Shown here one piece after another: positions 1-64,000 of a stretch of DNA of 64,000 nucleotides. Below the pieces are notes generated by a model. The model saw nothing but the letters and a program-made list of their open reading frames with translations. It was not told the origin of the DNA and made no database searches. Every line of letters begins with the position of its first letter. Positions within the stretch are counted from its first letter, which is position 1. Both the position numbers and the translations under genes were made by a program. Origin of the DNA: Nitrospira sp. (lineage in GTDB: Bacteria > Nitrospirota > Nitrospiria > Nitrospirales > Nitrospiraceae); assembly GCA_022226955.1 (NCBI GenBank), contig CP092079.1:948015-1012014 (forward strand). Reading direction: 5' to 3'.

Positions 1-269
1 GACGGCATGACCTGGGTGGAGGCCGATGGATTGTGTCCATAGACCAGGACTACGACCACGCGTGGATCCAGTTCCGTCACCCGGGCGGCCGTCTCGGACG
101 GAAGCAAGTCCTCTGCATTCGCATCGATCACGGCAACCGAGATGTGCCGGCGGCGCAGATACGTTGCAATGAGACCCGCCCAAACCGGCGGCTCAATCGC
201 GCTTAAATCGCTGCCCAACGATTGATAGATCTGTGTCCGGCTTCCCGGATTAATGAGGACCACATCCAC
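1..269 (-). CDS. B12-binding domain radical SAM protein, N-terminal part (runs off the left edge)
   Basis: Manual translation from GTG at 269 (RBS GAAGGAG): MDVVLINPGSRTQIYQSLGSDLSAIEPPVWAGLIATYLRRRHISVAVIDANAE...VVVLVYGHNPSAST, typical of the cobalamin-binding N-terminus of class B radical SAM enzymes; not in the ORF track. Confidence 0.7.
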   Translation of the reverse strand, partial: MDVVLINPGSRTQIYQSLGSDLSAIEPPVWAGLIATYLRRRHISVAVIDANAEDLLPSETAARVTELDPRVVVVLVYGHNPSASTQVMP

Positions 270-300
270 GATGCTGTTCTCCTTCACACGAACGAGTGGC

Positions 301-1308
301 TCAATATCGCGCCGAATGCGGCTCTGGCTGGGGAGCCTCCACCTGCACAGTGGCCGATTCGCCCCGCACCCATTTCATAATCCTGGAGGTCACGGCGCCC
401 ACATCGAGTCCGTATTTCTCCCAAATTGCATTGCGCCCGCCATACTCGAACACAAAGCGGTCGTTTTGGCCGATCCGCATCGTCGGAATGCGCAGGTCAT
501 GGTCGATCAACAGTTCGGCAATCGCGCTGCCGAGTCCGCCGGCCAGCAGATGCTCTTCCAACGTCACCAGGCGGTCGACGTTGTGAAGGTATTGCTTCAA
601 CAGCTCGGCATTCATCGGCTTGATGCGAAACGCGTCGATCACTCCCACATTGAGATTGCTCGTCTGGCGGAGAATATCCGCGGCGGCCAGCGCGGTATGC
701 ACCATGACTCCAGTCGCAACGATGCAGACATCTTTCCCCTGGCGCAGTTGCGTCAGTCCATCCGCAATAGCAATCGGCCGCGAGGCATACACCTCGGGAA
801 TCCCCGCGCGGTCGAACCGGATGTATTGCGGCGAGCTGTCCTGATGAACTACCTGCGCCAGCTCGGCGGCGCTGCTGCCGTCGGCCATGCTATAGACTTT
901 CAGGTTCGGCAAGGCCCGCATGATGGAAATGTCCTCAACCGTGTGATGGCTCGGTCCCATGATGTCGTAGGCGTAGCCGGCTCCGACGCCGATCAGCACG
1001 ATCGGGAGATTCATGGCGCACACATCGAGCTTCACCTGCTCGTAGCAGCGCAGACTGACGAACGGCGCAATGGCATAGACGTAGACTTTCTTGCCTTCGA
1101 AGGCCATGCCGCAGGCCATGCCGATCAATTGCTGCTCGGCAATGCCGACATTGATGAACCGGTCGGGAAAATCGCGGGCGAACTGGTCGAGCGTCGGCGC
1201 TCCATTGTCGGCGGTGATGAAGATTGCCTGCGGGTCCCGCTCGAAGATCTTGTAGAGCTCGTTGAAATACCGGTCCCGCATGCCGAGGATAAATTTGGTC
1301 GCTCCCAT
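301..1308 (-). CDS. Transketolase-like enzyme, C-terminal (pyrimidine-binding/C-terminal) subunit
   Basis: DRFINVGIAEQQ, GPSHHTVED and VTLEEH motifs; start moved to MGATK at 1308 (RBS AAAGGA). Confidence 0.9.
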   Translation of the reverse strand: MGATKFILGMRDRYFNELYKIFERDPQAIFITADNGAPTLDQFARDFPDRFINVGIAEQQLIGMACGMAFEGKKVYVYAIAPFVSLRCYEQVKLDVCAMNLPIVLIGVGAGYAYDIMGPSHHTVEDISIMRALPNLKVYSMADGSSAAELAQVVHQDSSPQYIRFDRAGIPEVYASRPIAIADGLTQLRQGKDVCIVATGVMVHTALAAADILRQTSNLNVGVIDAFRIKPMNAELLKQYLHNVDRLVTLEEHLLAGGLGSAIAELLIDHDLRIPTMRIGQNDRFVFEYGGRNAIWEKYGLDVGAVTSRIMKWVRGESATVQVEAPQPEPHSARY

Positions 1309-1363
1309 GGTGACAGTTCCTTTCGGCGCCCTGCCGGGCGCAGTGGCAATGAATGATCCGCCG

Positions 1364-2254
1364 TTAGCCTTGGGCCACATCCTGACGGGTCAATTCCAAA
1401 TCCGTTCCGTCCGGAACGCGGTAGTGCCACAACCGCTGGCCTTCCATCAGCGACGCGCCTTTCCCTTTTTTCGTGTTGGCAACGATCATGAGCGGCTTCT
1501 TGCGCTTCGGCGAACGCATGTCCTTGAGCGCCGACAAAATGTCTGCGTACGAATGTCCATCGATCACCCTGGTCTCGAATCCGAACGCCTTGAACTTTTT
1601 ATCCACCGGATTCAGTTGCGGGTTATCGGAGGCCAACCGCCGGTCGGCAGGGTCCGTCGGGCCGAGCACCCCCTGGCCATTGCGATCGACGATGCAGACG
1701 AGGTTGCGATAGCCTCGGTGCCCCGCATAAATCGCGGCTTCCCAGTTGGAGCCTTCAAATAATTCCGCATCGCCGAGAAAGCAGACCACCAAGTGCTCCT
1801 CATGATTCAACAAGGCGGCTTCCGCCATTCCCGTCGCAATGGGCAGCCCATGCCCCAGCGATCCCGTGATCACTTCGATGCCGGGAATATTCCATTCCGC
1901 ATGAACGCCCAAAATGTTGCCCACGCCAGCGAAATTCTCCAATTCGGACAAGGGGAAAAATCCCAAGTCGGCGAGGATCGGATACAGACCGATGCCGCCT
2001 TGCCCCTTGCTCAGGATGAAACGGTCTCGTCCCGCCCACTTTGGATTGTGCGCGTCGAACCGCAGCAGGCCGCCGTAATACAGCGCCACCAGCAATTCCG
2101 TCTGCGAATAGGCCGTGCTGATATGGCCGCTATGCGCTTTCACCGCCATCTCCAGAACGGTCTTTCGCACCCACTGCGCTTTCGCGCGCAGGTCCGCGTA
2201 GGCGCCTGCGGATTTTGATCGCGGACTGGCGGTCGATGACGATGCTGTCTTCAT
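1364..2254 (-). CDS. Transketolase-like enzyme, N-terminal ThDP-binding subunit
   Basis: SGHIS, DRFILSKG, TGSLGHGL, GDAELFEGSNWEA..(N) ThDP motif, GKG...WHY. Confidence 0.9.
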   Translation of the reverse strand: MKTASSSTASPRSKSAGAYADLRAKAQWVRKTVLEMAVKAHSGHISTAYSQTELLVALYYGGLLRFDAHNPKWAGRDRFILSKGQGGIGLYPILADLGFFPLSELENFAGVGNILGVHAEWNIPGIEVITGSLGHGLPIATGMAEAALLNHEEHLVVCFLGDAELFEGSNWEAAIYAGHRGYRNLVCIVDRNGQGVLGPTDPADRRLASDNPQLNPVDKKFKAFGFETRVIDGHSYADILSALKDMRSPKRKKPLMIVANTKKGKGASLMEGQRLWHYRVPDGTDLELTRQDVAQG

Positions 2255-2985
2255 TGGTCTCCTCCTTGTAGGGCCTCTGTATATGCGTTATGGGATGTCG
2301 AGTATTGCGCCTGAAACGCGGACCATCGCGCTGGCGTGCCGATATCGTGCACAGGCGCCTGCTGCACGCTGGCATACAACCCCTGCCCGACCAGCGTGGG
2401 GAACACGTCGTATTCGAGCGAGCAGGGTCTGCGATCCGGTATTCGGTCGAGGATCGGACGCTCGAACGCATAGATGCCGGCATTGAGATACGCGCCGCGA
2501 GTCTTTTCGTGGAAGCCCGTAATACGCGCCGCCGCATCCAATGCGATGCCGCCGCCATCGCTGCGGCCATCGGCCTTGACCACCGCGACCGTCGCTGCGG
2601 CCTGCCGGGTACGATGCTCAGCGAGAAAAGCAGCCAGGTCGATGGCACAAAATGAATCGCCGTTGAGCACCAAGACCGGCGAGGAATTCAGGTAGCGGCG
2701 GCAGGCTCGCAGCGCCCCAGCGGTCCCGAGTGGAGCGGTTTCGTGAGAAATCGCAACCTCGATATCCGTCCGATGGCCAAAATGCTCGGCGATCCAATGC
2801 CCCTGATGGCCGGTGCAGAACACCAGGCGTCGGAATCCCTGCGAGACCGCCTGATCGACCGGCAGTTCCAGAAACGGCCGGCCGTCGATCAAGGCCATCG
2901 GCTTAGGCCGGTCAGCGACGACCGACCGCAGCCTGGTTCCCAGACCTCCGCACAGAATGACGATGGTGACATCGACTTGGTTCAT
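2251..2985 (-). CDS. hddC: Sugar-1-phosphate nucleotidyltransferase (HddC/GmhD-like guanylyltransferase)
   Basis: LCGGLGTRLRSVVADRPKPMA, PLGTAG, LNGDS motifs; ATG at 2985 overlaps the kinase stop (TAATG). Confidence 0.8.
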   Translation of the reverse strand: MNQVDVTIVILCGGLGTRLRSVVADRPKPMALIDGRPFLELPVDQAVSQGFRRLVFCTGHQGHWIAEHFGHRTDIEVAISHETAPLGTAGALRACRRYLNSSPVLVLNGDSFCAIDLAAFLAEHRTRQAAATVAVVKADGRSDGGGIALDAAARITGFHEKTRGAYLNAGIYAFERPILDRIPDRRPCSLEYDVFPTLVGQGLYASVQQAPVHDIGTPARWSAFQAQYSTSHNAYTEALQGGDQ

Positions 2986-4064
2986 TAGGCGGCGTTCCTC
3001 TTCCATTCCTGCAGGCTTTGCGCGGCCAGGTTCACGAGACTCTGTTTCTCTCCCCAGGCCGGCGCGCGCGTGATCGGCACGTCCTGTTGGTAGAACACGA
3101 TTTGGCTGCCCGCCCTCTCGAATTGAAACGGCACATGGAGCAGTCCTGGAAGCGCCGCATGAATCTTCGCGTGCAACTCGGGTTTCGCGAAAATAAGCAT
3201 GAACCCGCCGCCGCCGGCGCCAAGCAGTTTGCCTCCCAGCGCCCCGGCTCCCCTGGCCGCGTCATAGATCTGGTCGATAAAGGGTGTTGTAATTTTGCTG
3301 GTGAGCCCGCGCTTGACCATCCAGGCTTCGTGAAGCAGTTCGCCGAAATCGCTCAGATCGTGATCGCCCGTGAGGATGGACACGCCCTCCTGCACCATTT
3401 GCAACATGGCAAAGAGTTCGACGCGGCGCTGTTTGGTTTTCTCGATCTGCTCCTTGGCGATATCCGATGCCGTGCGGGAAAACCCCGTGAAGTACAGCAA
3501 CAGGTGATCCTGAAATGCCTGCAACCGCTCCGGCTTCATAATGATCGGGGTATATCCGACCTCTCCAGTCTGCCCAAAGTTGAGCCGGCAGAGTCCTCCG
3601 TAGGCAGCCAGCATCTGGTCTTGCGAGCCGACGGATTCCTGCAAGATCTCCTGCTCGACATGAATAGCCGCTTGCGCCAGTTCCGCTTTGGCCGGCATGC
3701 GATGGCGAAGGGCATAGAGGGCATGCAGCAGGCCGACGGTAAAGGAGGAACTGGACCCCAGCCCGGTTCTGGCCGGCAGATCGCCGTCGTGATGGATCTC
3801 AAGACCGTCCGTTACATTCAAATATTGCAGCACGCCCTTGACTGCAGGATGCTCGATCTCGGCATTGTCCTTCGCATGCTCGATTCTCGAATAGGCAATG
3901 CGCGTCTTATGCTCGAAGAACGGCGGGAGGTGCCGGCAGCTGATATAACAATACTTATCGATGGTGGTGGCGAGCACGGCGCCGCCGTGTTCTTTAAACC
4001 ACACGGGATAATCGGTTCCGCCTCCGAAGAAGGAAATGCGAAAGGGTGTGCGGCTGATAATCAT
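2985..4064 (-). CDS. hddA: GHMP-family sugar kinase (HddA-like D-glycero-D-manno-heptose-7-phosphate kinase)
   Basis: MIISRTPFRISFFGGGTDYP, PARTGLGSSS, GSQDQ, GGKLLGAGGGGF. Confidence 0.88.
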   Translation of the reverse strand: MIISRTPFRISFFGGGTDYPVWFKEHGGAVLATTIDKYCYISCRHLPPFFEHKTRIAYSRIEHAKDNAEIEHPAVKGVLQYLNVTDGLEIHHDGDLPARTGLGSSSSFTVGLLHALYALRHRMPAKAELAQAAIHVEQEILQESVGSQDQMLAAYGGLCRLNFGQTGEVGYTPIIMKPERLQAFQDHLLLYFTGFSRTASDIAKEQIEKTKQRRVELFAMLQMVQEGVSILTGDHDLSDFGELLHEAWMVKRGLTSKITTPFIDQIYDAARGAGALGGKLLGAGGGGFMLIFAKPELHAKIHAALPGLLHVPFQFERAGSQIVFYQQDVPITRAPAWGEKQSLVNLAAQSLQEWKRNAA

Positions 4065-4097
4065 CGAGCCCCTCCTTCGATTCGCGCTCTCACCGCG

Positions 4098-5054
4098 CTA
4101 GACATTGCCGTATCCCGTGCCGGACACGATGGTGTAGCACTTCGTCAATTCCCGGATGCCGCGCGCGAGCGGCCAATCCGGCTTGAATCCGGTCGAGAGA
4201 ATCCGTTCGTTCGACACGATGTAATCCCGTTTGTCGGGATCTTCTCCGATCGGCGCTTCGAAGAAGACAAACTGCGGAATCAGTGTCTTAATTTCCTGGC
4301 ACAACTCCAATTTCGAGAGGTTCGCGTCGTCCAAGCCGACGTTGTAGGCTCGATTCTTCATGCTGTCGAAATGATCGATCGCATGGAGAAAGGCCTGTAC
4401 GACGTCTCTGATATGGATATAGTTCCGTTTACAATGGCCTTCGAATACCACGACGGCCCGGTCATGCACCGCGCGCCAGACGAAGTCGTTGACCAGGAGA
4501 TCCATCCGCATTCGAGGCGATGCGCCAAAGACGGTCGCCAGCCGGAGCGTGATCGCGTTGCCGCGATCCAGCACGACACGTTCGGCCTTGACCTTTGTCT
4601 CGCCATACAGGCTGATAGGCCGTAGCGGCGAATCCTCTGTACAGGGCACACCCGGCTGTCCGATGCCATACCCACTGTTAGTCACCGGAAAGATGATCTG
4701 CTGATTCAACGACGCGAGCTTCGCGATCATCTGCACGGCTTCAAAGTTAATGCTGTACGCCCCGACCCGGTCGCGATTGCATAACGGGGCACCGACCAGC
4801 GCGGCGAGCGGAATAATGATGTCCGCCTCGCGCAGGAGATCCGTCACCACGCGCTCATCCCGGCAATCGCCGCGCACAACCTGGAAGGCCTCGAAGGCGC
4901 AGCAATCCAGCAGGCTGTTTTGTCGATACATAAAATTATCCAGCACAGTGACGCGATAGCCGCGGTCGAGCAGCTGTTTGCAGAGCACCGCTCCGATATA
5001 GCCGGCGCCGCCGGTCACAAGGACATGTGTGCGTGGTGTCGTCATGGCGATCAC
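4098..5054 (-). CDS. NAD-dependent nucleotide-sugar epimerase/dehydratase (extended SDR)
   Basis: VTGGAGYIG, YGETK (YxxxK), RLATVFG. Confidence 0.9.
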   Translation of the reverse strand: MIAMTTPRTHVLVTGGAGYIGAVLCKQLLDRGYRVTVLDNFMYRQNSLLDCCAFEAFQVVRGDCRDERVVTDLLREADIIIPLAALVGAPLCNRDRVGAYSINFEAVQMIAKLASLNQQIIFPVTNSGYGIGQPGVPCTEDSPLRPISLYGETKVKAERVVLDRGNAITLRLATVFGASPRMRMDLLVNDFVWRAVHDRAVVVFEGHCKRNYIHIRDVVQAFLHAIDHFDSMKNRAYNVGLDDANLSKLELCQEIKTLIPQFVFFEAPIGEDPDKRDYIVSNERILSTGFKPDWPLARGIRELTKCYTIVSGTGYGNV

Positions 5055-5060
5055 AACTCC

Positions 5061-6017
5061 TTAGAACTGATGACTGAATGGACGCGACCCGTCTGCGATG
5101 TGCTCTCTTGATGAAGCCTGCCGCATAAACCAACGCACCGTTGTCTCCAGGCCATGCCGCAGACTGGTAAACCGGCAAGCGGGAAACCGATCAGAAAACG
5201 TCGCGCTACGCAAGCGCTTGACCAGCACGCCTTCAGGTTGAGTCGCGTCGAATACCATCGGCCCTGTATAGTCCATGACTGACGCGATGGTTTCGGCCAA
5301 GGTGCGAATCGTAATGCCGCTGTCCGGAGCAATGATGGTTGTGAGGGAATCGCTGCTGCGCTGAATCGCATCGACGACGATCTTGGCGACATCGTCAACA
5401 AAGACGAACTGACGCACCGCACGACCGCTGCCCCAGACGATAAACGGAGCCCCGGTGGTTTTGGCCAGCCAGCACCGATGAATCAGCGCGCCCACCACAT
5501 GACTGCTTTCGGAATCGAAGGAGTCCTGCGGGCCATAAATTGTAACCGGCGTCAGCGTGGTCCACTGCCAGCCTTCTTCTTTCGCTACAAGACGGGTATG
5601 GAGATCCAGCATGCGCTTGGCGTAGCCGTATCCCGCATTACCGGCATAGGGCAGCGCCGTCTGCAGATCGATCTCAGTCGTGGCTCGGTCGGTAAAGATG
5701 GGGAACGCACAACTAGAGAGAAACGAGATCAGTCGCTGCACCCCAAGGGAGCGAGCCGCGGATAGCACTGCGGTATTGATCAACACATTCTCCTCAAAGA
5801 AACGGCTATTGTTCGCCGCATTTGTCTTCACGCCTCCGACCACACCGGCCAGATGGAGGATTTGCGCCGGCCTGATTTGTTCAAGCAGGCGGTGCGCCAC
5901 GCTGCGGTCACGGAGGTCTCCGTCCGCGCGCGATAGAAAGATCGCGTCAGGCCGAAGCTTCCGTATGGCCGATCCCAGCAGGCCGGTTCCACCCGTGACC
6001 AATAGAGGCCCTGTCAT
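5061..6017 (-). CDS. GDP-L-fucose synthase / GDP-colitose synthase-like reductase (Fcl/ColC family)
   Basis: VTGGTGLLG, HLAGVVGG, SSCAF, YGYAKR, WGSGRAVRQF; start MTGPLL overlaps the upstream stop (ATGA). Confidence 0.85.
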   Translation of the reverse strand: MTGPLLVTGGTGLLGSAIRKLRPDAIFLSRADGDLRDRSVAHRLLEQIRPAQILHLAGVVGGVKTNAANNSRFFEENVLINTAVLSAARSLGVQRLISFLSSCAFPIFTDRATTEIDLQTALPYAGNAGYGYAKRMLDLHTRLVAKEEGWQWTTLTPVTIYGPQDSFDSESSHVVGALIHRCWLAKTTGAPFIVWGSGRAVRQFVFVDDVAKIVVDAIQRSSDSLTTIIAPDSGITIRTLAETIASVMDYTGPMVFDATQPEGVLVKRLRSATFSDRFPACRFTSLRHGLETTVRWFMRQASSREHIADGSRPFSHQF

Positions 6018-7210
6018 GCGGCCTCCAGAACAACCTGTGAAATGGTCGCGACATCGTCCGGCGTCAGCGCGGCATGGTTCGGCAGAAAGAAGCCGCAATG
6101 ATGTATCCGGTCGGCAACCGGGAAGCTCGCCGCTCCATACCGGTTGACCCAGAATGGGTGGAGCCCCAGATTGCCGGCTGAGAAAATGCGGGTTTCAATT
6201 CCGCGCGTCACAAGTGCGTGAACAATTCGCTGGCGTTGCTGGCGCGACTCCGCCAACAGACCGACCGAAATACTGGCCACCTGGCTGTTCTTCGGAGGAC
6301 GTTGGGCATAGAAACTGGAACTGAGGCGGTCCAGATAGCGCGCATGGTTCGCCCGGCGCTGTTCCGTCATCCAGTCCAGCTTCTCGACTTGTCCGATTCC
6401 AATAAAGGCATTGAGATCGGTCGAGCGGAGATTGAATCCCGGTTCATAGAAGACAAAGGGAGAGTGAAAGTCATCGATCTGGTATTGGGTGACCAATGCG
6501 CGATGGGTCTCGGGACCCAGGTCTTTGCTCCACCCGTGACTTCGAAGCATCAACAGCAAATCGGCCAGCTCTTTGTCATTGGTCGAGACCATGCCGCCTT
6601 CAATGGTCGACATCTGATGGCCGAAGTAGAAGGAAAAACTGGCCATGTCGCCGAACGAGCCGACTTTCTGCCCGTCATAACTCGCACCAATGGCGGCGCA
6701 GGCATCTTCCAGCAACAGGAAGCCATAGCGCTCTTTCAGAGCCATCAGCTCCCGCATCTTATGCGGGACGCCCAATACCTGAACGAGCATGACCGTCTGC
6801 GGTTGATGTTGCTTCAACAGCTCTTCCAGGTGATTCAGATCCAAGCCGAAGGTGTCTGGGTCGGCTTCGCACATGATCGGCTCGAAGCCGAATTGAATCG
6901 CGGGAGCGATGGATGTCACCCAGCCGACGCTGGGCACAATGACTTTCTTGTTCCTCAAGCGTCCGGAAGCCAGCAGGGCGTAATACATGAGCAAGTTCGC
7001 CGACGATCCAGAATTGCAAAAGACGGAATGGGAGTCACCCAGCCATTGCGACCAACGCGATTCGAACTCGACGGTGATCGGGCCTTTCGTCAGGCGAGGA
7101 TAGGTGTGCAGCCATTCCACTAAGCGATCGATGTCCTGCCGATCGATGGTGTCGTAAGCAAGGCACCATCGAGGATTCAAAGTCTGCGGCGCTGCATGAC
7201 GGCCTTCCAT
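6014..7210 (-). CDS. colD: PLP-dependent DegT/DnrJ-fold enzyme, ColD-like GDP-4-keto-6-deoxy-sugar 3-dehydratase
   Basis: NSGSSANL, LLEDAC, SFYFGHQMSTIEGG with His at the usual Schiff-base Lys position, RSHGW (no Fe-S Cys motif of E1/RfbH), GFNLRSTDL; RBS GAGGAG. Confidence 0.75.
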   Translation of the reverse strand: MEGRHAAPQTLNPRWCLAYDTIDRQDIDRLVEWLHTYPRLTKGPITVEFESRWSQWLGDSHSVFCNSGSSANLLMYYALLASGRLRNKKVIVPSVGWVTSIAPAIQFGFEPIMCEADPDTFGLDLNHLEELLKQHQPQTVMLVQVLGVPHKMRELMALKERYGFLLLEDACAAIGASYDGQKVGSFGDMASFSFYFGHQMSTIEGGMVSTNDKELADLLLMLRSHGWSKDLGPETHRALVTQYQIDDFHSPFVFYEPGFNLRSTDLNAFIGIGQVEKLDWMTEQRRANHARYLDRLSSSFYAQRPPKNSQVASISVGLLAESRQQRQRIVHALVTRGIETRIFSAGNLGLHPFWVNRYGAASFPVADRIHHCGFFLPNHAALTPDDVATISQVVLEAA

Positions 7211-7265
7211 GGCGTACGCTCCTCACTCGTGATGGCAATGGACTGAGTCCGGCATGAGCGGTTAG

Positions 7266-7281
7266 TACAAGTTATGTGCCA
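7266..7281 (-). promoter_or_regulatory. Candidate sigma54 promoter of the sugar operon
   Basis: TGGCAC-ATAAC-TTGTA: GG-N10-GT, about 55 bp upstream of colD; the -12 is GT rather than GC. Confidence 0.5.
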
Positions 7282-7416
7282 TTGATTCCGTCATGGAATT
7301 CGAGAACTTGCCGAGGCACTGCAGAGGGGTGCACTATTCACCCGGCAAAATGTGCCGTGCAAAGAGGAAAGAACCGACAGGAGCAGAATCTGAAGGAGGA
7401 TGTGTGAGCGGCGAGA

Positions 7417-8136
7417 TTAGTGAAGTGGAATCGGATCGGCGGTTTTCTGCGAGGTCCATTGCTCGATGGCCTGTCGAACGGACCCGCCCCACCCGCGATA
7501 TTCGATATATTCCATTTCGTGAAAGCGAAATTCGATGCCGAGCGTCCAAGACTCCTGTGTGGACTCGACACTTTTGACAAGCCCCGTCAAATTCGTGACA
7601 TGCCCAAGCCCGGCCAGTTCAAACTCCATACGCAACGAGGTTCCTGCCCGCAGCCACGACGGAGCCTGCGGAACAATCACGCTGCACCCGCCGGTGCTCA
7701 AATTTTGAAGCAGCCCGCCGACGATGGATGCCGACGGCACGCCTCCCACTACAGCGCGGTTTGCCCGCTCGAGAATGATCGGCTCGCTGGATAGCACGCG
7801 GGTATGTTTGCGTAAATGCATCTCTTCCACAGCTTGCGGAAATGCGATGAAGAGCAGCGGCACCGGCGCCGTCAACCTGTCTCGAATTTCCGTGCGATAC
7901 CCAACCAGCTTTCCATTGTGGAGATAGCTGACCGTGCAAGGGGTTCCTGGCGGAATATCCACTCCACTGCCGACCTGCAATGGCCACTCGCAGATCAGCC
8001 AGGCGTAGTCTTTCCATCCCAGGAGCGTCGATCCATACAGCACCTTTTCCCCACTGAGCATAAAGGATAACTTGAGGGAAAGGCCGACCGTGAGGAAAGA
8101 CGCCGGCGAGAGTTGTGTCGTGGTCACATCGTTCAT
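7417..8136 (-). CDS. PilZ-domain c-di-GMP receptor, YcgR/flagellar brake-like
   Basis: N-terminal YcgR-like beta domain, then RKHTR (RxxxR) and NLSTGG (D/NxSxxG); ATGA overlap with the HD-GYP stop. Confidence 0.85.
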   Translation of the reverse strand: MNDVTTTQLSPASFLTVGLSLKLSFMLSGEKVLYGSTLLGWKDYAWLICEWPLQVGSGVDIPPGTPCTVSYLHNGKLVGYRTEIRDRLTAPVPLLFIAFPQAVEEMHLRKHTRVLSSEPIILERANRAVVGGVPSASIVGGLLQNLSTGGCSVIVPQAPSWLRAGTSLRMEFELAGLGHVTNLTGLVKSVESTQESWTLGIEFRFHEMEYIEYRGWGGSVRQAIEQWTSQKTADPIPLH

Positions 8137-9356
8137 GCAGACCTCTGATCGAGATAGACGGTGGGATCAATGCCGGTGCTGGCGGGATCCGTCACCGCCA
8201 CAATCGACCGCTTCGACGCCCCCTCGGTGTGAGCCAGATCGACGGTCTCCGGATTCGCCATCGTCGCATTGCCGTCGCTCTTGACCACCATGACGACGGG
8301 CTCAAGAGGGGTGGACCGATTGATTCGGCTGACGACTGCAATTTCCCCGGTATTGAGCCGGACGACGGAGCCGACCGGATAGACGCCGACAATCTGGATA
8401 AACCGCTGGACGAGCGTATGCTCGAGATGGCCTTTTTGTGAGATGAGATAGAGGAATTGAAGCGCTTCATGCGCCGGTTTGGCCTTGTGGTAGCAGCGTT
8501 CGCTCGTGATGGCATCGTAAATATCCACGACGGCCGCCATCATCCCGAACTGGCTGAGATCGCACTTCTGACGCTGATAGGGGTAGCCGGTTCCGTCCAC
8601 CCGTTCATGGTGTTCGAGAGCCGGCTTCAAATAGCAATCGGTCAACCCGGTCGTTTGCGAAAGCACTTCGGCGCCCCGCATGACGTGCTGCTTCATGATC
8701 TCGAATTCATGGGCTTCATATTTGCCCGGCTTATTCAAAATCTCCAACGGAATTTTGGTCTTCCCGATATCGTGCAGCAAGGTGCCGACACCGAGTTGAT
8801 GCAAGGAGGTGTCGTCGATGTCCAAGTTGCGCCCGAGCGACAAGGCCAGCACCGACGTGTTGACTGAATGGAAGAACGTATATTCGTCAAAATGCTTCAA
8901 CCGCGAGAGACTAGTCAGCGCGTCAGGATTCCGGATGACGCTGTCGGCCATCTCGGACACCACCTGATTGACGGCATCCATGTTGATGTCGCGCCCCATG
9001 CGCACGTCGAGCATCGCTTCTTCGATGACATTTTTCGCGGCGGTATAGACGAGCTTGGCAGCCGGCAGTTCTTCTTCGAAAGGAATAGCGTCGTTTTCCC
9101 GAGGCGTGGCGAGGATGGGCGCAGTATCGCCGGCTTCGGGCGGCTCCTGAATCGCCCCGTCCCTTGCGGGAGGATCCGGTTCAAGCTCCCCCACGATATC
9201 GAGCGTTTGGACCCCGCAGGCTTTGAGCTGCTCGATCTGCTCCATCGACGTCACTGCCATGCGGTGGCGGAAAAATGGCGTCGCAAACCAGGAGCAGTCC
9301 AGCTTCTCGATGCGCATGCCGGGGCGAAGCTGAGTAATGTGAATGCGTGTAGCCAT
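8133..9356 (-). CDS. HD-GYP c-di-GMP phosphodiesterase with DUF3391-like N-terminus
   Basis: LHDIGK, HHERVDGTGYP, VDIYDA; start moved to MATRIH at 9356 because the longer ORF-track start crosses the divergent promoter. Confidence 0.9.
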   Translation of the reverse strand: MATRIHITQLRPGMRIEKLDCSWFATPFFRHRMAVTSMEQIEQLKACGVQTLDIVGELEPDPPARDGAIQEPPEAGDTAPILATPRENDAIPFEEELPAAKLVYTAAKNVIEEAMLDVRMGRDINMDAVNQVVSEMADSVIRNPDALTSLSRLKHFDEYTFFHSVNTSVLALSLGRNLDIDDTSLHQLGVGTLLHDIGKTKIPLEILNKPGKYEAHEFEIMKQHVMRGAEVLSQTTGLTDCYLKPALEHHERVDGTGYPYQRQKCDLSQFGMMAAVVDIYDAITSERCYHKAKPAHEALQFLYLISQKGHLEHTLVQRFIQIVGVYPVGSVVRLNTGEIAVVSRINRSTPLEPVVMVVKSDGNATMANPETVDLAHTEGASKRSIVAVTDPASTGIDPTVYLDQRSA

Positions 9357-9410
9357 GAATGCGAGTTGCGGGTATCCAGTCGAGTGGCACACCGGTCGAC
9401 GCTGGCTTCT

Positions 9411-9437
9411 GTATCGGAAAGAGCACGGAAATTCTTG
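9411..9437 (-). promoter_or_regulatory. sigma28 (FliA)-type promoter for the HD-GYP/PilZ operon
   Basis: CAAG-N15-TCCGATAC vs consensus TAAA-N15-GCCGATAA. Confidence 0.6.
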
Positions 9438-9506
9438 AGGATACGTCCTCGAAACGGCAACGAGGGCATAAACCGCTTCCAGCCGAAATGCGCATCGCCC
9501 AGTCGT

Positions 9507-9533
9507 TAAGATCGTTCCCCTAGAAACCGATAT
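9507..9533 (+). promoter_or_regulatory. sigma28 (FliA)-type promoter for the HD-GYP/hybrid kinase operon
   Basis: TAAG-N15-ACCGATAT. Confidence 0.7.
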
Positions 9534-9599
9534 AACCTGCGGGATCCTCTCGACATAGGCATGCCTATGCGGATCTGGCAACCGAGGAGATGCGAATTC

Positions 9600-10862
9600 A
9601 TGAGCGGAACGAAGCAGATTTCTGTTGAGCAGTTGATACCGGGCATGTTCATCGTAGAGATGGATCTTCCCTGGTATCGCACACCCTTTCTCTTCCATAA
9701 ACGCCTGATTCGCGATGTCGAAACGATTACGGTGATGAAGCAGCATGGCGTCCGGCACGTCACCATCGATACAACGAAAGGGTTGGACCTACAGATACTG
9801 ACATCCACACCATCCGCCAAACCTGAACTTCCGGCGGCTGTGCCGAATAGTGAAGCCCCCGACTGTGAAACGGTGGAGGAATCCGGCTCCATCCCCATCT
9901 TCATAAGCCGCAGCGTGTCCGCGGTGTATGGGGAAGCGCGCGAGGCGGTGGAGCGTATCTTTACCGACTTGGAACGCGGAGTCCCCCCGGCTCCGGCCGC
10001 CACCAAGGCGATTGTAGGTGGCGTCATCACGCAAGTATTGCAGGACCGCAGCGCACTTCTGTTGCACAGCACCTTCCACAAGGTCAAACAGTTCGACCGG
10101 TCGCTGGGCGCCCATGCCTTGGACACGGCCATCTTGTCGCTGGTCGTTGCCGTTGAAAGCGGCATCGATTCGTCTCTCTACGAACATCTGGGGATCGGTG
10201 CGCTTTTGCACGATGTCGGTTACGTCAGACTTCCTCGCAACCTAGTCCGCAAACGGGACGACTGCACGGAGTCGGAGCAGCGCCTGTTAGAACAACATAC
10301 CCAATTGGGCGTGACGGTGCTTGACGAGCAAGCTGGGTTTCATCCAGAAGTGTGCCGAGTGGTCATGGAGCATCATGAGCGTTGCGATGGAAGCGGATAT
10401 CCGCGAAAGATAGCGGGCGATGCTATTTCGCCACTGGCTCAAATTGTTGGAATCGTAGACTTCTACGACAAGATGATCAGCCGCCGTGGTGGCCGGCCGG
10501 CGATGATTCCTCACGACGCGGTCCGTCAATTATTTCTGGTTGGAGAGCGCGGACAATACCCCAAGCTGTTAGTTGAAGCAGTTATCCGAAGTATCGGCGT
10601 ATACCCCGTGGGAAGCCTCGTTCGTTTGAATACCGGAGAGCAAGCGGTGGTGGTCGGAGTCAACCCGGAACAGCGCTTGAAGCCGCAAGTGAAGATTACC
10701 GGAGGGCCGCATGGAGAATCCTATGCCAATCCTGAACAGGTGGATCTCTCCCTCCCTTCGCAAGATAAGGTATCGCGCACCGTCTTACGCGTACTGGACC
10801 CTATTCAAGAGCGTGTCAATATTGCCATGTACATGGGCGATGCCCCGGATCAGGCAGCCTAA
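9600..10862 (+). CDS. HD-GYP domain protein with DUF3391-like N-terminus
   Basis: LHDVGY, HHERCDGSGYP, VDFYD, GVYPVGSLVRLNTGE; start MSGTKQ (RBS GAGGAG). Confidence 0.9.
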   Translation: MSGTKQISVEQLIPGMFIVEMDLPWYRTPFLFHKRLIRDVETITVMKQHGVRHVTIDTTKGLDLQILTSTPSAKPELPAAVPNSEAPDCETVEESGSIPIFISRSVSAVYGEAREAVERIFTDLERGVPPAPAATKAIVGGVITQVLQDRSALLLHSTFHKVKQFDRSLGAHALDTAILSLVVAVESGIDSSLYEHLGIGALLHDVGYVRLPRNLVRKRDDCTESEQRLLEQHTQLGVTVLDEQAGFHPEVCRVVMEHHERCDGSGYPRKIAGDAISPLAQIVGIVDFYDKMISRRGGRPAMIPHDAVRQLFLVGERGQYPKLLVEAVIRSIGVYPVGSLVRLNTGEQAVVVGVNPEQRLKPQVKITGGPHGESYANPEQVDLSLPSQDKVSRTVLRVLDPIQERVNIAMYMGDAPDQAA

Positions 10863-13702
10863 TGAAGCAGCTTCCACAAGGACGGCGTCCCGCCTCGATT
10901 CGACCGGTGAAGAAACGGCCGGCGCAGGAGCATCAAGGACTTCTGGACGGGCTGCCGATCGGCGTCATCCTGCTGAGCCAGGATGGAGTCATCGCGGCGA
11001 TGAATGCAGAAAGCGCCCGTTTGTGCGGAGCAGGCGTAACAAGCGCTATTGGCGCATCGTTTCCGGAACTGTGGGAGCGGTTGACCGAGCAGACGGCGGC
11101 CGTCACCAAACAGATCATTCAGCAAGTCTTTCGCACGAAGCAGCCCAAGCAACCCGCTCAAGTCTGTCTACAGTGCGACTCCAACCGCTCCATTCCGGTT
11201 GAGTGGACCTGTATGCCGGCCAGCTTCGGCCGGCAAGTCGGCGTCTCGATCAGTCTTCAGGACAAGTCTCGGGAACAGGAGCTGACGTACGATCGCAACC
11301 GGCTCGCATCGATTGCCGATGAAAGCCCCTACCCAATTCTTGAGCTCGACGATCAGGCCAGTCTGCTCTATGCCAATCCCATGATGAGCGAGCTGTTGAC
11401 TCAATTCGGCTACGGAACCGACGGCTTTCCTCAAGTGGCTCCGCAGGGATTGCTCGATCTTGTCCAGCGCTGTCTGGACTCAAATAGGCCTATCCAGGAA
11501 ATTGCCTCCCGCCTCCCCGACGCGCGGTATGCCTGGGTCTTCTGCCCGGTGCAGGCAGACCGCCATGTTCGTGGATATGCCGTAGACCTGACCGAAATGC
11601 AGCGGACGAAAGAAGCCCTCCATGCCTCGGCTGAGGAACTGACTGCGAAAAATCTGCGACTGGATCGGGCGCTTCAGGAAGCGCAAGCCGCCACGCATAC
11701 CAAAGCGGCATTTCTTGCGACCGTCAGTCATGAACTGCGCACTCCCATGAATGGAGTGATTGGCATGACCAGCTTGTTGATGGATACCGGACTGGCGCCA
11801 GAACAGCGCTCGTACGCCGAGACCATTCGCCAATGCGGGGAAGCGCTCCTGCACTTGATTAACGATGTGCTGGAGTGCAGTAAAATCGAAGCGGGAAAAC
11901 TCGAGTTGGAATCGATCGAGTTTAATCTGCGCACGACCGTGGACGATGTGCTAAAGCAGTTTGCCGAACGAGCCGAATCCAAGGGATTGGAATTGACCGG
12001 TCTCATTCATGCCACCGTGCCCACCGGGCTGCGAGGCGACCCGGGCCGGCTCCGCCAGGTCCTGACAAATCTCGTCGGGAACGCAATTAAGTTTACCGAG
12101 CGTGGAGATGTCGCTCTGCAGGTGTATCTCGAAGAGGAAACCACCGGCGACGCGCGGCTCCGATTCGATGTGACCGACAGCGGCATCGGCATCAGCCAGG
12201 AAATCCAGGACAAGCTCTTTCAGCCGTTCGTCCAAGCGGATTCGACCATGACCCGGCAGTATGGAGGAACGGGGCTCGGCTTATCGATTTCCAAACAGTT
12301 GATTGAATTGATGGGTGGACGGATCGGCGTCATGAGCGCGCCGGGGCGCGGCAGCACCTTCTGGTGTACGGTCCGCTTTCCGAAGCAGCCCTCATCGGTG
12401 TCGGCGATTCTTCCCACGGCGGATCTTCAAGGCCGCCGTGTGCTCATCGTGGATGACAATGAGTCCAATCGGCTCATCCTGCATCATCTGGTCACCGGCT
12501 GGGGCATGCGGGATGTCCTTGCGGAGAATGCGGCCACCGCCGTGGCGCACATTGAGGACGCTTCGTGGCGTGGAGCTCCATTCGATTGTGCGATTGTCGA
12601 TGTCGTGATGCCTGGCAAAGACGGCTTGCAATTAGCAGCTGAGCTGCAAAGCCTCCCCTGTGCCGCGCCGACGCGGATCATTGTCATGACTTCTTTATTG
12701 CAGCGAGGACATGCCGAGCGAGCGCGCAAGGTGGGGGCCAAAGGCTATCTTACCAAGCCAGTTCGGCATGATGAATTGCGCGATTGTCTGCGCACAGTGC
12801 TGGGAATGTCTGCGGTTTCAGTCAATGTACCGCAGGCAGACGATACCGCCACACCGCGCTTGGTCACACGGCATACCTTGGCAGAGCCTTCTACACGTCG
12901 AAGGGTGCTCGTTGTCGAAGACAACAGCGTCAATCAGAAGCTCGCCGTGCGGATGCTGGAGAAGCTGGGGTATCGGCCCGATTTAGTCGAGAATGGGCAA
13001 GAGGCCTTGGCCGCACTCGACGCAGGTGCCTATGACGCGGTTCTCATGGATTGCCAGATGCCGGTCATGGACGGGTTCGAGGCCACGGCGACGATTCGGC
13101 GCCAAGAAGCAGCCGGAAAGCGCTATGTCGGCGCCGGCCATTTGCCGATCATTGCGGTGACGGCCAATGCGATGCAAGGCGATCGTGAACGCTGTCTTGC
13201 CGCCGGCATGGATGCGTACCTTTCCAAGCCTATCAAGCTGGAGGATGTGAAAACCACACTGGCGCGATGGATCGCGGCTCCGGCATCGGAAGAAGCACAG
13301 ACGGGCGCAGGGAACCACGCGAATGCCGCGCCCGATGGCCAGAGGGTTTTCAACCCATCGCAAATGCTCCAGAATATTGGAGACGATCACGATCTTCTGA
13401 TTCAATTGATCGACCTGTTTCTCGAACGCCAGACTGACATGATGCGTCAGATCCGGCAGGCCGTCTCTCTTCGCGACGCGGCGACGGTGGAGCGGGCGGC
13501 GCACACGCTCAAAGGCACCGCCGGAAACCTCTGTGCTCAGGAAGTGGCACTGGCCGCAGGGCGGCTCGAAACCATTGGCCGGCAGGGAACGCTTCACGAC
13601 GCTCCGGCCATCTATGCACAGCTCGAAATGGAAATTCTTCGCCTATGCCGCGCCCTCGAACAGTATCGCGGGGCGAACGGTGCCGCGGCTCAAGCCGCAT
13701 AA
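10862..13702 (+). CDS. Cytoplasmic hybrid histidine kinase (PAS-PAS-HisKA-HATPase-REC-REC-HPt)
   Basis: SHELRTPMNG H-box, NLVGNAIKFT, DSGIG, GGTGLGL, two REC domains (IVDVVMP, LMDCQMP), AHTLKG HPt; TAATG overlap with the upstream gene. Confidence 0.93.
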   Translation: MKQLPQGRRPASIRPVKKRPAQEHQGLLDGLPIGVILLSQDGVIAAMNAESARLCGAGVTSAIGASFPELWERLTEQTAAVTKQIIQQVFRTKQPKQPAQVCLQCDSNRSIPVEWTCMPASFGRQVGVSISLQDKSREQELTYDRNRLASIADESPYPILELDDQASLLYANPMMSELLTQFGYGTDGFPQVAPQGLLDLVQRCLDSNRPIQEIASRLPDARYAWVFCPVQADRHVRGYAVDLTEMQRTKEALHASAEELTAKNLRLDRALQEAQAATHTKAAFLATVSHELRTPMNGVIGMTSLLMDTGLAPEQRSYAETIRQCGEALLHLINDVLECSKIEAGKLELESIEFNLRTTVDDVLKQFAERAESKGLELTGLIHATVPTGLRGDPGRLRQVLTNLVGNAIKFTERGDVALQVYLEEETTGDARLRFDVTDSGIGISQEIQDKLFQPFVQADSTMTRQYGGTGLGLSISKQLIELMGGRIGVMSAPGRGSTFWCTVRFPKQPSSVSAILPTADLQGRRVLIVDDNESNRLILHHLVTGWGMRDVLAENAATAVAHIEDASWRGAPFDCAIVDVVMPGKDGLQLAAELQSLPCAAPTRIIVMTSLLQRGHAERARKVGAKGYLTKPVRHDELRDCLRTVLGMSAVSVNVPQADDTATPRLVTRHTLAEPSTRRRVLVVEDNSVNQKLAVRMLEKLGYRPDLVENGQEALAALDAGAYDAVLMDCQMPVMDGFEATATIRRQEAAGKRYVGAGHLPIIAVTANAMQGDRERCLAAGMDAYLSKPIKLEDVKTTLARWIAAPASEEAQTGAGNHANAAPDGQRVFNPSQMLQNIGDDHDLLIQLIDLFLERQTDMMRQIRQAVSLRDAATVERAAHTLKGTAGNLCAQEVALAAGRLETIGRQGTLHDAPAIYAQLEMEILRLCRALEQYRGANGAAAQAA

Positions 13703-13741
13703 GGCCGCTCTCATTCCTACTAGGCGCGGACCAACAGACGA

Positions 13742-14227
13742 TTAGCTGGAACAGGCAGCCGAGGCGGCAGGCTTGGCAGTCAGCGGTTCTACGGAAGGCT
13801 TGTGTGAGAACAACGGGAAGCGAGTGGGATAGCTGTCGGAGAGGATCAGTTGCTTGCAGAGTTTTGTCCGAGGGTTCATCAGAAGGGGCCCCCGCAGATT
13901 AGCCGTAATGCCGGTTGGGTCGTTGGAAGGAATCGTGAGCAGCACAGACAGGATCAACTCGTCGTCATCTTTGCCATTCACCTCCAGCAGCGCTTCAGAG
14001 GAAACCTGGACGTCGTATTTCGGATGGAATGTAGCCGGATCGAGAATCACAAAGGCCAATCCCGGTTCGTCGAGCGACTGCAACCATTTGAACGGCGCGT
14101 CTGTGTCGTGGTCGAGAATGACGTAGCGGCGGCAGTCTGGAAATCCAAGGATGCCGCTTGGAAACGTCAGCACGGCATCGGGACGCACATCGCAGGTACC
14201 GAAACGAGTCGAACGACACTGCATCAT
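13742..14227 (-). CDS. fliW: Flagellar assembly factor FliW (CsrA antagonist)
   Basis: FPSGILGF, FKWLQS, TANLRGPLLMN; adjacent to csrA. Confidence 0.93.
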   Translation of the reverse strand: MMQCRSTRFGTCDVRPDAVLTFPSGILGFPDCRRYVILDHDTDAPFKWLQSLDEPGLAFVILDPATFHPKYDVQVSSEALLEVNGKDDDELILSVLLTIPSNDPTGITANLRGPLLMNPRTKLCKQLILSDSYPTRFPLFSHKPSVEPLTAKPAASAACSS

Positions 14228-14233
14228 GCACCC

Positions 14234-14479
14234 TTATAACGCGCTTCGCCGTTTCGGCGGGAGCAGCTGCCGAAATGCGTCGAGCGGAATAACGTGCGTT
14301 TTCGAGGCCAGATGATTCTCGTCTTGAATCCGCGCATAGACTTCATCGCGATGCACCTCAACGCTGTGCGGCGCCTCGATTCCCAGGCGAACCTGTCCAC
14401 CCTTCATGCCAAGCACGATGACCCGGATATCCGGACCGATGGTCACACCTTCGCCGCGTCGTCGTGTCAGGACCAGCAT
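14234..14479 (-). CDS. csrA: Carbon storage regulator CsrA
   Basis: [15 protein letters not shown]...VRLGIEAP...VHRDEVY. Confidence 0.96.
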
Positions 14480-14520
14480 GAACGCCTTCCATGGCTGTTG
14501 AACCGATACACCCTACGAGT

Positions 14521-14547
14521 ATATCGGTCCTTCTGCTGAAACCTTAA
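14521..14547 (-). promoter_or_regulatory. sigma28-type promoter of csrA-fliW
   Basis: TTAAG-N14-ACCGATAT (spacer one base shorter than at the other sites). Confidence 0.55.
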
Positions 14548-14562
14548 GTCCCCTGCCCGCGC

Positions 14563-16329
14563 TTATTGCAGATATTTCAGGAGAGAGTTTCCAAACAGTT
14601 GGTTCAGCGTCCGGCTGGCGGCTTCAATCGCATATTGCTGCAAGGTGAGGTCGGAAATCGCTTTCGCCAAATCGACGTCCTCCGTTTCCGAAAGTGTTTG
14701 AGTAAAAAAGCTCTTGAATTCATCCAGCCGTCCAGCGCTGCCCGTCAATCGATTCGACAACGCTCCGACTTCCCCCAAGACGGCGCCGACCTGGCTAAGC
14801 CCCGTGCCGACCGCGCCGATCGTATCGCGAATGCCGCCGCGATAATTCGATCGAAGCGAGGTTACCAGGGTCTTGATCGAGGCAAACAAGTCGATATTGG
14901 GACCGCTGAACGCTCGATCCCCGGACACGTTGGTAGGCACGGTTTGATTGTTGCCGACCTCTACCTGATGGACGCCGGCATCGCCTTGATATTGCAATCC
15001 TGTCACCACCGCAAATCGATCGCCTGCCGCTGGCGCGCCGCTGCCGGTGGACAGTTGCACCCGTATGCCGTCGAAGCTGATATCGCTTCCCGTGCTGTAC
15101 GTTTGATTGGCCAATACGGTTCGCGGGGCAAGGCTCACCGCATAGGCATCGCCGCTTTGCGGTCCGCCGCGATCGCTATTGGTCAGCACGATCCGGAGGC
15201 CGTCGAACTCAATGGCGTTGCCCGACACATACGTGTTTCCGGACGATACCGTCGTACTCGTCGTCGTGTTAACGATGTTGTATTGCGTGCTGGAGGTGAA
15301 TTGGATCGTATACGAGTTGAGAGTCAAATTGGCCGGTCCGATAATCCCGGCATCGGAGGCAAACGCGCCTCCGGTATTGGCGCTGTTCTTGGCCACATTG
15401 ACGGGCACCGTCACGTCCAAAACGTCGTACTGCGTCGCCGATGAAAACCGAATGACATAATCGTCGAGAGTTGCCAGGTTATCGTCTACGATCGTCCCTT
15501 GATTGATTACCGCGCCACCCGTATTGGTCGATCCCGGACTGGTCGTGGCCGTAAGCGCAAACGGTTTATCTCCGGTTGTCCGGCTTCCTCCCACCAGCCC
15601 TAATGCGGCGCGCGCGGTGCCTCCGGTAATCGTCACCGTCGAGCCAGCCCCATGAGCATCGGACGCAATGACGAGATGATCCGTTTCAAACGTGACGGTG
15701 ACATGCTTGCCAGATGCGGTTAGTGCGGCATCGGCGTTGATCTGAGTTTGGACACGAGCCGCGAGGGCGGTCTCGGTCAAGCTTCCGGTCGCCGAGGTCA
15801 AATCGATTGTGCCGGACGTCACGCCGTCGACCGAGATCACGAGACTATCATTGACACCGTCGGTCAGCGTGACGGGCGTGGTTATCGCGAGTCCCGTCGT
15901 CCGTCCATGGGTGCTGGTGCCGGTAAAGACCGCCTGCCCGTTCAGCTCGGCATTGGCATATTGCTGAACCAGTGAATAGAGCTGGCGGACTTCGCGGGAT
16001 CCGATCACGCGTTCCGCCGGGCCGTTCGTATCGCTGCCGAACTGGACGGCGAGTTCTTGAATCCGGCTGAGGGTATCCGTCGTGCTGTTCAGCAGTTTGT
16101 CGCTTAAATCGAGTCGCGTCCGGCCAAAGGAAATGTTGCGCAATCGTTGTTCGATTGAGGCGACCGACGCTTTATCGAGACTGATATGGTTGAAGGCGCT
16201 TGGATCGTCGGAAGGTTTGCGCACTTTCTTTCCCGTCGAAACCTGCTGTTGCAGCTCTAACGACCGCGCGCGGGACCGCTCCAGATTATTGACCAAGACG
16301 CCGAATGTTTGTTGCTCAGTTACACGCAT
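14563..16329 (-). CDS. flgL: Hook-filament junction protein FlgL (HAP3), with large insertion domains
   Basis: MRVT..., VSTGKKVRKPSDDP N-terminus; EDVDLAKAISDL C-terminus; follows flgK. Confidence 0.93.
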   Translation of the reverse strand: MRVTEQQTFGVLVNNLERSRARSLELQQQVSTGKKVRKPSDDPSAFNHISLDKASVASIEQRLRNISFGRTRLDLSDKLLNSTTDTLSRIQELAVQFGSDTNGPAERVIGSREVRQLYSLVQQYANAELNGQAVFTGTSTHGRTTGLAITTPVTLTDGVNDSLVISVDGVTSGTIDLTSATGSLTETALAARVQTQINADAALTASGKHVTVTFETDHLVIASDAHGAGSTVTITGGTARAALGLVGGSRTTGDKPFALTATTSPGSTNTGGAVINQGTIVDDNLATLDDYVIRFSSATQYDVLDVTVPVNVAKNSANTGGAFASDAGIIGPANLTLNSYTIQFTSSTQYNIVNTTTSTTVSSGNTYVSGNAIEFDGLRIVLTNSDRGGPQSGDAYAVSLAPRTVLANQTYSTGSDISFDGIRVQLSTGSGAPAAGDRFAVVTGLQYQGDAGVHQVEVGNNQTVPTNVSGDRAFSGPNIDLFASIKTLVTSLRSNYRGGIRDTIGAVGTGLSQVGAVLGEVGALSNRLTGSAGRLDEFKSFFTQTLSETEDVDLAKAISDLTLQQYAIEAASRTLNQLFGNSLLKYLQ

Positions 16330-16344
16330 AACGGCGCATCCCTT

Positions 16345-18372
16345 CTAGCGTTTCAGGGTCAACAAGGTATCGAACATCTCGTCGGTTACACGGACCAAGC
16401 GCGCCGCTGCTTCAAAGCCTCGTTGAAACTTGACGAGATTGACCAGCTCCTCATCAATCGAGACTCCCGAGACTTGCGCGCGGAAGGTGTCGATTTGGTC
16501 ACGGAGAATTTGCTGGGCGGTTTGCTCGCGGTCGGCCGTTTGGGCGGAGACCCCGAGATTAGCCGCGGTGCCGCGATAGGCGTCATGCAATGTCGTGTTA
16601 TTCAAACTGGCGAACTGCCGGTATTGGAGCGCCACCAGTTGCAGTAAGGTTGCGTTGTTGCCGGGGATGCCGGCGCGCGTGGAGGAGGCGGCGACGGTGG
16701 CTGGATCCGTCAGAGCGACCGCCAGCTTGCCGGCGTTGTCGCGATAGGAGTTGACTCGAAACACGTCATTCGATGCGGGCGTGCCAGACAGTGTGACACT
16801 GATGCCATCGAAGATAAACGTAGAAGGATCGCTATAGGTTCCGGAAGCCGCAGTGCTGGTTCCTGCTAGCAGGCCAAGGCTGGTTCTGGCATTGCCGCCT
16901 GTCACATTCACTGCGGAGGTGGCGCTGGTTCCGTTGGATGTCAGAACCACTCGATTAGTCGCGGTGTCGAATGTGGCCGAGACCGTTTTTCCTCCAGCTT
17001 GCAAGGTTGCATCGGCATTGATTTTCGCTTGGATTTCCTGGGCGAGCGCCGCGCCGGAGGTATAGGCCTGGCCTGGCGACGCGGCTCCTGTCAGTGTGAT
17101 CGTGCCGGATGCGACTCCGTCGACTGCGACCGTCAATGTGTCGTTCGTTCCGGTGACGATGGAGAACGGCGCAGCACTCGAAGGGGCCGATATCGCGGTG
17201 CCGGTATAATTTCCTCGAATCGTCGCTCCTGTGGTGGCATCGACAATGGAGTAGGTCGTTGGAGAAGTGAACTGAACCTCGTAGTCGTGAAAGGTCAGCA
17301 AGCTATTGGCTGCCACGGTTCCGCCGCCGATCTCCGCCGTGCCCTGGTTCGTGGAGTCCGCCTGCGTCGTCACCGTGGGAGGTGTAAAAAAGTCTCGTCC
17401 GGTGGACCCGTCAAGACCATACCCCTGGCGATGAATCAGATTGACGGCATTCGACAGCGTCGAGGCGATCCGATCGAATTGATCCTGCAACCCCTGCACC
17501 GTGGTGTCCCGCAAGTCGAGCAAAGCGCGAAGCCGTCCGCTAGTGATCTGCCGATCGAGACTGACCGTCCTGGTTCCGCCTGTCGAATAACCGACGTCAA
17601 AGAGCCCTTCATTATCCGCCGAGGCCACCGCGGCCAGGTCGCGATGCGTGTCGCCCTCTACGACCACCTGTCCACGGGCCGCAAAGACCGTGAGTCCGCC
17701 CGTCCCATTTTCAATGCTGGTGATATCGATGCGCTGGGCGAGTTGATTCAGCGCGAGCTGACGTTGGTCTCTGAGGTCGTTGGCATTTTGCCCGGTCACT
17801 TCCGCCGTCACGATCTTCCCGTTCAGTTCGGCTAATTGCGTCGTCAGACTATTGATTTCTGTAATGGTTTGGGAAACCTGAAAATTCAACGACGCGCGGG
17901 CGTTCGTAAGATCTGAGGCCGCTTGATTCAGACTCGCCGTCAGTTGAGCCGCTTTTCCCAGCAAGACCGACCGCGCCGCCGACTCGCCAGGCGAGGTCGA
18001 GACATCCTGCAATCCTTGGAAAAACTCGCTGAGGGCGGCCCCGATGCCTTGATCGTTACTGTCGCCAAAGATGTTTTGCAGGCGAAAGAGTTCGTCGCGA
18101 GAGACGGAAAGACGCCCGAGCGTTTGATCGGAGACCGTGAGCTGTTGCTCGACGAAGCGATCGACATGGCGCCGGATCGAGGTGGCCTGCACGCCGGTTC
18201 CCGTCATGCCGGGCTGGCCATTGATCGGCGGCCGCTCCGTCAACACCGCTTCCTGCCGCGAATACCCTGGCGTGTTGACGTTGGAGATGTTGTGTCCACT
18301 GACTGACAGCGCTTGCTGAGCGGTGTTCAGGGCGGTTCGAGCGATGTCAAAGAGTGAATTGAGGCCGACCAT
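16345..18372 (-). CDS. flgK: Hook-associated protein FlgK (HAP1)
   Basis: GHNISNVNTPGYSRQ; SGVSIDEELVNLVKFQRGFEAAAR. Confidence 0.95.
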   Translation of the reverse strand: MVGLNSLFDIARTALNTAQQALSVSGHNISNVNTPGYSRQEAVLTERPPINGQPGMTGTGVQATSIRRHVDRFVEQQLTVSDQTLGRLSVSRDELFRLQNIFGDSNDQGIGAALSEFFQGLQDVSTSPGESAARSVLLGKAAQLTASLNQAASDLTNARASLNFQVSQTITEINSLTTQLAELNGKIVTAEVTGQNANDLRDQRQLALNQLAQRIDITSIENGTGGLTVFAARGQVVVEGDTHRDLAAVASADNEGLFDVGYSTGGTRTVSLDRQITSGRLRALLDLRDTTVQGLQDQFDRIASTLSNAVNLIHRQGYGLDGSTGRDFFTPPTVTTQADSTNQGTAEIGGGTVAANSLLTFHDYEVQFTSPTTYSIVDATTGATIRGNYTGTAISAPSSAAPFSIVTGTNDTLTVAVDGVASGTITLTGAASPGQAYTSGAALAQEIQAKINADATLQAGGKTVSATFDTATNRVVLTSNGTSATSAVNVTGGNARTSLGLLAGTSTAASGTYSDPSTFIFDGISVTLSGTPASNDVFRVNSYRDNAGKLAVALTDPATVAASSTRAGIPGNNATLLQLVALQYRQFASLNNTTLHDAYRGTAANLGVSAQTADREQTAQQILRDQIDTFRAQVSGVSIDEELVNLVKFQRGFEAAARLVRVTDEMFDTLLTLKR

Positions 18373-18375
18373 GGG

Positions 18376-18918
18376 CTATCCCTGCTGGTAGAGGACCGCG
18401 GATAACGAGTGTGCGAGCGCGGGCTTTCCCGTCCTATTGTATGCGTTGCCGTCTGCCAGGGCGGAGGCTCCCGCAGTCAAGGCATGCTCGACAAACCCAC
18501 GAATCCCGTCGATGAGCACCACGTTCTGCTTAATCTCTTCACGCACATGTTTGGCGAGAACCATGAGCGTGCCGTGATGACGGCGAACGACCGTGGACTC
18601 CGGACCATGCCAGCGATCCAGCAGGGCGTGCATCGACAAGGACACATCGGGCAACGACAGCGCGGCGGCAATCCGGCCGGCAGCCTGATCGCGCGCCTCC
18701 CCAATCGACTGGAGTTGCTCAAGGATCGCAAGGCGGCGCACATTGATAGGGTGGAAGTCGCCGATCGCGAGAGCTTTGATGGCGTGCCGTTCCGCCTCGA
18801 CCGTTTCAAGAAGGGACTGGCAGCAGGCCAGCTCTCGGAGAAGAATCGTCTCTAATTGTGCCGATAGTGCCGTTGAAACCGACAGCATACGCGCTCCCTG
18901 CGAACTTGCTTCGGACAT
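18376..18918 (-). CDS. flgN: Flagellar export chaperone FlgN
   Basis: Helical protein between flgM and flgK, ending N..LI...YNRTG. Confidence 0.8.
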   Translation of the reverse strand: MSEASSQGARMLSVSTALSAQLETILLRELACCQSLLETVEAERHAIKALAIGDFHPINVRRLAILEQLQSIGEARDQAAGRIAAALSLPDVSLSMHALLDRWHGPESTVVRRHHGTLMVLAKHVREEIKQNVVLIDGIRGFVEHALTAGASALADGNAYNRTGKPALAHSLSAVLYQQG

Positions 18919-18968
18919 AACGCGGCCATCCTGGCCGCGCGATTATGATAGACCCTGCCAGATACGGC

Positions 18969-19274
18969 TTACAGCACCGTATCGGTCAACACTTGCTTGA
19001 TCAGTGCGTCCCCGACTTTGCGGCCGCTGACATCGTACGTGCCGTTTTCGATGGCGCTTTTAATCTGATCGACCCGAGCGGCTCGTTCATGATCGGGCGT
19101 CTGGCCCAGCGCACGAATGCGCTGCAGTTCTTTGGCCTGGTCTGAAATCTGGACCCGGTCATTCCCCGCCTCTTTCGGAGACGGCTGCCGTTCTGTCGAT
19201 GGCCCTTTCGTCTCCTGTGTCCCAAGGAGGATTTTGGCCAGTTGATCGGAACGACCTGAACCTGAGATCTGCAT
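18969..19274 (-). CDS. flgM: Anti-sigma28 factor FlgM
   Basis: DRVQIS, RAARVDQIKSAIENGTY.V...KVGDAL. Confidence 0.93.
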   Translation of the reverse strand: MQISGSGRSDQLAKILLGTQETKGPSTERQPSPKEAGNDRVQISDQAKELQRIRALGQTPDHERAARVDQIKSAIENGTYDVSGRKVGDALIKQVLTDTVL

Positions 19275-19353
19275 ATCACGCTCCTTCTTCTGAGAAACGG
19301 TTGAGCCAACCTGGGGTTTGCCCTCTCGGTTGCTTCAAACCCTGTCGCACACG

Positions 19354-19381
19354 TTATCGGTGTTCATCGTCCGAAACTTTA
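19354..19381 (-). promoter_or_regulatory. sigma28-type promoter of flgM-flgN, overlapping the flgJ 3' end
   Basis: TAAAGTTT-N12-ACCGATAA; the TAA of the -10 element is the flgJ stop codon. Confidence 0.7.
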
Positions 19382-19722
19382 GCCGTTGGCGGATAATTTT
19401 TATCAATATATTCTTTCACCATTTGAGTAATCCCGATGCCTCCCGATTCAGAGGCCCGATTGCCAATTTCTTGGTCGTAAAAAGAATAAAAGTACGAGCC
19501 CATCTTTCCCGACATCTCGGATTCGTGGACGGTCTCCCTCATGACCTTCATCAGGTACGAGACGAAAAAGGCTTCATATTGTTTGGCGGCCTTCAGCAGC
19601 TCTCTCTGATCGCCAAGACGGCTCTGCGCGTTCACTGCGTTCACCGCGCCCTGATCTCCCAGTGGATTGGTGAAGATTGGAGAAGATAGAAATTGCGCCT
19701 GAGTCGAATCATGAATGTTCAT
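19354..19722 (-). CDS. flgJ: Short rod-binding FlgJ (no muramidase domain)
   Basis: LLKAAKQYEAFFVSYLMKVMRETV...YDQEI...GGIGITQMV; start uncertain (19722 or 19740). Confidence 0.85.
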   Translation of the reverse strand: MNIHDSTQAQFLSSPIFTNPLGDQGAVNAVNAQSRLGDQRELLKAAKQYEAFFVSYLMKVMRETVHESEMSGKMGSYFYSFYDQEIGNRASESGGIGITQMVKEYIDKNYPPTAKVSDDEHR

Positions 19723-19759
19723 TGGAAACCCCATGTGCATCGTCGCATCAGTGCCGCTC

Positions 19760-20902
19760 TTAGATAATCTCAAGATTCGCCTGGAGCGCCCCTGCCGCTC
19801 GAAGCGCGGAAAGAATCGAGACCAAATCCCTGGGCGTGACGCCAACCGCGTTCAGCGCTCGGACCACTTCCCCCAAGGTCACCGTTTCGTCCACAACGAT
19901 CAAACGGGATTCTTGCTCCTTTACCTCGGTCTGCACATCTTCGGTCACCGTCGCCGGTTGCGTGCTTCCCGATCCGATCAGCGGCGCATTCGGCTGAGAG
20001 ACGCTCACCGTATTTTTTACAGAAATTGTCAGGTTGCCATGAGAAATGGCACAGGTCGAGATCCGCACATGTTCGCCAAGCACCACCGTGCCGGTCCGTT
20101 CGTTCACCACCACTTTGGCCACCATATCGACCGAGACATCAAGCCCTTCGATCGACGCGATATATTCGACAACGCGGCCATGGAAGTTTGTAGGAATAGT
20201 AGCTCGCACATGACCGGCATTGACAGGGAGCGCGCTGCCTTTTCCAAACACTCCATCGATGGCTTCAGCGGTCCGAATGGCCGTGGTGAAATCCGGTTGC
20301 CGCAACATGACCGACACGGTATCCCAGGCATCGATATTGACGACTAACTCTTTTTCGATAATCGCTCCCCCCGGCACCACCCCGGCAGCCTGATGGTTCT
20401 TCGTGATCGTCGCGCCGCCCGCCCCGCCGGTTCCGCCGAGAAATCCTCCCACCGAGACCGGTCCTTGCGCCACAGCAAACACCTGCTGATTAGCCGCTTT
20501 AAGCGGTGTCAGCAAGAGCGTTCCCCCTTGCAGGCTTTTCGCATTGGCCATCGACGAGACGACGACATCGAGGCTTTGGCCAGGCTTGGCGAACGGAGGA
20601 AGCTTGGTGGTGACCATCACGGACGCAAGGTTTTTCGTGAGCAGCTGGATCGGGTCGATAACCAGATTGATCCCCATCTTATTCAACATGGACATCATGG
20701 CTTGAATCGTAAATTGGCCGCCGATGACCTGATCGCCGGTTCGATCGAGCCCGACCACCAGTCCATATCCAATGAGCTGGTTTTCACGAACGCCTTCAAT
20801 CGCCCCGATGTCCTTGATCCTGACCGCTTCCGCGGTGAGCGGCAGGCAGAAGAATCCAATGAGCGCTCCGACCATCCAGGGCTTGATATGCCGTGTATTC
20901 AT
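19760..20902 (-). CDS. flgI: Flagellar P-ring protein FlgI
   Basis: RIKDIG...RENQLIGYGLVVGL, AKSLQGGTLLLTPL, AGALQANLEII. Confidence 0.96.
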   Translation of the reverse strand: MNTRHIKPWMVGALIGFFCLPLTAEAVRIKDIGAIEGVRENQLIGYGLVVGLDRTGDQVIGGQFTIQAMMSMLNKMGINLVIDPIQLLTKNLASVMVTTKLPPFAKPGQSLDVVVSSMANAKSLQGGTLLLTPLKAANQQVFAVAQGPVSVGGFLGGTGGAGGATITKNHQAAGVVPGGAIIEKELVVNIDAWDTVSVMLRQPDFTTAIRTAEAIDGVFGKGSALPVNAGHVRATIPTNFHGRVVEYIASIEGLDVSVDMVAKVVVNERTGTVVLGEHVRISTCAISHGNLTISVKNTVSVSQPNAPLIGSGSTQPATVTEDVQTEVKEQESRLIVVDETVTLGEVVRALNAVGVTPRDLVSILSALRAAGALQANLEII

Positions 20903-20923
20903 TGGTGCAGCGGTCCCCTTATC

Positions 20924-21190
20924 TTACAACTTGTGTGCGGATTGAATGGACGACTTGCGGCCTAAGAGCATTCGAGAGATCCATCCCTGTTCCGAAGCCG
21001 CCTCTTGCGGAACCATGATGCGATGTTTCTCATGGTGCCAATACCCTATTCGACTGGGGTCTTGAGGCGGATCCAAGTCCGCGCGCCGCACGACGCCGCT
21101 CATCACCATCATTTGCAACGACTGAAGCGACACCGCACTGCGCCAGGGCAACGGTTTCACCGAAGCTTTCCGTTTGATCATCGTGTTCAT
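20924..21190 (-). CDS. Hypothetical 88-aa basic protein between flgH and flgI
   Basis: ORF MNTMIKRK... with RBS AAGGA fills the flgH-flgI gap exactly (14 and 21 bp spacers). Confidence 0.5.
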   Translation of the reverse strand: MNTMIKRKASVKPLPWRSAVSLQSLQMMVMSGVVRRADLDPPQDPSRIGYWHHEKHRIMVPQEAASEQGWISRMLLGRKSSIQSAHKL

Positions 21191-21204
21191 AACAAACGTC
21201 CTTG

Positions 21205-21906
21205 TTAGAATGGATAGACCCAATCGAGAATGCGAACCAGCCACCCCGGCCGTTGCACATCGTCCAGAACTCCCAACCCGGAGTATTCGATTTTTGCATC
21301 GGCGATAGCCGACGACAGGACCGTATTTTTGGTATCGACATCCACTCGCCGCACGATGCCGGCAATCGTCATCAATTGCTTTTCACTGTTGACCGTTACT
21401 TCTCGCCGCCCTTCGACGCGCAAATCGCCATTCGGCAGCACTTCGACGACAATCACCGAAATCGTGCCGGTTAACGTGCCCTCCCGGTTAGTGGCGCCTT
21501 TTCCGCTGAATTTATTGCTGGCCGACGCATCGATCCCGAGTCCCCGCCTGGCTTCGTCGCTGATCCTGAACCCAGGAACTCCGAAATAGCCCACTCCCGA
21601 TCCTGCCATCGAATTCGACAGCGTCGAATCGCGTTGCGCCGCGGTATCCGCCGACTTCGACCCTTTGTGCTTTTCCACAATCTTCACGGTGAGGATATCT
21701 CCCACTCGCATGGCGCGCAGATCTTCGTAGAGATAAGCCCGGCCATTCTCTTCTTGCCACAACGATCCAATCGTTTTGGGCGGAGGCAGCGAGGGCACTG
21801 TCACCTTCGTCGACGGCGAGGGCGTCTGAGTCAGACTGCATGCGCCCAACAGCATGCAGCCTGCGACCATGCCCCATGTGCGGACCTGTCTTGTGTCCAT
21901 GTGCAA
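21205..21906 (-). CDS. flgH: Flagellar L-ring lipoprotein FlgH
   Basis: Lipobox LLGAC; LYEDLRA..VGDILTV, LPNGDL.VEGRREV. Confidence 0.95.
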   Translation of the reverse strand: MHMDTRQVRTWGMVAGCMLLGACSLTQTPSPSTKVTVPSLPPPKTIGSLWQEENGRAYLYEDLRAMRVGDILTVKIVEKHKGSKSADTAAQRDSTLSNSMAGSGVGYFGVPGFRISDEARRGLGIDASASNKFSGKGATNREGTLTGTISVIVVEVLPNGDLRVEGRREVTVNSEKQLMTIAGIVRRVDVDTKNTVLSSAIADAKIEYSGLGVLDDVQRPGWLVRILDWVYPF

Positions 21907-21908
21907 TC

Positions 21909-22709
21909 CTAAAACTCCACCTGCACGAGGCCAGGCGCGACAATCTTCGCGCGCAGTTCTCGCCCTGAATCGAGGTTCGCGACCATCACAGTCTCGCCAA
22001 CTTGCCCGCTTCCCTTTGTCACGCCCGATGTTTGGACGGAAAAGTTTCCGCGCCGCGCTTCAATCATCACGTGATCGCCTTTTTTCACCATGAACGGCTT
22101 TTTCAAAAACGTTGGACGCAACGGAGTGTTTGGCTGCAACGGACGCACGGTGCTCTTTCCAATCGCAGCTTCTGCGTCTGTGATGAACGGATGTTTCACA
22201 TCGTAGGTAACGATCCGCGCGATCGTCAGATCGTCCGGCGCAATCGTTTCCTCCGACTTCAAGAACCGCGACGGCACGACCACATCGATCATGGCGGAAA
22301 TATCGGCCAGCGCCTCGATGGTCTTCCAGGGATTCCCATTGACCGTGACGTGAATCGCAAAGCTTCTTCTCCCCATGGTCGTCGAACCTCCGGCCACAGA
22401 AGGAATCTGCAATTCGATCACGCCCGAGGGAATCTTGACCGGATCCAAGGGCTCCAGCAGCGTGACCTGCACCGCTTTCACCCGAGCGCCCCATTCTCCT
22501 TCGAGATACTTCTGAATGGTTTTTTGGATTTGCTCAAAATGCAGCTCTCGCATTGCCGGCTTGGCCGAGTCCAGCTTGCCGAGAGCCGGCCCATTGGTCC
22601 CATGTGCGCCCATCGATATCGGCTTCGCCAGCTTCTCCGAGGCGGCGGCAGCCGAGCTGGCCCAAACGGCAAGCATGCAGGCGGCAAGTATGATGCGAAG
22701 AGTAGTCAT
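21909..22709 (-). CDS. flgA: P-ring assembly chaperone FlgA
   Basis: Signal peptide, SAF domain, VKKGDHV...G..GETVMVANLDSGR. Confidence 0.9.
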   Translation of the reverse strand: MTTLRIILAACMLAVWASSAAAASEKLAKPISMGAHGTNGPALGKLDSAKPAMRELHFEQIQKTIQKYLEGEWGARVKAVQVTLLEPLDPVKIPSGVIELQIPSVAGGSTTMGRRSFAIHVTVNGNPWKTIEALADISAMIDVVVPSRFLKSEETIAPDDLTIARIVTYDVKHPFITDAEAAIGKSTVRPLQPNTPLRPTFLKKPFMVKKGDHVMIEARRGNFSVQTSGVTKGSGQVGETVMVANLDSGRELRAKIVAPGLVQVEF

Positions 22710-22719
22710 GAATCGTTCC

Positions 22720-23511
22720 TTATCGTCTGAGATTGTTCGCGATGGACATCATCTCGTCAGACGCTTGAATCGTTTTCGAGTTAATCTCATAGCTCCGCTG
22801 CGCAATGATCATGTTGACCATTTCTTCAGCCAAATTGACGTTCGAACTTTCCAAGAACCCCTGCTGAATGGTCCCGAATCCGGTCGAGAATCCGCCGGTC
22901 CCTTGCGTCGGAGGGCCTGAGGCAAAGCTGTCGATGAATAAATTGTTTCCCATGGCCACAAGTCCGGCCGGATTGTCGAATCGCGTCAATTGAATTTGGC
23001 CAACCTGAGACGCCTGCGTCACACCAGGCAGCAACACAGAGACCGTCCCATCCTGGCCGATATCCATTTTCAATGCGCCGGAGGGAATGGTAATGACGGG
23101 GTTCAACAAATCGCCGTCGCCGGTGACCAGGTTGCCGACGTTATCGCGTTTGAATGACCCGTTCCTGGTGTACATGATCGTGCCGTCAGGCCGGGAGACC
23201 TGAAAGAATCCTGGTCCATCGATCGCGATATCCAGATCGTTGTTAGTCTGGCGCATGTTGCCCTGGAGCCATTCCTTCGAGACGGTTGTGGGGCGGACTC
23301 CGGCGCCGACCTGAATGCCCACCGGAAACACGCCGACGTTGGAGGCGCTGGTGCCAGGCAAGCGTTGAATCTGGTAAAGCAAATCGGCGAACTCGGCCCG
23401 GCTGCGCTTGAACGAGTTGGTGTTGACGTTGGCCAGGTTATGGGCCACGGTGTCCACGTTGATCTGTTGCGCCGTCATGCCAGTGGCGGCTGTCCACATT
23501 GCCCGAATCAT
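22720..23511 (-). CDS. flgG: Distal rod protein FlgG
   Basis: MIRAMWTAATGM...AHNLANVNT..FK; LESSNVNLAEEMVNMIIAQRSYE. Confidence 0.96.
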   Translation of the reverse strand: MIRAMWTAATGMTAQQINVDTVAHNLANVNTNSFKRSRAEFADLLYQIQRLPGTSASNVGVFPVGIQVGAGVRPTTVSKEWLQGNMRQTNNDLDIAIDGPGFFQVSRPDGTIMYTRNGSFKRDNVGNLVTGDGDLLNPVITIPSGALKMDIGQDGTVSVLLPGVTQASQVGQIQLTRFDNPAGLVAMGNNLFIDSFASGPPTQGTGGFSTGFGTIQQGFLESSNVNLAEEMVNMIIAQRSYEINSKTIQASDEMMSIANNLRR

Positions 23512-23520
23512 AATTGCCTC

Positions 23521-24291
23521 CTACGCCACTCGGCCGACTTCTTGAATGGCCGTTTCCGCCATCCTGTCCAGCGTTTGAATCAACTTTTGAGCGGACTCGT
23601 ATCCGCGCATGCCCTCGATCATCTTGACCATCTCGCCAATGGAATTGACGTTGGAGTCTTCGATGTGCCCAACCTGCACTTGAGCCGCTTTCGCGGGAAA
23701 GCCCTTGTCGGAAATGAACATCCCTTCCGCATATTTTTTCGGCATGTCGGTATCGGGAAAATCCATAACCTTGATGGTGCCGACCGGATTGCCATCGACT
23801 TTGATTTCGCCCTGCGTGGAAATATCCATTTTTCCGACAGGGATTTTCAGCTCTCCCTTTGTCCCCATCACTGGATAGCCGAGATTCGTGACGAGCCGGC
23901 GCTGATTGTCGAGGGACAACATGCCATTGCGGGTAAAGCGCGTACCCTGAGGGGTTTTGACTTCCAAGAACCCTCGGCCTTGGATGGCAACATCGAGAGG
24001 ATTGCCGGTCAGGCGAATCCGTCCGGCATCGTACGTCGTCTTGACCGCATTCGGGGCCGCATACACCCGCTCCGTCGGACCGAATGGTTTCGCCACGATT
24101 TGATTGGCGAGCGACACGGTGCCAGGCGTCGCGGGAATGGCAAAGTGCGCCTTGGGAAGCACGGCTTTGAAGGTCTGCTCATCCTGCTTAAACCCGGCCG
24201 TATTCACATTCGCCATGTTGTTCGCGAAGACTTGCATCCGGCGTTCATGCGCCAGCGCGCCTGAGAGAATTGGGTAGATGCCTCGATTCAC
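23521..24291 (-). CDS. flgF: Proximal rod protein FlgF
   Basis: ANNMANVNTAGFK, TGNPLDVAIQG, EDSNVN...R.YE; precedes flgG. Confidence 0.9.
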   Translation of the reverse strand: MNRGIYPILSGALAHERRMQVFANNMANVNTAGFKQDEQTFKAVLPKAHFAIPATPGTVSLANQIVAKPFGPTERVYAAPNAVKTTYDAGRIRLTGNPLDVAIQGRGFLEVKTPQGTRFTRNGMLSLDNQRRLVTNLGYPVMGTKGELKIPVGKMDISTQGEIKVDGNPVGTIKVMDFPDTDMPKKYAEGMFISDKGFPAKAAQVQVGHIEDSNVNSIGEMVKMIEGMRGYESAQKLIQTLDRMAETAIQEVGRVA

Positions 24292-24338
24292 AGGCTGATC
24301 TCCTTAATCGTTCAATCGTTTGCCTCGCAAGAACAGAC

Positions 24339-24354
24339 AGCAACCTGCATGCCA
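24339..24354 (-). promoter_or_regulatory. sigma54 promoter of the flgFGAH... operon
   Basis: TGGCATGCAGGTTGCT, exact GG-N10-GC. Confidence 0.85.
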
Positions 24355-24425
24355 GAGCGCGGCATTCATCCGGCGCAGGCCTGTTCGCTACGCGCAACGG
24401 GAAATACAGAGGAATATGACGGGGT

Positions 24426-24439
24426 GTCAATTATCCGAC
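24426..24439. promoter_or_regulatory. Candidate FleQ-type enhancer box upstream of flgF
   Basis: GTCA-ATTATC-CGAC, about 75-85 bp upstream of the -24 element. Confidence 0.45.
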
Positions 24440-24515
24440 GGGATGGCGGAACGAACAGGAACCACTCCCCGCTCATTCGACCGGCGAATAGTTCCCAGGG
24501 AGTGGAAGAAGTTGC

Positions 24516-25442
24516 CTAGCGCAGCAGGGATTCGCTTGCAGCCTGATGTGCGGACGCAGACGCTGTGCTGGGAGTGTCGCTGAGGGAATCGAAGAAGCGA
24601 ACGGGGTTCTCAGAAGTCGCAAGGGCCAGGGCTTTCACGGCCTGGCTCAGCAGGTTTTCTCCCGATGCGGTGGAGGTGGTCGACATGACTCCGCCGATCT
24701 GACAGGTCAACAGCACTTCCTGCCCTTCGATCATCAGAGGCAGCGACATCGTGCGGTAAATATTCTGCGCGAGCGTATCGATCTGATCCCGCGTCGCCAC
24801 GTTTTCAATCAGAATCGCAAACCGCCGATCGCCGATCCTCGCAACCGTATTGTGCGACGGCACCGCGCTCTTGATGCGGGCGGCTTGCACTCGCACGACC
24901 AGCGATATATTGGCGGCGGCTTCCGAGGCTGGAAGCGGACGAAACTGATGCAGGTCCGCGACCAGCACGCCGATGCTGCGGCCCATGTTCGAGGCTCGCG
25001 TCAGCCCTTGTTCGAGAAGCACCGTGAGCAGGCGCAATGTCGGCAAACCAGTCACGTGGTCGTAGGCCGCCAGGCTTTCTTCGTGAGGCTGAACTTTCAC
25101 TTGCTGAGTAAACGGCCACAACCATACGCCTGCAAGGCTGAGACTCACGCTGATGAAGAATCCTATTCCGCCGGCGAGTAATTCTGGCGTGGCAAGCGCG
25201 GCACTGCTGCCCATGCCAAGCGAGGTTCTCACCGGCAGACTCATCAACCAGTAGGCCGCCAAAAGACCGGCCGCGAGGGCCAGCGTAAAACAGCCCATGG
25301 ATTTCGTGCGAGATAATGCGCCGGCTCTTGAACGAGAGCGGCTCAAGCGGGAAAGTCCAAGCGTGAATGGCCCGCGGTATCCGACAGGCGATGTGAGGGC
25401 TTGTGAATTCATTGCTGTATGTTGTTCTCTATCCATGAGCAA
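24516..25442 (-). CDS. Membrane protein with a degenerate GGDEF domain
   Basis: Two hydrophobic helices, then DHVTGLPT, ADLHQF, ARIGDRRFAIL, LTCQIG (GGDEF fold, signature lost); start may be 25434 or 25413. Confidence 0.75.
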   Translation of the reverse strand: MLMDREQHTAMNSQALTSPVGYRGPFTLGLSRLSRSRSRAGALSRTKSMGCFTLALAAGLLAAYWLMSLPVRTSLGMGSSAALATPELLAGGIGFFISVSLSLAGVWLWPFTQQVKVQPHEESLAAYDHVTGLPTLRLLTVLLEQGLTRASNMGRSIGVLVADLHQFRPLPASEAAANISLVVRVQAARIKSAVPSHNTVARIGDRRFAILIENVATRDQIDTLAQNIYRTMSLPLMIEGQEVLLTCQIGGVMSTTSTASGENLLSQAVKALALATSENPVRFFDSLSDTPSTASASAHQAASESLLR

Positions 25443-25604
25443 GAGGCGGACGCATCTTTCTAAGTGATGCCTCTGTCTCGGCTAGTTAGAGAGAGAACTG
25501 AAGTGAGTACAGGAGAAGCGGTCAATCCGACACAAACCGCCAGGAACATTCACGGTGAGACCTGCCAGGCAAGTCAGCCTCACCAAGCCGAGGTGTGCCA
25601 AACT

Positions 25605-26354
25605 CTACCCATCGGCATGCAGAAAGGCTTTCAGCCTGAGGATGGCTTTGGTGTGAATCTGGCACACTCGGGACTCTGTCACTTTCAACAACTCGCCGAT
25701 TTCCTTCATTGTCAATTCTTCATAATAGTAGAGCGTCAGAACCAGCCGCTCTTTTTCAGGCAGGCCTTGAATGGCTTCGCCGATCGCTTCCCGCTCGCGC
25801 TCGTTCACGAGTGAGGACAACGGATCCGGATGATGCGTATCGGCGAGCATCTTGACGACTTTGTGCCCATCCGGCTCTTGGAGCCCCAAATCGTCGATAC
25901 TGATCATCACGGCCCCACGGGCGCGCGATATAAAGTCGTCGAGTTCATCCAGCGGCATCTTGAGCTCGGACGCCACTTCTTCATCCAACGGCGGGCGCCC
26001 CAATCGATTCAACAGCGTGATATGGGTTTTTTGCAGCAGGCCGATGCGTTCATGCACGGACCGTGGAATCCAGTCCATCGAACGGATTTCGTCCAGCATG
26101 GCGCCGCGAATCCTGAACTCCGCATAGGTTTTGAATTTCGCTTCTCGATTCGGGTCGTATTTCTCCATCGCATCCATGAGACCGATGGTCCCGACGGAAA
26201 TCAAATCTTCGGCATCCAGGTAGGCGGGCAATCGAAAGGCTAGGCGATGGGCCATCGCTCGAATCACATGCGCAAATTCTTTGATCAATTGCTCCCGATG
26301 AGCAGCGCCGCTGGGAATCGCTTGATGGGCACGATGAACTGCCGTTTTACTCAT
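25605..26354 (-). CDS. fliA: Flagellar sigma factor FliA (sigma28)
   Basis: EDLISVGTIGL, FKTYAEFRIRGAMLDEIR, LYYYEELTMKEIG..L.VTESRVCQIH; start MSKTAV. Confidence 0.96.
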   Translation of the reverse strand: MSKTAVHRAHQAIPSGAAHREQLIKEFAHVIRAMAHRLAFRLPAYLDAEDLISVGTIGLMDAMEKYDPNREAKFKTYAEFRIRGAMLDEIRSMDWIPRSVHERIGLLQKTHITLLNRLGRPPLDEEVASELKMPLDELDDFISRARGAVMISIDDLGLQEPDGHKVVKMLADTHHPDPLSSLVNEREREAIGEAIQGLPEKERLVLTLYYYEELTMKEIGELLKVTESRVCQIHTKAILRLKAFLHADG

Positions 26355-26376
26355 AATAAATATGCCTTTGACTCCA

Positions 26377-27243
26377 TCACATGACCGCGGTGGTATGAAG
26401 TAAGCGTTGCCACAACAACTGCACGGCGCTCTTAGGAAAATTCGGCTTCGGCCACTGCACAATTTGCCCAGCAAGCCGCGTCAGCGCCTGGGCTGCCGGA
26501 GAGCCTGGAAACAGCTCCAGCAACGCCTTTTGCTGCTTCACTGCCAGCGGAACATAATCGTCGTGAGGCACATAGCCGACATACTCGAGCACAACATGCA
26601 GGAAGCGGTCCGCGGCGGTGTCGAGTTTTCTGAACACCTCTGCCGCTTCTCGCGGGCTCCTTGCCATGTTAACCAGCACTTTGAAGCGACGTTCACGATA
26701 TTGCCTGGTCAGCACTTTGATCAGCGCATAGGCATCGGTGAGGGAGGTGGGTTCGGGAGACACCACGACAATCGTATCCTGAGCCGAGGACGCGAAGAAG
26801 GTTACATTCGGTGCAATGCCGGCTCCGGTATCGATCAATAACACATCGACGTCACATGAGAGCGCCTCCAGTTGTTCCATCAACAACAGTTGTTGCGATT
26901 CACTCAACGACGTCAGCTGTGGCACGCCTGAGCTGGCAGGCAAGACCCGGATTCCTCCAGGACCATCGACAATGACATCGTCCAGCGTGTGAGTCCCCGC
27001 CAGCACATGCTCGATCGTATGCTCAGGCACTAACCCCAGCAGCACATCCAAATTGCCCAGCCCAAGATCGGCATCCAAGACCAGGACGCGCTTCCCCGTG
27101 TAACTCAATCCCATCGCAATATTAGCGACAATATTGGTTTTGCCGACGCCGCCTTTGCCACTGGCCACGGCAATGACCTGCGTCAGTGAGGAGGCTTGCT
27201 CCGACACGTCCCCTGCCATTGGCGTCAATGATCCGCTCTGCAT
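26377..27243 (-). CDS. flhG: MinD-like ATPase FlhG/FleN
   Basis: SGKGGVGKTN, DADLGLGNLD, IDTGAG, PEPTSLTDAY. Confidence 0.93.
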   Translation of the reverse strand: MQSGSLTPMAGDVSEQASSLTQVIAVASGKGGVGKTNIVANIAMGLSYTGKRVLVLDADLGLGNLDVLLGLVPEHTIEHVLAGTHTLDDVIVDGPGGIRVLPASSGVPQLTSLSESQQLLLMEQLEALSCDVDVLLIDTGAGIAPNVTFFASSAQDTIVVVSPEPTSLTDAYALIKVLTRQYRERRFKVLVNMARSPREAAEVFRKLDTAADRFLHVVLEYVGYVPHDDYVPLAVKQQKALLELFPGSPAAQALTRLAGQIVQWPKPNFPKSAVQLLWQRLLHTTAVM

Positions 27244-27254
27244 GGTCTTTCCTC

Positions 27255-28655
27255 CTACCGCGTAACAGTGTTCATGGTGACTGCATATGGGTTAAGCGAC
27301 GATGACCGCGCCGCCGATGCGGGAGCATCCAATGAGGATCGGAAGGGAACGGTGTACCGGCGTCCGAGCAGCAACTCGGCCAGCCGCTGCGCGCTGGCGA
27401 CTTCAAGGTCCTCTGGAACTCGCTGGCCGGCGCTCCAATAGGACAGCGGAATGCCCGATTGATGACTCAGTTCGTAGAGCGCGCCGAATGCATCCGTTTC
27501 ATCCAGCTTGCTGAACATCAGCCGCAAGAGCGGGAGCGCATGAATCTGCGCCACTTGGCGTTGCAAGTCCTGCTCGCGCGTCGAGGCCGACACCACCAGA
27601 TGCGTTTGCACTTCCGGTTCGGTCTTGAGCAGTTGATGCAGGGTCTGCACCAAGGCCAGATCTTGTTCTCCAAAACCGGCCGTATCGATCAGGATGAGGT
27701 CCGCATCGGCATGCTTGTGGACATAGGCCGCGGCCTGTTTGGCGGAAAAGGCCGATTCGCACGGAATGTCCAGCACGCTGGCATACATCCGCAGTTGTTC
27801 GACGGAAGCCAGCCGGTAGGTATCCAGCGAGATAATGGCGACAGATCTCTTTTCTTCCAATTGATAATGCGCCGCGAGCTTGGTGATAGCCGCTGTCTTT
27901 CCCGCTCCGTTCGTTCCAATCATCATGGCGACCGTGCGGTCGCCCGCGCCGGAGAGCAACGGTCCGCTCACACGGATGTCTTGAGCCAGGCACTTCGTCA
28001 ACGCCTGCTGTAGCTCGCGCGCGTCCGTCGAACCGGACCGGGCCAGTTCCAAACTCAACGACTGCCCAAGCCAGTCTGCGCTCGCGGGACGCACCCCCTG
28101 CGCAACCAGACTGCGGCATAATGACGCGATCGCCGGCTCGGTGTGGTGACTTAAAGATTGCGACGCCTTCGGCAAGGATGCGCCAATCTCTCGGCTCAAT
28201 TCGCGCAATTCCTGACGCAGGTCTTGCAAGCGGCTCTGCTTGATGCCCAATGCCCGCGATGCTGCCGGACGCGCCTGCCGCTGGACCGGAGCGGACGCCG
28301 CCGAATGTTTGAGTCCATTCGATGACGCGGCCGGCGTGGCTAACATGCCCTGCAAGGTCTCACGAAAGACCTCCGGCCCAACCGATTCCGTCCATGTGCT
28401 GGAAGGGGCTGGCGCTTGAGGAGCTGTGCGGGGCTCGCGTGGGGTCGACGTGTCCGGTGCCGGCTTGATTGGCGGCAGCGGATCGTATTCAGCCGCCGCC
28501 ATCACCTCCAACACGGGCTTATTGAAGTAGCTCATCAGACGGCCGCCTTGCTGCACTTCCTTGGAGGAGAGAATGACGGCATCCGGCCCTAACTCTTCTT
28601 TAATCGCCCGAATCGCATCCTGCATGGTCAAGGCATGAAACGTTTTGACTTTCAT
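27255..28655 (-). CDS. flhF: SRP-family GTPase FlhF
   Basis: MKVKTFHA..MQDAI..IKEELGPDAVIL; GTNGAGKT, DTYR, DTAG, SKLDE, GQRVPEDL. Confidence 0.92.
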   Translation of the reverse strand: MKVKTFHALTMQDAIRAIKEELGPDAVILSSKEVQQGGRLMSYFNKPVLEVMAAAEYDPLPPIKPAPDTSTPREPRTAPQAPAPSSTWTESVGPEVFRETLQGMLATPAASSNGLKHSAASAPVQRQARPAASRALGIKQSRLQDLRQELRELSREIGASLPKASQSLSHHTEPAIASLCRSLVAQGVRPASADWLGQSLSLELARSGSTDARELQQALTKCLAQDIRVSGPLLSGAGDRTVAMMIGTNGAGKTAAITKLAAHYQLEEKRSVAIISLDTYRLASVEQLRMYASVLDIPCESAFSAKQAAAYVHKHADADLILIDTAGFGEQDLALVQTLHQLLKTEPEVQTHLVVSASTREQDLQRQVAQIHALPLLRLMFSKLDETDAFGALYELSHQSGIPLSYWSAGQRVPEDLEVASAQRLAELLLGRRYTVPFRSSLDAPASAARSSSLNPYAVTMNTVTR

Positions 28656-28663
28656 CGATTACC

Positions 28664-30766
28664 TCACGACGGTTGCGGAAGTTCTGAATCCAGCCGGATG
28701 GTATCGAGCGACTGCAACCTCACGGCGGCATCGATCTCATTCAGGCCGACCACCGGCACAGAATGCAAAAGCCGGTCCGTCAGTCTTCGCACATGCCGTC
28801 GCACCGCCGGAGAGCAGAGCAGAATCGGCTGCTGGCCGCGCGCAGCCACGCGTTCCGCCGATTGCTTAAGCGCCGTCAGGAGCTTGTGCGACAGCGCGGG
28901 ATCCAGATTCAGCATCGCCCCCTGCGGCAATGTTGACGCTTGCTCGGCGAGCGTCCGGTCGAGGCGCGGATCGAGCGTAATGACCGGGAGCGACCCGTCC
29001 GGCGACTGATACTGCTTAGTAATCGTCCTGGCCAGCGCTTGCCGCGCCATTTCCGTCAACAGCTCGGCATCCTTCGTCGTCATCGCATGATCGGCGATGG
29101 CTTCTAGAATGGAGCGGATATCCCGGATCGGCACCCCTTCCTTCAGAAGGTTGCCCAAAATGCGAACCACTGTTCCCAGCGACACCATGGTTGGAATCAG
29201 TTCTTCCACCAGTTTGGGATGCGTCTTGCCGACTTCGTCGAGCAAGGCTTGCGCTTCCTGCCGGCCCAGTAATTCATGGCTGTGACGCTTGATGATTTCA
29301 GAAAGGTGCGTGGTAATCGCCGAGCTGGCATCGACGACGGTATAGCCGGCCATCTGTGCCTGCTCGCGCTGATCCTCCGCCACCCACAACGCCGGCAATC
29401 CGAAGGCCGGCTCCTTGGTGGGAATGCCTTGCACCATTCCGCGCTGCGCCGTGCCGGGATCGATGGCCAGCACATGCCCTGGGAGCACTTCGGCCTTGGC
29501 GACCTCGACGCCCTTCAGCATGATGGCGTATTCGTTCGGACGGAGTTGCAGATTGTCTCGGATATGAATCGGGGGCACGACAAATCCCATCGACTCGGCG
29601 AACTGCCTCCGCAACCCCTTGATCCGATCCAGCAGCGCGTTGCCCTGTGTGCCTTCGACGAGATTGATCAGCCCATAGCCCACTTGCACTTCCATCAGAT
29701 CGAGCGGAGCGATGTGCGCAACCGGCTCGTCGGTTTTGTCGGCCACCGGCGGCGGCGCCAAGACCTCAGGCGCCTGCTCTCGTTGATAGAGGTGATAGGC
29801 GATCCAACACACGCCGGCGCCGAGCACCAGGAACGCCAAGTGCGGCAACCCCGGCACCAAGCCCAGCGCCAGCAAAATTCCCCCGGCCGTTCCCACGGCT
29901 CGGTGGGAATTCAAGAGCTGGCGAGTCATCTCACCGCCCAGGTCGTTTTCCGATGCGGCGCGTGTGACGATCATACCGGTGGCGGTCGAGACGATCAGGG
30001 CTGGAATTTGCGCGACCAGACCTTCGCCGACGGTCAACAACGTATAGGTTTGCGCTGCCAAGCCAGGGCTCATGCCCTGCTGCAGAATGCCGATGGTCAG
30101 CCCGCCGACGATATTCACCACGACGATGATGACCGCCGCCACCGCGTCTCCTCGAACGAATTTACTGGCACCGTCCATGGCGCCATAAAAATCGGCTTCT
30201 TCCGCAATATCCTTCCGCCGCCGCCTGGCTTCGTCTTCTTTAATGAGACCCGCGTTCAGGTCGGCATCGATCGCCATCTGCTTGCCCGGCATCGCATCCA
30301 ACGTGAACCGGGCGGCGACTTCCGCCACGCGGCCGGCGCCCTTGGTCACCACGACAAAATTGATGATCACCAGAATCGCAAAGACCACAAGGCCGACGGT
30401 ATAGTTCCCACCGACGACAAAGGTTCCGAACGTCCGAATGACTTCCCCTGCCGCCGCGGCGCCTTCATTGCCGTGCAGCAGAATCAGCCGCGTCGAGGCA
30501 ATGTTCAGAGACAGCCGGAGCAGCGTGACCATCAGGAGGATCGAGGGAAAAACCGAAAAGTCCATGGGCCGGCGTACTTGCAGCCCCACCAGTAAAATAA
30601 TGATGGAAATCGTAATGTCGAAACTCAGCAGCAGGTCCAGCAAAAACCGCGGGAGCGGCAACAACATGACCATCAGCACGCCGACCACGCCGACGGACAT
30701 GACAATGTCCGGATGCTTGAGCAGCGGAGGATGTTCGACCGGAGAAACCGTGGTTGGCGATGCCAT
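28664..30766 (-). CDS. flhA: Export gate protein FlhA
   Basis: RVAEVAARFTLDAMPGKQMAIDADL, FYGAMDGASKFVRGD. Confidence 0.97.
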   Translation of the reverse strand: MASPTTVSPVEHPPLLKHPDIVMSVGVVGVLMVMLLPLPRFLLDLLLSFDITISIIILLVGLQVRRPMDFSVFPSILLMVTLLRLSLNIASTRLILLHGNEGAAAAGEVIRTFGTFVVGGNYTVGLVVFAILVIINFVVVTKGAGRVAEVAARFTLDAMPGKQMAIDADLNAGLIKEDEARRRRKDIAEEADFYGAMDGASKFVRGDAVAAVIIVVVNIVGGLTIGILQQGMSPGLAAQTYTLLTVGEGLVAQIPALIVSTATGMIVTRAASENDLGGEMTRQLLNSHRAVGTAGGILLALGLVPGLPHLAFLVLGAGVCWIAYHLYQREQAPEVLAPPPVADKTDEPVAHIAPLDLMEVQVGYGLINLVEGTQGNALLDRIKGLRRQFAESMGFVVPPIHIRDNLQLRPNEYAIMLKGVEVAKAEVLPGHVLAIDPGTAQRGMVQGIPTKEPAFGLPALWVAEDQREQAQMAGYTVVDASSAITTHLSEIIKRHSHELLGRQEAQALLDEVGKTHPKLVEELIPTMVSLGTVVRILGNLLKEGVPIRDIRSILEAIADHAMTTKDAELLTEMARQALARTITKQYQSPDGSLPVITLDPRLDRTLAEQASTLPQGAMLNLDPALSHKLLTALKQSAERVAARGQQPILLCSPAVRRHVRRLTDRLLHSVPVVGLNEIDAAVRLQSLDTIRLDSELPQPS

Positions 30767-30781
30767 GCGAGACCGTCCTTC

Positions 30782-31876
30782 TTATAACTGCCCGGGGTTC
30801 ACGCCCCTGGCCCGGTACACAAACGCCAGAATTTCAGCCACCGCGCGGTACAGGTTCGAGGGGATTTCCTTCCCAATATCGACCAGCCGGTACAACGTAC
30901 GAGCGACCAGCTTATTCTCGACCACCGCCACGCCATGATGCCGGGCCAGCTCGCGAATGCGCTCCGCGACAAACCCGGCGCCTTTGGCCACCACGAACGG
31001 GGCGGCCTTCTGCGTCGCGTCGTATTTCAGCGCGACCGCCAGGTGCGTGGGATTGGTCACCACGACATCGGCCGTCTTCACCGCCTCCATCATGCGTTTC
31101 TTGGCAAGATCGCGTTGCGCGGAACGGATGCGGCCCCGGACTAACGGATCGCCTTCCGATGACTTATGCTCTTCCTTCACTTCCTCTTTGGTCATGCGCA
31201 GATCGCGGGCCCACTCGAACCGTTGATAGATGTAATCCACCGCCGCAAGGACGGCCAATGCGCCCACGACACCCATGGTCACTTTCAGCGTGAGATGCCC
31301 GGCCATATTGAGCGAGGCCAGCAAGTCGTAGTCCATCAATCCCGGCAGCATGAGCAGATCGTGGCGCGCGGTAAAGAACGCCGCCCCCATGATAATGGCG
31401 ATCTTCACCACGCCCTTGACGAGCTCCATTACCGACCTGGCGGAGAACAGCTTACCCAAGCCCGTGATTGGATTGAGCTTGCTAAAGCTGGGCTGGAGCG
31501 CGTTCGGCCTCCACAGAAACCCCGTTTGCGCCAAGGATGCGCCGGTCCCCATGAAGAGAATGACGCCGAGAATGGGAAGGACCAAGATCATGGTCGTCAC
31601 ACTGGTCTGCACGACAATGGTATGGATATGATCCACCGTCAGCGCTTTCCAAAACGTCTCATCGAAGGACAAGGACAACCCCCGCCGCGTCACGTCGGTG
31701 AGCTGCCGCAACCCGATCGGCATGCCAATGGCCAGCACCCCGACTCCTCCGATCAGGACCGCCGCCGTGCCGACATCGCGGCTCATGGCGACCTGCCCGT
31801 CGCGCCGCGCTTCGGATTTGCGCTTTTCAGTCGCCTCTTCTGTGCGACTGCTCTTATCCGACTCCGACTCAGCCAC
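30782..31876 (-). CDS. flhB: Export gate protein FlhB
   Basis: RTEEATEKR, EGDP, VTNPTH autocleavage motif. Confidence 0.96.
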   Translation of the reverse strand: MAESESDKSSRTEEATEKRKSEARRDGQVAMSRDVGTAAVLIGGVGVLAIGMPIGLRQLTDVTRRGLSLSFDETFWKALTVDHIHTIVVQTSVTTMILVLPILGVILFMGTGASLAQTGFLWRPNALQPSFSKLNPITGLGKLFSARSVMELVKGVVKIAIIMGAAFFTARHDLLMLPGLMDYDLLASLNMAGHLTLKVTMGVVGALAVLAAVDYIYQRFEWARDLRMTKEEVKEEHKSSEGDPLVRGRIRSAQRDLAKKRMMEAVKTADVVVTNPTHLAVALKYDATQKAAPFVVAKGAGFVAERIRELARHHGVAVVENKLVARTLYRLVDIGKEIPSNLYRAVAEILAFVYRARGVNPGQL

Positions 31877-32657
31877 GTCCGAGACTCCTCAGTAACGCTT
31901 CAATCGTGAGTTGAAGCTGTTCGAATTCCGACCCGATTAAAGAGATGGTAAACGGCATGCCGAGACTCAGAACGAGCAGCCCTCCGGCGATCGTAATGGG
32001 AAAACTGACGATAAACACCTGCACTTGAGGGACGGCGCGGCCGAGCAACGCCATGAGCACATTAATGAGAAAAATGGTGATCAGGCCCGGCGCGGCTAAT
32101 TTGAGACCGATCGTAAACATCCGCTGCGACAGCAGGAGAATTTCCTCTCCCAGATGCGGCGACAAATGGGCGCCAAACGCCGGGATGGCCTCATAGCTGT
32201 GCAGAATGGTTGCCATCGCGAACAGATGCGCATTCAACGAGAGAAACACCAATGAAGCCAGCATGGTGAAGAACTGCGCCACCATCGGCGTTTGATGAGA
32301 CGTCGTCGGGTCGAACAAATGGACCGCTCCGAATCCCATTTGAATACCCAACAGTTCGCCGGCGACTTCCAATGCGCCGAACAACAAGCGGACCGCCAAG
32401 CCAATCGTCACGCCGATCGCCATCTCGCTGAGCATGCCGCCGACTAAGATCATCGGATCGAGCGACACCCTGGGTATCGAAATCGACGGGGCGAGCATCA
32501 GGCTTAAGGTCAGCACTAATCCCAACTTGACCTTCAGAGGGATCGTCCGTCCGCTAAAGACCGGTAGTGCGGCCAGCAGTCCGCCGATGCGGGACACCAG
32601 GACAAGGAACGCCTGGAATTGCGGCAGAAAAATATGAATCGTCTGCGTCAGTCCCAT
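31869..32657 (-). CDS. fliR: Export gate protein FliR
   Basis: Hydrophobic; AGEL.G.QMGFG, GRAVPQVQVF. Confidence 0.93.
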   Translation of the reverse strand: MGLTQTIHIFLPQFQAFLVLVSRIGGLLAALPVFSGRTIPLKVKLGLVLTLSLMLAPSISIPRVSLDPMILVGGMLSEMAIGVTIGLAVRLLFGALEVAGELLGIQMGFGAVHLFDPTTSHQTPMVAQFFTMLASLVFLSLNAHLFAMATILHSYEAIPAFGAHLSPHLGEEILLLSQRMFTIGLKLAAPGLITIFLINVLMALLGRAVPQVQVFIVSFPITIAGGLLVLSLGMPFTISLIGSEFEQLQLTIEALLRSLGRG

Positions 32658-32663
32658 ACCGTC

Positions 32664-32933
32664 CTAGCGAATGTAGTCAGGAATATTCGTCAAGAGATTG
32701 GTCATGAAACTCGTCATGATGCCCAGCATCCAGGGCAAGAACACCAGAATGGCGCCGAAGAGCGTCAGCACCTTGGGCACAAAGCTCAAGGTCGGCTCAT
32801 TCAATTGCGTCATGGCTTGAAAGGCGCTCACGGCCAGTCCGACCAGCAAGCTCAACCCCAAGATAGGAGCTGAGACTAGGAGAGTTGTTTCCAGCGCTTG
32901 CCGTCCGAGTTCTGTGACCATTTCCGGTGTCAT
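32664..32933 (-). CDS. fliQ: Export gate protein FliQ
   Basis: FQAMTQLNEPTLSFVPK. Confidence 0.95.
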   Translation of the reverse strand: MTPEMVTELGRQALETTLLVSAPILGLSLLVGLAVSAFQAMTQLNEPTLSFVPKVLTLFGAILVFLPWMLGIMTSFMTNLLTNIPDYIR

Positions 32934-32937
32934 AGAA

Positions 32938-33723
32938 TTACTGGAAGCTCCTCACCATTGATCCAACGACGAGGTACCACCCGTCGGCCAGCACAAACAA
33001 AATCAGTTTGAACGGCAGTGAAATGACGGCCGGCGGCAACAGCATCATGCCCATCGACATCAGAATGCTGGCCACCACCATGTCCACGATCAAGAACGGG
33101 ATATAGATCAAGAATCCGATCTGAAAGGAGATGCGCAGCTCGCTGAGAATAAAGGCCGGGATCACCACATGTGTCGGCACATCGGCGATCTTCTCCGGTT
33201 TAGGAATCTTGCTGAGCGAGATAAACAGCTCCAAATCCTTGTCGCGGAGCTGGCGCAACATGAACCCCCTGACCGGCTCAATGCCCTTATTCCAAGCTTC
33301 TTCATACGACAGCTGCTCAGCCAGCAACGGTTGCAGCGCATCGCTGTACACCTGCTGTCCGACCGGCGCCATGATGAACATCGTGAGAAATAAGGCCAGC
33401 GCCAGCAGCACTTGATTCGGAGGAACCGACTGTGTGCCGATCGCTTGGCGGAGGAAGGAGAGCACGATCACGATCCGCGTAAACGACGTGACCATGATAA
33501 AGAGCGCCGGCGCCAGCGAGAGCACCGTCAATAAAATCAGAATCTGGATGACGACGGCCGTCTGCTTGGGCGAATCCGATCCCAAATCGATACTGACCGA
33601 CGGACCTGCAGCCCACGCCGGTTCCGACGCCGCTATCCCAAGACCAAGAAGAATCAGGACTCCCATCGCAACGAGCACGGTCCACGATGTAATCGCACGC
33701 CTCAGGCTATGCATGCGGCCCAC
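32938..33723 (-). CDS. fliP: Export gate protein FliP
   Basis: TSFTRIVIVL...RQAIG.Q..PPNQ, LPFKLILFVLADGW; start may be 33714. Confidence 0.95.
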   Translation of the reverse strand: MGRMHSLRRAITSWTVLVAMGVLILLGLGIAASEPAWAAGPSVSIDLGSDSPKQTAVVIQILILLTVLSLAPALFIMVTSFTRIVIVLSFLRQAIGTQSVPPNQVLLALALFLTMFIMAPVGQQVYSDALQPLLAEQLSYEEAWNKGIEPVRGFMLRQLRDKDLELFISLSKIPKPEKIADVPTHVVIPAFILSELRISFQIGFLIYIPFLIVDMVVASILMSMGMMLLPPAVISLPFKLILFVLADGWYLVVGSMVRSFQ

Positions 33724-34114
33724 CCTGCTTCCCCTGCCCGAACGCGCTGGTCACATCTTGCCACCATTCTCTCGACAGCAGGTTGCAAGGAGAGATGCCA
33801 GACGGAGCGCCGGCCTGACTGGAGGCCGATACGAGTGTTGCCAGCTGTTCCGTGGCATCGATGCGGCCGAGAGGAATGAGCGTCTCTGCCGTCACTCCGA
33901 CGGCAAAATATTGACCGGCAATAGCCACGAGGGCGATGGATTGCCTGGGGGCCAGATAGCTATTCGCCACCACATGAATGAGCGGCGTGCCGCCTGGCGC
34001 GCCGATGCGCTGCGCAAACAGGCGGCGGGCCATCCACGCGACCGCTCCCATCAACAGCAGCACCGCGCCGAGCGCTAGGAGTGTCCGGCCCATGCTCTCC
34101 CATACATCCACCAC
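33707..34114 (-). CDS. fliO: FliO
   Basis: N-terminal TM helix then YL.PRQSIALV...YFAVGVT; lies between fliN and fliP. Confidence 0.8.
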   Translation of the reverse strand: MVDVWESMGRTLLALGAVLLLMGAVAWMARRLFAQRIGAPGGTPLIHVVANSYLAPRQSIALVAIAGQYFAVGVTAETLIPLGRIDATEQLATLVSASSQAGAPSGISPCNLLSREWWQDVTSAFGQGKQGGPHA

Positions 34115-34133
34115 AGTCTCGCGCTCCTCGTTC

Positions 34134-34502
34134 CTAGGCTAGTTGCTTGACGCGTTCCGCGGCGCTCACCACATCGGTAAGGCGAATGCCGAACTTTTCA
34201 TTCACGACAACCACTTCACCTTTCGCCACCAGCTTATTGTTCACCATGACTTCCATCGGCTCGCCGGCCAGCTTGTCGAGCTCGATCACCGACCCTTGCG
34301 CCAGCTGCAAGAGATCTCTGATCGCCATCTTCGTCGAGCCGACATAGATGGAGACTTTCATCGGAATATCGAGGATAAAATCGATATTCTTCGGCTGGTC
34401 CGCCACCGCGGTGTTCGTCACCGGCGGAAACGAGGCCGGCTCCGCGGCGACCGGATCAGGAGTCGTGGTTTCGGCAGCTTGATTGGCATCGTCGTCAGCC
34501 AT
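34134..34502 (-). CDS. fliN: C-ring protein FliN
   Basis: ILDIPM, GSVIELDKLAGEP, GEVVVVNEKFGIR. Confidence 0.95.
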   Translation of the reverse strand: MADDDANQAAETTTPDPVAAEPASFPPVTNTAVADQPKNIDFILDIPMKVSIYVGSTKMAIRDLLQLAQGSVIELDKLAGEPMEVMVNNKLVAKGEVVVVNEKFGIRLTDVVSAAERVKQLA

Positions 34503-34526
34503 TCGGTCCTCTCCCCTTCCTGCGAG

Positions 34527-35510
34527 TTACGCCAGCACCTTCGTGATACGGCAGGCGTGATTGCCCTTGAACACCCCAGGGCTTCCCAGAAACTTCAGAT
34601 AGTCCTCGACATAACATTCCAGCGGATCGCCGGGACGCTGATCCAGCATCACCACATCGCCGGGCGCAAAATTCATCACATCCTGAACCGTCACCGTCGT
34701 CGAACCGAGCTTCACCGCGATCGGCAATTCGCACTCGTGAATCAAGTCGCGAAATTTGCTGTTCCAAGACCCATCCTGTTCCAATTGATCCGATACCAGT
34801 CCCGAATAGAGTTTTTCCTTGATGGGCTCAAGCATCGAATAGGGATACACAATGAACAAATCCCGCGTGGTTTCCCCGATGATGACCTGCAAGGTCACCA
34901 CAATCACGACCTCCGACGACGTGACGACCATGGCAAATTGCGGATTGCTCTCGGAGCGAACATAGTCCACTTTTACCGGCATGATCGCCTGCCAGGCTTT
35001 TTCAAGGTCGGCCAGCGCCAGCATGAGCAGCTTTTTAATCATCCGCACTTGGACGGACGTAAAATCCCGGCCTTCCGGCTTGACGTGGGTCTGGCCTTTC
35101 CCTCCGAAGAAGTAATCGACGAGGAGATAGACGAGAAACGCGTCCATCACAAAGAGCCCGCTGCCGCGCAGGGGCGCCATGTGAAACACATTGAGCGAGG
35201 ACGGCATGGGGATCTTTTTCAGAAACTCGCCGAACTTGATGACCTGCGTGCCGGCAACCGTAAACTCGATCGCTTCGCGAAGCACTCCGGTCCAGGCTAC
35301 GCCTTGGCGGCGCACAAATCGGTCGTTGATCATCTCCAGGGTCGGCATGCGCCCCCGGATAATCCGCTCTTGATTGAGGAGATCGTAGCCCTTCACGCCG
35401 GACGTATCGGCAGGCGCCGCAGCGGCTTCCGGCGGCGCCGTTTCGACCTCGCCGGAGACCACGCCGTTCAACAGCGCATCGATCTCATCTTGTGAAAGAA
35501 TTTTTTCCAT
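34527..35510 (-). CDS. fliM: C-ring protein FliM
   Basis: ILSQDEIDALL CheY-binding peptide; RGRMPTLEMIND. Confidence 0.96.
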   Translation of the reverse strand: MEKILSQDEIDALLNGVVSGEVETAPPEAAAAPADTSGVKGYDLLNQERIIRGRMPTLEMINDRFVRRQGVAWTGVLREAIEFTVAGTQVIKFGEFLKKIPMPSSLNVFHMAPLRGSGLFVMDAFLVYLLVDYFFGGKGQTHVKPEGRDFTSVQVRMIKKLLMLALADLEKAWQAIMPVKVDYVRSESNPQFAMVVTSSEVVIVVTLQVIIGETTRDLFIVYPYSMLEPIKEKLYSGLVSDQLEQDGSWNSKFRDLIHECELPIAVKLGSTTVTVQDVMNFAPGDVVMLDQRPGDPLECYVEDYLKFLGSPGVFKGNHACRITKVLA

Positions 35511-35520
35511 CGTAATCGAA

Positions 35521-36072
35521 CTACTGCACGACGAAATCCGTGAAATAGGCGGTCTTCACGCCCGGCTTGGGGAGCAGGCCATTGATCCGCTGCGTAATCT
35601 CATCCCGGAGCTGAAATTTTCCCTGCGGGCTCCGGATCGTGGCGGAGTCTTTGCTCGACAGCAGCACGAGAATCGCGTCGCGCAATTGCGGAATGCGGCC
35701 GGCAAGGTTCGCCGACACGCCTTCATTCTCCACTTCCAACTTAATGGTCATCTTGAGATAACGAATGTCCGGTGCATCGGCGAGATTCACGATGAACGGG
35801 TCCAGGTCGAACACCACGCCCGGCGCGGCTCCCGCAGCGGCCTTTCCAGACGAGTCGCCGTGCCCTTCCGACTTCCCTCCGGCTTCCGCCGCCTGCTCGC
35901 CGCCCGCTTCTCCGCCGCTATGGCCGCCCATGAATTTCACAATGACAAAGGCGCCGCCGAGCCCGGCCACGAGCGCCGCGGCGACGACGATAATCAGAAG
36001 CTTCATCGGAAGCGCTGGAGCGGGCGCTGCGGGAGCGGCTGGTTCTGGGGTTGCTGCTGCTTCGTCTGACAT
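35521..36072 (-). CDS. fliL: FliL
   Basis: Single TM helix; FIVNLAD...RYLK, LRDAIL.LLSSK, YFTDFVVQ. Confidence 0.93.
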   Translation of the reverse strand: MSDEAAATPEPAAPAAPAPALPMKLLIIVVAAALVAGLGGAFVIVKFMGGHSGGEAGGEQAAEAGGKSEGHGDSSGKAAAGAAPGVVFDLDPFIVNLADAPDIRYLKMTIKLEVENEGVSANLAGRIPQLRDAILVLLSSKDSATIRSPQGKFQLRDEITQRINGLLPKPGVKTAYFTDFVVQ

Positions 36073-36120
36073 ATGGAGACCTCCTCAATTCGCACGCACA
36101 ATTGCCGTCACCGGGGGTTT

Positions 36121-36136
36121 TGCAATGGGTATGCCA
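36121..36136 (-). promoter_or_regulatory. sigma54 promoter of the fliL...fliA operon
   Basis: TGGCATACCCATTGCA, exact GG-N10-GC. Confidence 0.85.
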
Positions 36137-36258
36137 TCTGAGCGCGTGCCGTCTGTTATGGAGTTGGCAGACAACCGCACGCCAAATGCGCAAGATAAGG
36201 AGGCCCTGTGTAAGACAAATGCGAAAGATGGCCCATCGCGAGCTGATCTCTTGACGCT

Positions 36259-36272
36259 GTCAGAAATCTGAC
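36259..36272. promoter_or_regulatory. Candidate FleQ-type enhancer box upstream of fliL
   Basis: GTCA-GAAATC-TGAC palindrome, about 125-135 bp upstream of -24. Confidence 0.55.
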
Positions 36273-36383
36273 GGTGAAGCTGGGCTAGCAAGACGGACGT
36301 GCAGACAGCCTGAGCGAGGAATGAACGGAGAAGGAAGCCGGGATGAATTCTTGTCGGAATTCACCCCGGTAGAGGCCTGTTAG

Positions 36384-38120
36384 TTACCGTTTCAAATTCA
36401 CCAATTCCTGAAGGATTTCGTCTGAGGTCGTAATGACCCGTGAGTTCGCTTGGAACCCGCGTTGCGCGGCAATCATATCGATGAAGCTTTGACCGAGATC
36501 CACGTTCGAGAGTTCCAACGAATTGGACAGCACCCGGCCAAGGCCTGCACTATCCGGAGAGCCTGTGACCGGCTGGCCGGAGTTTCCTGATTCAGCGAAC
36601 GTGTTCTTACCGGTTCTGGTCAACCCGATCGGATCCGGAAACCGAGCTAATACCACTTGAGCCAGCGCGCGCAGTTGTCCATTCGAGAACCGGCCGCTGA
36701 TCACGCCGTTGGTATCGACACTGAAGGCCTGGAGCGAGCCGGCGGCATAGCCGTCTTGCGTCTGCTGGACCAGGGCAGAGGTGGAGCCGAATTGCGTGGT
36801 GCCGGTGAGTCCGTTCCCGCCATCGGTGATGACGCTGTCGCCGAAATTGATATCGATGAGCTGGTCTTGGGTCGCGCCGACAAAGTCGATCTGAAGTTCC
36901 CCTGGATTCGTACCGACGGTTCCGGCTGCCGTGCTGGTATCGAATCGAATCACCGGCCCTTCGCGCTGCAGCGTGCCGTCGGTTCCGAATGTCAGCGTGC
37001 CGGCGCCGACTCGAACGATCCCGAGCGTGACGTCGATATTGCTGGAATGATAGTTCGCCGTATTGATGTCAGCCGTGCTCGATACGACGTTATAGTTCCA
37101 GGCATTGGCTCCGACTTTTGTAAAATAGGTCGTCAGCAAATGATCATTTCCCAGTGAATCGTAGACGGTCAGCGAGGTCGTAAAGTTCGACGTGCCGACA
37201 GGATCCGACACATTGAAATCGGACCCGGTGGTCGAGGCGCCGGCCAGCATATTCAAATTCGCCGCCAGCGTATCCGCGCCGCTCGCGCCCACCACCACCG
37301 TGCCGGTATTGGTCGTCACGTCGTTCGTCGTGCCCGAGATGCCGGATCGGAACGTGAAAATATTGCTCGCGCCCACGGTGGCCTCGAAGCCATCGTAGGC
37401 CGATTGCAAGTAGGGATTGACGGCGGTCAAGCCGCGCACCGCGCTCTGAATCGCGCTGGCGAGCGCAGTGCCAGTCAGACCGTTCGCGACCGTGATCGTT
37501 CGGACTCCGTCGCCGTTCAGATTGACGGTGAGGGCATTATTGCCGGCCGCCGACGCCGTCACGGATGCAGACGACCCGATCACGTTGCCGCGAACGCCAG
37601 TGGTCGCCGTGCCGGAATTCAGATTGGCGGCCAGCAGCGCCGTCGAGGTCGGGTTCGGCGATGCCGTGGTGGTTGGCAAGGCGATATCTCCGATATTCCC
37701 GGTGATCGTCCCGGTCGTGTCCGCGAGGAATCCCTGTAGTTTAAATCCGGTGGGATCGACTACGACGCTGTCTTTGTTCAGGCGAAAGAGCCCATTGCGT
37801 CCATAGAACGTTCCGTTCTGCGCGTCCTTCATGACGAAGAACCCGTTGCCGTCGATCGCCAGATCGAGCACGTTCGATGAGGTGGCCAGCGACCCCTGAG
37901 TGAAATCTCCCTGCACCGAGGTGAGCGCCACGCCGATGCCGGTTTGCACCGAACCGGATCCGCCCGAGATTGAGGAGCTAATCAAGTCGGCGAATGTCGC
38001 GCGACTCCCCTTGAACCCGACCGTGCTGAGATTGGCAATGTTGTTACCGATGACCGACAATGCCGTGCCGTTGGCATTGAGCCCGCTTACACCGGCAAAC
38101 AGGGACGACAGAATACCCAT
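36384..38120 (-). CDS. flgE: Hook protein FlgE
   Basis: GNNIANLSTVGFK, LDLAIDGNGFF, LELSNVDL...MIAAQRGFQANSR. Confidence 0.95.
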   Translation of the reverse strand: MGILSSLFAGVSGLNANGTALSVIGNNIANLSTVGFKGSRATFADLISSSISGGSGSVQTGIGVALTSVQGDFTQGSLATSSNVLDLAIDGNGFFVMKDAQNGTFYGRNGLFRLNKDSVVVDPTGFKLQGFLADTTGTITGNIGDIALPTTTASPNPTSTALLAANLNSGTATTGVRGNVIGSSASVTASAAGNNALTVNLNGDGVRTITVANGLTGTALASAIQSAVRGLTAVNPYLQSAYDGFEATVGASNIFTFRSGISGTTNDVTTNTGTVVVGASGADTLAANLNMLAGASTTGSDFNVSDPVGTSNFTTSLTVYDSLGNDHLLTTYFTKVGANAWNYNVVSSTADINTANYHSSNIDVTLGIVRVGAGTLTFGTDGTLQREGPVIRFDTSTAAGTVGTNPGELQIDFVGATQDQLIDINFGDSVITDGGNGLTGTTQFGSTSALVQQTQDGYAAGSLQAFSVDTNGVISGRFSNGQLRALAQVVLARFPDPIGLTRTGKNTFAESGNSGQPVTGSPDSAGLGRVLSNSLELSNVDLGQSFIDMIAAQRGFQANSRVITTSDEILQELVNLKR

Positions 38121-38160
38121 GGGTCACATCCTCCTTTGAAGCCAATTCTCGACGTTCACC

Positions 38161-38841
38161 TTAACGTAGTTCGACAATATCTTTACGGTCGATCACATAG
38201 TCTCCGGCAGCCAGTCGAGGAGTTCCATCGACCATCCGCACACCGGAGATCGTTAAGACGGCACTCGGAGCCGCCACGACCGCACCGCCCTTGGAGTCCT
38301 TCGCCAGTACTTGGTACTGATAGGTTCCGTTCGGCATCAGGAAGCCGTTTTGATTGCGTCCATCCCACTGCACTTCCTGCTTGCCCGCACTCTGCGTGCC
38401 CAAATCCAGAATGCGAATGGCCTTTCCTTGCTTGTCCTGAATGGTGACCCGGACAGTGGTCGCTTCGCGCTCCAACGCATAGGTAAGTTTCGCGGGCCCG
38501 TCCTTCAAATTGATCAATGAGCCTTCGACCTGCACAGTGCGCCCGATCATGGGCAGTAAGGTGTACTGCATCGAATCGGTTTGTTGGGCAATGCTCTTTT
38601 CCAACAACTGAACTTGTTTTGTGCTCTGGTCTAATTGACTGAATTGGGCCAGCTCGGCCACAAAGGCGGTATTATCCATCGGCTTCAAGGGATCCTGATT
38701 CTTGAGCTGTGTCACCAGCAGCTTCAAAAAATCGTTCTGACCCAGTTGCTGGTTGCCGCTCAAGGCTCCGGCGATCCCGCCGGTCGTTGACGTCGTGGTA
38801 CTCTTGGTCGTCTGCGATGTCGCGGGATCAATAGTTGCCAT
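38161..38841 (-). CDS. flgD: Hook capping protein FlgD
   Basis: FLKLLVTQLKNQDPLKPMDN..FVAELAQFS; WDG. Confidence 0.95.
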   Translation of the reverse strand: MATIDPATSQTTKSTTTSTTGGIAGALSGNQQLGQNDFLKLLVTQLKNQDPLKPMDNTAFVAELAQFSQLDQSTKQVQLLEKSIAQQTDSMQYTLLPMIGRTVQVEGSLINLKDGPAKLTYALEREATTVRVTIQDKQGKAIRILDLGTQSAGKQEVQWDGRNQNGFLMPNGTYQYQVLAKDSKGGAVVAAPSAVLTISGVRMVDGTPRLAAGDYVIDRKDIVELR

Positions 38842-38859
38842 AATCCGATTTCCTTCTCG

Positions 38860-40482
38860 TTACGCCACCAGATTCAACATGCCGCGCCGCGGCGCCGTCT
38901 CGCGCATCTTCTCCTCGCGCCCCTGTCCTCCAGGCTGGCGCTCTCCCTGCGGCGCATGGCCCTGCGATTGTTCCTGAGAGGCGGGATCTTGGAAGGACCG
39001 CCCAGCGCTCTGGCGGTCGATGTCGACCTGGAATCGGCCCAGATCCAATCCCGACGCTTGTAACGCCGATTGCAACCGGTCTTGCCCGTTCACCAGATAC
39101 TGCCCGAGCTCGTTCCGCTCGGATGAGAAATGCGTATGCACGGTATCTTGGTTGACCGCGACGCGAATATTGACCCGTCCCAAATCGGCTTGAGACAGCT
39201 CCAGCATCATGGACTTGGTCTGACTCGACGCCGTTCCCGGCATCCAATCGGTCGGCTGAACCGGAGGAGCAGGCGCGGCAGTCGGCTGGTCCGCAGACAG
39301 CTTGGCCGACGGCGCGGAAGAAAACGCGCGGTGATCCACGTTATGGGGCCCGAGCATGGAATTCGATGACGGCGCAGGCGCAGCGGCCTCCGGCATAGCA
39401 GCCTGTGGCATGACCTGTTCCGCCGATGCGCGTTCGCGATGATCGCGGCCGGACCATTCCATTCCGCTTTCGGCGCCCTGATTGTGAGATTCTTGCAAGG
39501 CGGCCATCGGCACGGACGGCTGGCGTGGCGCCACCTCCTCTTTCGGCGCTGGCGTTTCTGGCGCCGACACCGGACGCTCCATGACAATCGGCCGAGGCTC
39601 TTCCAGCTGTTGGATCTGCTCGGCTACCATCGCCTTGACTGCCGTGAGATCTTCCCTCGCCTGAGTGCGTTGATCCTGAGGCGAAACCGCCGACTCATTC
39701 TTCGCTGCATGGTGCTCGGCCGCATGCGGCTGTTTCTCGGGCGCAAGCGGTGCATCCGGCTGCTCCTGCTGAAGATTGCCCAGCCCGTCGGAAATTGACT
39801 GCGCCCCGTTGCTCAAGACCGTATTGCCATCCGGCGAGACCATCGGCTGAATTGTCCGATCGGCCGCGACCTGCGGAACGGCATTCGATTGAGCCGCTGC
39901 TTCAGTGTCCACCGGCATCGCCGTCGTGGCTTTGCTATCGACCGGTGGAGTTGTAGAAGGAGCGTCTGCCGCAACCGGCAGCGATGTCTCGGCCACCATG
40001 ACAGCCGGCATGGCGGATTCCATGACGTTGTTGGTCGATTCACCCGATGATGCGGGCACCGGAACTTGAGCGTCTGTCTTGACCGTGGGCTGAGCGATCA
40101 AGGCAAGCAAGACACTTTGCGAGGCCGCATCGGTCGTCGGCGAGGCCGTCGCGTCGACGGATTCTGGCCGTGACGCATCCTCGCCTTTGCCGTCTGTCTG
40201 GCTATCCTGGGTTGCGCGGGAGGAGGTTGAAACCGGTGTCGTGGAAGCAGGTTCATCCGATGACATGTGGGTATCGCGCGCGTCGCCGTCCGTTTGGCTT
40301 CGCCCTATTTTCTGGCGCGGTTCTTTTGTCGTCTGCGCCGCATGCAATTCAGACGAAAAGGATTTGCCGGATTCGGCCGGTTCTCGTTTATTTCCGCCCT
40401 GCCCAGAGCGAGGCGTGCTCTGAGTGCTAGTTGTCTTGGAGGTGCTGGCGGCCGGAGTATACGGTGGTTGAACGTCCATCAT
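38860..40482 (-). CDS. fliK: Hook-length control protein FliK
   Basis: Long low-complexity P/A/S/T N-region, then C-terminal L...LGRVNIRV...LQSAL..GL; start moved to MMDVQP at 40482. Confidence 0.85.
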   Translation of the reverse strand: MMDVQPPYTPAASTSKTTSTQSTPRSGQGGNKREPAESGKSFSSELHAAQTTKEPRQKIGRSQTDGDARDTHMSSDEPASTTPVSTSSRATQDSQTDGKGEDASRPESVDATASPTTDAASQSVLLALIAQPTVKTDAQVPVPASSGESTNNVMESAMPAVMVAETSLPVAADAPSTTPPVDSKATTAMPVDTEAAAQSNAVPQVAADRTIQPMVSPDGNTVLSNGAQSISDGLGNLQQEQPDAPLAPEKQPHAAEHHAAKNESAVSPQDQRTQAREDLTAVKAMVAEQIQQLEEPRPIVMERPVSAPETPAPKEEVAPRQPSVPMAALQESHNQGAESGMEWSGRDHRERASAEQVMPQAAMPEAAAPAPSSNSMLGPHNVDHRAFSSAPSAKLSADQPTAAPAPPVQPTDWMPGTASSQTKSMMLELSQADLGRVNIRVAVNQDTVHTHFSSERNELGQYLVNGQDRLQSALQASGLDLGRFQVDIDRQSAGRSFQDPASQEQSQGHAPQGERQPGGQGREEKMRETAPRRGMLNLVA

Positions 40483-40528
40483 GGCTTTACAATTCCCAAT
40501 GGTTGTCACATGACATGCTCCCGCATAG

Positions 40529-40544
40529 TTCAAGCCTCATGCCA
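40529..40544 (-). promoter_or_regulatory. Candidate internal sigma54 promoter for fliK-flgD-flgE
   Basis: TGGCATGAGGCTTGAA, GG-N10-GA (non-canonical -12). Confidence 0.45.
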
Positions 40545-40669
40545 ATTCGCCAGGACGAAAACTCCGCGCCAATTCATGGAAATGAACGAAGCGGCATCGC
40601 GCACTTTCCGAGAGGAGGAAAAAACTTCCTACCCTGTAGGCAAGATGCGCTATCGACAGGGAAGGCAAC

Positions 40670-41431
40670 CTAGGGGACTTGAACGAGCAACTGTTCAGTG
40701 AGCTTGGCGGCCCGTTCGACACGGACTTGGGAGAGGATCGCGCCGGCGATTTTCGGCTTGACGATGCGAAGAATTTCAATCGCTTTATGCTCAGGCATCT
40801 TTTCAAGTCTTGCCGCGGCTTCCTCGGACGGCATGGATTCATACATCTTCGCGAGCTGAGCCTGGTTCTGACTTTTTTGATCCTGCGCATGCTTGGAGTA
40901 CATCGCTTTTCGCTCGGCGATAAACTGGTCTTGCTGAATTTTCTGTTCCGTCGTTTGCTTCTGATGCAGCCGCCGGGATTCCTCAATCTTTTTCTGCATC
41001 GCTTCGTTTTTCGTGAGCAGCCCTTCCAGCTCCGTCTTGAGGGCGAGGAGACGCTCTTCTTCTTGCCGAACGGCCGCTTCACGACGGTCAAGATCCTTCT
41101 TGCGCTGATCCAGCATCTCAATCATTTCTCGCGGAGTTTCGATTGCGACTCCTTGCGCGGCGGAGGCATTGCCAGACGCAGCATCCGCATCGGTGCCAGC
41201 GGCGGCTCCCGATGCCGGCGCTGCAGCCACCGCAGGCTTGGCCGGTTGCGGCTCAGACGAGGCTTGCCCCAGTTGCACCATGACCCACAGCAGAAAGACC
41301 GATCCAGCGATGCCGCCCGCCAGCGTCCAGAGATGGGAGCGCCGCTCCGACCTGGTCAAAGATCGGCGAGACTTCGTGGTATGCCGCACTGTGATACGAT
41401 CTGAATCGCGATAGCTAGAGAAAGGCGTCAT
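40670..41431 (-). CDS. MotE/YlxF-like flagellar protein (TM, coiled coil, MgtE_N-like domain)
   Basis: TM helix, long coiled coil, LAKMYESMPSEEAAARL...IL..V....A.AIL; located after fliJ. Confidence 0.75.
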   Translation of the reverse strand: MTPFSSYRDSDRITVRHTTKSRRSLTRSERRSHLWTLAGGIAGSVFLLWVMVQLGQASSEPQPAKPAVAAAPASGAAAGTDADAASGNASAAQGVAIETPREMIEMLDQRKKDLDRREAAVRQEEERLLALKTELEGLLTKNEAMQKKIEESRRLHQKQTTEQKIQQDQFIAERKAMYSKHAQDQKSQNQAQLAKMYESMPSEEAAARLEKMPEHKAIEILRIVKPKIAGAILSQVRVERAAKLTEQLLVQVP

Positions 41432-41868
41432 GACCGCGCATCTCCCTGGCCGGTGAAACGGTGATGGGCCGATTCATCGGTCGCCAGTTGCTCGCGGCGG
41501 CGCATCTCCGCCAATGCCGCCTCTCGATACCGCTCAATCAGTCGATCCAAGGTCCGCCGATCCTGACTCGCCGCTACCAGCCTGGCTCGCGCTTCTTCCC
41601 ATTGCAGTTGCCAATGCGCCAGGGTTCGGCGAGCTTGCTTCGCCGCGGACGCCTGCGCTTCAAAGTGCGACTGCCACTGCAACAACTGCTCGATCGTCAT
41701 GCCTTGACGGGTTTCTTCGCGATATTGTTCTTCCTGCCGCTGCCGAGTGTCCGCCAAACGGGCGATGGACTGTTCCGCCTGAAGGAGCTGCTGAGTGACC
41801 TCCGCAAGCTCCATCTTGATCTGCTCCTCGACTTGGAGCCGATAGTGCTGTACGGCCTGTACGCTCAT
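41428..41868 (-). CDS. fliJ: Export chaperone/ATPase stalk FliJ
   Basis: 146-aa coiled coil after fliI; ARLVAASQDRRTLDRL, EQLATDE. Confidence 0.85.
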   Translation of the reverse strand: MSVQAVQHYRLQVEEQIKMELAEVTQQLLQAEQSIARLADTRQRQEEQYREETRQGMTIEQLLQWQSHFEAQASAAKQARRTLAHWQLQWEEARARLVAASQDRRTLDRLIERYREAALAEMRRREQLATDESAHHRFTGQGDARS

Positions 41869-43169
41869 GTTTGCCGCGCCAATGTGAGAAGGTCCTGCCG
41901 GGACGAGGCAAAGTCGGCGGGCTGTTCAACCGCTTGACGGAGATATCCGTTAATGGCCTCTTGCCCACGCACGGCTCGATCCAACGTGGCATTCATTCCC
42001 TGCTTATAGGCCCCGAGAAGAATCAGATCTTCAGATTGGCGATACCGCGCCATCAATTCGATGGTTTGACGCGCCGCGGCCTCATGCTCGCGCGTGACGA
42101 TGTCGCGCATGACTCGGCTGGTGCTTTGAAGCAAATCGATTGCCGGAAAATGGTTCTGCGCCGCCAGCGCGCGCGAAAGAACGATATGCCCATCCAAAAT
42201 CGACCGCACCGTATCGGCAATTGGATCGGATAGATCGTCGCCATCCACAAGCACCGTATATAACCCGGTAATCGTGCCGATCCCAGGCCCAGTCCCCACC
42301 CGTTCCAGCAGTTTGGGAAGCATCGCGAAGACCGACGGCGTATAGCCTTTCGTTGTCGGAGGTTCGCCGATTGCCAACCCCACTTCCCGCTGGCTGTAGG
42401 CCAGCCGGGTCAGCGAATCCATCATCAACAAGACCTGGCGGCCTTGGTCGCGGAAGTATTCGGCAATGCAGGTCGCCACCAGAGAGGCCCGCAATCGCAC
42501 CATCGGCGGTTGATCCGATGTAGCCACAATGACGACCGACCGCTTCAACGCCTCCGCGCCTAGGTCGCGCTCAAGAAACTCGTTCACCTCGCGTCCGCGC
42601 TCGCCGATCAGCGCGATCACATTGACATCCGCTTGGGTATACCGACTGATCATGCCGAGCAAGACGCTCTTTCCAACGCCCGACCCGGCGAAGATTCCGA
42701 CTTTCTGTCCACGCCCACAGGTCAAGAAGCCGTTGATTGCCCGCACGCCCAAGTCCAATGGAGTCGTGATCCTGTTGCGCGACAGCGGATTCGGCGGGCT
42801 TGCCTGGAGGGGATAGTGCGTCTGTGCGATGAGCGGCCCCTTGCCGTCCAGCGGTTCTCCCAGCCCATTCAAAACTCGTCCAAGCAGCGCAGGCCCCACC
42901 GCGAGTCCGGCCGATTGGCCTGTCATGGCAATGCGGCTCGACGGGCCGATTCCATGCATGTCGCCCAGCGGCATCAGCAACACCCGGTCCCCTCGAAATC
43001 CGACCACCTCCGCTGGAATCGATCCTTTGCCGTCTTCTCTCGTGATGCGGCACATATCGCCGACTGTCGAGCGCGCGCCGGTGCCTTCAATGACCAGGCC
43101 AACGGCTTGCGCCACCCGCCCGGTAATGTCCAACGGCTCGACCTGATCCAACAAATCACTGAGCGACAT
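41865..43169 (-). CDS. fliI: Flagellar export ATPase FliI
   Basis: GIFAGSGVGKS, LIGERGREV, MDSLTR, GEPP..KGY.PSV; start MSLSD at 43169. Confidence 0.96.
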   Translation of the reverse strand: MSLSDLLDQVEPLDITGRVAQAVGLVIEGTGARSTVGDMCRITREDGKGSIPAEVVGFRGDRVLLMPLGDMHGIGPSSRIAMTGQSAGLAVGPALLGRVLNGLGEPLDGKGPLIAQTHYPLQASPPNPLSRNRITTPLDLGVRAINGFLTCGRGQKVGIFAGSGVGKSVLLGMISRYTQADVNVIALIGERGREVNEFLERDLGAEALKRSVVIVATSDQPPMVRLRASLVATCIAEYFRDQGRQVLLMMDSLTRLAYSQREVGLAIGEPPTTKGYTPSVFAMLPKLLERVGTGPGIGTITGLYTVLVDGDDLSDPIADTVRSILDGHIVLSRALAAQNHFPAIDLLQSTSRVMRDIVTREHEAAARQTIELMARYRQSEDLILLGAYKQGMNATLDRAVRGQEAINGYLRQAVEQPADFASSRQDLLTLARQT

Positions 43170-44205
43170 GCGATCCTCGTGCGCGCAGCGCGTCGCCCAA
43201 TCGAAACAATTGCGTATCGAGCGAGGCATCCACGACTCGGTTGGCCGTCTGCACAATGCAACTTCCCCTGGACAGCGTCATATCGGGCTCGATATGGAGC
43301 GAGAGGGTGAGATCTCCCACCTGGCTCAACTCGCCGCGCAGCGCTTCCAACGTGGCGGCGTCGGCGGGATGCACCGTGATCGTCGCCCGGCCGGACTCTT
43401 TCAAAGCCGCCAGCGCCGCTTTGGCTTGCTCCACCACCTGTTCTTTCACTTGATCGGCGCGATCGCGGAGAATTTTGACCGCAATCTGAAAGGCCACACT
43501 CACCACGTCGTCTTCCATCGTTTGATGCAAGGCCAGCCAGGCTTGATCGAATTTTCTCACGGCATTCGAGAACAGCGTCCGCTCGTGGCGGCGCCGCTCT
43601 TCATCCCTGGCGCAGGCTCGCCGCTCGCCTTCGGCAATGCCGCGTTCGTATTCGGTCAGTCCATCTTGCCCGCGCGTCACGCCGTCTTCGCCGAACGTTT
43701 GCAGCACCATGCTGTGCACACGCAAGCCGCCGGCCCGCACCACCGCATGTTTCAAGACCGTGTTTTCCGCGCGCAGCGCATGCAGTTCGAGCAGCCGCCT
43801 GGCGGTCATCAGCACGACATCGTTCTGAATCGGCTTCATGAAGAATTCGGCCGCGCCGGCTTTCATCGCCCGGACGGCCAACTCGACGCTCGGCGAGCCG
43901 GTCATCACCACGCTGATTACTCGCTGGTCGAACGCCTGCACCTGCTCCAAGAGCTGAATGCCGTCCAAGTCCGGCAACATGATGTCTGCCATCAACAGAG
44001 CCGGCGGGGCTTGCTTCACCATCGCCAGCGCTTCTTGGGCAGTCCCGGCAACCCGAATGACCACCCCTTCCGATCGAAAAAGCTCGACGAAAAGATTCCG
44101 GATCGTCTCGTCGTCGTCAACGACCAGAATCGACCCGAGCAGTTTCGAAGATCCGATTGCCGCCGGCGTGGAGGATTTGGCTGGCAGCGAGGCACTCGTG
44201 ACCAT
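43156..44205 (-). CDS. fliH: FliH with an N-terminal response-regulator receiver domain
   Basis: Residues ~24-140 form a REC domain (VVDDD, ADIMLP, MTG, MKP); C-terminal half has YERGIAEG, ITVHPAD, EPD..LSRGSCIVQT...VDASLDTQL (FliH); lies between fliG and fliI in one continuous ORF. Confidence 0.9.
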   Translation of the reverse strand: MVTSASLPAKSSTPAAIGSSKLLGSILVVDDDETIRNLFVELFRSEGVVIRVAGTAQEALAMVKQAPPALLMADIMLPDLDGIQLLEQVQAFDQRVISVVMTGSPSVELAVRAMKAGAAEFFMKPIQNDVVLMTARRLLELHALRAENTVLKHAVVRAGGLRVHSMVLQTFGEDGVTRGQDGLTEYERGIAEGERRACARDEERRRHERTLFSNAVRKFDQAWLALHQTMEDDVVSVAFQIAVKILRDRADQVKEQVVEQAKAALAALKESGRATITVHPADAATLEALRGELSQVGDLTLSLHIEPDMTLSRGSCIVQTANRVVDASLDTQLFRLGDALRARGSHVAQ

Positions 44206-45207
44206 TTACAGCATTTCCTCCCCGGCGCCGGCCACCACAATGCGGCCCTCTTCTTCCAGTTTGCGGCAGACCTTGAGGATGTTCTGTTGAGATTTCTCCA
44301 CATCGGCAATTTTAACCGGTCCCTTGGACTCCATATCGTCCTTGAGCATCTCGGCCGCCCGGCTCGACATGTTCTTGAAGAATTTATCCTTGATGTCGGA
44401 GTTCGCGCCGCGCAAAGCCAGCGGCAGATCCTCCTTGCTGATTTCCTTCATCAATTCCTGCATGCCTCGGTCATCGAGCTTGATCAAGTCGTCGAAGACG
44501 AACATCAAGGCGCGAATGGCATCGGCCAGCGGCTGGCTCTTCTCCGCGATCTTGGCCATGATGTTGCCCTCGGTCGTCTTGTCGAGCCGGGTCATGATGT
44601 CGGCCATCATCTCCGTGCCGCCAAGCGATTGGGCGCGCATGCCGGTATTCGACAAGAGCGCTTCCTGCATCGTATTGCTGAGTTCTTCCAAGACGTCCGG
44701 TTGCACTTCCTCCATTGTTGCCAGCCGCAAGGCGACATCGCCCCGCAGAAATTCCGGCAGCTGGGCCAGCAACTGGCTGGCCTGTTCGCTTTCCAGATGC
44801 GCCAAAATCACGGCGATGGTTTGCGGATGCTCGACCTTGATCATGCTCGCCAAAGATTTCGCGTCCACCCACTTCAGCGCTTCCAGCCCTGGATAGCTCT
44901 TGCGCGTCATCGACTCGATGATGCTCTTTGCTTTTTCAGGCCCCAGCGCTTTGATCAAAATGTTGCGAATATACTCATTGCCCTTAAACTGCACTTCTCC
45001 ACTGGAGCTGGCGGACTCGAATTCAGAAATCACCGTCTCCTCGTCTTCTTTGGAAATCTTGGCCGTGCCATTCATGAAATGCCCAAGTTTTTTGATCTCT
45101 TTCGGATCAAGCTGCTTCATCACTTGCGCGGCCGCCTCTTCTCCGATGGCACGAAGCAGAATCGCCGCCTTCTGTTCACCGGGCATCTGTTTGGCATCGC
45201 CGGCCAT
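44206..45207 (-). CDS. fliG: C-ring/rotor protein FliG
   Basis: GEQKAAILL, EHPQTIAVIL, MFVFDDL, FKNMSSRAAEML; start MAGDAK. Confidence 0.96.
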   Translation of the reverse strand: MAGDAKQMPGEQKAAILLRAIGEEAAAQVMKQLDPKEIKKLGHFMNGTAKISKEDEETVISEFESASSSGEVQFKGNEYIRNILIKALGPEKAKSIIESMTRKSYPGLEALKWVDAKSLASMIKVEHPQTIAVILAHLESEQASQLLAQLPEFLRGDVALRLATMEEVQPDVLEELSNTMQEALLSNTGMRAQSLGGTEMMADIMTRLDKTTEGNIMAKIAEKSQPLADAIRALMFVFDDLIKLDDRGMQELMKEISKEDLPLALRGANSDIKDKFFKNMSSRAAEMLKDDMESKGPVKIADVEKSQQNILKVCRKLEEEGRIVVAGAGEEML

Positions 45208-45209
45208 GG

Positions 45210-46784
45210 CTACGCATTCCCTTTCAGCCACTGTTTCACGACCACCGCGGTTCCATCGGGGTTCTTTCTGGCCATGTCGACAATTTGCGCGCGGCTCGCG
45301 CTCGATTCCAGCGAGGCTTCGACCGCGCCGACAGACGCAGGCAAGGCCGGCGCCGCGGCCTCCGTCGAAACCGTTTCAATCGACGAGACGCCCAGCATCG
45401 CAATGAGCGGCCGCACGACAAAGAAGAGAATGAGCAGGAAGAGCAACGCGCCGACGCCATACCGCATGTACGGCATCCAAGGTTGCGTGGACTCCGCCAC
45501 GGCCTCGACGGTCGCCGTCGCCGGTTCCTCTGGGCCGAACCCGAATTGGACATTCACGACCTGCACTTGATCCTGGCGCTCCGCCGAATACCCCATCGCC
45601 TTCTTCACGATGTCTTCGATCCGCTTCAGGTCTTCCTCGCTGCGCGGAATGTATTTCTTGACGGCCTCGCCCGCCGGTTTGTCGGCCGTGTCGCCTTCCG
45701 CCGCTTTGGGCGCTTCGTAGGTGCCATCGACCAGGACCGCCACCGACAGTTTCTTGATCGACCCGATCGGCTCCACGATGCGCGATACTGTCCGGCTGAT
45801 TTCATAATTGACCGTTTCATTCTTGGTTTGCGTCGCATTGGAACTGGTCGGCGTCGGCTCCGCTTCCGTTCCGGGAGGAACGTTAGACTGCACGCCCGGC
45901 ACTCCGCCGGACACGCCGTTGACGCCGTTGGCCTTCTCTTGGCCGCGCTGCTCGCTGCGTACGACTTGTCCATTCGGGTCGTACCGCTCTTCCGTGGTTT
46001 CGATCTTTCTGAAATCGATGAGGCTTGAGACTCGGACTTCCGCCTTATTCAATCCGACAATCCGTTCGAGCATCGACTGGATTCGGCCCTCGATATCTTT
46101 TTCAATCGTGCGCTGATATTCGAGTTGCGTATTGGTCAGGCCAGCCGTCTCATCCTGCGCCGTAGAGGACAGGAGATGGCCGTGGCCATCGACGACGGTA
46201 ATGTCGCGAGCCTGCAAACCTTCCACGCTGCTGGCGACCAAATGCACGACGCCCTGGACTTGCCCCTTGCTTAACGCTTGGGCACTCCTGAGCGACACCA
46301 CGACTGACGCGCGCGGCCGCTCCTGTTCCGCGGCAAATAACCGCCGTTCTGGAATAGCGAGATGCACCCGCGCCCGTTCTACTTCCGGCATCTGCGCAAT
46401 CGTCCGCGCGAGTTCGCCTTGCAGCGCGCGCCGGTAATTCAGCTTTTGCACGAACTCGGACATGCCAATGGACGTCCGGTCGAAAATTTCATAGCCCACG
46501 CCGCCGCCCTTGGGAATGCCTTGGCTGGCCAGCGTTAAACGCAGGTCATGCACCTGCGCCGTAGGCACGAGAATCGTGGCCCCTCCGCCCGTCGTGTCGT
46601 ACGGCGTCTTCGACTCTTTCAGTTTATCGATGATCGCCGCGGCGTCTTCACTATTAAGGTTTGTGAAGAGCACCTGCATATCCGGCTGTTGCGTCCAGAG
46701 GGCCAGCGCAATCAAGCCGGCGACAGATCCCGCCAGCGCCACCAGAATGATCATGCGTTGATTGATCGAGAATTTCGAAAACAT
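45210..46784 (-). CDS. fliF: MS-ring protein FliF
   Basis: GVGYEIFD, NYRRALQGELARTI, ARVHLAIP; two TM helices. Confidence 0.96.
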   Translation of the reverse strand: MFSKFSINQRMIILVALAGSVAGLIALALWTQQPDMQVLFTNLNSEDAAAIIDKLKESKTPYDTTGGGATILVPTAQVHDLRLTLASQGIPKGGGVGYEIFDRTSIGMSEFVQKLNYRRALQGELARTIAQMPEVERARVHLAIPERRLFAAEQERPRASVVVSLRSAQALSKGQVQGVVHLVASSVEGLQARDITVVDGHGHLLSSTAQDETAGLTNTQLEYQRTIEKDIEGRIQSMLERIVGLNKAEVRVSSLIDFRKIETTEERYDPNGQVVRSEQRGQEKANGVNGVSGGVPGVQSNVPPGTEAEPTPTSSNATQTKNETVNYEISRTVSRIVEPIGSIKKLSVAVLVDGTYEAPKAAEGDTADKPAGEAVKKYIPRSEEDLKRIEDIVKKAMGYSAERQDQVQVVNVQFGFGPEEPATATVEAVAESTQPWMPYMRYGVGALLFLLILFFVVRPLIAMLGVSSIETVSTEAAAPALPASVGAVEASLESSASRAQIVDMARKNPDGTAVVVKQWLKGNA

Positions 46785-46821
46785 ACAGCTGGGTTACCTT
46801 CTCCGCCTCGACAGGCTCCGG

Positions 46822-47127
46822 TCACACTTGCATCCGTTGAATTTCTTCGTACGCCGTCACGAGCTTATTGCGAATCTGCATCATCAGTTGGAACGACACA
46901 TCGGCCTGTTGCAACGCCACCATCGTGCCATGGAGATCCGACGATTGCCCGGTCACCAGCGCATCGACCGCCTGATTGGCCTGCACCTGCACGTCATTTG
47001 CCTTCCCGATGGCGCTTTTCAACGTATCCATAAAGCCGCCCGGTCCGGACGTGTCCGCCGCGCCGACTGGCGCGATCTTGTCCGTAATCGCGGGAATCAC
47101 CGGCGAGATGCCTTGGATGGGTGTCAT
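46822..47127 (-). CDS. fliE: FliE
   Basis: DLHGTMVALQQA...QIRNKLVTAYEEIQRMQV. Confidence 0.95.
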   Translation of the reverse strand: MTPIQGISPVIPAITDKIAPVGAADTSGPGGFMDTLKSAIGKANDVQVQANQAVDALVTGQSSDLHGTMVALQQADVSFQLMMQIRNKLVTAYEEIQRMQV

Positions 47128-47130
47128 GGC

Positions 47131-47580
47131 TTACCTCCCGATTTCTAACGCCTTCAATTTCATGCTGCGGTTCGCATTGATCGCCTGCACATTCGCCTCA
47201 TAGGCCCGCGACGCCCCGATCATGTTGACCATCTCTTCCATCACATTCACATTGGGCAGCCGGACAAATCCCTTGGGGTCGGCATCCGGATGATGCGGAT
47301 CGTAGATCGTCTGTCCCGGTTTCCTATCCTCCACGACACGCGCCACGGCCACGCCTTCCAGCGCATGCGACGTCGTACCCAACGCCACCTGCCGAAACGC
47401 TTTCTGAAACGCGCTGGGCACCGGAGCGGAATGAAACACCACGTCCCGCCGCTTGTACGGCCCGCCGCCAGGCGTGCGTGTGGACTGGGCATTGGCCAGA
47501 TTGCTGGCGATGACGTTCAGCCGGCGCCGTTGCGCATCCAGGCCGGATACCGAAACGGCCATCGAATCGGACATATCCAT
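47131..47580 (-). CDS. flgC: Rod protein FlgC
   Basis: SGLDAQRRRLNVIASNLANA, YDPHHPDAD..G.V..PNVN; start MDMSD. Confidence 0.96.
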   Translation of the reverse strand: MDMSDSMAVSVSGLDAQRRRLNVIASNLANAQSTRTPGGGPYKRRDVVFHSAPVPSAFQKAFRQVALGTTSHALEGVAVARVVEDRKPGQTIYDPHHPDADPKGFVRLPNVNVMEEMVNMIGASRAYEANVQAINANRSMKLKALEIGR

Positions 47581-47600
47581 CGTCGCGTCTCCTTTCACTA

Positions 47601-48008
47601 TTAGCGGGCGTCGCGGATCGCGCTGAGAAGCTGCCGGAACCGTTGTGCTGTAATCGTGGCCGATGCGCTATATTGACCGGCGTTATCGGATGACTTCGCC
47701 ATTTCCAATTCAAGATTGACGGAATTCGCATCCAGCGGAAGATCGCCCGCCGGCACTTCCGTCAGTGTTCCCGTGACGGTCTGATAGCCCTGCCCGCGCA
47801 ATCCAATATGCTGCCCTTGCGTCACCGCCATCGTGAGGGGAAAGCGGCCTTTATGGGCCGCTTGCAGCTGCTGCTCAAACTGCAAATCGCTGGCGCGGTA
47901 CCCCGGGGTTTCCTCATTGGCCAGGTTCGAGGCGATCACTCGCTGCCGGGCATTGCGGAGATCCATGTTCCGATGCAACAACTGCATGGTTTTATCTATC
48001 AGTTCCAT
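47601..48008 (-). CDS. flgB: Rod protein FlgB
   Basis: IASNLANEETPGYRASD, DANSVNLELEM. Confidence 0.95.
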   Translation of the reverse strand: MELIDKTMQLLHRNMDLRNARQRVIASNLANEETPGYRASDLQFEQQLQAAHKGRFPLTMAVTQGQHIGLRGQGYQTVTGTLTEVPAGDLPLDANSVNLELEMAKSSDNAGQYSASATITAQRFRQLLSAIRDAR

Positions 48009-48049
48009 CGCAGGCTCCTCCCCTGTTCACACTCATCTCACGTTACTCT

Positions 48050-48066
48050 AGCAACCTCGATGCCTA
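48050..48066 (-). promoter_or_regulatory. sigma54 promoter of the flgB...fliK operon
   Basis: TAGGCATCGAGGTTGCT, GG-N10-GC. Confidence 0.75.
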
Positions 48067-48153
48067 AGAATACGCCCTCCGCCGCCCGGTTACCCGCCAG
48101 ACCAGGCAAGGCTTGCCGGGTCGCAGGATACCGATGGAACAATCTGCCGACCG

Positions 48154-49560
48154 CTACGGCTCCGGCGCCGTCAGCGGCAGTTCGGTTTCGCGATACTCAC
48201 GCAGTTTATTTCTCAAGGTTCGGATGCTGATTCCCAATTCCTTCGCCGCATGCGTCCGGTTATCCTTGACCCGCGATAATGTCTTGAAAATCAGTTCCCG
48301 CTCCATCTCCCAGAGCGATCCGTTCGACGGCGCGTGCGAGGGAATTGGAACCGGATTCGCAACGACGGCCTGGTCCTGACGGGCCTCGGGAAGGTGCATC
48401 GGAAGGATGGTCCCCTGCCCGGCGAGCAAGACGGCGCGTTCCATCACATTTTCCAGTTCCCGCACGTTTCCTTTCCACGGCAGCGTATGGAGATGCGCCA
48501 CGGCGGCGTCCGATACCGCCGGTTGAGCGACGCCATTCCTGACGGCGGAGGCGCCGGTAAAATGACGCGCCAGCAAGGCGATGTCAGCCGGCCGTTCTCT
48601 CAGTGGAGGCACGGTGACGGGGAACACGTTGAGCCGGTAATAGAGATCCTCGCGGAACCGCCCCTGCTCCACTTCCCGGTAGAGCGTGCGATTCGTGGTC
48701 GCGATCACTCGGATATTGACGGCCACTGGGTCGCGGCCGCCGATGCGATCCACCTCACGCTCTTGCAGCACCCGCAAGAGCTTCGCCTGAAGGCCCAAAT
48801 TCATCTCGCTGATTTCATCCAGGAGAATAGTCCCGGTATGCGCCATTTCAAACTTGCCGATTTTTCTCATCATGGCGCCGGTAAACGCGCCTCGCTCATG
48901 TCCGAAAAGCTCGCTTTCCAGCAAGCCGTCCGGCAACGCGGCGCAATTTACGGCAATGAACGGCCGGTGCGCGCGCGGGCTGCGCATATGGATGAACCGA
49001 GCCAGCAATTCCTTGCCCGTCCCGCTCTCTCCATTGATCAAGACCGTCGCTTGACTGGCGGCCACGCCTTCGACCGTGCTGAGCAGCCGAATCATGCCGG
49101 GGTCTTGAGTCAGAATCGCGCGCCCTTCGACAGACGTCGATACGCCGGGCGATTCGAGATCCCGCCCTTCTTTGAGGTTCGCGATGACCCGTTCAAGCAA
49201 GTCCATGGAAAACGGCTTGAGTAAATAATCGCTGGCCCCAAATTTCATCGCATCGACGGCCGTCTCCACCGTCCCATAGGCGGTCATCAACACGATCATG
49301 GTCTGCGGCGCGCGCGCCTTAATATCTTTGATCAGATCCAATCCCGTGATGCGCGGCATCTTCAAATCGGTGATGACGAGCCAGGGGCGGAAGCGCGCCA
49401 CCCGCTCCAACGCATCGGCGCCATCGATAGCGCCCTGCACCTCGTACCCCAATCGCCGGACTGATTCCATCAACGCGGTGCGCATCGACGGTTCATCGTC
49501 GACGATGAGAATGCGATCCTGACTCTCCGTGCTGTCCATTGCGTTCTCGCGGTCATTCAT
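48154..49560 (-). CDS. fleR: sigma54-dependent response regulator, FleR/FlrC-like
   Basis: REC (ITDLKMP), GESGTGKE, GAFTGA, HTH (NRTHAAKELGISIRTL); start MNDRE (RBS GGAGGA). Confidence 0.88.
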   Translation of the reverse strand: MNDRENAMDSTESQDRILIVDDEPSMRTALMESVRRLGYEVQGAIDGADALERVARFRPWLVITDLKMPRITGLDLIKDIKARAPQTMIVLMTAYGTVETAVDAMKFGASDYLLKPFSMDLLERVIANLKEGRDLESPGVSTSVEGRAILTQDPGMIRLLSTVEGVAASQATVLINGESGTGKELLARFIHMRSPRAHRPFIAVNCAALPDGLLESELFGHERGAFTGAMMRKIGKFEMAHTGTILLDEISEMNLGLQAKLLRVLQEREVDRIGGRDPVAVNIRVIATTNRTLYREVEQGRFREDLYYRLNVFPVTVPPLRERPADIALLARHFTGASAVRNGVAQPAVSDAAVAHLHTLPWKGNVRELENVMERAVLLAGQGTILPMHLPEARQDQAVVANPVPIPSHAPSNGSLWEMERELIFKTLSRVKDNRTHAAKELGISIRTLRNKLREYRETELPLTAPEP

Positions 49561-50857
49561 GGGCGCGTTCCTCCATCGTCTCGACATGGACGGCCGACTT
49601 CGAATCGGATGCCGGCCGCTCATGCCCGCCAGGCCACTCTAGGGATTCTGCTCCTGCTATGGACGGCTCTGCCGGATGGGGCAGCAGAATCGTAAACGTC
49701 GTGCCTTCCCCAAGCTGGCTCTCGACGTCGATGCGTCCGTGATGCGCATCGATGATCGCATGCACAATCGCCAGGCCTAACCCGGTGCCTTCATCCTTCG
49801 TCGTAAAGAAGGGATCGAATATTCTGGAGCGGTGAGCCGGATCGATCCCTGGGCCGTTATCGGCGATGGTCAGACAAATCGCGCGCCCTCCAAAGGATGA
49901 ACTGTCTGCCTGCTCTAGTTTGAGCGTCAAAATTCCTCCGGTGGGCATGGCTTGAACGGCGTTTAAAATCAGATTCAAGACGACTTGTTTGAACTGTCCT
50001 TCGTTGCACCACATCGCCGGAATGCGGGGGTCGAGATCGAGCCGGATATCCACGGGGGTCTTGGTAATGGCATGGGCCGCCAATGTCAGGGCGTCCAATA
50101 TTAGCGTCTCGACGGTCTGCCAGCCGCGCGCCGATCGCTCCGGCTGTGTATAGATCAACAGATTGGATAGCAGGCGGTCCAGGCCATGGACGGCCTGAGA
50201 AATCTGCTCCGCATAAGCCAGGCTTGCAGGCTGCTCCTGCAAGTCGCGCCGCAGCATGGAGGCGAACAACTCGATACTGCCGAGCGGGTTGCGGATCTCA
50301 TGGGCGATTCGCCCGACCATTTCACCCATCGCCACTAAGCGGTGCTGGCGTTGCAAGCGTTCCTCCAAGCGGCACATCTGGGTAACATCGTGAATGAGGA
50401 TCAGCTGGCCTGACGATTGCTCCGAAGAAGCCTCCAGCGAGCGTTGCGCGATGGTCAGCACATGAGCCTCGTGCCGTTGAGGCTGTTCACTCACGGTGAG
50501 CTGAAGGCCATCCAAGAGCGCCTGCGCGAATTGTCCTCGAAGTGCATCGTCGGAACGGCCGAGGAGGCGCGTGGCGGCCGCGTTCACCCTCGTCACTCGC
50601 CCGCCGAGATCCACGACCAAAACTCCAGTGGTCAGAGAGTCCAGAATTCCGCTCAGATGCGCCCGCATCGCTTCGTTGTCTTGAAGCTGCTGCCGCAAGG
50701 CGGCATTGCTCTGGGACAGCTCCACATCCATCTGCTCTATGCGATCGGTCAGCGTGGCATACGACCGCTGCAGCGTATGGGCGGCTTGGTCGAAGGTATG
50801 AAAGGCCTCTTGAAGCAGGTCTCGCTCAGCGGGATGCAATGCGGTCGATGGGGTCAT
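49553..50857 (-). CDS. fleS: Cytoplasmic PAS sensor kinase, FleS/FlrB-like
   Basis: N-terminal coiled coil, PAS, AHEIRNPLGS, NLILNAVQA, FFTTK..GTGLGL; no TM helix. Confidence 0.88.
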   Translation of the reverse strand: MTPSTALHPAERDLLQEAFHTFDQAAHTLQRSYATLTDRIEQMDVELSQSNAALRQQLQDNEAMRAHLSGILDSLTTGVLVVDLGGRVTRVNAAATRLLGRSDDALRGQFAQALLDGLQLTVSEQPQRHEAHVLTIAQRSLEASSEQSSGQLILIHDVTQMCRLEERLQRQHRLVAMGEMVGRIAHEIRNPLGSIELFASMLRRDLQEQPASLAYAEQISQAVHGLDRLLSNLLIYTQPERSARGWQTVETLILDALTLAAHAITKTPVDIRLDLDPRIPAMWCNEGQFKQVVLNLILNAVQAMPTGGILTLKLEQADSSSFGGRAICLTIADNGPGIDPAHRSRIFDPFFTTKDEGTGLGLAIVHAIIDAHHGRIDVESQLGEGTTFTILLPHPAEPSIAGAESLEWPGGHERPASDSKSAVHVETMEERAHE

Positions 50858-53022
50858 AGTCCCTCCTGCGGCAACTGCCGCTCCTGTTTAATGCTTTCAT
50901 GGAACGAACTTGAAAACCGGCTCATCAGCGCGTCGCCGCCCTGTCCAAGTTCGGCGAGCGCCACCGTGGCGCGATCGTGCTCTTTCAAGGCTTGCCAGCC
51001 GCGGACGATCTGCAACCGGGCCCATTGGAGCTGATCCCGGTCTGGTTTTTTCTCGATGACGGTATGGTAGACATCGATGGCCTCTCGATGCCGCTTCATT
51101 TGCGCCAGCAGATCGGCGTAGGCCAGCAATGCGGCGGTGGTTTTCGGCGCGCCGGCTTTAAACGCTTCTTCTGTCGCAATCACGGCTTCCTCAGGTTTAT
51201 TCAGGCGCAAAAATACTGAAGCCATTTGTTGATACATCCAGGGGCGATCCGGATGTTTTGGATGATGGAGCATCCAAGCTCGACAGAAATGCAGGAGACC
51301 GGCCCAATCGCCCCTATCCGCCATCGTCTGGACAAGCAGATGCAGCGCTTCCTGTTCGAAGCGGCCCTCCGGATATTCCAAGCGATAGCGCTCCAGCACC
51401 TTTCTGGCCGCCGCCGTGTCGCGTTGCGAGAGATAGACTTTCGCCAAGCCAAGGAGGGCCTGTTCAGTGCCCTGAATGCGCTTGCTTCCTTTGGCCATGA
51501 GTTGATAGAGGCGGCCGGCTTCCGTCGTAAACCCGAGGCGGTCGTGCGCGTCGGCAATGTCGAGCAAGAGCGGAGAGGACAGATAGTACCGTTCTGCGGC
51601 AGGCCCATGCCGGTGAAACAGCGTCGTCAGGGTGACATCGTCATGCGATTTGACGGCGGCCTCCATCCAGGGACGCAGGATCGCGGCCAGCCGCTCGCCG
51701 GCTTTAGCTGGCCAGGGATCGTCCGGCCCTCCGCTGGTGCGGTCTGCCACCAATTTATAGGCAATCAGCGCTGGCGCAATCTCTTCCGATTGTTCCAGAT
51801 GCGCGGCCACTTGATACAAGGCCTCGCTCCCGATCGCATCCTGATCATGCTGCGCGGCAATCGCCTGCATCTGTTTCAGATAGTCTTCCAGGCTCTGATT
51901 CGGCGAGGGATCGTCATAGATAAGTCCCGCAACGCTTGGAGGCGCAGGATTGTTCTCGGCGGCGACTTTCTGCTCCACTCTAAGCGTCGCCAGGCGCACC
52001 GCCGCCAGCACTGCTTGGGAACTGTCTTTGTAGTGCGCCGCAATAAATCCATACAACAATTCCGCGCTGGGCAGGTATTTCGAGGCTTGCAGACTATCGG
52101 CCAGCCGCAACAGCATGGCCGATGCCTCTTGGTGCGCAGGGTACAAATTGTAGAACTGGAGCAACAAACCCCGGCCGATCACCTCATGGCGCAAATCCAG
52201 TTGAATCAAGGCATACCGTCCCAGCGCAAGCGGATTCATTCGCAAAAACTTCGGCCAGCGCCGATAGGCCAAGTCGTACATCGTCGATGCATCCTGAGCC
52301 CGGCGCTGCTGAAAGAAGGAGGAGGCGAGACCGATGGTGGCGTGCAATAAAATTTGATCGTGCTGGCTTCGCTTCCGCAAATCCTCGAATGTCAGCTCCG
52401 CATCCCGCCATTTCTCCAAGGCCAGCGCGGTATAGCCGAGACCGAGCAACGCCCGCTCCCCGTCCGGCGATTGCGCATTATGCGATAGCGCTCGTTCGTA
52501 GAGAGATTGCGCTTCCTGATGCCATCCTTGCGAGAGATACACATCGGCCATGCGCCACTCGGCGCGTTTCGCGTTTACTGATTGCGGATAATCCCGCAGC
52601 AGCGTCTTGTATCGATCGAGTGCTTCCAACCGGCTGCTGTTTTCCGTGTTTTCTCTCAAGGCGGTCTCGGCGAGAAAGGTCATCGCCGTGGGAGTCAGCG
52701 CGCTTTCCGGTTGCTGACCAATCACTTTTTCAAAAAACCGGCGCGCCTGAGACCACTCTCCCTTGCCATAGGCGTTCATGCCTTCCTGCAAGGCCAGCGC
52801 GTCCATGCCTTGCGACTGCCCTTCAAGCCGCGGTCCGTCATCCGGCAAGGTCGAGAGTGCGAGTCCCTTCGAATCGGACGCATGCGCCGGAGAAGAAGGC
52901 GCCGAGGCCGTCGCTGACTCAGCATGCACCAGCGCGAAATCTCCGAGCGCCATTGGCCGCAGGCACAGCCAGGCAAAGAGCAAAAGGGTCAGTTGTGTCC
53001 AAGATCGGTGTGATGAGTACAC
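50854..53022 (-). CDS. Exported tetratricopeptide-repeat protein
   Basis: Signal-peptide-like N-terminus and many TPR-like helical repeats (e.g. AEWRMADVY, ALLGLGY, ALYQVA); ATGA overlap with fleS. Confidence 0.8.
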   Translation of the reverse strand: MYSSHRSWTQLTLLLFAWLCLRPMALGDFALVHAESATASAPSSPAHASDSKGLALSTLPDDGPRLEGQSQGMDALALQEGMNAYGKGEWSQARRFFEKVIGQQPESALTPTAMTFLAETALRENTENSSRLEALDRYKTLLRDYPQSVNAKRAEWRMADVYLSQGWHQEAQSLYERALSHNAQSPDGERALLGLGYTALALEKWRDAELTFEDLRKRSQHDQILLHATIGLASSFFQQRRAQDASTMYDLAYRRWPKFLRMNPLALGRYALIQLDLRHEVIGRGLLLQFYNLYPAHQEASAMLLRLADSLQASKYLPSAELLYGFIAAHYKDSSQAVLAAVRLATLRVEQKVAAENNPAPPSVAGLIYDDPSPNQSLEDYLKQMQAIAAQHDQDAIGSEALYQVAAHLEQSEEIAPALIAYKLVADRTSGGPDDPWPAKAGERLAAILRPWMEAAVKSHDDVTLTTLFHRHGPAAERYYLSSPLLLDIADAHDRLGFTTEAGRLYQLMAKGSKRIQGTEQALLGLAKVYLSQRDTAAARKVLERYRLEYPEGRFEQEALHLLVQTMADRGDWAGLLHFCRAWMLHHPKHPDRPWMYQQMASVFLRLNKPEEAVIATEEAFKAGAPKTTAALLAYADLLAQMKRHREAIDVYHTVIEKKPDRDQLQWARLQIVRGWQALKEHDRATVALAELGQGGDALMSRFSSSFHESIKQERQLPQEGL

Positions 53023-53036
53023 GGCAAGGCTACCTC

Positions 53037-53052
53037 AGCAAAGAGTATGCCT
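53037..53052 (-). promoter_or_regulatory. sigma54 promoter of the TPR-fleS-fleR operon
   Basis: AGGCATACTCTTTGCT, GG-N10-GC. Confidence 0.75.
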
Positions 53053-53159
53053 TTAGCCTCACGATGCGGATTCGTTTGAGTATCGGGAAGAAACTGGAAG
53101 GAGGTCAGCAGATCAGATCAATCGGCCGTCAAATCGGCCGACAAGGATTTTTGAGGATC

Positions 53160-53173
53160 GTCAACGATTTGAC
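53160..53173. promoter_or_regulatory. Candidate FleQ-type enhancer box
   Basis: GTCA-ACGATT-TGAC, about 110-120 bp upstream of -24. Confidence 0.55.
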
Positions 53174-53186
53174 GGCATCAGACACA

Positions 53187-54599
53187 CTAATTCGACAACG
53201 CATCGACACGGGGTTTCGAGTCTATTCCGCGTCGCTTCAACTTCTCGACAAGGGTGGTGCGATTGACGTGGAGCAGCTGCGCCGCTCGCGCGGTCACGCC
53301 ATTCGCCTTGCGCATGGCTTCTCCGATCAACTGATTTTCATACTGCTCCACTTCATTGGAGAGATGAATCCCCTCTTCGGTAAAGCGGATAAACTGTTCC
53401 TTCAGCTCTGGCTGACCCACCGTTTTCCTGTGCAGCTTCTCGGGCAAATCGGCAAGGGTCAAGAGCCCCTGCTTCTTCAGCACGACCAGGCGCTCGATCA
53501 TGTTTTCCAACTCGCGGATATTTCCAGGCCACTGAAAATCCATTAGCAGTTCCAGCGCATCAGGGGCAAACCCCTCGATAGCAGTTCGCTTCATATGATT
53601 GAATCGATTCAGGAAATGCTCAATCAGCAAGGGAATATCGCTTTGCCGGTCGCGCAACGGCGGCGTGACGATCGGGATCACATTCAAGCGATAGTAGAGG
53701 TCTTGCCGGAAGCGTTTTTCCTCAACCAGCTTCTCAAGGTCCTGATTGGTTGCGGCAACAATCCGCACATCGACCTGAATGGTCCGGCTGCCCCCCACCC
53801 GCTCAAATGAGCGCTCTTGGATGACGCGCAGAAGTTTTACCTGCAACGAGAGACTCATTTCGCCGACTTCGTCGAGAAAAATCGTTCCGCCATTGGCAAG
53901 CTCGAACCGGCCCATGCGCGTCTGAGCCGCGCCGGTGAAGGCGCCCTTTTCATGCCCGAACAGTTCAGATTCAAGCAGCGTTTCCGGAATGGCCCCGCAG
54001 TTAACCGGCACCATTGGCCGATCTTTTCGAGAACTATTGAAGTGGAGCATGCGCGCCACCAATTCTTTTCCGGTGCCGCTTTCTCCCTGAATCAAGACCG
54101 TGCTGTCGCTGTCGGCGACTTTTTGCACGAAATCCAAGACTTGCTGCATCGGTTCGCTGACGCCAATCAACTGCTCAAGACGGTACTGCTCGCGCACGGC
54201 TTTCCGAAGCAGATGATTCTCCTGGCGAAGGCGTTGAAACTCGATCGCCTTTTTCACCACCACCACGACGGTATCGGGGTCGAACGGCTTCGTCACGAAA
54301 TCGAATGCGCCGGCTTTCATCGCCTGGACCGCGCATTCGACCGTCCCAAACCCGGTCATGACGATGGGGATAATCTTGGAATCGATCCTGGTCACACGCT
54401 CGATCACTTCGATGCCGTTAAAATCCGGCAGCTGAAAATCCGTGACCAAAATCTGAACGGGATGCTCTTTGACGACTTGTATGCCCGTTGTCGCATCGGC
54501 GGCAACGGAGACGGTATAGCCTTCCGAAGACAGCGTCTCATGCAGTACATCACGCACTGCTTGGTCGTCATCGATAACGAGAATATGGAGAGGAGGCAT
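53187..54599 (-). CDS. fleQ: sigma54-dependent activator, FleQ/FlrA-like master regulator
   Basis: REC (VIDDD, VTDFQLP), GESGTGKE, GAFTGA, HTH (AAQLLHVNRTTLVEKLKR); heads the flagellar cluster; start MPPLHI at 54599. Confidence 0.8.
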   Translation of the reverse strand: MPPLHILVIDDDQAVRDVLHETLSSEGYTVSVAADATTGIQVVKEHPVQILVTDFQLPDFNGIEVIERVTRIDSKIIPIVMTGFGTVECAVQAMKAGAFDFVTKPFDPDTVVVVVKKAIEFQRLRQENHLLRKAVREQYRLEQLIGVSEPMQQVLDFVQKVADSDSTVLIQGESGTGKELVARMLHFNSSRKDRPMVPVNCGAIPETLLESELFGHEKGAFTGAAQTRMGRFELANGGTIFLDEVGEMSLSLQVKLLRVIQERSFERVGGSRTIQVDVRIVAATNQDLEKLVEEKRFRQDLYYRLNVIPIVTPPLRDRQSDIPLLIEHFLNRFNHMKRTAIEGFAPDALELLMDFQWPGNIRELENMIERLVVLKKQGLLTLADLPEKLHRKTVGQPELKEQFIRFTEEGIHLSNEVEQYENQLIGEAMRKANGVTARAAQLLHVNRTTLVEKLKRRGIDSKPRVDALSN

Positions 54600-54981
54600 T
54601 AGATTGTTATTCCCAAATGATATATAAAAATATGGCGCATAGGATAAAGATCCCGCCGCATCAATGCAAGCACAACGATCACGCTCACGCCGGGTGGTCG
54701 GCTGGGCCATGGGTCAGCAGTTAAGCCGAGCAAGCCATCATGATGGCGCTGGTGCGTAATTCGGCTAACCTTGCTCACCCATTCCGATTCATGACGATCA
54801 CCCTTTCCGGTACAGCATGACCCGTCGTTTTGGTGGTCATGATCACCGTCGTCCGGCAAGCCTGACCACTGGCAGACCTTTTAACTAGCTGTCCTTTCTC
54901 CTGGTTAAGCGAGTTGGTGAACTTGGTGTCCCGCCATCGCACTGCCATTGACCCGCAGCACGACGCCGGTGGTGTGAGCAG

Positions 54982-55050
54982 GGCTAACGTTCCGCATGTA
55001 CCAGACGCGCGCAAGACCTGCGCGCGTCTGGTACATGCAGTTGTTAGAGC
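54982..55050 (-). repeat. attC-like integron recombination site (69 bp)
   Basis: Minus strand: GCTCTAAC-aactg-[perfect 20-bp inverted repeat, 54994-55013/55019-55038, 5-nt loop]-...cggaac-GTTAGCC; 5-nt and 6-nt spacers as in attC; 22 bp after an ORF stop. Confidence 0.65.
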
Positions 55051-55071
55051 GCGATCGTTCCCGTTTCAGTG

Positions 55072-55890
55072 TCAGCTTTCAATAGTGACGATGTGCGCTT
55101 GGATCTTGCCATCGACAGCGCCGTAACCGAACCGCTTGCCGATGGCCTCCGCCGCGACGTTGGTCGCCTCGCCAAGCCGCGAGGCGTCGCGGGCTTCGAT
55201 CTCGTTTCTTAGGGGTGTTCCCTGGCAGTACGCTATGGCCGGAATCCTGGAAGATGTCGCCCGGCTGCGTACCACGACCGTATCGATTCGGGGCAAGCGG
55301 GCAAACCCACCGCTTGCGAGATCTCGCTCGATAATGCGATGGTCCTGATAGCCGTGGGGCGTGCGGGCCAGGAAGCGTGGCGGGTCATTAGGAAACAAGG
55401 ATTCGAGCGCTGTTGTGACGGTGTCAGCGAATTCGTTCTCTTCGATCCGATCCCACACGTTAAAAATGAAAACCCCTCCCGACCTCAGCACTCGACGTGC
55501 CTCCCAAAACGCTTTTGACTTCTCGGGGAAGAACATCACTCCGAACTGACACACAACGGCGTCAAAAACTCCATCAGGGAAAGGCAACTGCATGGCATCT
55601 GCCTGACGCCACTCCACAGGACGGTTGGTCCCGATCGTGGAAGCCAGGTCGACCATAGGCTGGTTGAGGTCCGTCGCGACAATGGAGACGCTCTCGGGTA
55701 GGACGGCTGCCATACTGCGAGTCACGACGCCCGTTCCCGCAGCAATCTCAAGTACGCGAGCGAGGGATCGCGAAGCTAGCCGATGCGCCAAATCGGCAGC
55801 GTAGGGCTCGAAGATCAGCGGAACCAAATACGTCTCGTAAAGCTTCGGGATCGAACCACTAAAGACGTTGTCGCTTTCGGGATTGTTCAT
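55072..55890 (-). CDS. Class I SAM-dependent methyltransferase (UbiE/COQ5-like), probable gene cassette
   Basis: VLEIAAGTG, ATDLNQPM, QADAMQLPF, DAVVCQFGVMF; start MNNPES. Confidence 0.9.
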   Translation of the reverse strand: MNNPESDNVFSGSIPKLYETYLVPLIFEPYAADLAHRLASRSLARVLEIAAGTGVVTRSMAAVLPESVSIVATDLNQPMVDLASTIGTNRPVEWRQADAMQLPFPDGVFDAVVCQFGVMFFPEKSKAFWEARRVLRSGGVFIFNVWDRIEENEFADTVTTALESLFPNDPPRFLARTPHGYQDHRIIERDLASGGFARLPRIDTVVVRSRATSSRIPAIAYCQGTPLRNEIEARDASRLGEATNVAAEAIGKRFGYGAVDGKIQAHIVTIES

Positions 55891-55960
55891 ACTGTGTGCC
55901 TCGGCTTCGCCCCCGTTGTGCTCTAATATGGGCAAAAGCAGCGCGTTTGCCCGCCGTACA

Positions 55961-56728
55961 TCAGTTGCGTCCGGCCATCACGCCGCCGTCCACGTCCCAG
56001 ATCGCGCCGGTGACCCACGCAGCGTCATCGCTCAGTAAAAATTGGATGGGTCGCGCCACGTCGTCAGCCGTCCCAATGCGCCCAATCGGATGGAAGCTGT
56101 CGAATGCGGCCAAGGTCTCATCAATCTTACTTGGCTCGATGAAGGCCCGGAAAATCGGAGTCTTCACCACGGCCGGGGAGACCGCGTTGACACGAATCTT
56201 CTGATCCGCCAGTTCCATGGCCATGTGTTGCGTGAGTGCATGCAATCCAGCTTTTGCCATCGAATAGGCGGAGGACGGCGTGGCCTTGATGGCCTGCTGG
56301 GCCCACATCGATCCGACATGCACGATAGAGCCGCCTCCGTTCGCCGCCATGTTCTTTGCCACGGCCTGTGAGATGAAGAAGAGCGCTCGATTCAGCTCTA
56401 AGTAGGCGTCATAGTCGGCCTGGGTATGCTCAACAAATGGCGTGGGCTTAAAGTAACCTGCCGCATTTACCAGGTATTTGAGATGGCGCCCATGGTTGCC
56501 AGCCATCGCAATGATGCGTTGGACTTGCTCCGGCTTGTAGAGGTCAGCTTGGTGAGTTTCAACGGGCCCGAGAGCGGATAAGACACGTTGTGCCGACTCC
56601 AGCTTGTCGAGAGACTTACCAACAATGGCCGTTGGTATGCTACGCTGCGCCAACAGCTTTGCCGTGGCGAGGCCGATGCCGCTCGATCCGCCGACGACCA
56701 AGGCATAAGGAGTATTCGACAGTTGCAT
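55961..56728 (-). CDS. SDR family oxidoreductase
   Basis: [31 protein letters not shown]. Confidence 0.93.
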
Positions 56729-56900
56729 GAGATGTCCTCCATCGGTTGGGTTGAGAACTCGCGGCGAGTTTTCTCAACTCATACCTCAAACGAATTATAC
56801 AAATGGTAGTGACGGGGAAAGCAGAACGTCTATCGAGTTGCATTCTTGAACTATTGCTAACAGACAGCGAACTAACAAACCACGGGTCAATATCCATCCA

Positions 56901-57137
56901 TTAGGCGACATTCCTTCGCATCTCGTCATACTGCTCTTTCGTGAGTTCACCGGCTGCGTAACGGCGGTCAAGAATCTGTCGTGGCGTTTCGTATCGATGG
57001 TCTCCCCTCATTCCACACCCCCGTCCCAAGCCTCGCCGCCAGAAGGCGCCTATCATGCCGATCATCACGACAAAAAACAGTAGTGGGAAAATCCACATCA
57101 AACCCATCCCCGTACCAGGTACACACCATGACCACAT
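56901..57137 (-). CDS. Small membrane protein with SHOCT domain
   Basis: TM helix then ILDRRYAAGELTKEQYDEMR. Confidence 0.85.
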   Translation of the reverse strand: MWSWCVPGTGMGLMWIFPLLFFVVMIGMIGAFWRRGLGRGCGMRGDHRYETPRQILDRRYAAGELTKEQYDEMRRNVA

Positions 57138-57318
57138 GAGAACCTCAAGACTTTCACTACGACTACAGCCTCAGTCGCTGCTTGCTGGATTTAGATCGCT
57201 AATGATTTAGCGGCAACGGTTACCGCAACCGCTCACAGGCCCAACCTGGCAATATGCTTGTCGCAAGGAGTCATTCCCGTTCATCCAGTTTATAAGACAT
57301 CCCGGCGCCCGGAGCTAT

Positions 57319-57762
57319 TTAGCCCTGAACATCTTCAATATCGACACCTAAACCGATCCATGCTCGCAAGAGGTCATGCCGTGTCACGGAGTACGCCACC
57401 TTACCGTTTCGTTGGACGGGAAGGTTCAGCAGTCGCTTTTCTTCCATAAGCTTCACTGCCGCATCAATACTGGTCTCCTCAGTGATGGCGATGCGGTCCT
57501 TGGCCATAATGTCCACGGCAGTAAGACGGTTCAAATCCTTCTGCGCTTCTAAAGCGCGAAGAATATCAAACTCGCTCACGAATCCGACAAACTCGCCACT
57601 CTCATCCACAACCGGGGCACCGGGTGTATGGGTTGCCAGTAACTCCACGGCGAGCCCCATGGCGTTTTGCTTTCGCCGAAACACCAGATTATTGGTCGCA
57701 TGGATTTGGCCAACAGATCTGAAACCTCCGACCGGAACTCCAGGTCTTTCTAAAGTCGCCAT
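57319..57762 (-). CDS. Stand-alone tandem CBS domain protein
   Basis: GAPVVDESGEFVGFVSEFDIL and LPVQRNGK...VTRHDLL. Confidence 0.9.
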   Translation of the reverse strand: MATLERPGVPVGGFRSVGQIHATNNLVFRRKQNAMGLAVELLATHTPGAPVVDESGEFVGFVSEFDILRALEAQKDLNRLTAVDIMAKDRIAITEETSIDAAVKLMEEKRLLNLPVQRNGKVAYSVTRHDLLRAWIGLGVDIEDVQG

Positions 57763-57886
57763 TTGGACCCTCCTATAAATTTAAATTGAGTGAGATAACA
57801 CGACATTTAGCTCCCACTCTGCATGCGAGCAGTGGGTATGCAAACGAAATAAGCCACCGTCATTACCAGCCGCGAGAATTCTTTTT

Positions 57887-58336
57887 TTACGATTTTGCGA
57901 ATGATCTGACGTATGAGATCACTTTCCAGGCCTCCTCTTCCGTCAACACAAGCGGAATAAACGGGGCCATGGCCGTCCCTTTGCTTCCATTCTTCAGAAT
58001 CCAAAAAAGCTCGCCGTCTGTCCGAGCCGCTTGCCAGTCCTTGTCCGTGAAGTTTCTGGGCAACGGCCCCCTGAAATTCTCAGGATTGATGTCCGTGCCC
58101 AGGCCTTTGCCGTCGATGCCATGACAGGTGCGACAAAAACCCTTGCCCTCAAAAATCCGTTTCCCCTGCTCGATAATTTCGGCGGCCATAGGATAGGGGT
58201 TCGCCTCGTGCCTGGCGCTGTCCATTTGGTCAGGGGGGACGCGCGGTCTCAAGACTGCTGGGTCAGCCGACCAAACGGTGGACGACATCCCCGCGATCAG
58301 CAACGTTGTAGCCACTAACCGTACGGGCACATGCAT
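57887..58336 (-). CDS. Periplasmic monoheme cytochrome c
   Basis: Signal peptide, CRTCH heme motif, GTAM distal Met; start MHVPVR. Confidence 0.9.
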   Translation of the reverse strand: MHVPVRLVATTLLIAGMSSTVWSADPAVLRPRVPPDQMDSARHEANPYPMAAEIIEQGKRIFEGKGFCRTCHGIDGKGLGTDINPENFRGPLPRNFTDKDWQAARTDGELFWILKNGSKGTAMAPFIPLVLTEEEAWKVISYVRSFAKS

Positions 58337-58558
58337 GATGCATCCTTCAAAAGATCCAAAGGCGGCGCGGCGAGCAGTCAGAGGAGTTTCTGCTGCTTGT
58401 CTTCGCCCGTTTGTTCGTGAGCCGGCCGCTCTTGTGGACTTAGTTGGAACGTGACGCTCTTTGGCCACATATACACTCCGGCAACGATCGCATTAACGTC
58501 AGCCGAATCGGTGAGCAGAGGCTGCACAACATTTGCTTAAAGGCCTTTCCGATAGCGA

Positions 58559-59074
58559 CTATTTATCCGACCGCGGGTGAGTATGGCTTATCGCCTGCGG
58601 GAAGGTCACGGAGCCATCGGGGAACTCTTGCCCCGGCTGCCACAAATGATAGATGACCCCATCGGTCTTTGAGGCCGTCTCTGCAATCTCCGCTGCCTGA
58701 TCGGCTGGCTCTAAGACCTGTAACCGGCCAGTGGCGATTTCCGCCTTGTGATCATGGAAATGCCGATGCCACTGAATGAGTGGTAACTTTCTGGACAGGT
58801 CTTTTGCTACGAAATATTCCACGCCGACAAGCTTAGCATTCGGTGCTGTGGACTCGAACAATAGGCACTGAAAGACTTGATCTGAGGCCGGCTTGCAATA
58901 ATGATGGAACGGCCCTCCCAGGGTACCGTCCGCCATCATATGCGGAACCTGCACATGAATTGTGAACCCCTCCACTGGGGATGGCGTGCCTCCGGCGAAT
59001 GTTAGACCGTTGCCCCAAGCCATGCTGAGTGCCGCGATAAGGACTCCTGTTCTCCAACCCGGTGTGGACTGCAT
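58559..59074 (-). CDS. Exported DUF1264/OBAP-like protein
   Basis: Signal peptide; HHYCK...QCLLFES...KLVGVEYFV...HFHDH..EI. Confidence 0.75.
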   Translation of the reverse strand: MQSTPGWRTGVLIAALSMAWGNGLTFAGGTPSPVEGFTIHVQVPHMMADGTLGGPFHHYCKPASDQVFQCLLFESTAPNAKLVGVEYFVAKDLSRKLPLIQWHRHFHDHKAEIATGRLQVLEPADQAAEIAETASKTDGVIYHLWQPGQEFPDGSVTFPQAISHTHPRSDK

Positions 59075-59118
59075 ACGCCCCTCCTCATAATAAAGTGTGT
59101 GTGATTCTTACGTGCCTG

Positions 59119-59430
59119 TCATGCACAACATGAGACTACGCCCTGGCTCTCAGCGGTCTCGTAGATGCGGATCTCTGGAGGCGCCTGGAGAAACGGCTTG
59201 AGCGTGCCTGCGACGTCTTTGGTGAACAGATTGCTAGTCAGGTATGACTTGGCATTGTCGACGGTATCGAAACCATGGAGCACTTGTACGTCTTCATCTC
59301 TGGCCAACAATTCCTTGGATTTGGCCCCAGTGACCTGCTTTAAGAAGGGGTCTCGATATTTCGTGTACACTTCTGCCGCCGCCGCGCGATCCCGCGCTGC
59401 AACCTTCAGGGTGATCTCTAGATAAGCCAT
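59119..59430 (-). CDS. Small dimeric alpha+beta barrel-like hypothetical protein
   Basis: 103 aa, RBS GAGGAGG; ferredoxin-like beta-alpha-beta pattern judged by eye; divergent from LysR. Confidence 0.7.
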   Translation of the reverse strand: MAYLEITLKVAARDRAAAAEVYTKYRDPFLKQVTGAKSKELLARDEDVQVLHGFDTVDNAKSYLTSNLFTKDVAGTLKPFLQAPPEIRIYETAESQGVVSCCA

Positions 59431-59545
59431 TGTGTCCTCCTCTCACGCTGAATGTGGAATGTGTCTCAATAAGCTTCTATAATTAAACAGATTAGATCAT
59501 TCATTGAGAAATTCTTTTTTTAAATACCATTTATTCATACAAGCT

Positions 59546-60514
59546 ATGAATCTTAGCCAGCTCCGCTTCGTGACGTCCGTCGCATCCACTGGTTCATTCA
59601 CGTTGGCAGCCGCGGAATGCTGTGTGACACAGCCGACGCTCTCGAACGGCATTGCGCAACTTGAAGATGAGCTGGGGGCGCGTCTGTTTATTCGCACCAC
59701 CCGCAGGGTGGGGCTGACGCCCTTCGGTGCGCACGTCTTGCCCTACATGGCAGAGATACTCAAAGCGCAAACCGTCCTCGCCCTTCAGGCGAATGTGTTC
59801 CTTCATCCGGATCAACGCCTCATACGCATCGGCACGTCTCCGCTCGTGGATGCATCGCTGCTCGGACTCATGATTGAGCCATTTCGTCGTGACAACCCGA
59901 AAGTGGACATCGTGCTTCGTGAGATGAACATGACGGATCTCTATCAAATGCTTGATCGAGGGCTGCTCGATTACGTGTTCGGGATGGCAGACACTCCCAA
60001 AAAACGTTGGTCGACCACCATTCTCTATGATGAGCCCTTATTGTTCATTCCGCCCGGACCAGGATGGCTCACGGTGCCACGGCGGGAATCGGTCAATCTG
60101 AAGGACATTTCCAATGAGACCTATGTGATGGTTCCCGATGCCTGCGGTTTAGCACGTGTGACGCGAGCGCTTTTTCGCAGCCAAAAGGGCACCCTAAAGG
60201 AATATTCCGGAAAGGCATTGAGCTATCACGTCCTTCAAGATTGGACAGCTCTCGGGATGGGAGCGGCGATCTTACCCAAATCGAAGATTACGGAGGGTCG
60301 ACAGCTTACCTATCCGATCAAAGATCGTACTGGTCAGGAGGTTCGGATCACGTTCGAGGCAATCTGGTTTAAAAACAAGGCACGCGCCCATCATCTACAA
60401 GCATTTGAACAACATCTTCGCAAGGTTGTTCCACACATCGTTCGGGGCACAGACCGACAAAAAGTAGATGGTAGAGCGACTCCTACTCGCCAACAAAAGG
60501 GTAGAAAAGAGTAA
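59546..60514 (+). CDS. LysR family transcriptional regulator
   Basis: MNLSQLRFV...GSFTLAA..C.VTQPTLSNGIAQLEDELG..LF.RTTR.V.LTPFG; AT-rich divergent intergenic region. Confidence 0.93.
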   Translation: MNLSQLRFVTSVASTGSFTLAAAECCVTQPTLSNGIAQLEDELGARLFIRTTRRVGLTPFGAHVLPYMAEILKAQTVLALQANVFLHPDQRLIRIGTSPLVDASLLGLMIEPFRRDNPKVDIVLREMNMTDLYQMLDRGLLDYVFGMADTPKKRWSTTILYDEPLLFIPPGPGWLTVPRRESVNLKDISNETYVMVPDACGLARVTRALFRSQKGTLKEYSGKALSYHVLQDWTALGMGAAILPKSKITEGRQLTYPIKDRTGQEVRITFEAIWFKNKARAHHLQAFEQHLRKVVPHIVRGTDRQKVDGRATPTRQQKGRKE

Positions 60515-60806
60515 GAATCTCGCTATCACAACCCGCTCTAAGTCACGTTGCGTTTGTACTAAAGAAGCACCGACGTCGGTGGCACGCACAGCATGAGCAG
60601 TTCTTTTCTCCGTCGGCAATGGTGATCTCGGCGCCGCATGGTCATTGAGAACTACGCGCCCGCCCGCGGGTTGCTGATTCACGGATCATGACCAATGAAG
60701 CCCCGATCGCACCATGAAATTAGGTGAGCAAGATTGCCGGAACACGTGGTCAAGAAAGCCGAATTACGCAGCGCTGGCGAACCGGTCCCCCAGGGTGGGG
60801 TTCCGG

Positions 60807-61124
60807 CACCATTCGGACTTCGGCAGTCAGTATGCTGCCACGAGCCACCAGCGCATACTCAATGGGTACGGCTTCATCCCAGCATGAGCCGCAAAGGCAA
60901 CTGCTGGGACAACGCCTGCGTCGAAAGTTTCTTCGGGACACTCAAGTGCGAGATGGTCTATCATCGACACTACGCCACACGAGACGAAGCGAAGCAGGAC
61001 ATTTTCGAATACATCGAGATGTTCTATGCACCGACACTCGCCCCTTGGCTACGACTCCTCGGCCGAGTACGAAGCGCGGGCGGCAGTCGCTTAACCAGGT
61101 GTCCACTGAATTGGGGGAAGGTCC
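60807..61124 (+). mobile_element. IS3-family remnant (3' end of orfB with frameshifts, plus right IR)
   Basis: [47 protein letters not shown] in shifting frames; IR-like TGTCCACTGAATTGGGGGAAGGTCC. Confidence 0.88.
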
Positions 61125-61129
61125 GGTCC

Positions 61130-61306
61130 ATGGCTACGTTTCAACAAAAGATAGCCGAGAAATTTCTTGCCAAGTTGGCGGGCTCCAAGGACGTGGACCC
61201 CGCTAAGGTTAAAGAATTGCGAATCTTACTCGCCGACGGCAAGAAGCCAAAAATCGACGATTTCGTGCGCATCTTCTCCCTTCCTGCTGGCACTGGCATG
61301 AAATGA
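61130..61306 (+). CDS. 58-aa helical hypothetical protein, translationally coupled to the ATPase gene
   Basis: [16 protein letters not shown]...[12 protein letters not shown]; ATGA overlap with the next gene. Confidence 0.65.
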
Positions 61307-61911
61307 TAAAACTCGAAACAGCCCACATCGAGGAAGTGCGTGGCATCCGTAAGCTCGACATCGATTTCCGGAAGAGCACCTTCGCGATTTCAGGCCCAAA
61401 CGGCTCGAGTAAGAGCGGTGTCATCGACGCCATCGAATTCGGTCTCACCGGACAAATTGGCCGCCTCACCGGAGGGGGAACCAAGGGCCTGTCCGTTTCT
61501 GAACACGGCCCACATGTGGACAAAACCAAGTTACTCGATGCGACCTTAGTCGAGCTGAAGGTCTTCCTCCCAGCCCTTAACAAATCGGCGACGATTCCCC
61601 GCAAGATTTCGACGCCCAAGAACCCAAAAATCTTCCCTGCTGACGATGATGTGAAAGCCGCTCTCGCCGAAGTTGCCGACCACCCTGAAATCGCGCTTTC
61701 GCGGCGCGGAGATCCTCCGCTTCATTCTTGTCGAACCGACCAAGCGTTCCGAGGAAATTCAAACCCTTCTCAAGCTTGATGAGATCGGCCACACACGCGC
61801 AGCCTTGAATACGGCCAGAACAAGCTGCAGGCTGCGCATACAACCGCCACGGCTCAGGCCAAAGCTAGCCGGGACGCGTTGCAGCTCCACCTCCAGATTT
61901 CAACGCTGCTC
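61303..61911 (+). pseudogene. Truncated, frameshifted SMC/Rad50-like ABC ATPase
   Basis: [16 protein letters not shown]...ISGPNGSSKS (Walker A, G>S); frameshifts near 61707 and 61817; stops at the start of the coiled coil. Confidence 0.8.
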
Positions 61912-62479
61912 GCGGCCTGTCCGGTCTGGCTCCGTGACTTCGTTGAGTTCGCTGTCGAAACAGGACTCCGGCTGGGCGAAATCCTGACCCTCCAGTGGCC
62001 GCATGTCGATTGGCATCAGGGGACGCTCACCGTGGCGGCCGCCACGACCAAGAACGGACTGCCGCGCACCATCCCGTTAAGCGACCGTGCGCTGGCCGTG
62101 CTGTAGCGCCAACAGAGTCGCCCCGGAACTGGGAGCCTTGTGGTCTTCGCAAACCGCACGGGGAACCACCGGACGCTCGGCACCGTGAACCGGGCCTTTT
62201 CGCCGGGCGCTGACCCGGGCCAGCATCACAAACTGCCGCTTCCACGATCTGCGGCACACGTTTGCGACGCGGCTCTGTCAGAACGGCGTCGATCCCTACA
62301 CAGTGCAACGGTTGGTGGGGCATCAGGACCCGAAAATGACGCAACAATACGCGCACCATTCCACGGAGTCGTTGCGACGAGGCATCGAGATGCTGAATCG
62401 GCTGGGGACGAGGCGGCTATCACGATTTTGTCACGCTCAGCCGCATTCGGCACTTGAGGCGTCCGAAGCAGTAGTGTAA
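61903..62479 (+). pseudogene. Phage-type tyrosine integrase catalytic domain remnant
   Basis: ETGLRLGE, TKNG, FHDLRHTFA, LVGH, QQYAH; in-frame TAG at 62104-62106 and a frameshift near 62200-62225; N-terminal domains missing. Confidence 0.9.
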
Positions 62480-62502
62480 TGTATTGAAATATTTGACGCT
62501 TG

Positions 62503-62577
62503 GCTGGCGTAGCTCAATGGCAGAGCAGCGGTTTTGTAAACCGCAGGTTGGAGGTTCAATTCCTCTCGCCAGCTCCA
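62503..62577 (+). tRNA. trnT: tRNA-Thr(TGT)
   Basis: Acceptor stem GCTGGCG/CGCCAGC, anticodon stem GCGGT/ACCGC with loop TTTGTAA, GGTTCAATTCC T-arm, encoded CCA. Confidence 0.96.
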
Positions 62578-62606
62578 CACATTCTACAGGTGGTACTCGG
62601 ACGAAA

Positions 62607-64000
62607 TTACCGGTCAGCCTCCATCAAGGTCGATTCATCTTCCAGCTCTTCAACATCAGACTCGATCTTGCCCTTCGTGGTCGAGGGGTGCAGGCCGTAC
62701 TTCCGCAACATCTTATAAAAATCTGCTCGATACCGGCCGGCAAACTGCGCGGCGCGCGAGATATTTCCGCCGGTCAGTTGAAGCACATTCTTCAGATAGG
62801 TCCGCTCGAATTCTTCTTTCGCCTCTGTCAGAGGCTTCAAGGGCGTATCGGGAGACACTCCGACGGAGGGCAAGAGATCCGGCGTAATCATGTCCTGCCT
62901 GGTCATGACCACGGCTTTCTCAATGGCATTTTCCAGCTCACGCACATTGCCCGGCCAGGGATTCACCATCAAGCGATGCAATCCGGTTGGCGTAAACCCG
63001 CGGACATCCTTATTCGCCCGCTGGTTGCTGATTTTCAGGAAATGTTGGGCAAGCAACGGAATGTCGTCGCGTCGGTCTCGCAGCGGCGGAATGAATAATG
63101 GCACCACGGAGATCCGGTAATAGAGATCGTTTCGGAAGCTGCCGTTCTTGACCGCTTCGCCGAGATCCTTGTTCGTGGCGGCAATGATGCGCACGTCGAT
63201 CTTGGTCGAGAGATCAGAACCGACTTCGCGCACTTCGCGCTCTTGCACCGCGCGCAGCAACTTGACCTGCATTGAGAGCGGCATCTCGCCGATTTCATCG
63301 AGGAAAATCGTCCCGCCGTTGGCGCTTTGAAACAGGCCTTTCTTGGCTCCGTGCGCGCTGGTGAAAGCTCCACGCACATGCCCAAACAACTCGCTCTCGA
63401 ACAGCGTTTCGGGAATAGCCGCGCAGTTGAGCGCAACAAAGGGGCCTTTGCTCCGGCGGCTGTTCGTATGCGCCACCCTTGCCATCACCTCTTTGCCGGT
63501 TCCGGTCTCGCCGAACAGAAGAATGGTCGCATCGGAATCCGCCACTTGGGCGATCTGCTGAAAGAGCCGTTGCATCGCCGGGCTCCGCGCGACGACATTC
63601 TCAAGTCCGTAGAGCTCCTTGACCAGCGACTTGAGCCGTTGAATTTCTTTGCTCATGCGCTGTTGCACCAGCGCCTTTTCAATGGTGGCTTTCAGTTCTT
63701 TATCGTCGAACGGTTTGGTCAGATACCCGAAAGCGCCGCGCTGCATCGCCTCGACCGCATTGGGAATGCTGCCGTGGGCGGTCAGAATAATCACCGGTAA
63801 CTGCGGATGAATCCGCAAGAGCTCTTCCGTCACATCCAATCCATCTTCTCCGTGCAGCCGGAGATCTGTAATCGCGAGGTCGAACATCTTTTTTTTCGCT
63901 TCAGCGACGGCCTCATGCCCGGTTGTGCACGCGGTCACGACAAATCCCCCTGCGGAGAGCCGCATTTTCAACAAATGCAGCAACCCTTCATCGTCATCGA
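62607..64000 (-). CDS. NtrC-family sigma54 response regulator (GlrR/QseF-like), 5' end beyond the window
   Basis: VDDDEG...ITDLRL, GETGTGKE, GAFTSA, GNISRAAQFAG HTH; frame is open to the window edge. Confidence 0.9.
   Translation of the reverse strand, partial: DDDEGLLHLLKMRLSAGGFVVTACTTGHEAVAEAKKKMFDLAITDLRLHGEDGLDVTEELLRIHPQLPVIILTAHGSIPNAVEAMQRGAFGYLTKPFDDKELKATIEKALVQQRMSKEIQRLKSLVKELYGLENVVARSPAMQRLFQQIAQVADSDATILLFGETGTGKEVMARVAHTNSRRSKGPFVALNCAAIPETLFESELFGHVRGAFTSAHGAKKGLFQSANGGTIFLDEIGEMPLSMQVKLLRAVQEREVREVGSDLSTKIDVRIIAATNKDLGEAVKNGSFRNDLYYRISVVPLFIPPLRDRRDDIPLLAQHFLKISNQRANKDVRGFTPTGLHRLMVNPWPGNVRELENAIEKAVVMTRQDMITPDLLPSVGVSPDTPLKPLTEAKEEFERTYLKNVLQLTGGNISRAAQFAGRYRADFYKMLRKYGLHPSTTKGKIESDVEELEDESTLMEADR

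Follow-up and report, generated by a model that had tools for sequence, protein, structure and literature searches.

Gene content of the sugar operon

The DNA analyzed was a stretch of 64,000 nucleotides from Nitrospira sp. (assembly GCA_022226955.1, contig CP092079.1, positions 948,015-1,012,014 of the forward strand), referred to in its full length as the window. The host is a nitrite-oxidising Nitrospira-type bacterium in which a sugar operon lies beside the flagellin gene. The operon consists of eight co-directional and in part overlapping genes on the minus strand (positions 1-7210), encoding a ColD-like enzyme, an Fcl-like SDR, a relative of PDB entry 6VO6, HddA- and HddC-like enzymes, the two subunits of a split transketolase (TKN and TKC) and a B12 radical SAM enzyme (Table 1). 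All of the enzymes named in a first-pass annotation were present at this place and on this strand, as was the tight coupling it described, with ATGA overlaps at the ColD/Fcl and HddC/TKN junctions and a TAATG overlap at HddA/HddC, created by the alternative HddC start at 2985. No terminator-like site in the operon exceeded shuffle expectation, and neither GmhA, GmhB nor a 4,6-dehydratase was encoded in it. The -12 element of the candidate sigma-54-type promoter was GT, not GC. The island is bordered upstream by the YcgR-like PilZ gene, which is conserved at this position in genomes G118, G142, G055 and G013.

Table 1. Features of the sugar operon and its upstream border, in window coordinates.
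Feature	Position	Strand	Evidence or remark
B12-binding radical SAM gene, 5' end, 95 codons	1..287	-	Pfam B12-binding + Radical_SAM
Split transketolase C-terminal (Pyr + C domain) subunit, TKC, 359 aa	301..1380	-	Pfam Transket_pyr + Transketolase_C
Split transketolase N-terminal (PP-domain) subunit, TKN, 296 aa	1364..2254	-	Pfam Transketolase_N
HddC/ManC-like sugar-1-phosphate nucleotidyl transferase	2251..3006 or 2251..2985	-	Pfam NTP_transferase
HddA-like GHMP sugar kinase, 359 aa	2985..4064	-	Pfam GHMP_kinases_N + _C
Cj1427-like nucleotide-heptose C4-dehydrogenase, SDR, 315 aa	4098..5045	-	PDB 6VO6/6VO8, E 2.9e-111
Fcl/ColC-like epimerase-reductase SDR, 318 aa	5061..6017	-	True start at ATGA overlap with ColD stop
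ColD-type PLP/PMP-dependent nucleotide-sugar 3-dehydratase, operon gene 1, 398 aa	6014..7210	-	Pfam DegT_DnrJ_EryC1, 249 bits
Candidate sigma-54-type promoter	7266..7281	-	TGGCAC-N5-TTGTA, ~55 nt upstream of ColD start; tentative, read from sequence
YcgR-like PilZ protein	7417..8136	-	Pfam PilZNR + PilZ

The His-type PLP dehydratase was borne out, as ColD itself provided the closest PDB matches (2GMS/3GR9, E 2e-48) and His198, in the motif FYFGHQMSTIEGG, occupies the position of ColD His188 (mutant structures 3B8X and 2R0T), where aminotransferases have Lys. This His was kept in all DegT proteins found next to cassette transketolases. The Fcl-like SDR scored 173 bits against the NCBIfam GDP-L-fucose synthase model, which is under the cut-off, had GDP-L-fucose synthases as top PDB matches (E 5e-57), and retained the E. 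coli GFS residues Ser107, Cys109, Tyr136, Lys140 and His179. The SDR that had been annotated as an epimerase instead matched 6VO6/6VO8 with 375 bits across residues 10-313 (runner-up just 93 bits), entries which we take to be C. jejuni Cj1427, a GDP-heptose C4-dehydrogenase. Both activation enzymes were found as annotated. The HddA-like kinase, whose nearest PDB entries are the heptose kinases 3K85, 4USK and 4N3O, scored 123 bits with NCBIfam HddA, whose cut-off is 600. The HddC-like protein carries a GGxGTRL motif and matched mannose-1-P guanylyltransferase (148 bits) and HddC (109 bits), each under cut-off; it probably transfers guanylyl.

Split transketolase and radical SAM enzyme

The two-subunit nature of the transketolase was confirmed by the domain content of its genes, with the C. 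hydrogenoformans split transketolase entry 6YAK (E 2e-48) as top PDB relative of TKN and 6YAJ (E 8e-55) as that of TKC, whose start is possibly Met25. TKN retains His26, His100, Asp155, Asn185 and His261, while H66Q and I187Q are changed; TKC retains Arg358, Glu411, His473 and Arg520, with the changes S385P, F434I, H461G, I464Y and D469M. Together these changes form the signature of the island transketolase clade, in which cofactor-binding and catalytic residues are intact and the sugar-phosphate/acceptor-recognition residues His66, Ser385, His461 and Asp469 are lost. Of the ordinary split transketolase pairs in the sample, 45 of 50 kept the canonical residues (the other five representing two other clades), as did E. 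coli TktA and a separate full-length Tkt of 621 aa encoded elsewhere in the host genome. Since the host has this complete Tkt and the clade has lost the four recognition residues, the island enzyme is not a housekeeping transketolase. We infer that it is a thiamine-dependent carboligase acting on a GDP-keto-sugar; to our knowledge, no transketolase has been found experimentally to take a ketone or a nucleotide sugar.

The radical SAM gene is cut by the window edge; in its entirety it encodes 516 aa (L001:237-1787, end at G000:C1:946751). Its Pfam domains and a CxxxCxxC motif (CPYHCAYC) at residues 228-235 agree with the earlier call of a B12 radical SAM protein. NCBIfam matches to HpnJ (159 bits, cut-off 578), BchE (148) and AprD4 (76) were all far under cut-off, and the nearest PDB entry was AprD4 (6FD2, E 9e-17, 64 bits); among these uniformly low matches there was no characterised orthologue. 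The B12-binding domain, the CxxxCxxC core and a role in sugar tailoring are shared with GenK/GenD1, which perform C-methylation, and with AprD4, which dehydrates a diol and has a B12-like domain, although the likeness to these class B enzymes is low. Methylation is just one option for its role.

Flagellin context

Past the window edge come glycosyltransferase genes (two of family GT9 and one coding for a multi-domain protein of 2176 aa with TPR repeats) and then, contiguously, fliC and fliD, which makes the array a flagellin glycosylation island of ~26 kb, with the operon as its sugar-synthesis half. The locus had been described as flagellum-adjacent, which is an understatement. The flagellin is 275 aa long with 29% Ser/Thr in its central region. 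The link to fliC/fliD recurred in G120, a second genus, and in G142, from the genus of the window. This context supports flagellin as the glycan target, one of the two targets (flagellum or LPS) that the annotation had suggested.

Comparison of related islands

Among 151 genomes sampled in Nitrospiraceae, 28 were ColD-bearing. The order PilZ-ColD-[Fcl]-Cj1427-HddA-HddC-[slot]-glycosyltransferases was syntenic in G120, G142, G118 and G055; G120 and G142 were read on through fliC/fliD and G013 in its left part only. The slot held a split transketolase in four of the ColD-bearing genomes, a YerE/JanthE-like enzyme in 19 and an E1 alpha/beta pair in three, and in none of the 28 were two of these thiamine enzyme types present. 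In G142 and G055 an aminotransferase and a radical SAM enzyme share the slot with a 612-aa enzyme whose nearest solved relative is JanthE (8RPH), a YerE-like ketone-accepting carboligase. In G118 it contains an E1 alpha/beta pair with radical SAM enzymes, and the same E1_dh plus Transket_pyr/Transketolase_C domain pair holds the slot in G013 and G082. Class I/II aminotransferases were also carried by YerE-type and E1-type islands, and in every island read a B12 radical SAM homologue adjoined the thiamine enzyme. In none of the three island types did the slot include a carrier protein, a lipoyl domain, a ligase or an acyltransferase.

DNA homology of the window to G118 (79%) extended from position 10862 to ~2700, where it broke inside the HddC-like gene; the transketolase and radical SAM genes showed none, and it returned inside the giant glycosyltransferase. 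This pattern indicates that the thiamine enzyme and radical SAM enzyme are exchanged as one module. The radical SAM enzymes were only 48-55% identical between island types, versus 82-91% for ColD within the genus, which fits action on a variable branch.

The three classes found in the slot are exactly those of the known or proposed sugar-branching thiamine enzymes (PMC12247030). Displacement of one by another in a single slot is decisive comparative evidence for the sugar-branching reading.

The cassette was also recovered by neighbourhood search across phyla, its transketolase being accompanied by a B12 radical SAM enzyme, a Cj1427-like SDR, an HddA-like kinase and a His-type DegT protein. 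Of 13 long non-Nitrospira loci, 12 had the transketolase and radical SAM genes side by side; locus L015 had the transketolase and a Cj1427-like gene but lacked a radical SAM gene within 10 kb. Apart from the Nitrospira-type loci, which comprise Nitrospiraceae genomes and metagenome contigs resembling them, no flagellin gene lay within 10 kb of the cassette, so the acceptor would be context-specific. A literature search found no published description of the transketolase cassette.

Proposed pathway and relation to known systems

The most likely role of the operon is to convert GDP-heptose into a 3-deoxy sugar that bears an additional carbon branch. The Cj1427-like dehydrogenase would oxidise C4 and the ColD-like enzyme would then strip the 3-hydroxyl to give GDP-D-glycero-3-deoxy-4-keto-heptose; each step up to this intermediate has a biochemically characterised homologue. 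In vitro, Cj1427 and the HS:5 C3-dehydratase together convert GDP-heptose to GDP-D-glycero-3-deoxy-4-keto-D-threo-heptose (PMC10680097). The C. jejuni capsular pathways, which comprise HddA, HddC, Cj1427, the HS:5 C3-dehydratase and C4-reductases, also start from GDP-activated D-glycero-D-manno-heptose and share the Cj1427 homologue, His-type 3-dehydratase and Fcl-type reductase (PMC10680097). They differ in lacking a thiamine or radical SAM enzyme, in targeting capsule rather than flagellin, and in having GmhA/GmhB within the cluster, whereas these are encoded elsewhere in the host. Their natural 3-deoxy route begins with the 4,6-dehydratase and leads to 3,6-dideoxyheptoses, the 6-hydroxy-3-deoxy series being only artificial (PMC10680097). 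Here the 4-keto group would come from a dehydrogenase, so the 6-hydroxyl would be kept. GDP-colitose synthesis (ColD and ColC) likewise combines a PMP-dependent 3-dehydratase (His in place of Lys) with a subsequent Fcl-like C5-epimerase/C4-reductase step on a GDP-4-keto sugar, but it runs from GDP-mannose via a 4,6-dehydratase to a 6-deoxy hexose, in contrast to the heptose with thiamine and radical SAM steps proposed here.

The re-tooled split transketolase would then add a two-carbon hydroxyacetyl unit to the keto-sugar, most likely at the C4 carbonyl to give a tertiary alcohol, as YerE does, and the branched product would be modified by the B12 radical SAM enzyme through C-methylation or another radical step. 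The Fcl-like enzyme may be an optional extra for C5 epimerisation or reduction of a leftover carbonyl. The GT9 and other glycosyltransferases, with the TPR-bearing giant enzyme, would link the sugar, likely a C4-branched, radical-SAM-modified 3-deoxyheptose, to Ser/Thr of flagellin. The branched or C2-extended 3-deoxy GDP-sugar of the first-pass annotation, there given as perhaps methylated, is thus supported by the slot displacement and by the C. jejuni chemistry for the acceptor.

The proposed reaction is analogous to that of YerE in CDP-yersiniose A synthesis (YerE/YerF) and of the YerE-like PpYerE, JanthE and ErwE, in which a 3-deoxy-4-keto nucleotide sugar receives an acyl anion equivalent at its C4 ketone by thiamine-dependent addition (PMC12247030, PMC9306805), and a true YerE/JanthE-like enzyme fills the same slot in sister islands. 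However, YerE is of the decarboxylase family (acetolactate-synthase-like) and uses pyruvate as donor, whereas the window enzyme is a two-subunit transketolase with an expected ketol donor; the Yersinia scaffold is a CDP-3,6-dideoxyhexose rather than a GDP-heptose, and its pathway has no B12 radical SAM partner. In the aldgamycin, kibdelomycin and avilamycin pathways, the branching enzymes of E1 alpha/beta type (alpha-keto acid dehydrogenase 2) also have two subunits and place a C2 branch onto a keto-sugar, but they belong to actinomycete secondary metabolism, and the window carries the transketolase version instead. The split transketolases of miharamycin and amipurimycin, likened here by description, lie in sugar-tailoring clusters after an oxidoreductase that makes the keto-sugar, with the same type of reaction proposed (PMC12247030). 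These clusters make antibiotics in Streptomyces and modify the sugar core of a nucleoside, in contrast to the Gram-negative protein-glycosylation island described here. All 13 predicted examples of split-transketolase branching are from Streptomycetes, and the miharamycin/amipurimycin proposal is unproven so far (PMC12247030).

Alternative explanations

A branched flagellin-sugar route with a carboligase transketolase, a radical SAM step and module swapping is the best explanation, held with somewhat better than even confidence. Against it, the nearest solved radical SAM relative is a diol dehydratase and not a methylase. The Cys/His pair for epimerisation beside a 4-keto group in the Fcl-like enzyme also suggests possible conventional C4 reduction in the host strain, which would leave no ketone to branch unless the transketolase acts first. 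In favor of branching, no C4 reductase, Fcl or other, was found in the G120 and G055 islands, and L010/L011 likewise lack an Fcl-like gene; in the former two the C4 ketone must be consumed some other way. This absence is not conclusive, because Cj1427-type enzymes bind NADH tightly and could re-reduce C4 themselves.

Unlikely, although the first-ranked of the alternatives, is extension of the side chain, in which the radical SAM enzyme would dehydrate the C6-C7 diol of GDP-heptose to an aldehyde, the transketolase would add a C2 ketol and the Fcl-like enzyme would reduce C4 normally, giving a linear nine-carbon 3,6-dideoxy sugar. The AprD4 relationship, the adjacency of transketolase and radical SAM genes in non-Nitrospira loci and the complete catalytic set of the Fcl-like enzyme for a 4-keto substrate favor it, as does the loss of His461 and of Asp469, which reads the acceptor 2-hydroxyl; engineered E. 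coli D469 transketolase variants accept aldehydes without an alpha-hydroxyl. However, HpnJ and BchE outscore AprD4 in NCBIfam, the replacements of the transketolase are nearest to the ketone-accepting YerE-like group, Fcl-free islands would keep an unreduced C4 ketone, and L015 has no nearby radical SAM gene.

The glycan may instead belong to lipopolysaccharide or another envelope structure, with proximity to fliC due to co-regulation or chance, a doubtful reading which ranks second. GT9 is the LPS heptosyltransferase family and the cassette of other phyla has no flagellin gene within 10 kb, but protein O-heptosyltransferases of GT9 fold are known (TibC, AAH), and the TPR repeats of the giant glycosyltransferase resemble those of FlmG, a flagellin glycosyltransferase of Caulobacter. 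The full PilZ-to-fliC/fliD array is moreover conserved in two Nitrospiraceae genera (other islands having been read in part), and inspection of the island showed no gene for Wzx/Wzy, an ABC transporter or lipid-carrier priming.

Third in rank, and also improbable, is a separate substituent: the thiamine and radical SAM enzymes would convert a keto acid or ketose into a small group, for example an acyloin or acyl, for later attachment to the glycan or to a GDP-3-deoxyheptose of the ordinary kind, and the skeleton would stay an unbranched heptose analogue of colitose. The ColD-, Fcl- and Cj1427-like enzymes on their own complete a pathway to a 3-deoxyheptose, a sugar already obtained in vitro (PMC10680097). 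The aminotransferases of YerE- and E1-type islands could supply amino-acid-derived keto acids to such an independent pathway. Split transketolases in some antibiotic pathways donate C2 units to carrier proteins, but the slot lacks carrier and attachment functions in all three island types, the keto-sugar of G120 and G055, which lack Fcl, could not be carried on to a finished sugar, and the cassette transketolase is nearly always accompanied by enzymes making 4-keto sugars.

Mere supply of sedoheptulose-7-phosphate or another ketose phosphate precursor, which the annotation had given as its refuting case, is very improbable despite homology to genuine transketolases and retention of the cofactor residues and two phosphate-binding arginines, as the genome has its own Tkt, H66Q, S385P, H461G and D469M are clade-wide, GmhA is not adjacent in the island and the YerE-like and E1 replacements cannot make ketose phosphates.

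On the branched-sugar reading, strains would swap the module of thiamine enzyme and radical SAM enzyme, so that each lineage would carry a different branch and thus a different flagellar surface. The occurrence of three thiamine enzymes at one position in related strains offers a direct test of the unproven idea of a sugar-branching transketolase.

Organization of the Predicted Flagellin Glycosylation Island

The window (G000:C1:948015-1012014) belongs to a complete 3.64-Mb genome whose nearest named relatives are Nitrospira MAGs, and all eight genes of the minus-strand operon proposed in the first-pass annotation were present with overlapping junctions as it had described. The start and stop codons overlap as ATGA at the ColD/Fcl and HddC/TKN junctions and as TAATG at HddA/HddC, where ColD, Fcl, HddA and HddC denote the DegT 3-dehydratase, the first SDR, the GHMP kinase and the nucleotidyltransferase, and TKN and TKC the two subunits of a split transketolase. 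Scans for terminator-like sites and sigma-70 promoters gave nothing above shuffle expectation. A sigma-54-promoter-like sequence, TGGCAC-N5-TTGTA, with GT rather than GC in its -12 element, was found approximately 55 nt upstream of the ColD start. Coordinates are collected in the table below.

Beyond the window edge the same strand carries the rest of a B12-binding radical SAM gene and then a gene whose 2176-aa product combines several GT1/GT2/GT4 domains with a methyltransferase domain and TPR repeats. Next come genes for a GT9 protein, a DUF3880/Glyco_trans_1_2 protein and another GT9 protein, followed by a small conserved ORF, the gene for a flagellin of 275 aa whose central region is 29% Ser/Thr, and the FliD gene. 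On its upstream side the operon has genes for a PilZ protein of YcgR type and for an HD-GYP protein. Sugar-synthesis and glycosyltransferase genes are contiguous with the flagellin genes, an arrangement conserved in relatives, and the operon is the sugar-synthesis half of a predicted flagellin glycosylation island of approximately 26 kb. The small ORF directly upstream of fliC has its true start probably at an internal Met near L002 position 7139; it occupies the same position in the relatives G120 and G142 (37-44% identity) and may encode a flagellin-specific chaperone or glycosylation accessory factor.

Coordinates of the operon genes and of features in the island and in related loci
Feature	Location	Strand	Basis or remark
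DegT-family protein (ColD-like)	window 6014-7210	-	PF01041, 249 bits
Fcl-like SDR	window 5061-6017	-	30% identity to E. coli GDP-fucose synthase
Cj1427-like SDR	window 4098-5045	-	PDB 6VO6/6VO8 match
GHMP kinase (HddA-like)	window 2985-4064	-	GHMP domains
Nucleotidyltransferase (HddC-like)	window 2251-3006	-	NTP_transferase fold
Transketolase_N protein (TKN)	window 1364-2254	-	domain match
Transket_pyr/Transketolase_C protein (TKC)	window 301-1380	-	domain matches
B12-binding radical SAM gene, 5' part	window 1-287, runs off window; whole gene L001:237-1787, 516 aa	-	PF02310 + PF04055
Sigma-54-promoter-like sequence	window 7266-7281	-	
Exchange breakpoint inside HddC	window ~2700		
Exchange breakpoint in N-terminal part of 2176-aa glycosyltransferase	L002 ~17080		
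Small ORF upstream of fliC	L002:6624-7301	-	no family match
GT9-GmhB fusion	L091:238-2073 (G000:C1:2761204-2763039)	+	611 aa
Tandem transketolase pairs	L020:6688-8390, 10001-11817		Verrucomicrobia
Tandem transketolase pairs	L021:337-2045, 3605-5440		unclassified uncultured bacterium
YerE-like enzyme of a sister island	L148:2797-4635		
E1 alpha/beta pair of a sister island	L149:10673-12495		
Second radical SAM gene / extra ORF	L149:14063-15208, L149:15162-17057; L151:10489-11721; L009:13570-15195		

Sugar-Synthesis Enzymes

The best solved relatives of the DegT-family protein are ColD entries (E 2e-48). Its His198 aligns with ColD His188, in the column that holds Lys in aminotransferases, as confirmed by the H188N and H188K mutant entries, and the Lys-type DegT proteins of unrelated loci differ at this column. 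With a DegT/DnrJ/EryC1 fold and His replacing the Schiff-base Lys, as in ColD/E1-type 3-dehydratases, the protein is predicted to be a ColD-type nucleotide-sugar 3-dehydratase that would deoxygenate C3 of a 4-keto sugar with PMP and glutamate. A homologue from C. jejuni HS:5 carries out 3-deoxygenation on GDP-4-keto-heptose (PMC10680097).

A homologue search with the second SDR returned names that were all of Nitrospira type. This protein had been annotated at first pass as an epimerase; its closest solved relative is instead PDB 6VO6/6VO8 (E 2.9e-111, 375 bits), with every other solved SDR below 94 bits (the next at 93), and by the molecule name of the entry we take 6VO6/6VO8 to be Cj1427, the GDP-heptose C4-dehydrogenase. 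In Cj1427, tightly bound NADH is recycled by alpha-ketoglutarate and C4 is oxidised without 4,6-dehydration (PMC10680097). The Fcl-like SDR, aligned with E. coli Fcl, keeps the Ser107-Tyr136-Lys140 triad and the Cys109/His179 acid-base pair of epimerisation, and is not considered an Fcl orthologue because it scored 173 bits against an NCBIfam equivalog cut-off of 500.

The GHMP kinase has the heptose kinases 3K85, 4USK and 4N3O as best solved relatives and reached 123 bits against an HddA equivalog cut-off of 600; by sequence it is HddA-like, not a certified HddA orthologue. The nucleotidyltransferase likewise missed the cut-offs for HddC (109 bits versus 300) and for mannose-1-P guanylyltransferase (148 versus 440), and a guanylyl specificity is suggested by its GDP-type partners. 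HddC was the least conserved sugar gene in every island comparison (41-55% amino acid identity).

No GmhA, GmhB or 4,6-dehydratase is encoded within the operon. Elsewhere the genome encodes GmhA, an HldA-like kinase and a 611-aa fusion of a GT9 heptosyltransferase with a GmhB-like HAD phosphatase domain. As this fusion is the sole GmhB-type match in the genome (126 bits versus a cut-off of 150), the island probably relies on it for dephosphorylation of heptose-1,7-bisphosphate. The small ORF upstream of fliC (225 aa) was also considered as the missing GmhB-type phosphatase and rejected, having no Pfam match, no HAD motif and only a 16-bit match to phosphoserine phosphatase.

A Split Transketolase with Altered Substrate-Recognition Residues

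The genome contains a separate canonical Tkt of 621 aa. TKN and TKC were aligned with E. coli TktA (the source of residue numbers), with the organism's own Tkt and with 68 split-transketolase pairs from other genomes. The ThDP-binding and catalytic residues His26, His100, Asp155, Asn185, His261, Glu411 and His473 were all kept in the window's pair and its relatives, as were Arg358 and Arg520. The clade of cassette transketolases to which this pair belongs carries the signature H66Q, I187Q, S385P, F434I, H461G, I464Y and D469M, and the canonical substrate-recognition residues His66, Ser385, His461 and Asp469 are consequently Gln, Pro, Gly and Met throughout. Both the organism's own Tkt and E. 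coli TktA have the canonical residues, and so do 45 of 50 ordinary split pairs sampled (approximately 40% identical); the other five belong to two further divergent clades. In established transketolase enzymology, the replaced positions are the ones through which a sugar phosphate is recognised by its phosphate and its 2-hydroxyl. Against an NCBIfam transketolase equivalog cut-off of 488, the two subunits scored 205 and 172, and judged by these sequence features the island's split transketolase is not a housekeeping enzyme.

In the two other divergent clades the changes were His100 to Leu, His461 to Gly, Asp469 to Leu and Arg520 to Lys in one, and Arg358 to Leu, His461 to Ser, Asp469 to Leu and Arg520 to Lys in the other. 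The loci concerned are L035, L052 and L057 (Paraburkholderia, an unclassified Pseudomonadota MAG and Polaromonas), together with L054 and L066.

Three Thiamine Enzymes Occupy the Same Slot

A ColD orthologue (at least 69% identical) was present in 28 of the 151 Nitrospiraceae genomes sampled and in 6 of 19 from the window's own genus, so that the distribution of the flagellin island is patchy; the Cj1427-like gene is absent from the complete genomes G114 and G001. The islands share a fixed frame, PilZ - ColD - (Fcl) - Cj1427-like - HddA - HddC - slot - giant glycosyltransferase - GT9 - DUF3880 - GT9 - small ORF - fliC - fliD, which was read whole in G120 and G142; the stretches from G118 and G055 end within the glycosyltransferases and the contig of G013 just after the slot. 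The slot holds the split transketolase and a radical SAM enzyme in four genomes (the window's own, G120, G124 and G128). Nineteen genomes have a class I/II aminotransferase, a radical SAM enzyme and a 612-aa enzyme of acetolactate-synthase fold at this position. This content was read in G142 and G055, and searches placed it in the other 17, at a distance of 7-8 kb from ColD if both are on one contig. A third content, found in G118, G013 and G082, consists of an SDR, an aminotransferase, E1 alpha, E1 beta and two radical SAM enzymes. Slot content was unassigned in two fragmentary genomes. None of the 28 ColD-bearing genomes had two of the three thiamine enzymes together, and mutual exclusion within the same slot was seen in 26 of the 28 islands.

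Among solved structures the 612-aa enzyme is most similar to 8RPH (327 bits), which is JanthE, a YerE-like carboligase that accepts ketones (JanthE paper). According to a 2025 review, the known or proposed acyl-branching enzymes of keto-sugars are decarboxylase-type YerE-like enzymes, the E1-type 'alpha-keto acid dehydrogenase 2' and split-gene transketolases; thiamine-dependent branching is established only for the first two, and transketolase branching (miharamycin, amipurimycin) is proposed and unproven, with all 13 predicted examples coming from Streptomycetes (PMC12247030). The slot contents of the sister islands match exactly these three classes. Like the established members with which it interchanges, the split transketolase stands beside genes for the synthesis of a deoxy-4-keto nucleotide sugar. 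Three non-homologous enzymes with one chemistry in one slot argue strongly for the transketolase as the branching (carboligation) enzyme, and we consider it probable that it forms a C-C bond on a nucleotide sugar. The slot aminotransferase occurs only with the two decarboxylating types of thiamine enzyme, which fits a role in supplying a 2-oxo acid donor that a transketolase would not need.

Comparison of the window's DNA with G118 gave 79% identity from 10862 down to approximately 2700 (inside HddC), no match over the genes for TKN, TKC and the radical SAM enzyme, and renewed similarity inside the giant glycosyltransferase. Those genes have their nearest counterparts in a different genus, with 73% DNA identity to G120. 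The two breakpoints place the C-terminus of HddC and the first glycosyltransferase domain in the exchanged module, together with the genes for the thiamine and radical SAM enzymes.

The B12 Radical SAM Enzyme

The radical SAM protein matches PF02310 (57 bits) and PF04055 (51 bits) and has the motif CPYHCAYC at residues 228-235, which places it in class B. C-methylation is the commonest reaction of this class. No curated radical SAM subfamily cut-off was reached by the enzyme; its nearest families are HpnJ and BchE, which are non-methylases, and its nearest solved structure is AprD4. Identity of the radical SAM enzyme is 75-87% within transketolase-type islands and only 48-55% between island types (82-91% for ColD within the genus). 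The enzyme co-varies with the thiamine enzyme, which we take to mean that its target is the branch or the branched product rather than the common heptose core. A further, only distantly related B12 radical SAM gene (20-28% identity to the first) is present in several islands, and the G118 slot also contains an ORF of 381 aa without a Pfam match; both are absent from the window's island.

Distribution of the Cassette Across Phyla

Genome and metagenome collections were scanned and loci compared by tblastn with the window's proteins. The same transketolase clade was found at 47-90% identity in Nitrospira, Chloroflexi, Cytophagia, Lindowbacteria, Verrucomicrobia, Planctomycetes, Liptonbacteria and others. 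Within 10 kb of the cassette transketolase in 13 long non-Nitrospira loci, a B12 radical SAM homologue was present in 12, a DegT protein related to the window's in 11, and the Cj1427-like SDR and the HddA-like kinase in 10 each. Every such DegT protein among the loci aligned has the ColD-type His. Flagellin-linked glycosyltransferases lie beside the cassette in Nitrospira-type loci only. Two loci, L020 and L021, have two tandem split-transketolase pairs approximately 40% identical to each other, with a His-type DegT gene between the pairs and one or two B12 radical SAM genes following.

Proposed Pathway and Alternatives

In the proposed route GDP-heptose would be formed, oxidised at C4 and then 3-deoxygenated to GDP-D-glycero-3-deoxy-4-keto-heptose, steps for which characterised homologues exist. 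C. jejuni Cj1427 together with the HS:5 dehydratase yields this compound in vitro, and the 3-deoxyheptoses derived from it were called novel by the authors (PMC10680097). The transketolase would then attach a hydroxyacetyl group, with C4 as the most likely site; modification of the product by the radical SAM enzyme and transfer of the sugar to flagellin by the glycosyltransferases would follow. The Fcl-like enzyme is placed outside the core route because it is absent from the G120, G055 and L010/L011 islands; the Cys/His pair that it retains would be suited to epimerising C5 of the 4-keto intermediate ahead of branching, or the enzyme may reduce a carbonyl afterwards. In islands without any reductase the C4 ketone may either be consumed by carboligation or be re-reduced by NADH on the Cj1427-like enzyme.

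If the radical SAM enzyme made a C7 aldehyde which the transketolase then extended, this would also account for the tight pairing of their genes and for the missing Asp469, but such side-chain extension fits less well, agreeing poorly with the YerE-like replacements and the Fcl-less islands. The conserved link to fliC makes LPS a less likely glycan target, as does the lack of export and priming genes. A free-standing small-molecule pathway of thiamine and radical SAM enzymes finds no support, carrier or transferase genes being absent. The first-pass annotation had named as its own refutation a transketolase that only supplies sedoheptulose-7-P; such a precursor-supply role is effectively excluded by the canonical Tkt elsewhere in the genome, the altered active site and the non-transketolase thiamine enzymes of sister islands. 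A bradyrhizose-like inositol-fused sugar (heptose with a C2 branch, cyclisation and a methyl group) was considered and set aside as unsupported speculation; the sole genetics paper calls the genes unknown, points to a dTDP-glucose dehydratase-based cluster and leaves transketolase unmentioned.

Of the proposed route, the part held with most confidence is a flagellin-linked pathway that makes a 3-deoxy sugar from GDP-heptose, which we regard as likely. The full statement, with C4 as the site of branching and flagellin as the target of the glycan, is favoured by a small measure. More tentatively, the product may be an undescribed nine- or ten-carbon 3-deoxy-heptose whose thiamine-installed hydroxyacetyl branch is altered by a B12 radical SAM enzyme and which is O-linked to flagellin; the split transketolase would then be the first shown with a nucleotide keto-sugar acceptor, and Nitrospira lineages would diversify the glycan by swapping a module with one of three unrelated thiamine carboligases.

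Significance

The chemistry class of thiamine-dependent acyl-branched deoxy sugars is already known. The literature searched contained no account of the cassette, of flagellin glycosylation in Nitrospira or, outside Streptomyces, of sugar branching by a transketolase. What appears new, as predicted from the genes, is a GDP-heptose scaffold with its 6-hydroxyl kept, a re-tooled transketolase with an obligatory B12 radical SAM partner, and three interchangeable thiamine enzymes in one slot; flagellin is the probable acceptor, likewise new. The presumed acceptor of the transketolase, GDP-D-glycero-3-deoxy-4-keto-heptose, has already been made enzymatically (PMC10680097), which provides a defined test system, and the YerE-like enzyme or E1 pair at the same position in sister islands offer natural controls. 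If the transketolase does accept ketones, it would give a biocatalytic route to functionalised tertiary alcohols. The pathway also predicts a natural role for the 6-hydroxy-3-deoxyheptose series, so far an in-vitro product only, and would link the widespread uncharacterised pairing of transketolase with B12 radical SAM enzyme to flagellin as a concrete acceptor protein. For nitrite oxidisers, module swapping would be a source of flagellar surface diversity, which bears on recognition by phages and predators in communities of wastewater and soil.

Follow-up and report, generated by a model that had tools for sequence, protein, structure and literature searches.

A receiver domain on the flagellar export adaptor FliH of Nitrospiraceae: origin, conservation and possible control of export by phosphorylation

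The flagellar export adaptor FliH of Nitrospira carries a complete two-component receiver domain at its N-terminus. This fused protein, REC-FliH, is the only FliH of its genome, the fusion was gained once within the Nitrospiraceae, its receiver traces to the lineage of a flagellar sigma-54 activator, and its phospho-site, its linker and a peptide at the junction are conserved among homologues. FliH is known as a dimeric adaptor, whose C-terminus binds the export ATPase FliI and whose N-terminus binds FliN in the C ring and FlhA. The architecture suggests a direct route, via REC-FliH, from a kinase signal to flagellum assembly.

Flagellar assembly is controlled mainly by transcription hierarchies, by secretion-substrate switching and, in some bacteria, by c-di-GMP, and we know of no description of direct two-component control of the flagellar export ATPase complex. 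If the proposal is true, the receiver on FliH would be a naturally occurring example of a post-translational signal acting on the adaptor of a type III secretion ATPase. In wastewater treatment and in soils, the main nitrite oxidisers and comammox organisms are Nitrospira, so their switching between motile and aggregated states is of practical interest.

Gene and domain architecture of REC-FliH

The window is the whole stretch of 64,000 nucleotides of Nitrospira DNA that was analysed. The fusion gene lies in it within the minus-strand gene order flgB-flgC-fliE-fliF-fliG-[REC-fliH]-fliI-fliJ, and the gene and its two neighbors are positioned as follows.

44206..45231, minus strand: fliG (TIGR00207, 328 bits), its stop abutting the fliH start
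43156..44205, minus strand: REC-fliH, an uninterrupted open reading frame of 349 amino acids plus stop, with Pfam receiver and FliH domains
41865..43169, minus strand: fliI, the export ATPase (NCBIfam FliI/YscN, 588 bits)

An earlier sequence-only reading had placed an uninterrupted 349-residue frame at exactly these coordinates, the strand being added here, and had described a complete receiver followed by a FliH domain. Both domains were recovered well above the Pfam cut-offs, Response_reg at residues 26-131 (PF00072, E 6.9e-23, 81.4 bits against 30.2) and FliH at residues 210-334 (PF02108, E 2.6e-18, 66.6 bits against 24.1), and the receiver residues it had quoted are present. The NCBIfam FliH equivalogs stay below their cut-offs (NF004270/TIGR03825, 64.8 bits against 180; 55.5 against 148.9) and cover only the C-terminal half of the protein, as expected for a FliH that is divergent and extended. 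PF02108 matches no other protein of the closed 3.64-Mb genome, and REC-FliH is thus its sole FliH copy. Pfam gave no match in it to a sigma-54 activator output (PF00158 or HTH_8), and what it has in common with such activators is the receiver and the linker only.

The fliG stop and the fliH start are directly adjacent (TAA then ATG), with GGGAGG 11 nt upstream of the fliH ATG, while the fliI ATG at 43169 gives a 14-nt overlap with the end of REC-fliH. This translational coupling to both neighbors argues for a single REC-FliH product made from the annotated start. The genome also contains flhF and flhG, as in polar flagellates.

Six segments can be told apart in the protein.

44134..44205, minus strand: residues 1-24, an unconserved leader without aromatic residue (mean pairwise identity 30%; pLDDT <50 for residues 1-20)
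43825..44133, minus strand: residues 25-127, the receiver core with D30/D31, D74, T102, F121 and K124-P125 (Pfam, AF2)
43732..43824, minus strand: residues 128-158, alpha5 and an NtrC1/DctD-type linker, LELHALRAENTVLKHAVV, the best conserved segment (69% mean pairwise identity)
43654..43731, minus strand: residues 159-184, a flexible junction with a conserved peptide, candidate for docking to the C ring or FlhA
43456..43653, minus strand: residues 185-250, the long FliH helix, which starts YERGIAEGERR (a single helix in AF2, pLDDT ~90)
43156..43455, minus strand: residues 251-349 plus stop, the globular FliH C-terminal domain (Pfam FliH), the part expected to bind FliI

The receiver residues are D30/D31/D32 (VVDDDE), D74 (LMADIMLPD), T102 (VMTG) and K124-P125 (FMKP). 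AF2 predicts a (beta-alpha)5 fold for this part (pLDDT ~90), which Foldseek matches to solved receivers at TM 0.84-0.94, with about 0.9 for the receivers of NtrX and NtrC1; the nearest are NtrX, NtrC1, LuxO and DctD, and the match takes in the linker helix, LELHALRAENTVLKHAVV aligning with the linkers of NtrC1, DctD and NtrX up to residue 153. The C-terminal domain is predicted as an alpha/beta fold (pLDDT 85-94), its match to Salmonella FliH 5b0o is weak (E 0.19), and Foldseek of REC-FliH against the PDB returned receivers only. In the AF2 monomer the junction is disordered and the inter-domain geometry is not defined (pTM 0.41).

REC-FliH resembles canonical FliH/SctL (PF02108; Salmonella FliH2-FliI, PDB 5B0O) in its place between fliG and fliI, its sole copy, its C-terminal FliH domain, a long central helix that opens with YERGxAEG (GxxxG-type), and a short conserved hydrophobic peptide on the N-terminal side of that helix. 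It differs in having about 160 extra N-terminal residues, made up of leader, complete receiver and coiled-coil linker; the candidate docking peptide is internal instead of at a free N-terminus, and the protein lacks the Trp-x-x-Trp motif of Salmonella FliH. The best sequence and fold matches of the receiver are of NtrC1/DctD/NtrX type (PDB 1NY5, 1ZY2, 1L5Y, 4D6X), with which it shares the RLRxENxxL(K/R) linker helix after alpha5 and the intact D-D / D / T / K set. In those proteins, however, the output is an AAA+ sigma-54 ATPase with HTH, and in REC-FliH it is a type III export ATPase adaptor.

Origin and spread of the fusion

Two sigma-54 activators with receivers of their own are encoded in the same window.

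53187..54710, minus strand: activator A, REC-sigma54 AAA-HTH (Pfam), an orphan with intact receiver and no adjacent kinase
48154..49623, minus strand: activator B, REC-sigma54 AAA-HTH, FleR/FlrC/FlbD-like (Pfam, NCBIfam), paired with a kinase

The sequence-only reading had counted about 40% gap-free identity between the receiver plus linker and an activator of the cluster, and this was reproduced with activator A (40% over 142 residues by BLASTP, ungapped through residues 25-155; 42% over residues 25-156). The identity of the receiver to that of activator B is 32% over 116 residues, and the linker motif RLRxENxxLK is common to REC-FliH and activator A and absent from activator B. In a tree of receivers, those of FliH form a clade (99/96) that is joined with the activator-A receivers of Nitrospiraceae (96/84), which agrees with the earlier view of a specific kinship to a flagellar master-type activator. 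By alignment and tree, the FliH receiver was copied, with its coiled-coil linker, from the activator-A lineage. REC-FliH is a cleanly dated domain-shuffling event, the donor gene of which is still 9 kb away.

The architecture occurs as a single open reading frame in more than 100 homologues, several of them in closed genomes. Its taxonomic range, which had been left to an architecture search, appears narrow: in a scan of species representatives, full-length matches came from Nitrospira and Nitrospiraceae records only, and nine genera are fused (g1, g2, g4, g5, g6, g8, g124, g126 and g128). The fusion is not family-wide, since FliH is short in three Nitrospiraceae genera and in all sister families. 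In a FliF+FliG+FliI tree rooted on the sister families, all with short FliH, the fused clade (89/87) and the within-family short-FliH clade (100/100) are separated, and the distribution corresponds to one gain and no loss. Both domains were found in one stretch in only about 13 clusters at 50% identity in a library of 1.84 billion representatives. The other top library matches with two or three matched stretches were multi-receiver proteins, and what matched in part in an unclassified MAG (L064) was an ordinary NtrC-type activator. Fusions of independent origin and weaker similarity may still occur in other phyla.

No description of a receiver-FliH fusion was found in the literature searched, in keeping with the earlier statement that no characterised REC-FliH was known. 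From comparison of the homologues, the absence of the fusion from part of the family, the single gain, the activator-A origin of the receiver, the linker as best conserved part, the junction peptide and the dead receiver of one species (G136, below) are new.

Conservation of the phospho-site and the junction peptide

Residues were counted in an alignment of 131 full-length REC-FliH homologues. Position 30 is Asp in 123 and Glu in 5 of them, position 31 is Asp in 119, and D74, T102, K124 and P125 are kept in 130, 128, 130 and 130, respectively. A receiver unable to be phosphorylated had been named as one way in which the sequence-only reading might fail, and the retention of D30/D31, D74, T102 and K124 in 119-130 of the 131 homologues speaks against it. 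The mean pairwise identity is 66% in the receiver and 69% in alpha5 and the linker, against 55-58% in the FliH parts. To judge from these counts, the phospho-acceptor residues of the FliH receiver are under strong constraint. The exception is the species G136, in which a receiver-like domain of full length has lost D74, T102 and K124 while the flagellar cluster is intact, so that phosphorylation appears dispensable in at least one lineage. The G136 receiver has a very long branch in the receiver tree (1.5 against a median of 0.16), which indicates that constraint was released in that lineage only.

The junction peptide follows the pattern G-[LVI]-R-[VLI]-x-S-[LVM]-x-[LF]-Q-T-F-G-[ED]-D-G, with R162 in 118, Q169 in 119 and F171 in 123 of the 131 homologues. 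It resembles (residues 159-172) the N-termini of short FliH proteins, with an hhalign match (E 5e-5, probability 40%), and its homology to them, as an inherited FliH N-terminus, is only suggestive. As this conserved hydrophobic peptide stands directly after the receiver linker, the docking element has probably been retained and not lost. The sequence-only reading had asked whether the FliN-binding aromatic residues are lost; the leader indeed has no aromatic residue, but F171 is conserved in the junction peptide. In the helix that follows, the GxxxG-type repeat is nearly invariant (G189 in 131/131, G193 in 128/131 homologues).

Putative control of export and alternative explanations

In the receivers of NtrC1 and DctD, the signal is passed on as the dimer changes its geometry through alpha4-beta5-alpha5 and the linker. 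In the explanation that we prefer, a copy of the receiver and coiled-coil linker of activator A would have been fused, in frame, to the very start of FliH in an ancestor shared by most Nitrospiraceae. Asp74 of REC-FliH would receive a phosphoryl group from a histidine kinase or from its Hpt domain, and the receiver dimer and the linker helix would be rearranged as in NtrC1/DctD-type receivers. Because the docking peptide (residues 159-172) begins directly after the linker helix, this rearrangement would change how accessible the two docking peptides of the FliH dimer are or how they are arranged, and with that the recruitment of FliH2-FliI to the export gate or the restraint of FliI by FliH. 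Flagellar protein export would then be under post-translational two-component control, beside the sigma-54 transcriptional cascade. The sequence-only reading had proposed, from the architecture, a phosphorylation gate on the docking of the ATPase complex; for us too the phosphorylation is an inference, and so are the kinase, the direction in which it acts and the mechanism through the docking peptide. Taken as a whole, the explanation that phosphorylation of REC-FliH changes FliH-dimer docking or FliI regulation seems to us on balance probable, with modest confidence. With a high proton motive force, Salmonella does not strictly require FliH and FliI for export, and control at FliH may therefore only modulate it.

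Two kinases in the window are candidate phospho-donors.

49553..50857, minus strand: PAS-HisKA-HATPase kinase, FleS/FlgS-like (Pfam), soluble, without hydrophobic segment
10862..13702, plus strand: hybrid kinase PAS-HisKA-HATPase-REC-REC-Hpt (Pfam), the second candidate, soluble, without TM segment, at the edge of the flagellar cluster

The cassette of activator A, TPR protein, kinase and activator B is present in short-FliH genera too. The occurrence of the hybrid kinase differs from that of the fusion, with a full-length orthologue in the short-FliH genus g3 and none in the fused genera g4 and g128. With its small and soluble proteins, the REC-FliH system as a whole is approachable in vitro without genetics in Nitrospira.

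Soluble kinases of the FlgS/FlrB/FleS type are activated by the export gate, the MS ring and the rotor, and the FliH receiver, placed with FliH at the base of the growing flagellum, could instead serve as a phosphate sink or feedback node, competing with or relaying to activators A and B, with the timing of transcription and not FliH activity as its main output. The soluble PAS kinase next to activator B, the orphan activator A with its intact receiver, the paralogy of the FliH receiver with that of activator A, and the presence of flhF and flhG, as in polar flagellates, all fit such a role. However, the alpha1 specificity positions of the FliH receiver have diverged from those of its parent activator and differ from activator B as well, which argues for insulation and not for a shared kinase; the earlier idea of one kinase for activator and FliH finds no support in them. 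Furthermore, the linker helix and junction peptide need not be the best conserved parts of a sink, and sister genera that also have this cassette of kinase and activators do without a FliH receiver. We regard this role as doubtful. It is also unlikely that the receiver is a structural module for which phosphorylation is irrelevant, an extra dimerisation or docking domain comparable to pseudo-receivers, which would for example stabilise the N-terminal coil or bind another basal-body protein. Receivers of the NtrC1/DctD type dimerise constitutively through alpha4-beta5-alpha5 and the linker, FliH works as a dimer, and G136 keeps an intact flagellar cluster with its dead receiver; yet such a module does not explain five near-invariant residues of phospho-chemistry (119-130/131), and the long G136 branch confines the release of constraint to that lineage.

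That the fusion is an artefact or represents two proteins, through an assembly or frameshift error or through translation of FliH from an internal start, is extremely improbable; an assembly artefact and an internal start had both been raised by the sequence-only reading as possible faults. Two studies independent of each other have the identical 1401-nt stretch within single contigs, a strain variant differs by substitutions only, with no indels, and the homologues share the single open reading frame. The gene in the window does have an ATG in the junction (M166), but the homologues have Met there in 29 cases, Leu in 45 and Val in 31, and past the receiver they conserve no other Met. Neither a Shine-Dalgarno-like sequence before M166 nor a promoter-like site inside the REC-fliH frame was found.

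An extension of the preferred reading, phosphorylation control of FliH, is a two-way coupling, which is speculative and quite unlikely. The soluble flagellar kinase, activated at the completed export gate, MS ring and rotor, would phosphorylate both the receivers on the FliH spokes, turning the export ATPase complex on, and the sigma-54 activators, so that one event would license secretion and the next transcriptional tier; or the occupancy of FliH receivers would report the number of docked export complexes to the kinase.

In the FlgSR, FlrBC and FleSR clusters an NtrC-type regulator and a soluble kinase go together with sigma-54 and FlhF/FlhG, and the activity of the kinase is linked to the export gate, MS ring and rotor (PMC3760246, PMC7064773). 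The flagellar cluster of Nitrospira is of the same kind, but in those systems FliH is canonical and no protein of the export apparatus has a receiver. CheY, which binds FliM/FliN, and c-di-GMP brakes such as YcgR likewise bring a signal to a basal-body component and not to a promoter. In contrast to these free-standing proteins, which control rotation, the FliH receiver is covalently part of the export adaptor, and its effect would be on assembly and export.

The REC-FliH gene in the flagellar operon

The window holds a large flagellar gene cluster of a Nitrospira from activated sludge, in which REC-FliH is encoded by a single open reading frame:

43156-44205, minus strand, REC-FliH, 349 residues, uninterrupted

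The receiver domain (residues 26-131, E 6.9e-23) and the FliH domain (residues 210-334, E 2.6e-18) both score far over the curated Pfam thresholds, which bears out the sequence-only reading of a complete receiver fused to FliH. Among the NCBIfam models, the first half matches receivers of the NtrX/FixJ/AtoC/NtrC type, and the second half matches FliH or HrpE/YscL under the equivalog cut-offs. On the same strand, flgB, flgC, fliE, fliF and fliG lie 5' of the gene, and fliI, fliJ, an MgtE_N-like gene, fliK, flgD and flgE lie 3' of it. The TAA stop of fliG directly abuts the ATG of REC-fliH, which has GGGAGG 11 nt upstream, and the last codons of REC-fliH are overlapped by the fliI ATG at 43169. 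Because of this abutment and overlap, REC-fliH is a member of a translationally coupled fliFGHIJ unit. The closed 3.64-Mb genome contains exactly one FliH-domain gene, and REC-FliH is FliH by domain, position and sole-copy status. An assignment as enhancer-binding protein was rejected because the AAA+ domain and the HTH are absent.

Response regulators with outputs other than DNA binding are well known, and so is FliH. A literature search found no description of a receiver on the export-ATPase adaptor, which agrees with the earlier statement that no characterised REC-FliH was known. In the databases, orthologues are named "response regulator", "FliH" or, wrongly, "F0F1 ATP synthase subunit delta" (NCBI records); the last name results from a weak similarity of the FliH C-domain to OSCP (PF00213) and hides the fusion.

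An artefact, or FliH made from an internal start, is very improbable, although both had been raised as objections at the outset. The same 1401-nt stretch is present, identical, in single Logan contigs of two independent studies, and a third study supplied a strain variant whose only differences are substitutions, the receiver-FliH junction being free of indels. Both Pfam domains are annotated in all of more than 100 homologues of 53-94% identity, which come from independent assemblies that include some closed genomes. Among 131 homologues, no Met is conserved beyond the receiver: position 166 has Leu in 45 of them, Val in 31 and Met in 29, and position 133 has Met in 59, Ala in 22 and Thr in 14. 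No SD-like sequence was found before M166 in the window's gene, and no promoter-like site within the REC-FliH frame. In one genome of the same genus (G092:C3:62167-63075), a TAA breaks the FliH match and leaves an open frame of only 215 aa, possibly a pseudogene or a sequencing error of that MAG.

Origin and distribution of the fusion

Two activators of the cluster carry similar receivers:

53187-54710, minus strand, activator A, REC-sigma54-HTH, receiver intact, no kinase adjacent
48154-49623, minus strand, activator B, REC-sigma54-HTH, adjoins the soluble PAS kinase
49553-50857, soluble PAS kinase, adjoins activator B

Between activator A and the unit of PAS kinase and activator B sits a TPR protein of 722 aa, which has a single hydrophobic segment, at its N-terminus; the whole four-gene cassette (activator A and TPR protein at 50854-54710) is conserved throughout the family. 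The FliH receiver shares 40% identity with activator A across 142 residues, linker included, in line with the rough estimate made by hand, and 32% with activator B. The query's best second match is, in all Nitrospiraceae genomes, the orthologue of activator A some 10 kb off. A tree built from 56 receiver-plus-linker segments unites the FliH receivers in one clade (99/96) and joins that clade with the activator-A receivers of Nitrospiraceae (96/84), leaving out activator B and similar activators of seven other phyla. The group consensus of the FliH receivers agrees with that of A at 65/139 positions and with that of B at 40/139, and the linker motif RLRxENxxL(K/R)xAV is shared with A only. Given this tree, the consensus agreement and the common linker, the added module is a copy of the activator A receiver and linker, made on the branch from which the fused clade descends. 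Within the FliH-receiver clade, the branching order is that of the flagellar core tree, which fits vertical descent.

Among 301 genomes sampled across the phylum, the window's own family alone has matches spanning both domains. When 251 genomes of the order were scanned with PF02108, long FliH frames (at least 336 aa) came up in family genera g1, g2, g4, g5, g6, g8, g124, g126 and g128, and every listed FliH frame of the sister families f2, f3 and f35 is 111-275 aa long. The fusion is not fixed across the whole family, since in four genomes of genera g3, g9 and g122 the gene between fliG and fliI encodes a canonical FliH of about 200 aa, starting (M/V)-x-x-x-D-F-A-x-I-L-K. When the tree of FliF+FliG+FliI (1272 columns) is rooted on the sister families, these four form one clade (100/100) and all 17 fused genomes form its sister clade (89/87), a topology that implies one gain and no loss. 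Apart from the missing receiver, the short-FliH loci (L014:4749-5360, L015:14441-15091, L115 and L119) share the gene layout of the fused ones, activator A-TPR-kinase-activator B-flgBC-fliEFGHIJ, and are natural comparators.

In a library of 1.84 billion representatives, the full architecture is found in about 13 clusters at 50% identity, several of them only 40-50% identical to any sampled genus and one named Nitrospiraceae; the other high-scoring matches were rejected as multi-receiver proteins. A scan of species representatives gave full-length matches from Nitrospira and Nitrospiraceae records only. At least 20 family genomes, including six of the window's genus and most of at least 94% completeness, have no FliH at all in the PF02108 scan, and flagella have been lost repeatedly in Nitrospiraceae.

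The receiver, the junction and the putative switch

The receiver has the acidic pair D30/D31, the acceptor D74, T102, F121 and K124-P125. Over 131 full-length homologues, position 30 is Asp in 123 and Glu in 5, D31 is kept in 119, T102 in 128, and D74, K124 and P125 in 130 each. The phospho-site is intact and the receiver looks functional; the presence and conservation of D74, T102 and K124 speak against the non-phosphorylatable receiver that had been considered earlier. Mean pairwise identity is 30% in the leader (residues 1-24), 66% in the receiver core, 69% in alpha5 and linker (residues 128-158), 58% in the junction (residues 159-184), 55% in the FliH helix and 58% in the FliH C-domain; constraint on the added module, and on its linker above all, is equal to or greater than that on FliH itself.

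An AF2 model (115-sequence alignment, mean pLDDT 81, pTM 0.41) shows a receiver with the standard (beta-alpha)5 fold, a long alpha5-linker helix (residues 128-146, then 151-157), a disordered segment (159-184), a single 66-residue helix (185-250) and a compact alpha/beta C-domain. The nearest solved receivers in Foldseek and PDB sequence searches are NtrX, NtrC1, LuxO and DctD, and the match extends along their linker helix to residue 153; the receiver is a bona fide member of the NtrC1/DctD subclass. In the orthologue of genome G136 (genus g4; L016:4920-6026) the receiver is degenerate, with D30 replaced by V, D74 by G, T102 by V and K124 by V, whereas the FliH part and the flagellar cluster are intact; this is a natural pseudo-receiver variant of the fusion. 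None of these residues is lost in the sister species (G083, L017:5158-6291).

Short FliH proteins of the order begin [WF]-[SA]-x-[VI]-[IL]-K, followed a few residues on by a hydrophobic or aromatic patch (GLAVESFEMAEL, VLAIESWEALDL, SYQLEP or QYEIKAL). In the fused proteins, the linker ends E-N-x-V-L-K and is followed by G-[LVI]-R-[VLI]-x-[SA]-[FLM]-x-[LF]-Q-T-F-G-[ED]-D-G, a variable spacer and YERGxAEG, which opens the FliH helix; R162 is kept in 118/131, Q169 in 119/131, F171 in 123/131 and G189 in all 131. Profile-profile alignment pairs the fused VLK with the short-FliH ILK and the following patches (E 5e-5 for a single comparison, at a probability of only 40%). We infer that the join was made at the FliH start or within a few residues of it, in which case the usual FliH peptide for docking on FliN/FlhA would be kept, hanging directly off the signalling helix of the receiver. 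As to whether the FliN-binding aromatics are lost, as had been asked, the N-terminal 24 residues are free of aromatics, but a candidate peptide with F171 follows the linker, and the docking element is probably kept. Residues 1-24 were rejected as a substitute docking peptide, being unconserved and without aromatics.

In NtrC1/DctD-type regulators, unphosphorylated receivers dimerise via alpha4-beta5-alpha5 and a coiled-coil linker (structures 1NY5, 1ZY2 and 1L5Y), and phosphorylation re-packs the receiver dimer and frees the downstream domain. FliH works as a dimer: its N-terminal parts extend to the C ring and to FlhA, and the N-terminus of FliI is gripped by its C-domains (5B0O). In REC-FliH, an NtrC1-type switch would sit just before both docking peptides of the dimer, and Asp74 phosphorylation would change recruitment of FliH2-FliI to the export gate or, alternatively, the restraint of FliH on FliI. 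We lean towards this general model, and hold its specific docking-peptide version only tentatively.

The receiver could instead be a phosphate sink or feedback node for the flagellar kinase, which we regard as rather unlikely. The export gate, MS ring and rotor are the sites where soluble kinases of the FlgS/FlrB/FleS type become active (PMC3760246, PMC7064773), and such a role would fit both this and the paralogy of the FliH receiver with activator A, but the alpha1 specificity positions of the FliH receiver have diverged. A purely structural dimerisation module is improbable: one species (G136) has lost D74, T102 and K124, on a very long branch and with its flagellar cluster intact, yet everywhere else these residues are near-invariant.

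Candidate kinases and neighbouring genes

No kinase could be matched to the FliH receiver, as neither candidate follows the fusion in its distribution. The cassette with the PAS kinase is present unchanged in the short-FliH genera. A further kinase is encoded near the cluster end:

10862-13702, soluble hybrid kinase, PAS-HisKA-HATPase-REC-REC-Hpt

In the crown genera, fliH and the full-length orthologues of this kinase are some 30 kb apart, and one orthologue is also found in short-FliH genus g3; none was found in fused genera g4 and g128.

Genes related to c-di-GMP frame the flagellar cluster (7417-10862 and 24516-25442):

7417-8136, minus strand, YcgR-like PilZNR-PilZ protein
8133-9758, minus strand, DUF3391-HD-GYP-type protein
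9561-10862, plus strand, DUF3391-HD-GYP-type protein
24516-25442, minus strand, GGDEF protein, between flgF and fliA

Adjoining the cluster, positions 301-7210 hold a sugar-modification block (a split transketolase, a nucleotidyl transferase, a GHMP kinase, two epimerases/dehydratases and a DegT-type aminotransferase), which may serve flagellin glycosylation.

Follow-up and report, generated by a model that had tools for sequence, protein, structure and literature searches.

A solitary methyltransferase gene cassette with a fully paired attC stem in a Nitrospira genome

Single attC sites lacking an integron-integrase (SALINs) and their insertion by attC × attG recombination at GWT sites have been published, and domestication of such cassettes through attC deletion by replication slippage was proposed by the same authors (bioRxiv 10.1101/2022.09.11.507474). 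CALINs also lack an integrase, and to be recognised they need two or more attC sites in a cluster with a spacing of about 4 kb (PMC4889954; PMC9024848). Two CALINs were reported for Ca. Nitrospira inopinata with IntegronFinder 2.0 (PMC9024848). A complete integron has an intI with the IntI-specific domain, an attI and a Pc beside the array. Here, a stretch of 64 kb from a Nitrospira sp. genome (the window) was analysed, in which a first-pass annotation made from the letters alone had proposed a solitary methyltransferase cassette with an attC and no integron integrase nearby. The stray cassette belongs to the known class and is not a system of a new kind. With a probability of roughly 85%, it is a genuine cassette of a widespread family that was stranded as a SALIN via IntI insertion at a non-att site and has drifted since. 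The features of the locus are listed in Table 1.

The attC was searched for with a covariance model (R1) trained on 18 attC sites, none of them from methyltransferase cassettes, with a structure backed by covariation. With filters off, its sole significant match in the window was found on the minus strand at 54982-55049. The score of 22.5 bits (E 0.0086) is modest and the calibration of R1 is rough; the match spans the model end to end (positions 1-55), and the second-best match in the window reached 11.5 bits. Neither a second attC nor an attC remnant was detected in the 64 kb by this search. A genome-wide look for similar sites, which had been suggested along with the attC model, gave one other isolated attC at a distance of 144 kb and no array-like excess of attC sites. 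In genome coordinates (C1), the window site is at 1002996-1003063 and the other at 1147332-1147395. An integron integrase was not found in the genome either, the best match to TIGR02249 being 86 bits compared to a cut-off of 265. As the genome is without IntI and the window without a second attC, the locus is a SALIN: as in the published cases, one CDS stands with one attC, and neither an intI nor a further att site is nearby. With CALINs it shares the integrase-less attC cassette, the IntI-free genome and the IS remnants close by, but one attC in 64 kb, with the next 144 kb away, does not make a cluster, and a complete integron is precluded by the lack of IntI in the genome. Crude scans for AAC...GTT plus folding had been replaced by the covariance model because the strict version missed the candidate and the loose one was unspecific, with about 17 matches per 64 kb that were mostly coding and not enriched beside intI.

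Table 1. Features of the cassette and its surroundings (window positions)
Feature	Position	Strand	Basis or remark
Integron gene cassette, 939 bp	54988-55926	minus	sequence and homolog boundaries
5' end of the cassette, comprising the core remnant TTAGAGC (55926-55920) and a conserved leader that contains Shine-Dalgarno GAGG (55902-55899)	55891-55926	minus	
Junction base A	55927	minus	intact homologs have G here, from the G↓TT crossover
Cassette ORF, 272-aa class I SAM-dependent methyltransferase, intact	55072-55890	minus	Pfam Methyltransf_11/25, UbiE-like fold
attC, 68 nt	54982-55049	minus	covariance model R1 and homologous attCs
attC R'' inverse core GCTCTAAC	55043-55050	minus	kept in the homologous cassettes L087, L167, L182, L169, L171 and others
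attC body (spacers, arms, loop)	54989-55042	minus	20-bp perfect stem, no extrahelical bases
attC spacers	AACT 55042-55039; GGAAC 54993-54989	minus	
attC arms	5' arm 55038-55019; 3' arm 55013-54994	minus	
attC loop GGTCT, 5 nt	55018-55014	minus	
attC R' core GTTAGCC	54982-54988	minus	R1 match ends here; homology to the six copies fades past GTT
Sigma-54-dependent response regulator, head of flagellar cluster	53187-54710	minus	about 290 nt downstream of attC
Variable islet, 7.8 kb, between two conserved sigma-54 regulators	54690-62502		
Islet contents: MT cassette, SDR, SHOCT, CBS, cytochrome c, DUF1264 and LysR genes, AAA_23 fragment			Pfam
Small hairpin past the SDR stop codon, non-attC	55930-55952	minus	no R1 match
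SDR-family oxidoreductase, co-oriented upstream neighbour, non-cassette	55961-56728	minus	
rve transposase fragment in islet	60734-61306		
Frameshifted tyrosine-recombinase fragment in islet	61879-62457		
tRNA-Thr(TGT), far islet edge	62503-62577	plus	

The methyltransferase belongs to a family of more than 120 clusters at 81-88% identity, and array-borne copies with 78-88% identity were found in many phyla. The homologs occupy arrays of small, co-oriented genes in which the neighbours change from case to case, in at least six distinct array contexts (163 distinct contexts overall), and canonical attCs are carried in the intergenic gaps of these arrays. Gene and attC occur together in differing arrays with differing neighbours, which is evidence of mobility. 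In genome G151, one contig carries both intI and the methyltransferase cassette, 12.6 kb apart and with attCs between them, and IntI scored above cut-off in 11 of 16 genomes bearing homologs. Cassette arrays were where the first-pass annotation had suggested looking for relatives of the gene, and they are found there, one of them verified by its intI; together with the R1 match, these array-borne and integron-linked copies bear out the proposed methyltransferase and attC cassette. The homologous attC was recovered in six copies with a mean column identity of 83%. These copies reach 28-40 bits with R1, and the window site scores 6-17 bits lower. At 70-88% identity, one methyltransferase cassette family is spread over many phyla from soils and sediments. 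The plasmid collection held distant methyltransferase matches only (≤70% nucleotide identity) and none to the flanks.

Both boundaries of the cassette were set by comparison with these homologs. The sequence shared with the window opens at G↓TTAGAGC (the arrow marks the crossover) and closes at the G↓TT of the attC, where the crossover between 54988 and 54987 forms the 3' end of the cassette. The 5' homology boundary coincides with the core site in about 20 independent contexts. Many independent arrays carry a leader homologous to that of the cassette, G↓TTAGAGCGCAAT..GAGGCAA.CAC.ATG, and upstream of the core each array is different. TTAGAGC lies at 55920-55926 as first noted, but at a distance of 29 nt instead of 30 bp from the ATG (55890-55888, minus strand). 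The cassette start (55926-55920) pairs with GCTCTAA (55050-55044) and is thus complementary to its own R''; the complementary inverse core GCTCTAAC proposed 3' of the stop is present at 55050-55043 on the minus strand. An upstream core with ATT instead of GTT had also been pointed out correctly, with A at 55927 and G in every intact homolog. Among homologs with the strict motif, the base before the core was G in 19 out of 19, and the window alone has A. Judged from these homologs, the junction A turned out to be derived, with G as the putative ancestral state.

The first-pass annotation had described a perfect 20-bp inverted repeat with fully paired L boxes that ends in GTTAGCC. All of this was confirmed (54988-54982 for GTTAGCC) and the loop has 5 nt, but the spacers, given as 5 and 6 nt, comprise 4 nt (AACT) and 5 nt (GGAAC). 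Two more pairs lengthen the stem from 20 to 22 bp, and a 2 × 3 internal loop remains. Folded as DNA, the site reaches -32.2 kcal/mol (z = -11.5), and it stands far outside what chance would give. With 68 nt, R'' ..YTAAC and R' GTTRR.., the site is similar to the short attCs of mobile integrons (aadA7-like, 57-70 nt; PMC5027507). The R boxes, the AAC/GTT triplets and the unpaired central spacer are all still present, and the central spacer and short terminal loop are shared with the aadA7 type. Unlike aadA7-type attCs with their two extrahelical bases, the window site pairs both: its L'' arm has no extrahelical base and the stem is wholly paired, while all six homologous attCs are bulged.

Such a bulge-free stem is unlike canonical attCs and could be regarded as an ordinary terminator, a REP-like or a protein-binding palindrome, with the AAC/GTT boxes and TTAGAGC being coincidental. 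Other long perfect hairpins in the genome do resemble bidirectional terminators, and the loose scan shows how frequent AAC...GTT matches with a fold are. Still, this explanation is highly improbable. The hairpin is the longest perfect one in the genome (3.64 Mb, with only 8 stems of at least 16 bp), its sequence occurs once, it has no T-tract and a terminator scan does not call it; its uniqueness and the lack of a T-tract rule out an identity as REP or terminator. In addition, it is the only significant match of an independent attC model and has full-length homology to the attCs of the same gene in arrays of other phyla. Coincidence is also contradicted by the homology boundary at the core site in independent contexts, and a normal chromosomal gene by the lack of the methyltransferase in 21 out of 24 congeners. 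Lack of an attC model match, homologs never found in cassettes and recurrence of the hairpin as a generic REP or terminator had been named at first as grounds against a cassette. None of the three applies, because the attC model matched, homologs sit in arrays and the hairpin does not recur.

The ancestral attC was deduced from the six homologs, which have 79-85% protein identity. A bulged G and a bulged A, 6-7 bp apart on the top-strand arm that carries AAC, were present in six out of six, and these sites fold with -17 to -22 kcal/mol compared to -32.2 kcal/mol for the window. Relative to the homologs, the 3' arm of the window carries an additional C, an additional T and a change from C to T; through these changes, both bulged bases (G and A) gain partners, and a G to A change in the 5' arm is matched as well. 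By this comparison, the perfectly paired attC is shown to be the derived state. The loop agrees with the homolog consensus at 5/7 positions when inverted and at 2/7 in direct orientation; for this one site and a comparison of 7 nt, the chance of at least 5/7 matches is about 0.01.

Together with the apparent loop inversion, the three 3'-arm changes are consistent with one template-switch event. Most simply, in a single intramolecular switch, the bulge-bearing 5' arm would have been copied onto the 3' arm and the loop inverted, and both extrahelical bases that steer IntI to the bottom strand would have been erased. Template switching homogenises the arms of inverted repeats and inverts spacers (PMC8604942, PMC7202029). 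As in quasi-palindrome template-switch mutations (PMC7202029, PMC8604942, PMC8794818), coordinated changes perfect an inverted repeat here and the spacer is apparently inverted, but the window case is deduced from homologs and not from an observed ancestor. Independent compensatory changes could have paired the bulges instead of one template switch. No description of the perfection of an attC site by template switching was found as far as the literature was searched. We tentatively suggest that a single switch perfected the palindrome and locked the cassette, and that the very stable hairpin may now end transcripts or act as an insulator before the flagellar regulator.

The window attC is a natural analogue of laboratory deltaEHB mutants, with partners added rather than bulges deleted. 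The cassette might still be fully mobilisable by an incoming IntI, the perfect stem being a neutral or even favourable variant. Deletion of extrahelical bases in attC(aadA7) and attC(oxa2) left bottom-strand recombination undiminished (PMC5027507), and IntI1 can excise genome-inserted cassettes (bioRxiv 10.1101/2022.09.11.507474). Moreover, R boxes, triplets and central spacer are kept and integrons circulate within the genus. Full mobility is nevertheless unlikely. Excision wants an upstream partner, but the left junction is ATT in non-att DNA with no folded attC, and the R1 score lies below those of all six homologs. A perfect GC-rich palindrome of 22 bp may also extrude poorly or draw SbcCD-type cleavage, which counts against mobilisation. 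Finally, loss of extrahelical bases abolishes strand selectivity and lowers VCR recombination 50-fold (PMC5027507). The cassette has probably lost its normal mobility; according to Nivina et al., however, some short attCs recombine without extrahelical bases (PMC5027507).

The cassette sits inside the variable islet and not between conserved genes. In the closest congeners, the same two regulators are only 0.9-2.5 kb apart, and nucleotide homology stops at about 54680. The tRNA-Thr identifies the interval as a hot spot for insertions within the genus. Like a tRNA-linked genomic islet, this is a variable segment beside tRNA-Thr with recombinase and transposase debris, and the same interval holds different cargo in congeners. 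Unlike such an islet, the variable DNA lies 5' of the tRNA, no direct repeat of a tRNA fragment was found in the window, and the recombinase is only a fragment. The cassette had been placed immediately upstream of the flagellar master regulator at first; a sigma-54 response regulator at the head of the flagellar cluster, putatively the master regulator, does follow after about 290 nt. On the other side, the SDR gene is an ordinary chromosomal gene in congeners. Its homology to them stops at 55947-55963, and the congener flanks are unrelated and without attC.

The cassette could also be the last residue of a chromosomal integron that decayed at this locus, in which IS activity and deletions removed the integrase, attI and the remaining cassettes and left the recombinase fragment at 61.9-62.5 kb as intI stump. 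Chromosomal integrons do occur in the genus (IntI above cut-off in 12 of 134 species and fragments in more), and according to Cury et al., attC sites can end up without an integrase when intI is lost or when IS elements cause rearrangements. The islet contains rve transposase and frameshifted tyrosine-recombinase fragments, the latter oriented away from the minus-strand genes as an intI would be. The genes from the methyltransferase through a 103-aa ORF are co-oriented with short gaps, and TTAGCC past the attC resembles the start of a next cassette. This history is, however, quite unlikely. The recombinase fragment resembles IntI (47-53% over 38 aa) no more closely than it does the XerC/XerD of the genome (41-50%) and scores 40 bits on TIGR02249 compared to 150-240 for true IntI fragments in congeners. 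It is frameshifted and too short to judge the IntI-specific insertion; as an IntI stump, it is indistinguishable from Xer-type recombinases. A further attC or remnant is missing from the window with filters off, and the remaining intergenic gaps are without R''/R' boxes. An ordinary chromosomal SDR gene adjoins the cassette, an opposite-strand LysR gene and other non-cassette DNA lie between it and the recombinase fragment, and deletions would have had to stop exactly at the left crossover point. The other islet genes were also considered as cassettes and rejected, as their gaps had no R''/R' boxes and gave no R1 match. For the 290-nt spacer, a reading as stump of a next cassette was dropped, since neither 246 loci nor the genome contained a match.

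IntI-mediated insertion at a non-att site is favoured, short of settling the choice between a secondary site and a lost integron. An integron integrase acting in trans would have recombined the folded attC with a non-att genomic site (attC × attG) directly after the hairpin of the SDR gene. It may have come from a transient integron in the lineage, or the insertion may already have been made in the donor of the islet. As in published SALINs, the cassette borders on ordinary genomic DNA at the left crossover and has a G↓TT junction on the right, and a resident gene upstream in the same orientation could drive its expression. Unlike in published SALINs, the left base is A and not the G of the GWT consensus, and the attC is without extrahelical bases. 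A GWT-type target would give G↓TT at the left, so that the observed A↓TT needs a later G to A change or an atypical target site. The right-hand target half TTAGCC is a good core consensus or, alternatively, the start of a lost next cassette. After insertion, the unit would have drifted away from a recombination substrate, with G changing to A at the junction. The empty site (...TTTTGCCCAT-G/A-TTAGCCCTGCTC...) was not found, and the flanks are unique.

The methyltransferase gene is intact and under purifying selection, with dN/dS values of 0.10-0.16 against its homologs. Its stop codon TGA is located at 55074-55072, and the attC begins 22 nt 3' of it. All NCBIfam matches were below their cut-offs, and in the PDB only the SAM-binding domain was matched. 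The single ORF points towards its own attC and has the conserved Shine-Dalgarno sequence GAGG. A sigma-70-like promoter was not found in 54500-56100. The cassette gene is promoterless, and its transcription probably comes from read-through of the SDR gene.

The locus is a cleanly documented natural SALIN in the nitrifier Nitrospira, which is of environmental and engineering importance, and both boundaries, the source cassette family and integron-borne relatives are known for it. In contrast to the attC-deletion model of SALIN domestication, the attC was kept and perfected. This suggests that stray cassettes may become fixed via palindrome perfection by template switching and not by attC loss; if true, it would be a domestication route other than the attC deletion put forward to date. 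If general, SALIN attCs should be enriched in bulge-less, spacer-inverted forms compared to their array relatives. For annotation, the locus shows that single attC matches of the kind dropped by IntegronFinder in its default mode can be genuine, and that comparative boundaries can prove it. Regions beside the IntI genes of congeners (L072-L076) gave no yardstick for attC sites because they had no obvious repeat family and no R1 match. One of them, L073, contains a recurrent element ending in GAGAGGTTAGCG.

The segment 54988-55926, read on the minus strand, is an integron gene cassette. It carries a methyltransferase gene (MT) followed by its recombination site (attC) and was identified by four independent lines of evidence: the contexts of its homologs, their link to integron integrase (IntI), the cassette boundaries and an attC covariance model. 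In metagenomes, MT relatives form more than 120 clusters at 81-88% identity, nearly all of exactly 272 aa. They lie in long runs of small co-oriented single genes with different neighbours every time (Glyoxalase, GFA, Cupin, SnoaL, RibD_C, DUF1801, acetyltransferases and others), and the gaps in these runs contain canonical attC sites, e.g. CTCTAAC...GTTAGGC. Scans of species genomes and metagenomes yielded 160 further MT loci. The MAG labels of MT loci comprised Burkholderiales, Gammaproteobacteria, Rokubacteria, Nitrospiria, Acidobacteria, Verrucomicrobia, Chloroflexota, Gemmatimonadales, Myxococcota and others. IntI above the curated cut-off of its profile TIGR02249 was found in 11 of 16 homolog-carrying genomes and in none of 14 control genomes. 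In genome G151, an MT cassette and intI share a contig, 12.6 kb apart and in the expected divergent orientation, with many attCs between them.

In about 20 independent contexts, the 5' homology starts exactly at the core site (G/TTAGAGCGCAAT...GAGGCAA.CAC.ATG), and the sequence upstream is unrelated and usually resembles the 3' half of another attC. Of the contexts that could be assessed, 14 of 46 at ≥78% identity had a deliberately strict form of this motif, compared to 5 of 52 at 72-78% and 0 of 36 below 72%; a G always preceded it. The start in the window, A/TTAGAGCACAAC...GAGGCACACAGTATG, is a member of the same boundary family. At the 3' end, six MT copies (loci L087, L093, L167, L175, L182 and L207) have an attC with full-length homology to that of the window (mean column identity 83%), and this homology decays directly after GTT. 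Truncated MT attCs kept the same R'' in locus L085 and, reduced to the last ~15 nt, the same L'-R' end in locus L079. The latter also contains a ~105-nt ORF-less mini-cassette between the MT cassette and the next gene (L079:3918-4052; TTAGACCC...GAGCGTTACGC).

The layout described in the first-pass annotation was right when the sequence was re-read, except for the two spacers, which had been given as 5 and 6 nt and are 4 and 5 nt long. The attC hairpin has no second copy in the window or elsewhere in the genome and is the longest perfect hairpin of the 3.64-Mb chromosome; as single-stranded DNA it folds with -32.2 kcal/mol (z = -11.5).

Features of the cassette, in reading order, and examples of intI genes in congeners
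Feature	Position	Strand	Basis
SDR gene (upstream neighbour), stop codon	55963-55961	-	sequence
Small hairpin	between SDR stop and base 55927	-	sequence
Junction base A	55927	-	sequence
Core remnant TTAGAGC	55926-55920	-	sequence
Leader, 29 nt, contains GAGG	between TTAGAGC and ATG	-	sequence
MT ORF, 272 aa	ATG at 55890, TGA at 55074-55072	-	sequence
Inverse core GCTCTAAC, after a 21-nt gap	55050-55043	-	sequence
Spacer AACT	after GCTCTAAC	-	sequence
Perfect 20-bp inverted repeat, 5-nt loop	55038-54994	-	sequence
Spacer GGAAC	after inverted repeat	-	sequence
GTTAGCC	54988-54982	-	sequence
intI examples in congeners (loci L062-L071)	G095:C10:248337-249269, G096:C15:66604-67548, G090:C2:201470-202414		

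The covariance model (R1) was trained on 18 attC sites from homolog arrays, with all MT cassettes and window-like sites left out. Its architecture comprises an R box of 7 bp, an internal loop of 2x3 and two bulges that interrupt the stems on the 5' arm. Pairing reached 83.8% of cells in the training set compared to 62% in shuffles, and double-sided changes numbered 85 compared to 34. On real arrays R1 found 37 sites, 35 of them on the cassette strand, and MT-family attCs absent from the training scored 28-40 bits. With filters off, it gave exactly one significant match in the window, at the site first proposed (54982-55049, minus strand, end to end, 22.5 bits, E 0.0086); the runner-up reached 11.5 bits (E 2).

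That the cassette is solitary and without an integron integrase, as initially suggested, was borne out. No IntI was found in the genome, where the best TIGR02249 match was 86 bits (Xer-type proteins) against a cut-off of 265, and R1 with filters off detected no second attC in the window. The element is a SALIN (single attC lacking integron-integrase), a known class, and an unusually well delimited one; the absence of both a second site in the window and an IntI in the genome led to rejection of CALIN (at least two clustered attCs without integrase) or integron status. A rigid-architecture attC scan of the genome showed no excess over the reversed-sequence null. The genome-wide covariance search returned one further canonical attC, 144 kb away (C1:1147332-1147395, minus strand, 39.2 bits; GCATAAC...GTTCGGC). 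It closes a low-GC two-gene unit (ORFs 1147347-1148309 and 1148306-1149136), and its last ORF contains a DPPY motif of the kind known from DNA N6-adenine methyltransferases. The unit, which likewise lacks an integrase, could be a cassette of two genes (restriction-modification or orphan methylase).

Within the genus, 12 of 134 Nitrospira species genomes encode an IntI above the NCBIfam cut-off, and several others, among them the complete genome G023, have IntI fragments. IntegronFinder 2.0 reported just two CALINs for the phylum (PMC9024848). R1 found no attC beside the congener intI genes; the sites there may therefore be divergent or their layout unusual. Beside intI in genome G096, a ~51-nt element is present in two copies with 84% identity (L073:3353-3403 and 5273-5323). 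It ends in ...CATGAGAGGTTAGCG on the minus strand and could be this lineage's attC type, inverted relative to intI.

The attC of the window is derived. Its six homologs have two unpaired bases on the AAC-bearing top-strand arm (GCAT[G]TACC(C)GG[A]CGCGCGC opposite GCGCGCGCCGGTAATGC), separated by 6-7 bp, and fold with -17 to -22 kcal/mol. In the description by Nivina et al., the extrahelical bases by which IntI is steered to the bottom strand have just this position and spacing (PMC5027507). Compared to the homologs, the 3' arm in the window, GCGCGCGTCTGGTACATGC, has an added T opposite the bulged A, a C->T change opposite a G->A substitution of the 5' arm and an added C opposite the bulged G, so that the palindrome is perfect. 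The loop, AGGTCTT, agrees with AAGAGCN of the homologs at 2/7 positions directly and at 5/7 when reverse-complemented (chance of at least 5/7 approx. 0.01, our own binomial estimate) and thus looks inverted. Intramolecular template switching at quasi-palindromes characteristically leaves homogenised arms and an inverted spacer (PMC8604942, PMC7202029). On this basis, one such event would have homogenised the arms, inverted the loop and paired the extrahelical bases; confidence is moderate, as this is drawn from a single site. The junction base is derived as well, being A here and G in every intact homolog, and the R1 score is 6-17 bits below those of the homologs. Paired bulges, junction A and score deficit suggest that strand selectivity was lost and that a usable upstream partner site for excision is missing. 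Complete immobility does not follow, since recombination persists in some short attCs of mutants without extrahelical bases (PMC5027507). The site, which may be a template-switch product, is a natural analogue of these laboratory deletion mutants. Decayed hallmarks, namely cores such as ATTAGCGC, CTAGAGC, ATAGAGC and GTCAGAGC or a degenerate R'', were also seen in the MT copies of loci L101 (a Nitrospiria MAG), L100, L093, L097, L189, L092 and L090, which suggests that the cassette fossilised repeatedly and independently in different lineages.

Concerning the route of arrival, the left flank consists of an ordinary SDR gene and its small hairpin, which abut the cassette exactly at the crossover position. 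The SDR gene is ~80% identical to congener SDR genes in unrelated, attC-free contexts. IntI-mediated insertion of an attC into a non-att genomic target (attG) at GWT sites experimentally yields this flank layout (bioRxiv 10.1101/2022.09.11.507474), and attC x attG insertion is therefore favoured. IntI would have inserted the cassette just after the SDR hairpin, either in this lineage at a time when it had an integron or in a donor of the surrounding variable segment (islet, 54690-62502). A rival reading, in which a local array decayed and left this cassette as its remainder, keeps a small probability, as the sequence after attC begins with TTAGCC and the following 290 nt have no match among 246 loci or in the genome. 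It is less favoured, as the left end of the deletion would have to coincide exactly with the crossover point and no other part of the islet scores as attC or IntI remnant.

The MT is a class I SAM-dependent methyltransferase of the Methyltransf_11/25 type, and the Rossmann domain is its only part with a match among solved structures or curated families. The ORF is intact, retains the SAM-binding motif VLEIAAGTG and has a dN/dS of 0.10-0.16 against its homologs. It is missing in 21 of 24 congeners, and the other three carry just 37-46% paralogs. No sigma-70-like promoter was predicted within 54500-56100, so that the MT is probably expressed by read-through from the SDR gene.

A sigma-54-dependent response regulator lies 290 nt downstream of attC and heads a flagellar cluster (FliF, FliG, FliI, FliK, FlgE, FliR, FlhB, FlhA and a FleS/FleR-like pair). 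FlhA falls into a cluster at ≥90% identity in which every named member is Nitrospira or Nitrospirota, in keeping with a Nitrospira genome. The original designation as flagellar master regulator is plausible from this position, but the protein reached no NCBIfam equivalog cut-off. The cluster is flanked by three sigma-54 response regulators and a PAS histidine kinase (48154-50857, 53187-54710, 62607-63998); at least 10 sigma-54 activators matched at E ≤ 1e-100 in the genome, and likewise in congeners.

The cassette is not wedged between conserved genes. Nucleotide homology to relatives ends at ~54680, and the regulator of the flagellar cluster is 7.8 kb away from a second one (62607-63998), compared to 0.9-2.5 kb in the closest congeners, which have tRNA-Thr between the two regulators. 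Besides MT and SDR, the islet contains SHOCT, CBS, cytochrome c, DUF1264 and LysR genes as well as debris: an rve transposase fragment, an AAA_23 fragment and a frameshifted tyrosine-recombinase fragment adjoining tRNA-Thr. The latter scored 40 bits on TIGR02249. It gives no basis for a tie to an integron, as it resembles congener IntI (47-53% over 38 aa) no more closely than XerC/XerD of the same genome (41-50%) and does not span the IntI-specific region. Comparison with loci L057, L058, L059 and L061 marked the interval 54690-62577 as a hot spot around tRNA-Thr(TGT); a search for direct repeats of a tRNA fragment gave none. The variable DNA is on the 5' side of the tRNA in this genome, where it spans 7.8 kb, and in G023, where it spans 10.4 kb and differs in content, but on the 3' side in G006 and G017. 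The CBS-domain gene of the islet (57319-57762) encodes ~145 aa, and in the arrays of loci L080-L083 a 142-aa CBS gene stands directly before the MT cassette (L080:3401-3829).
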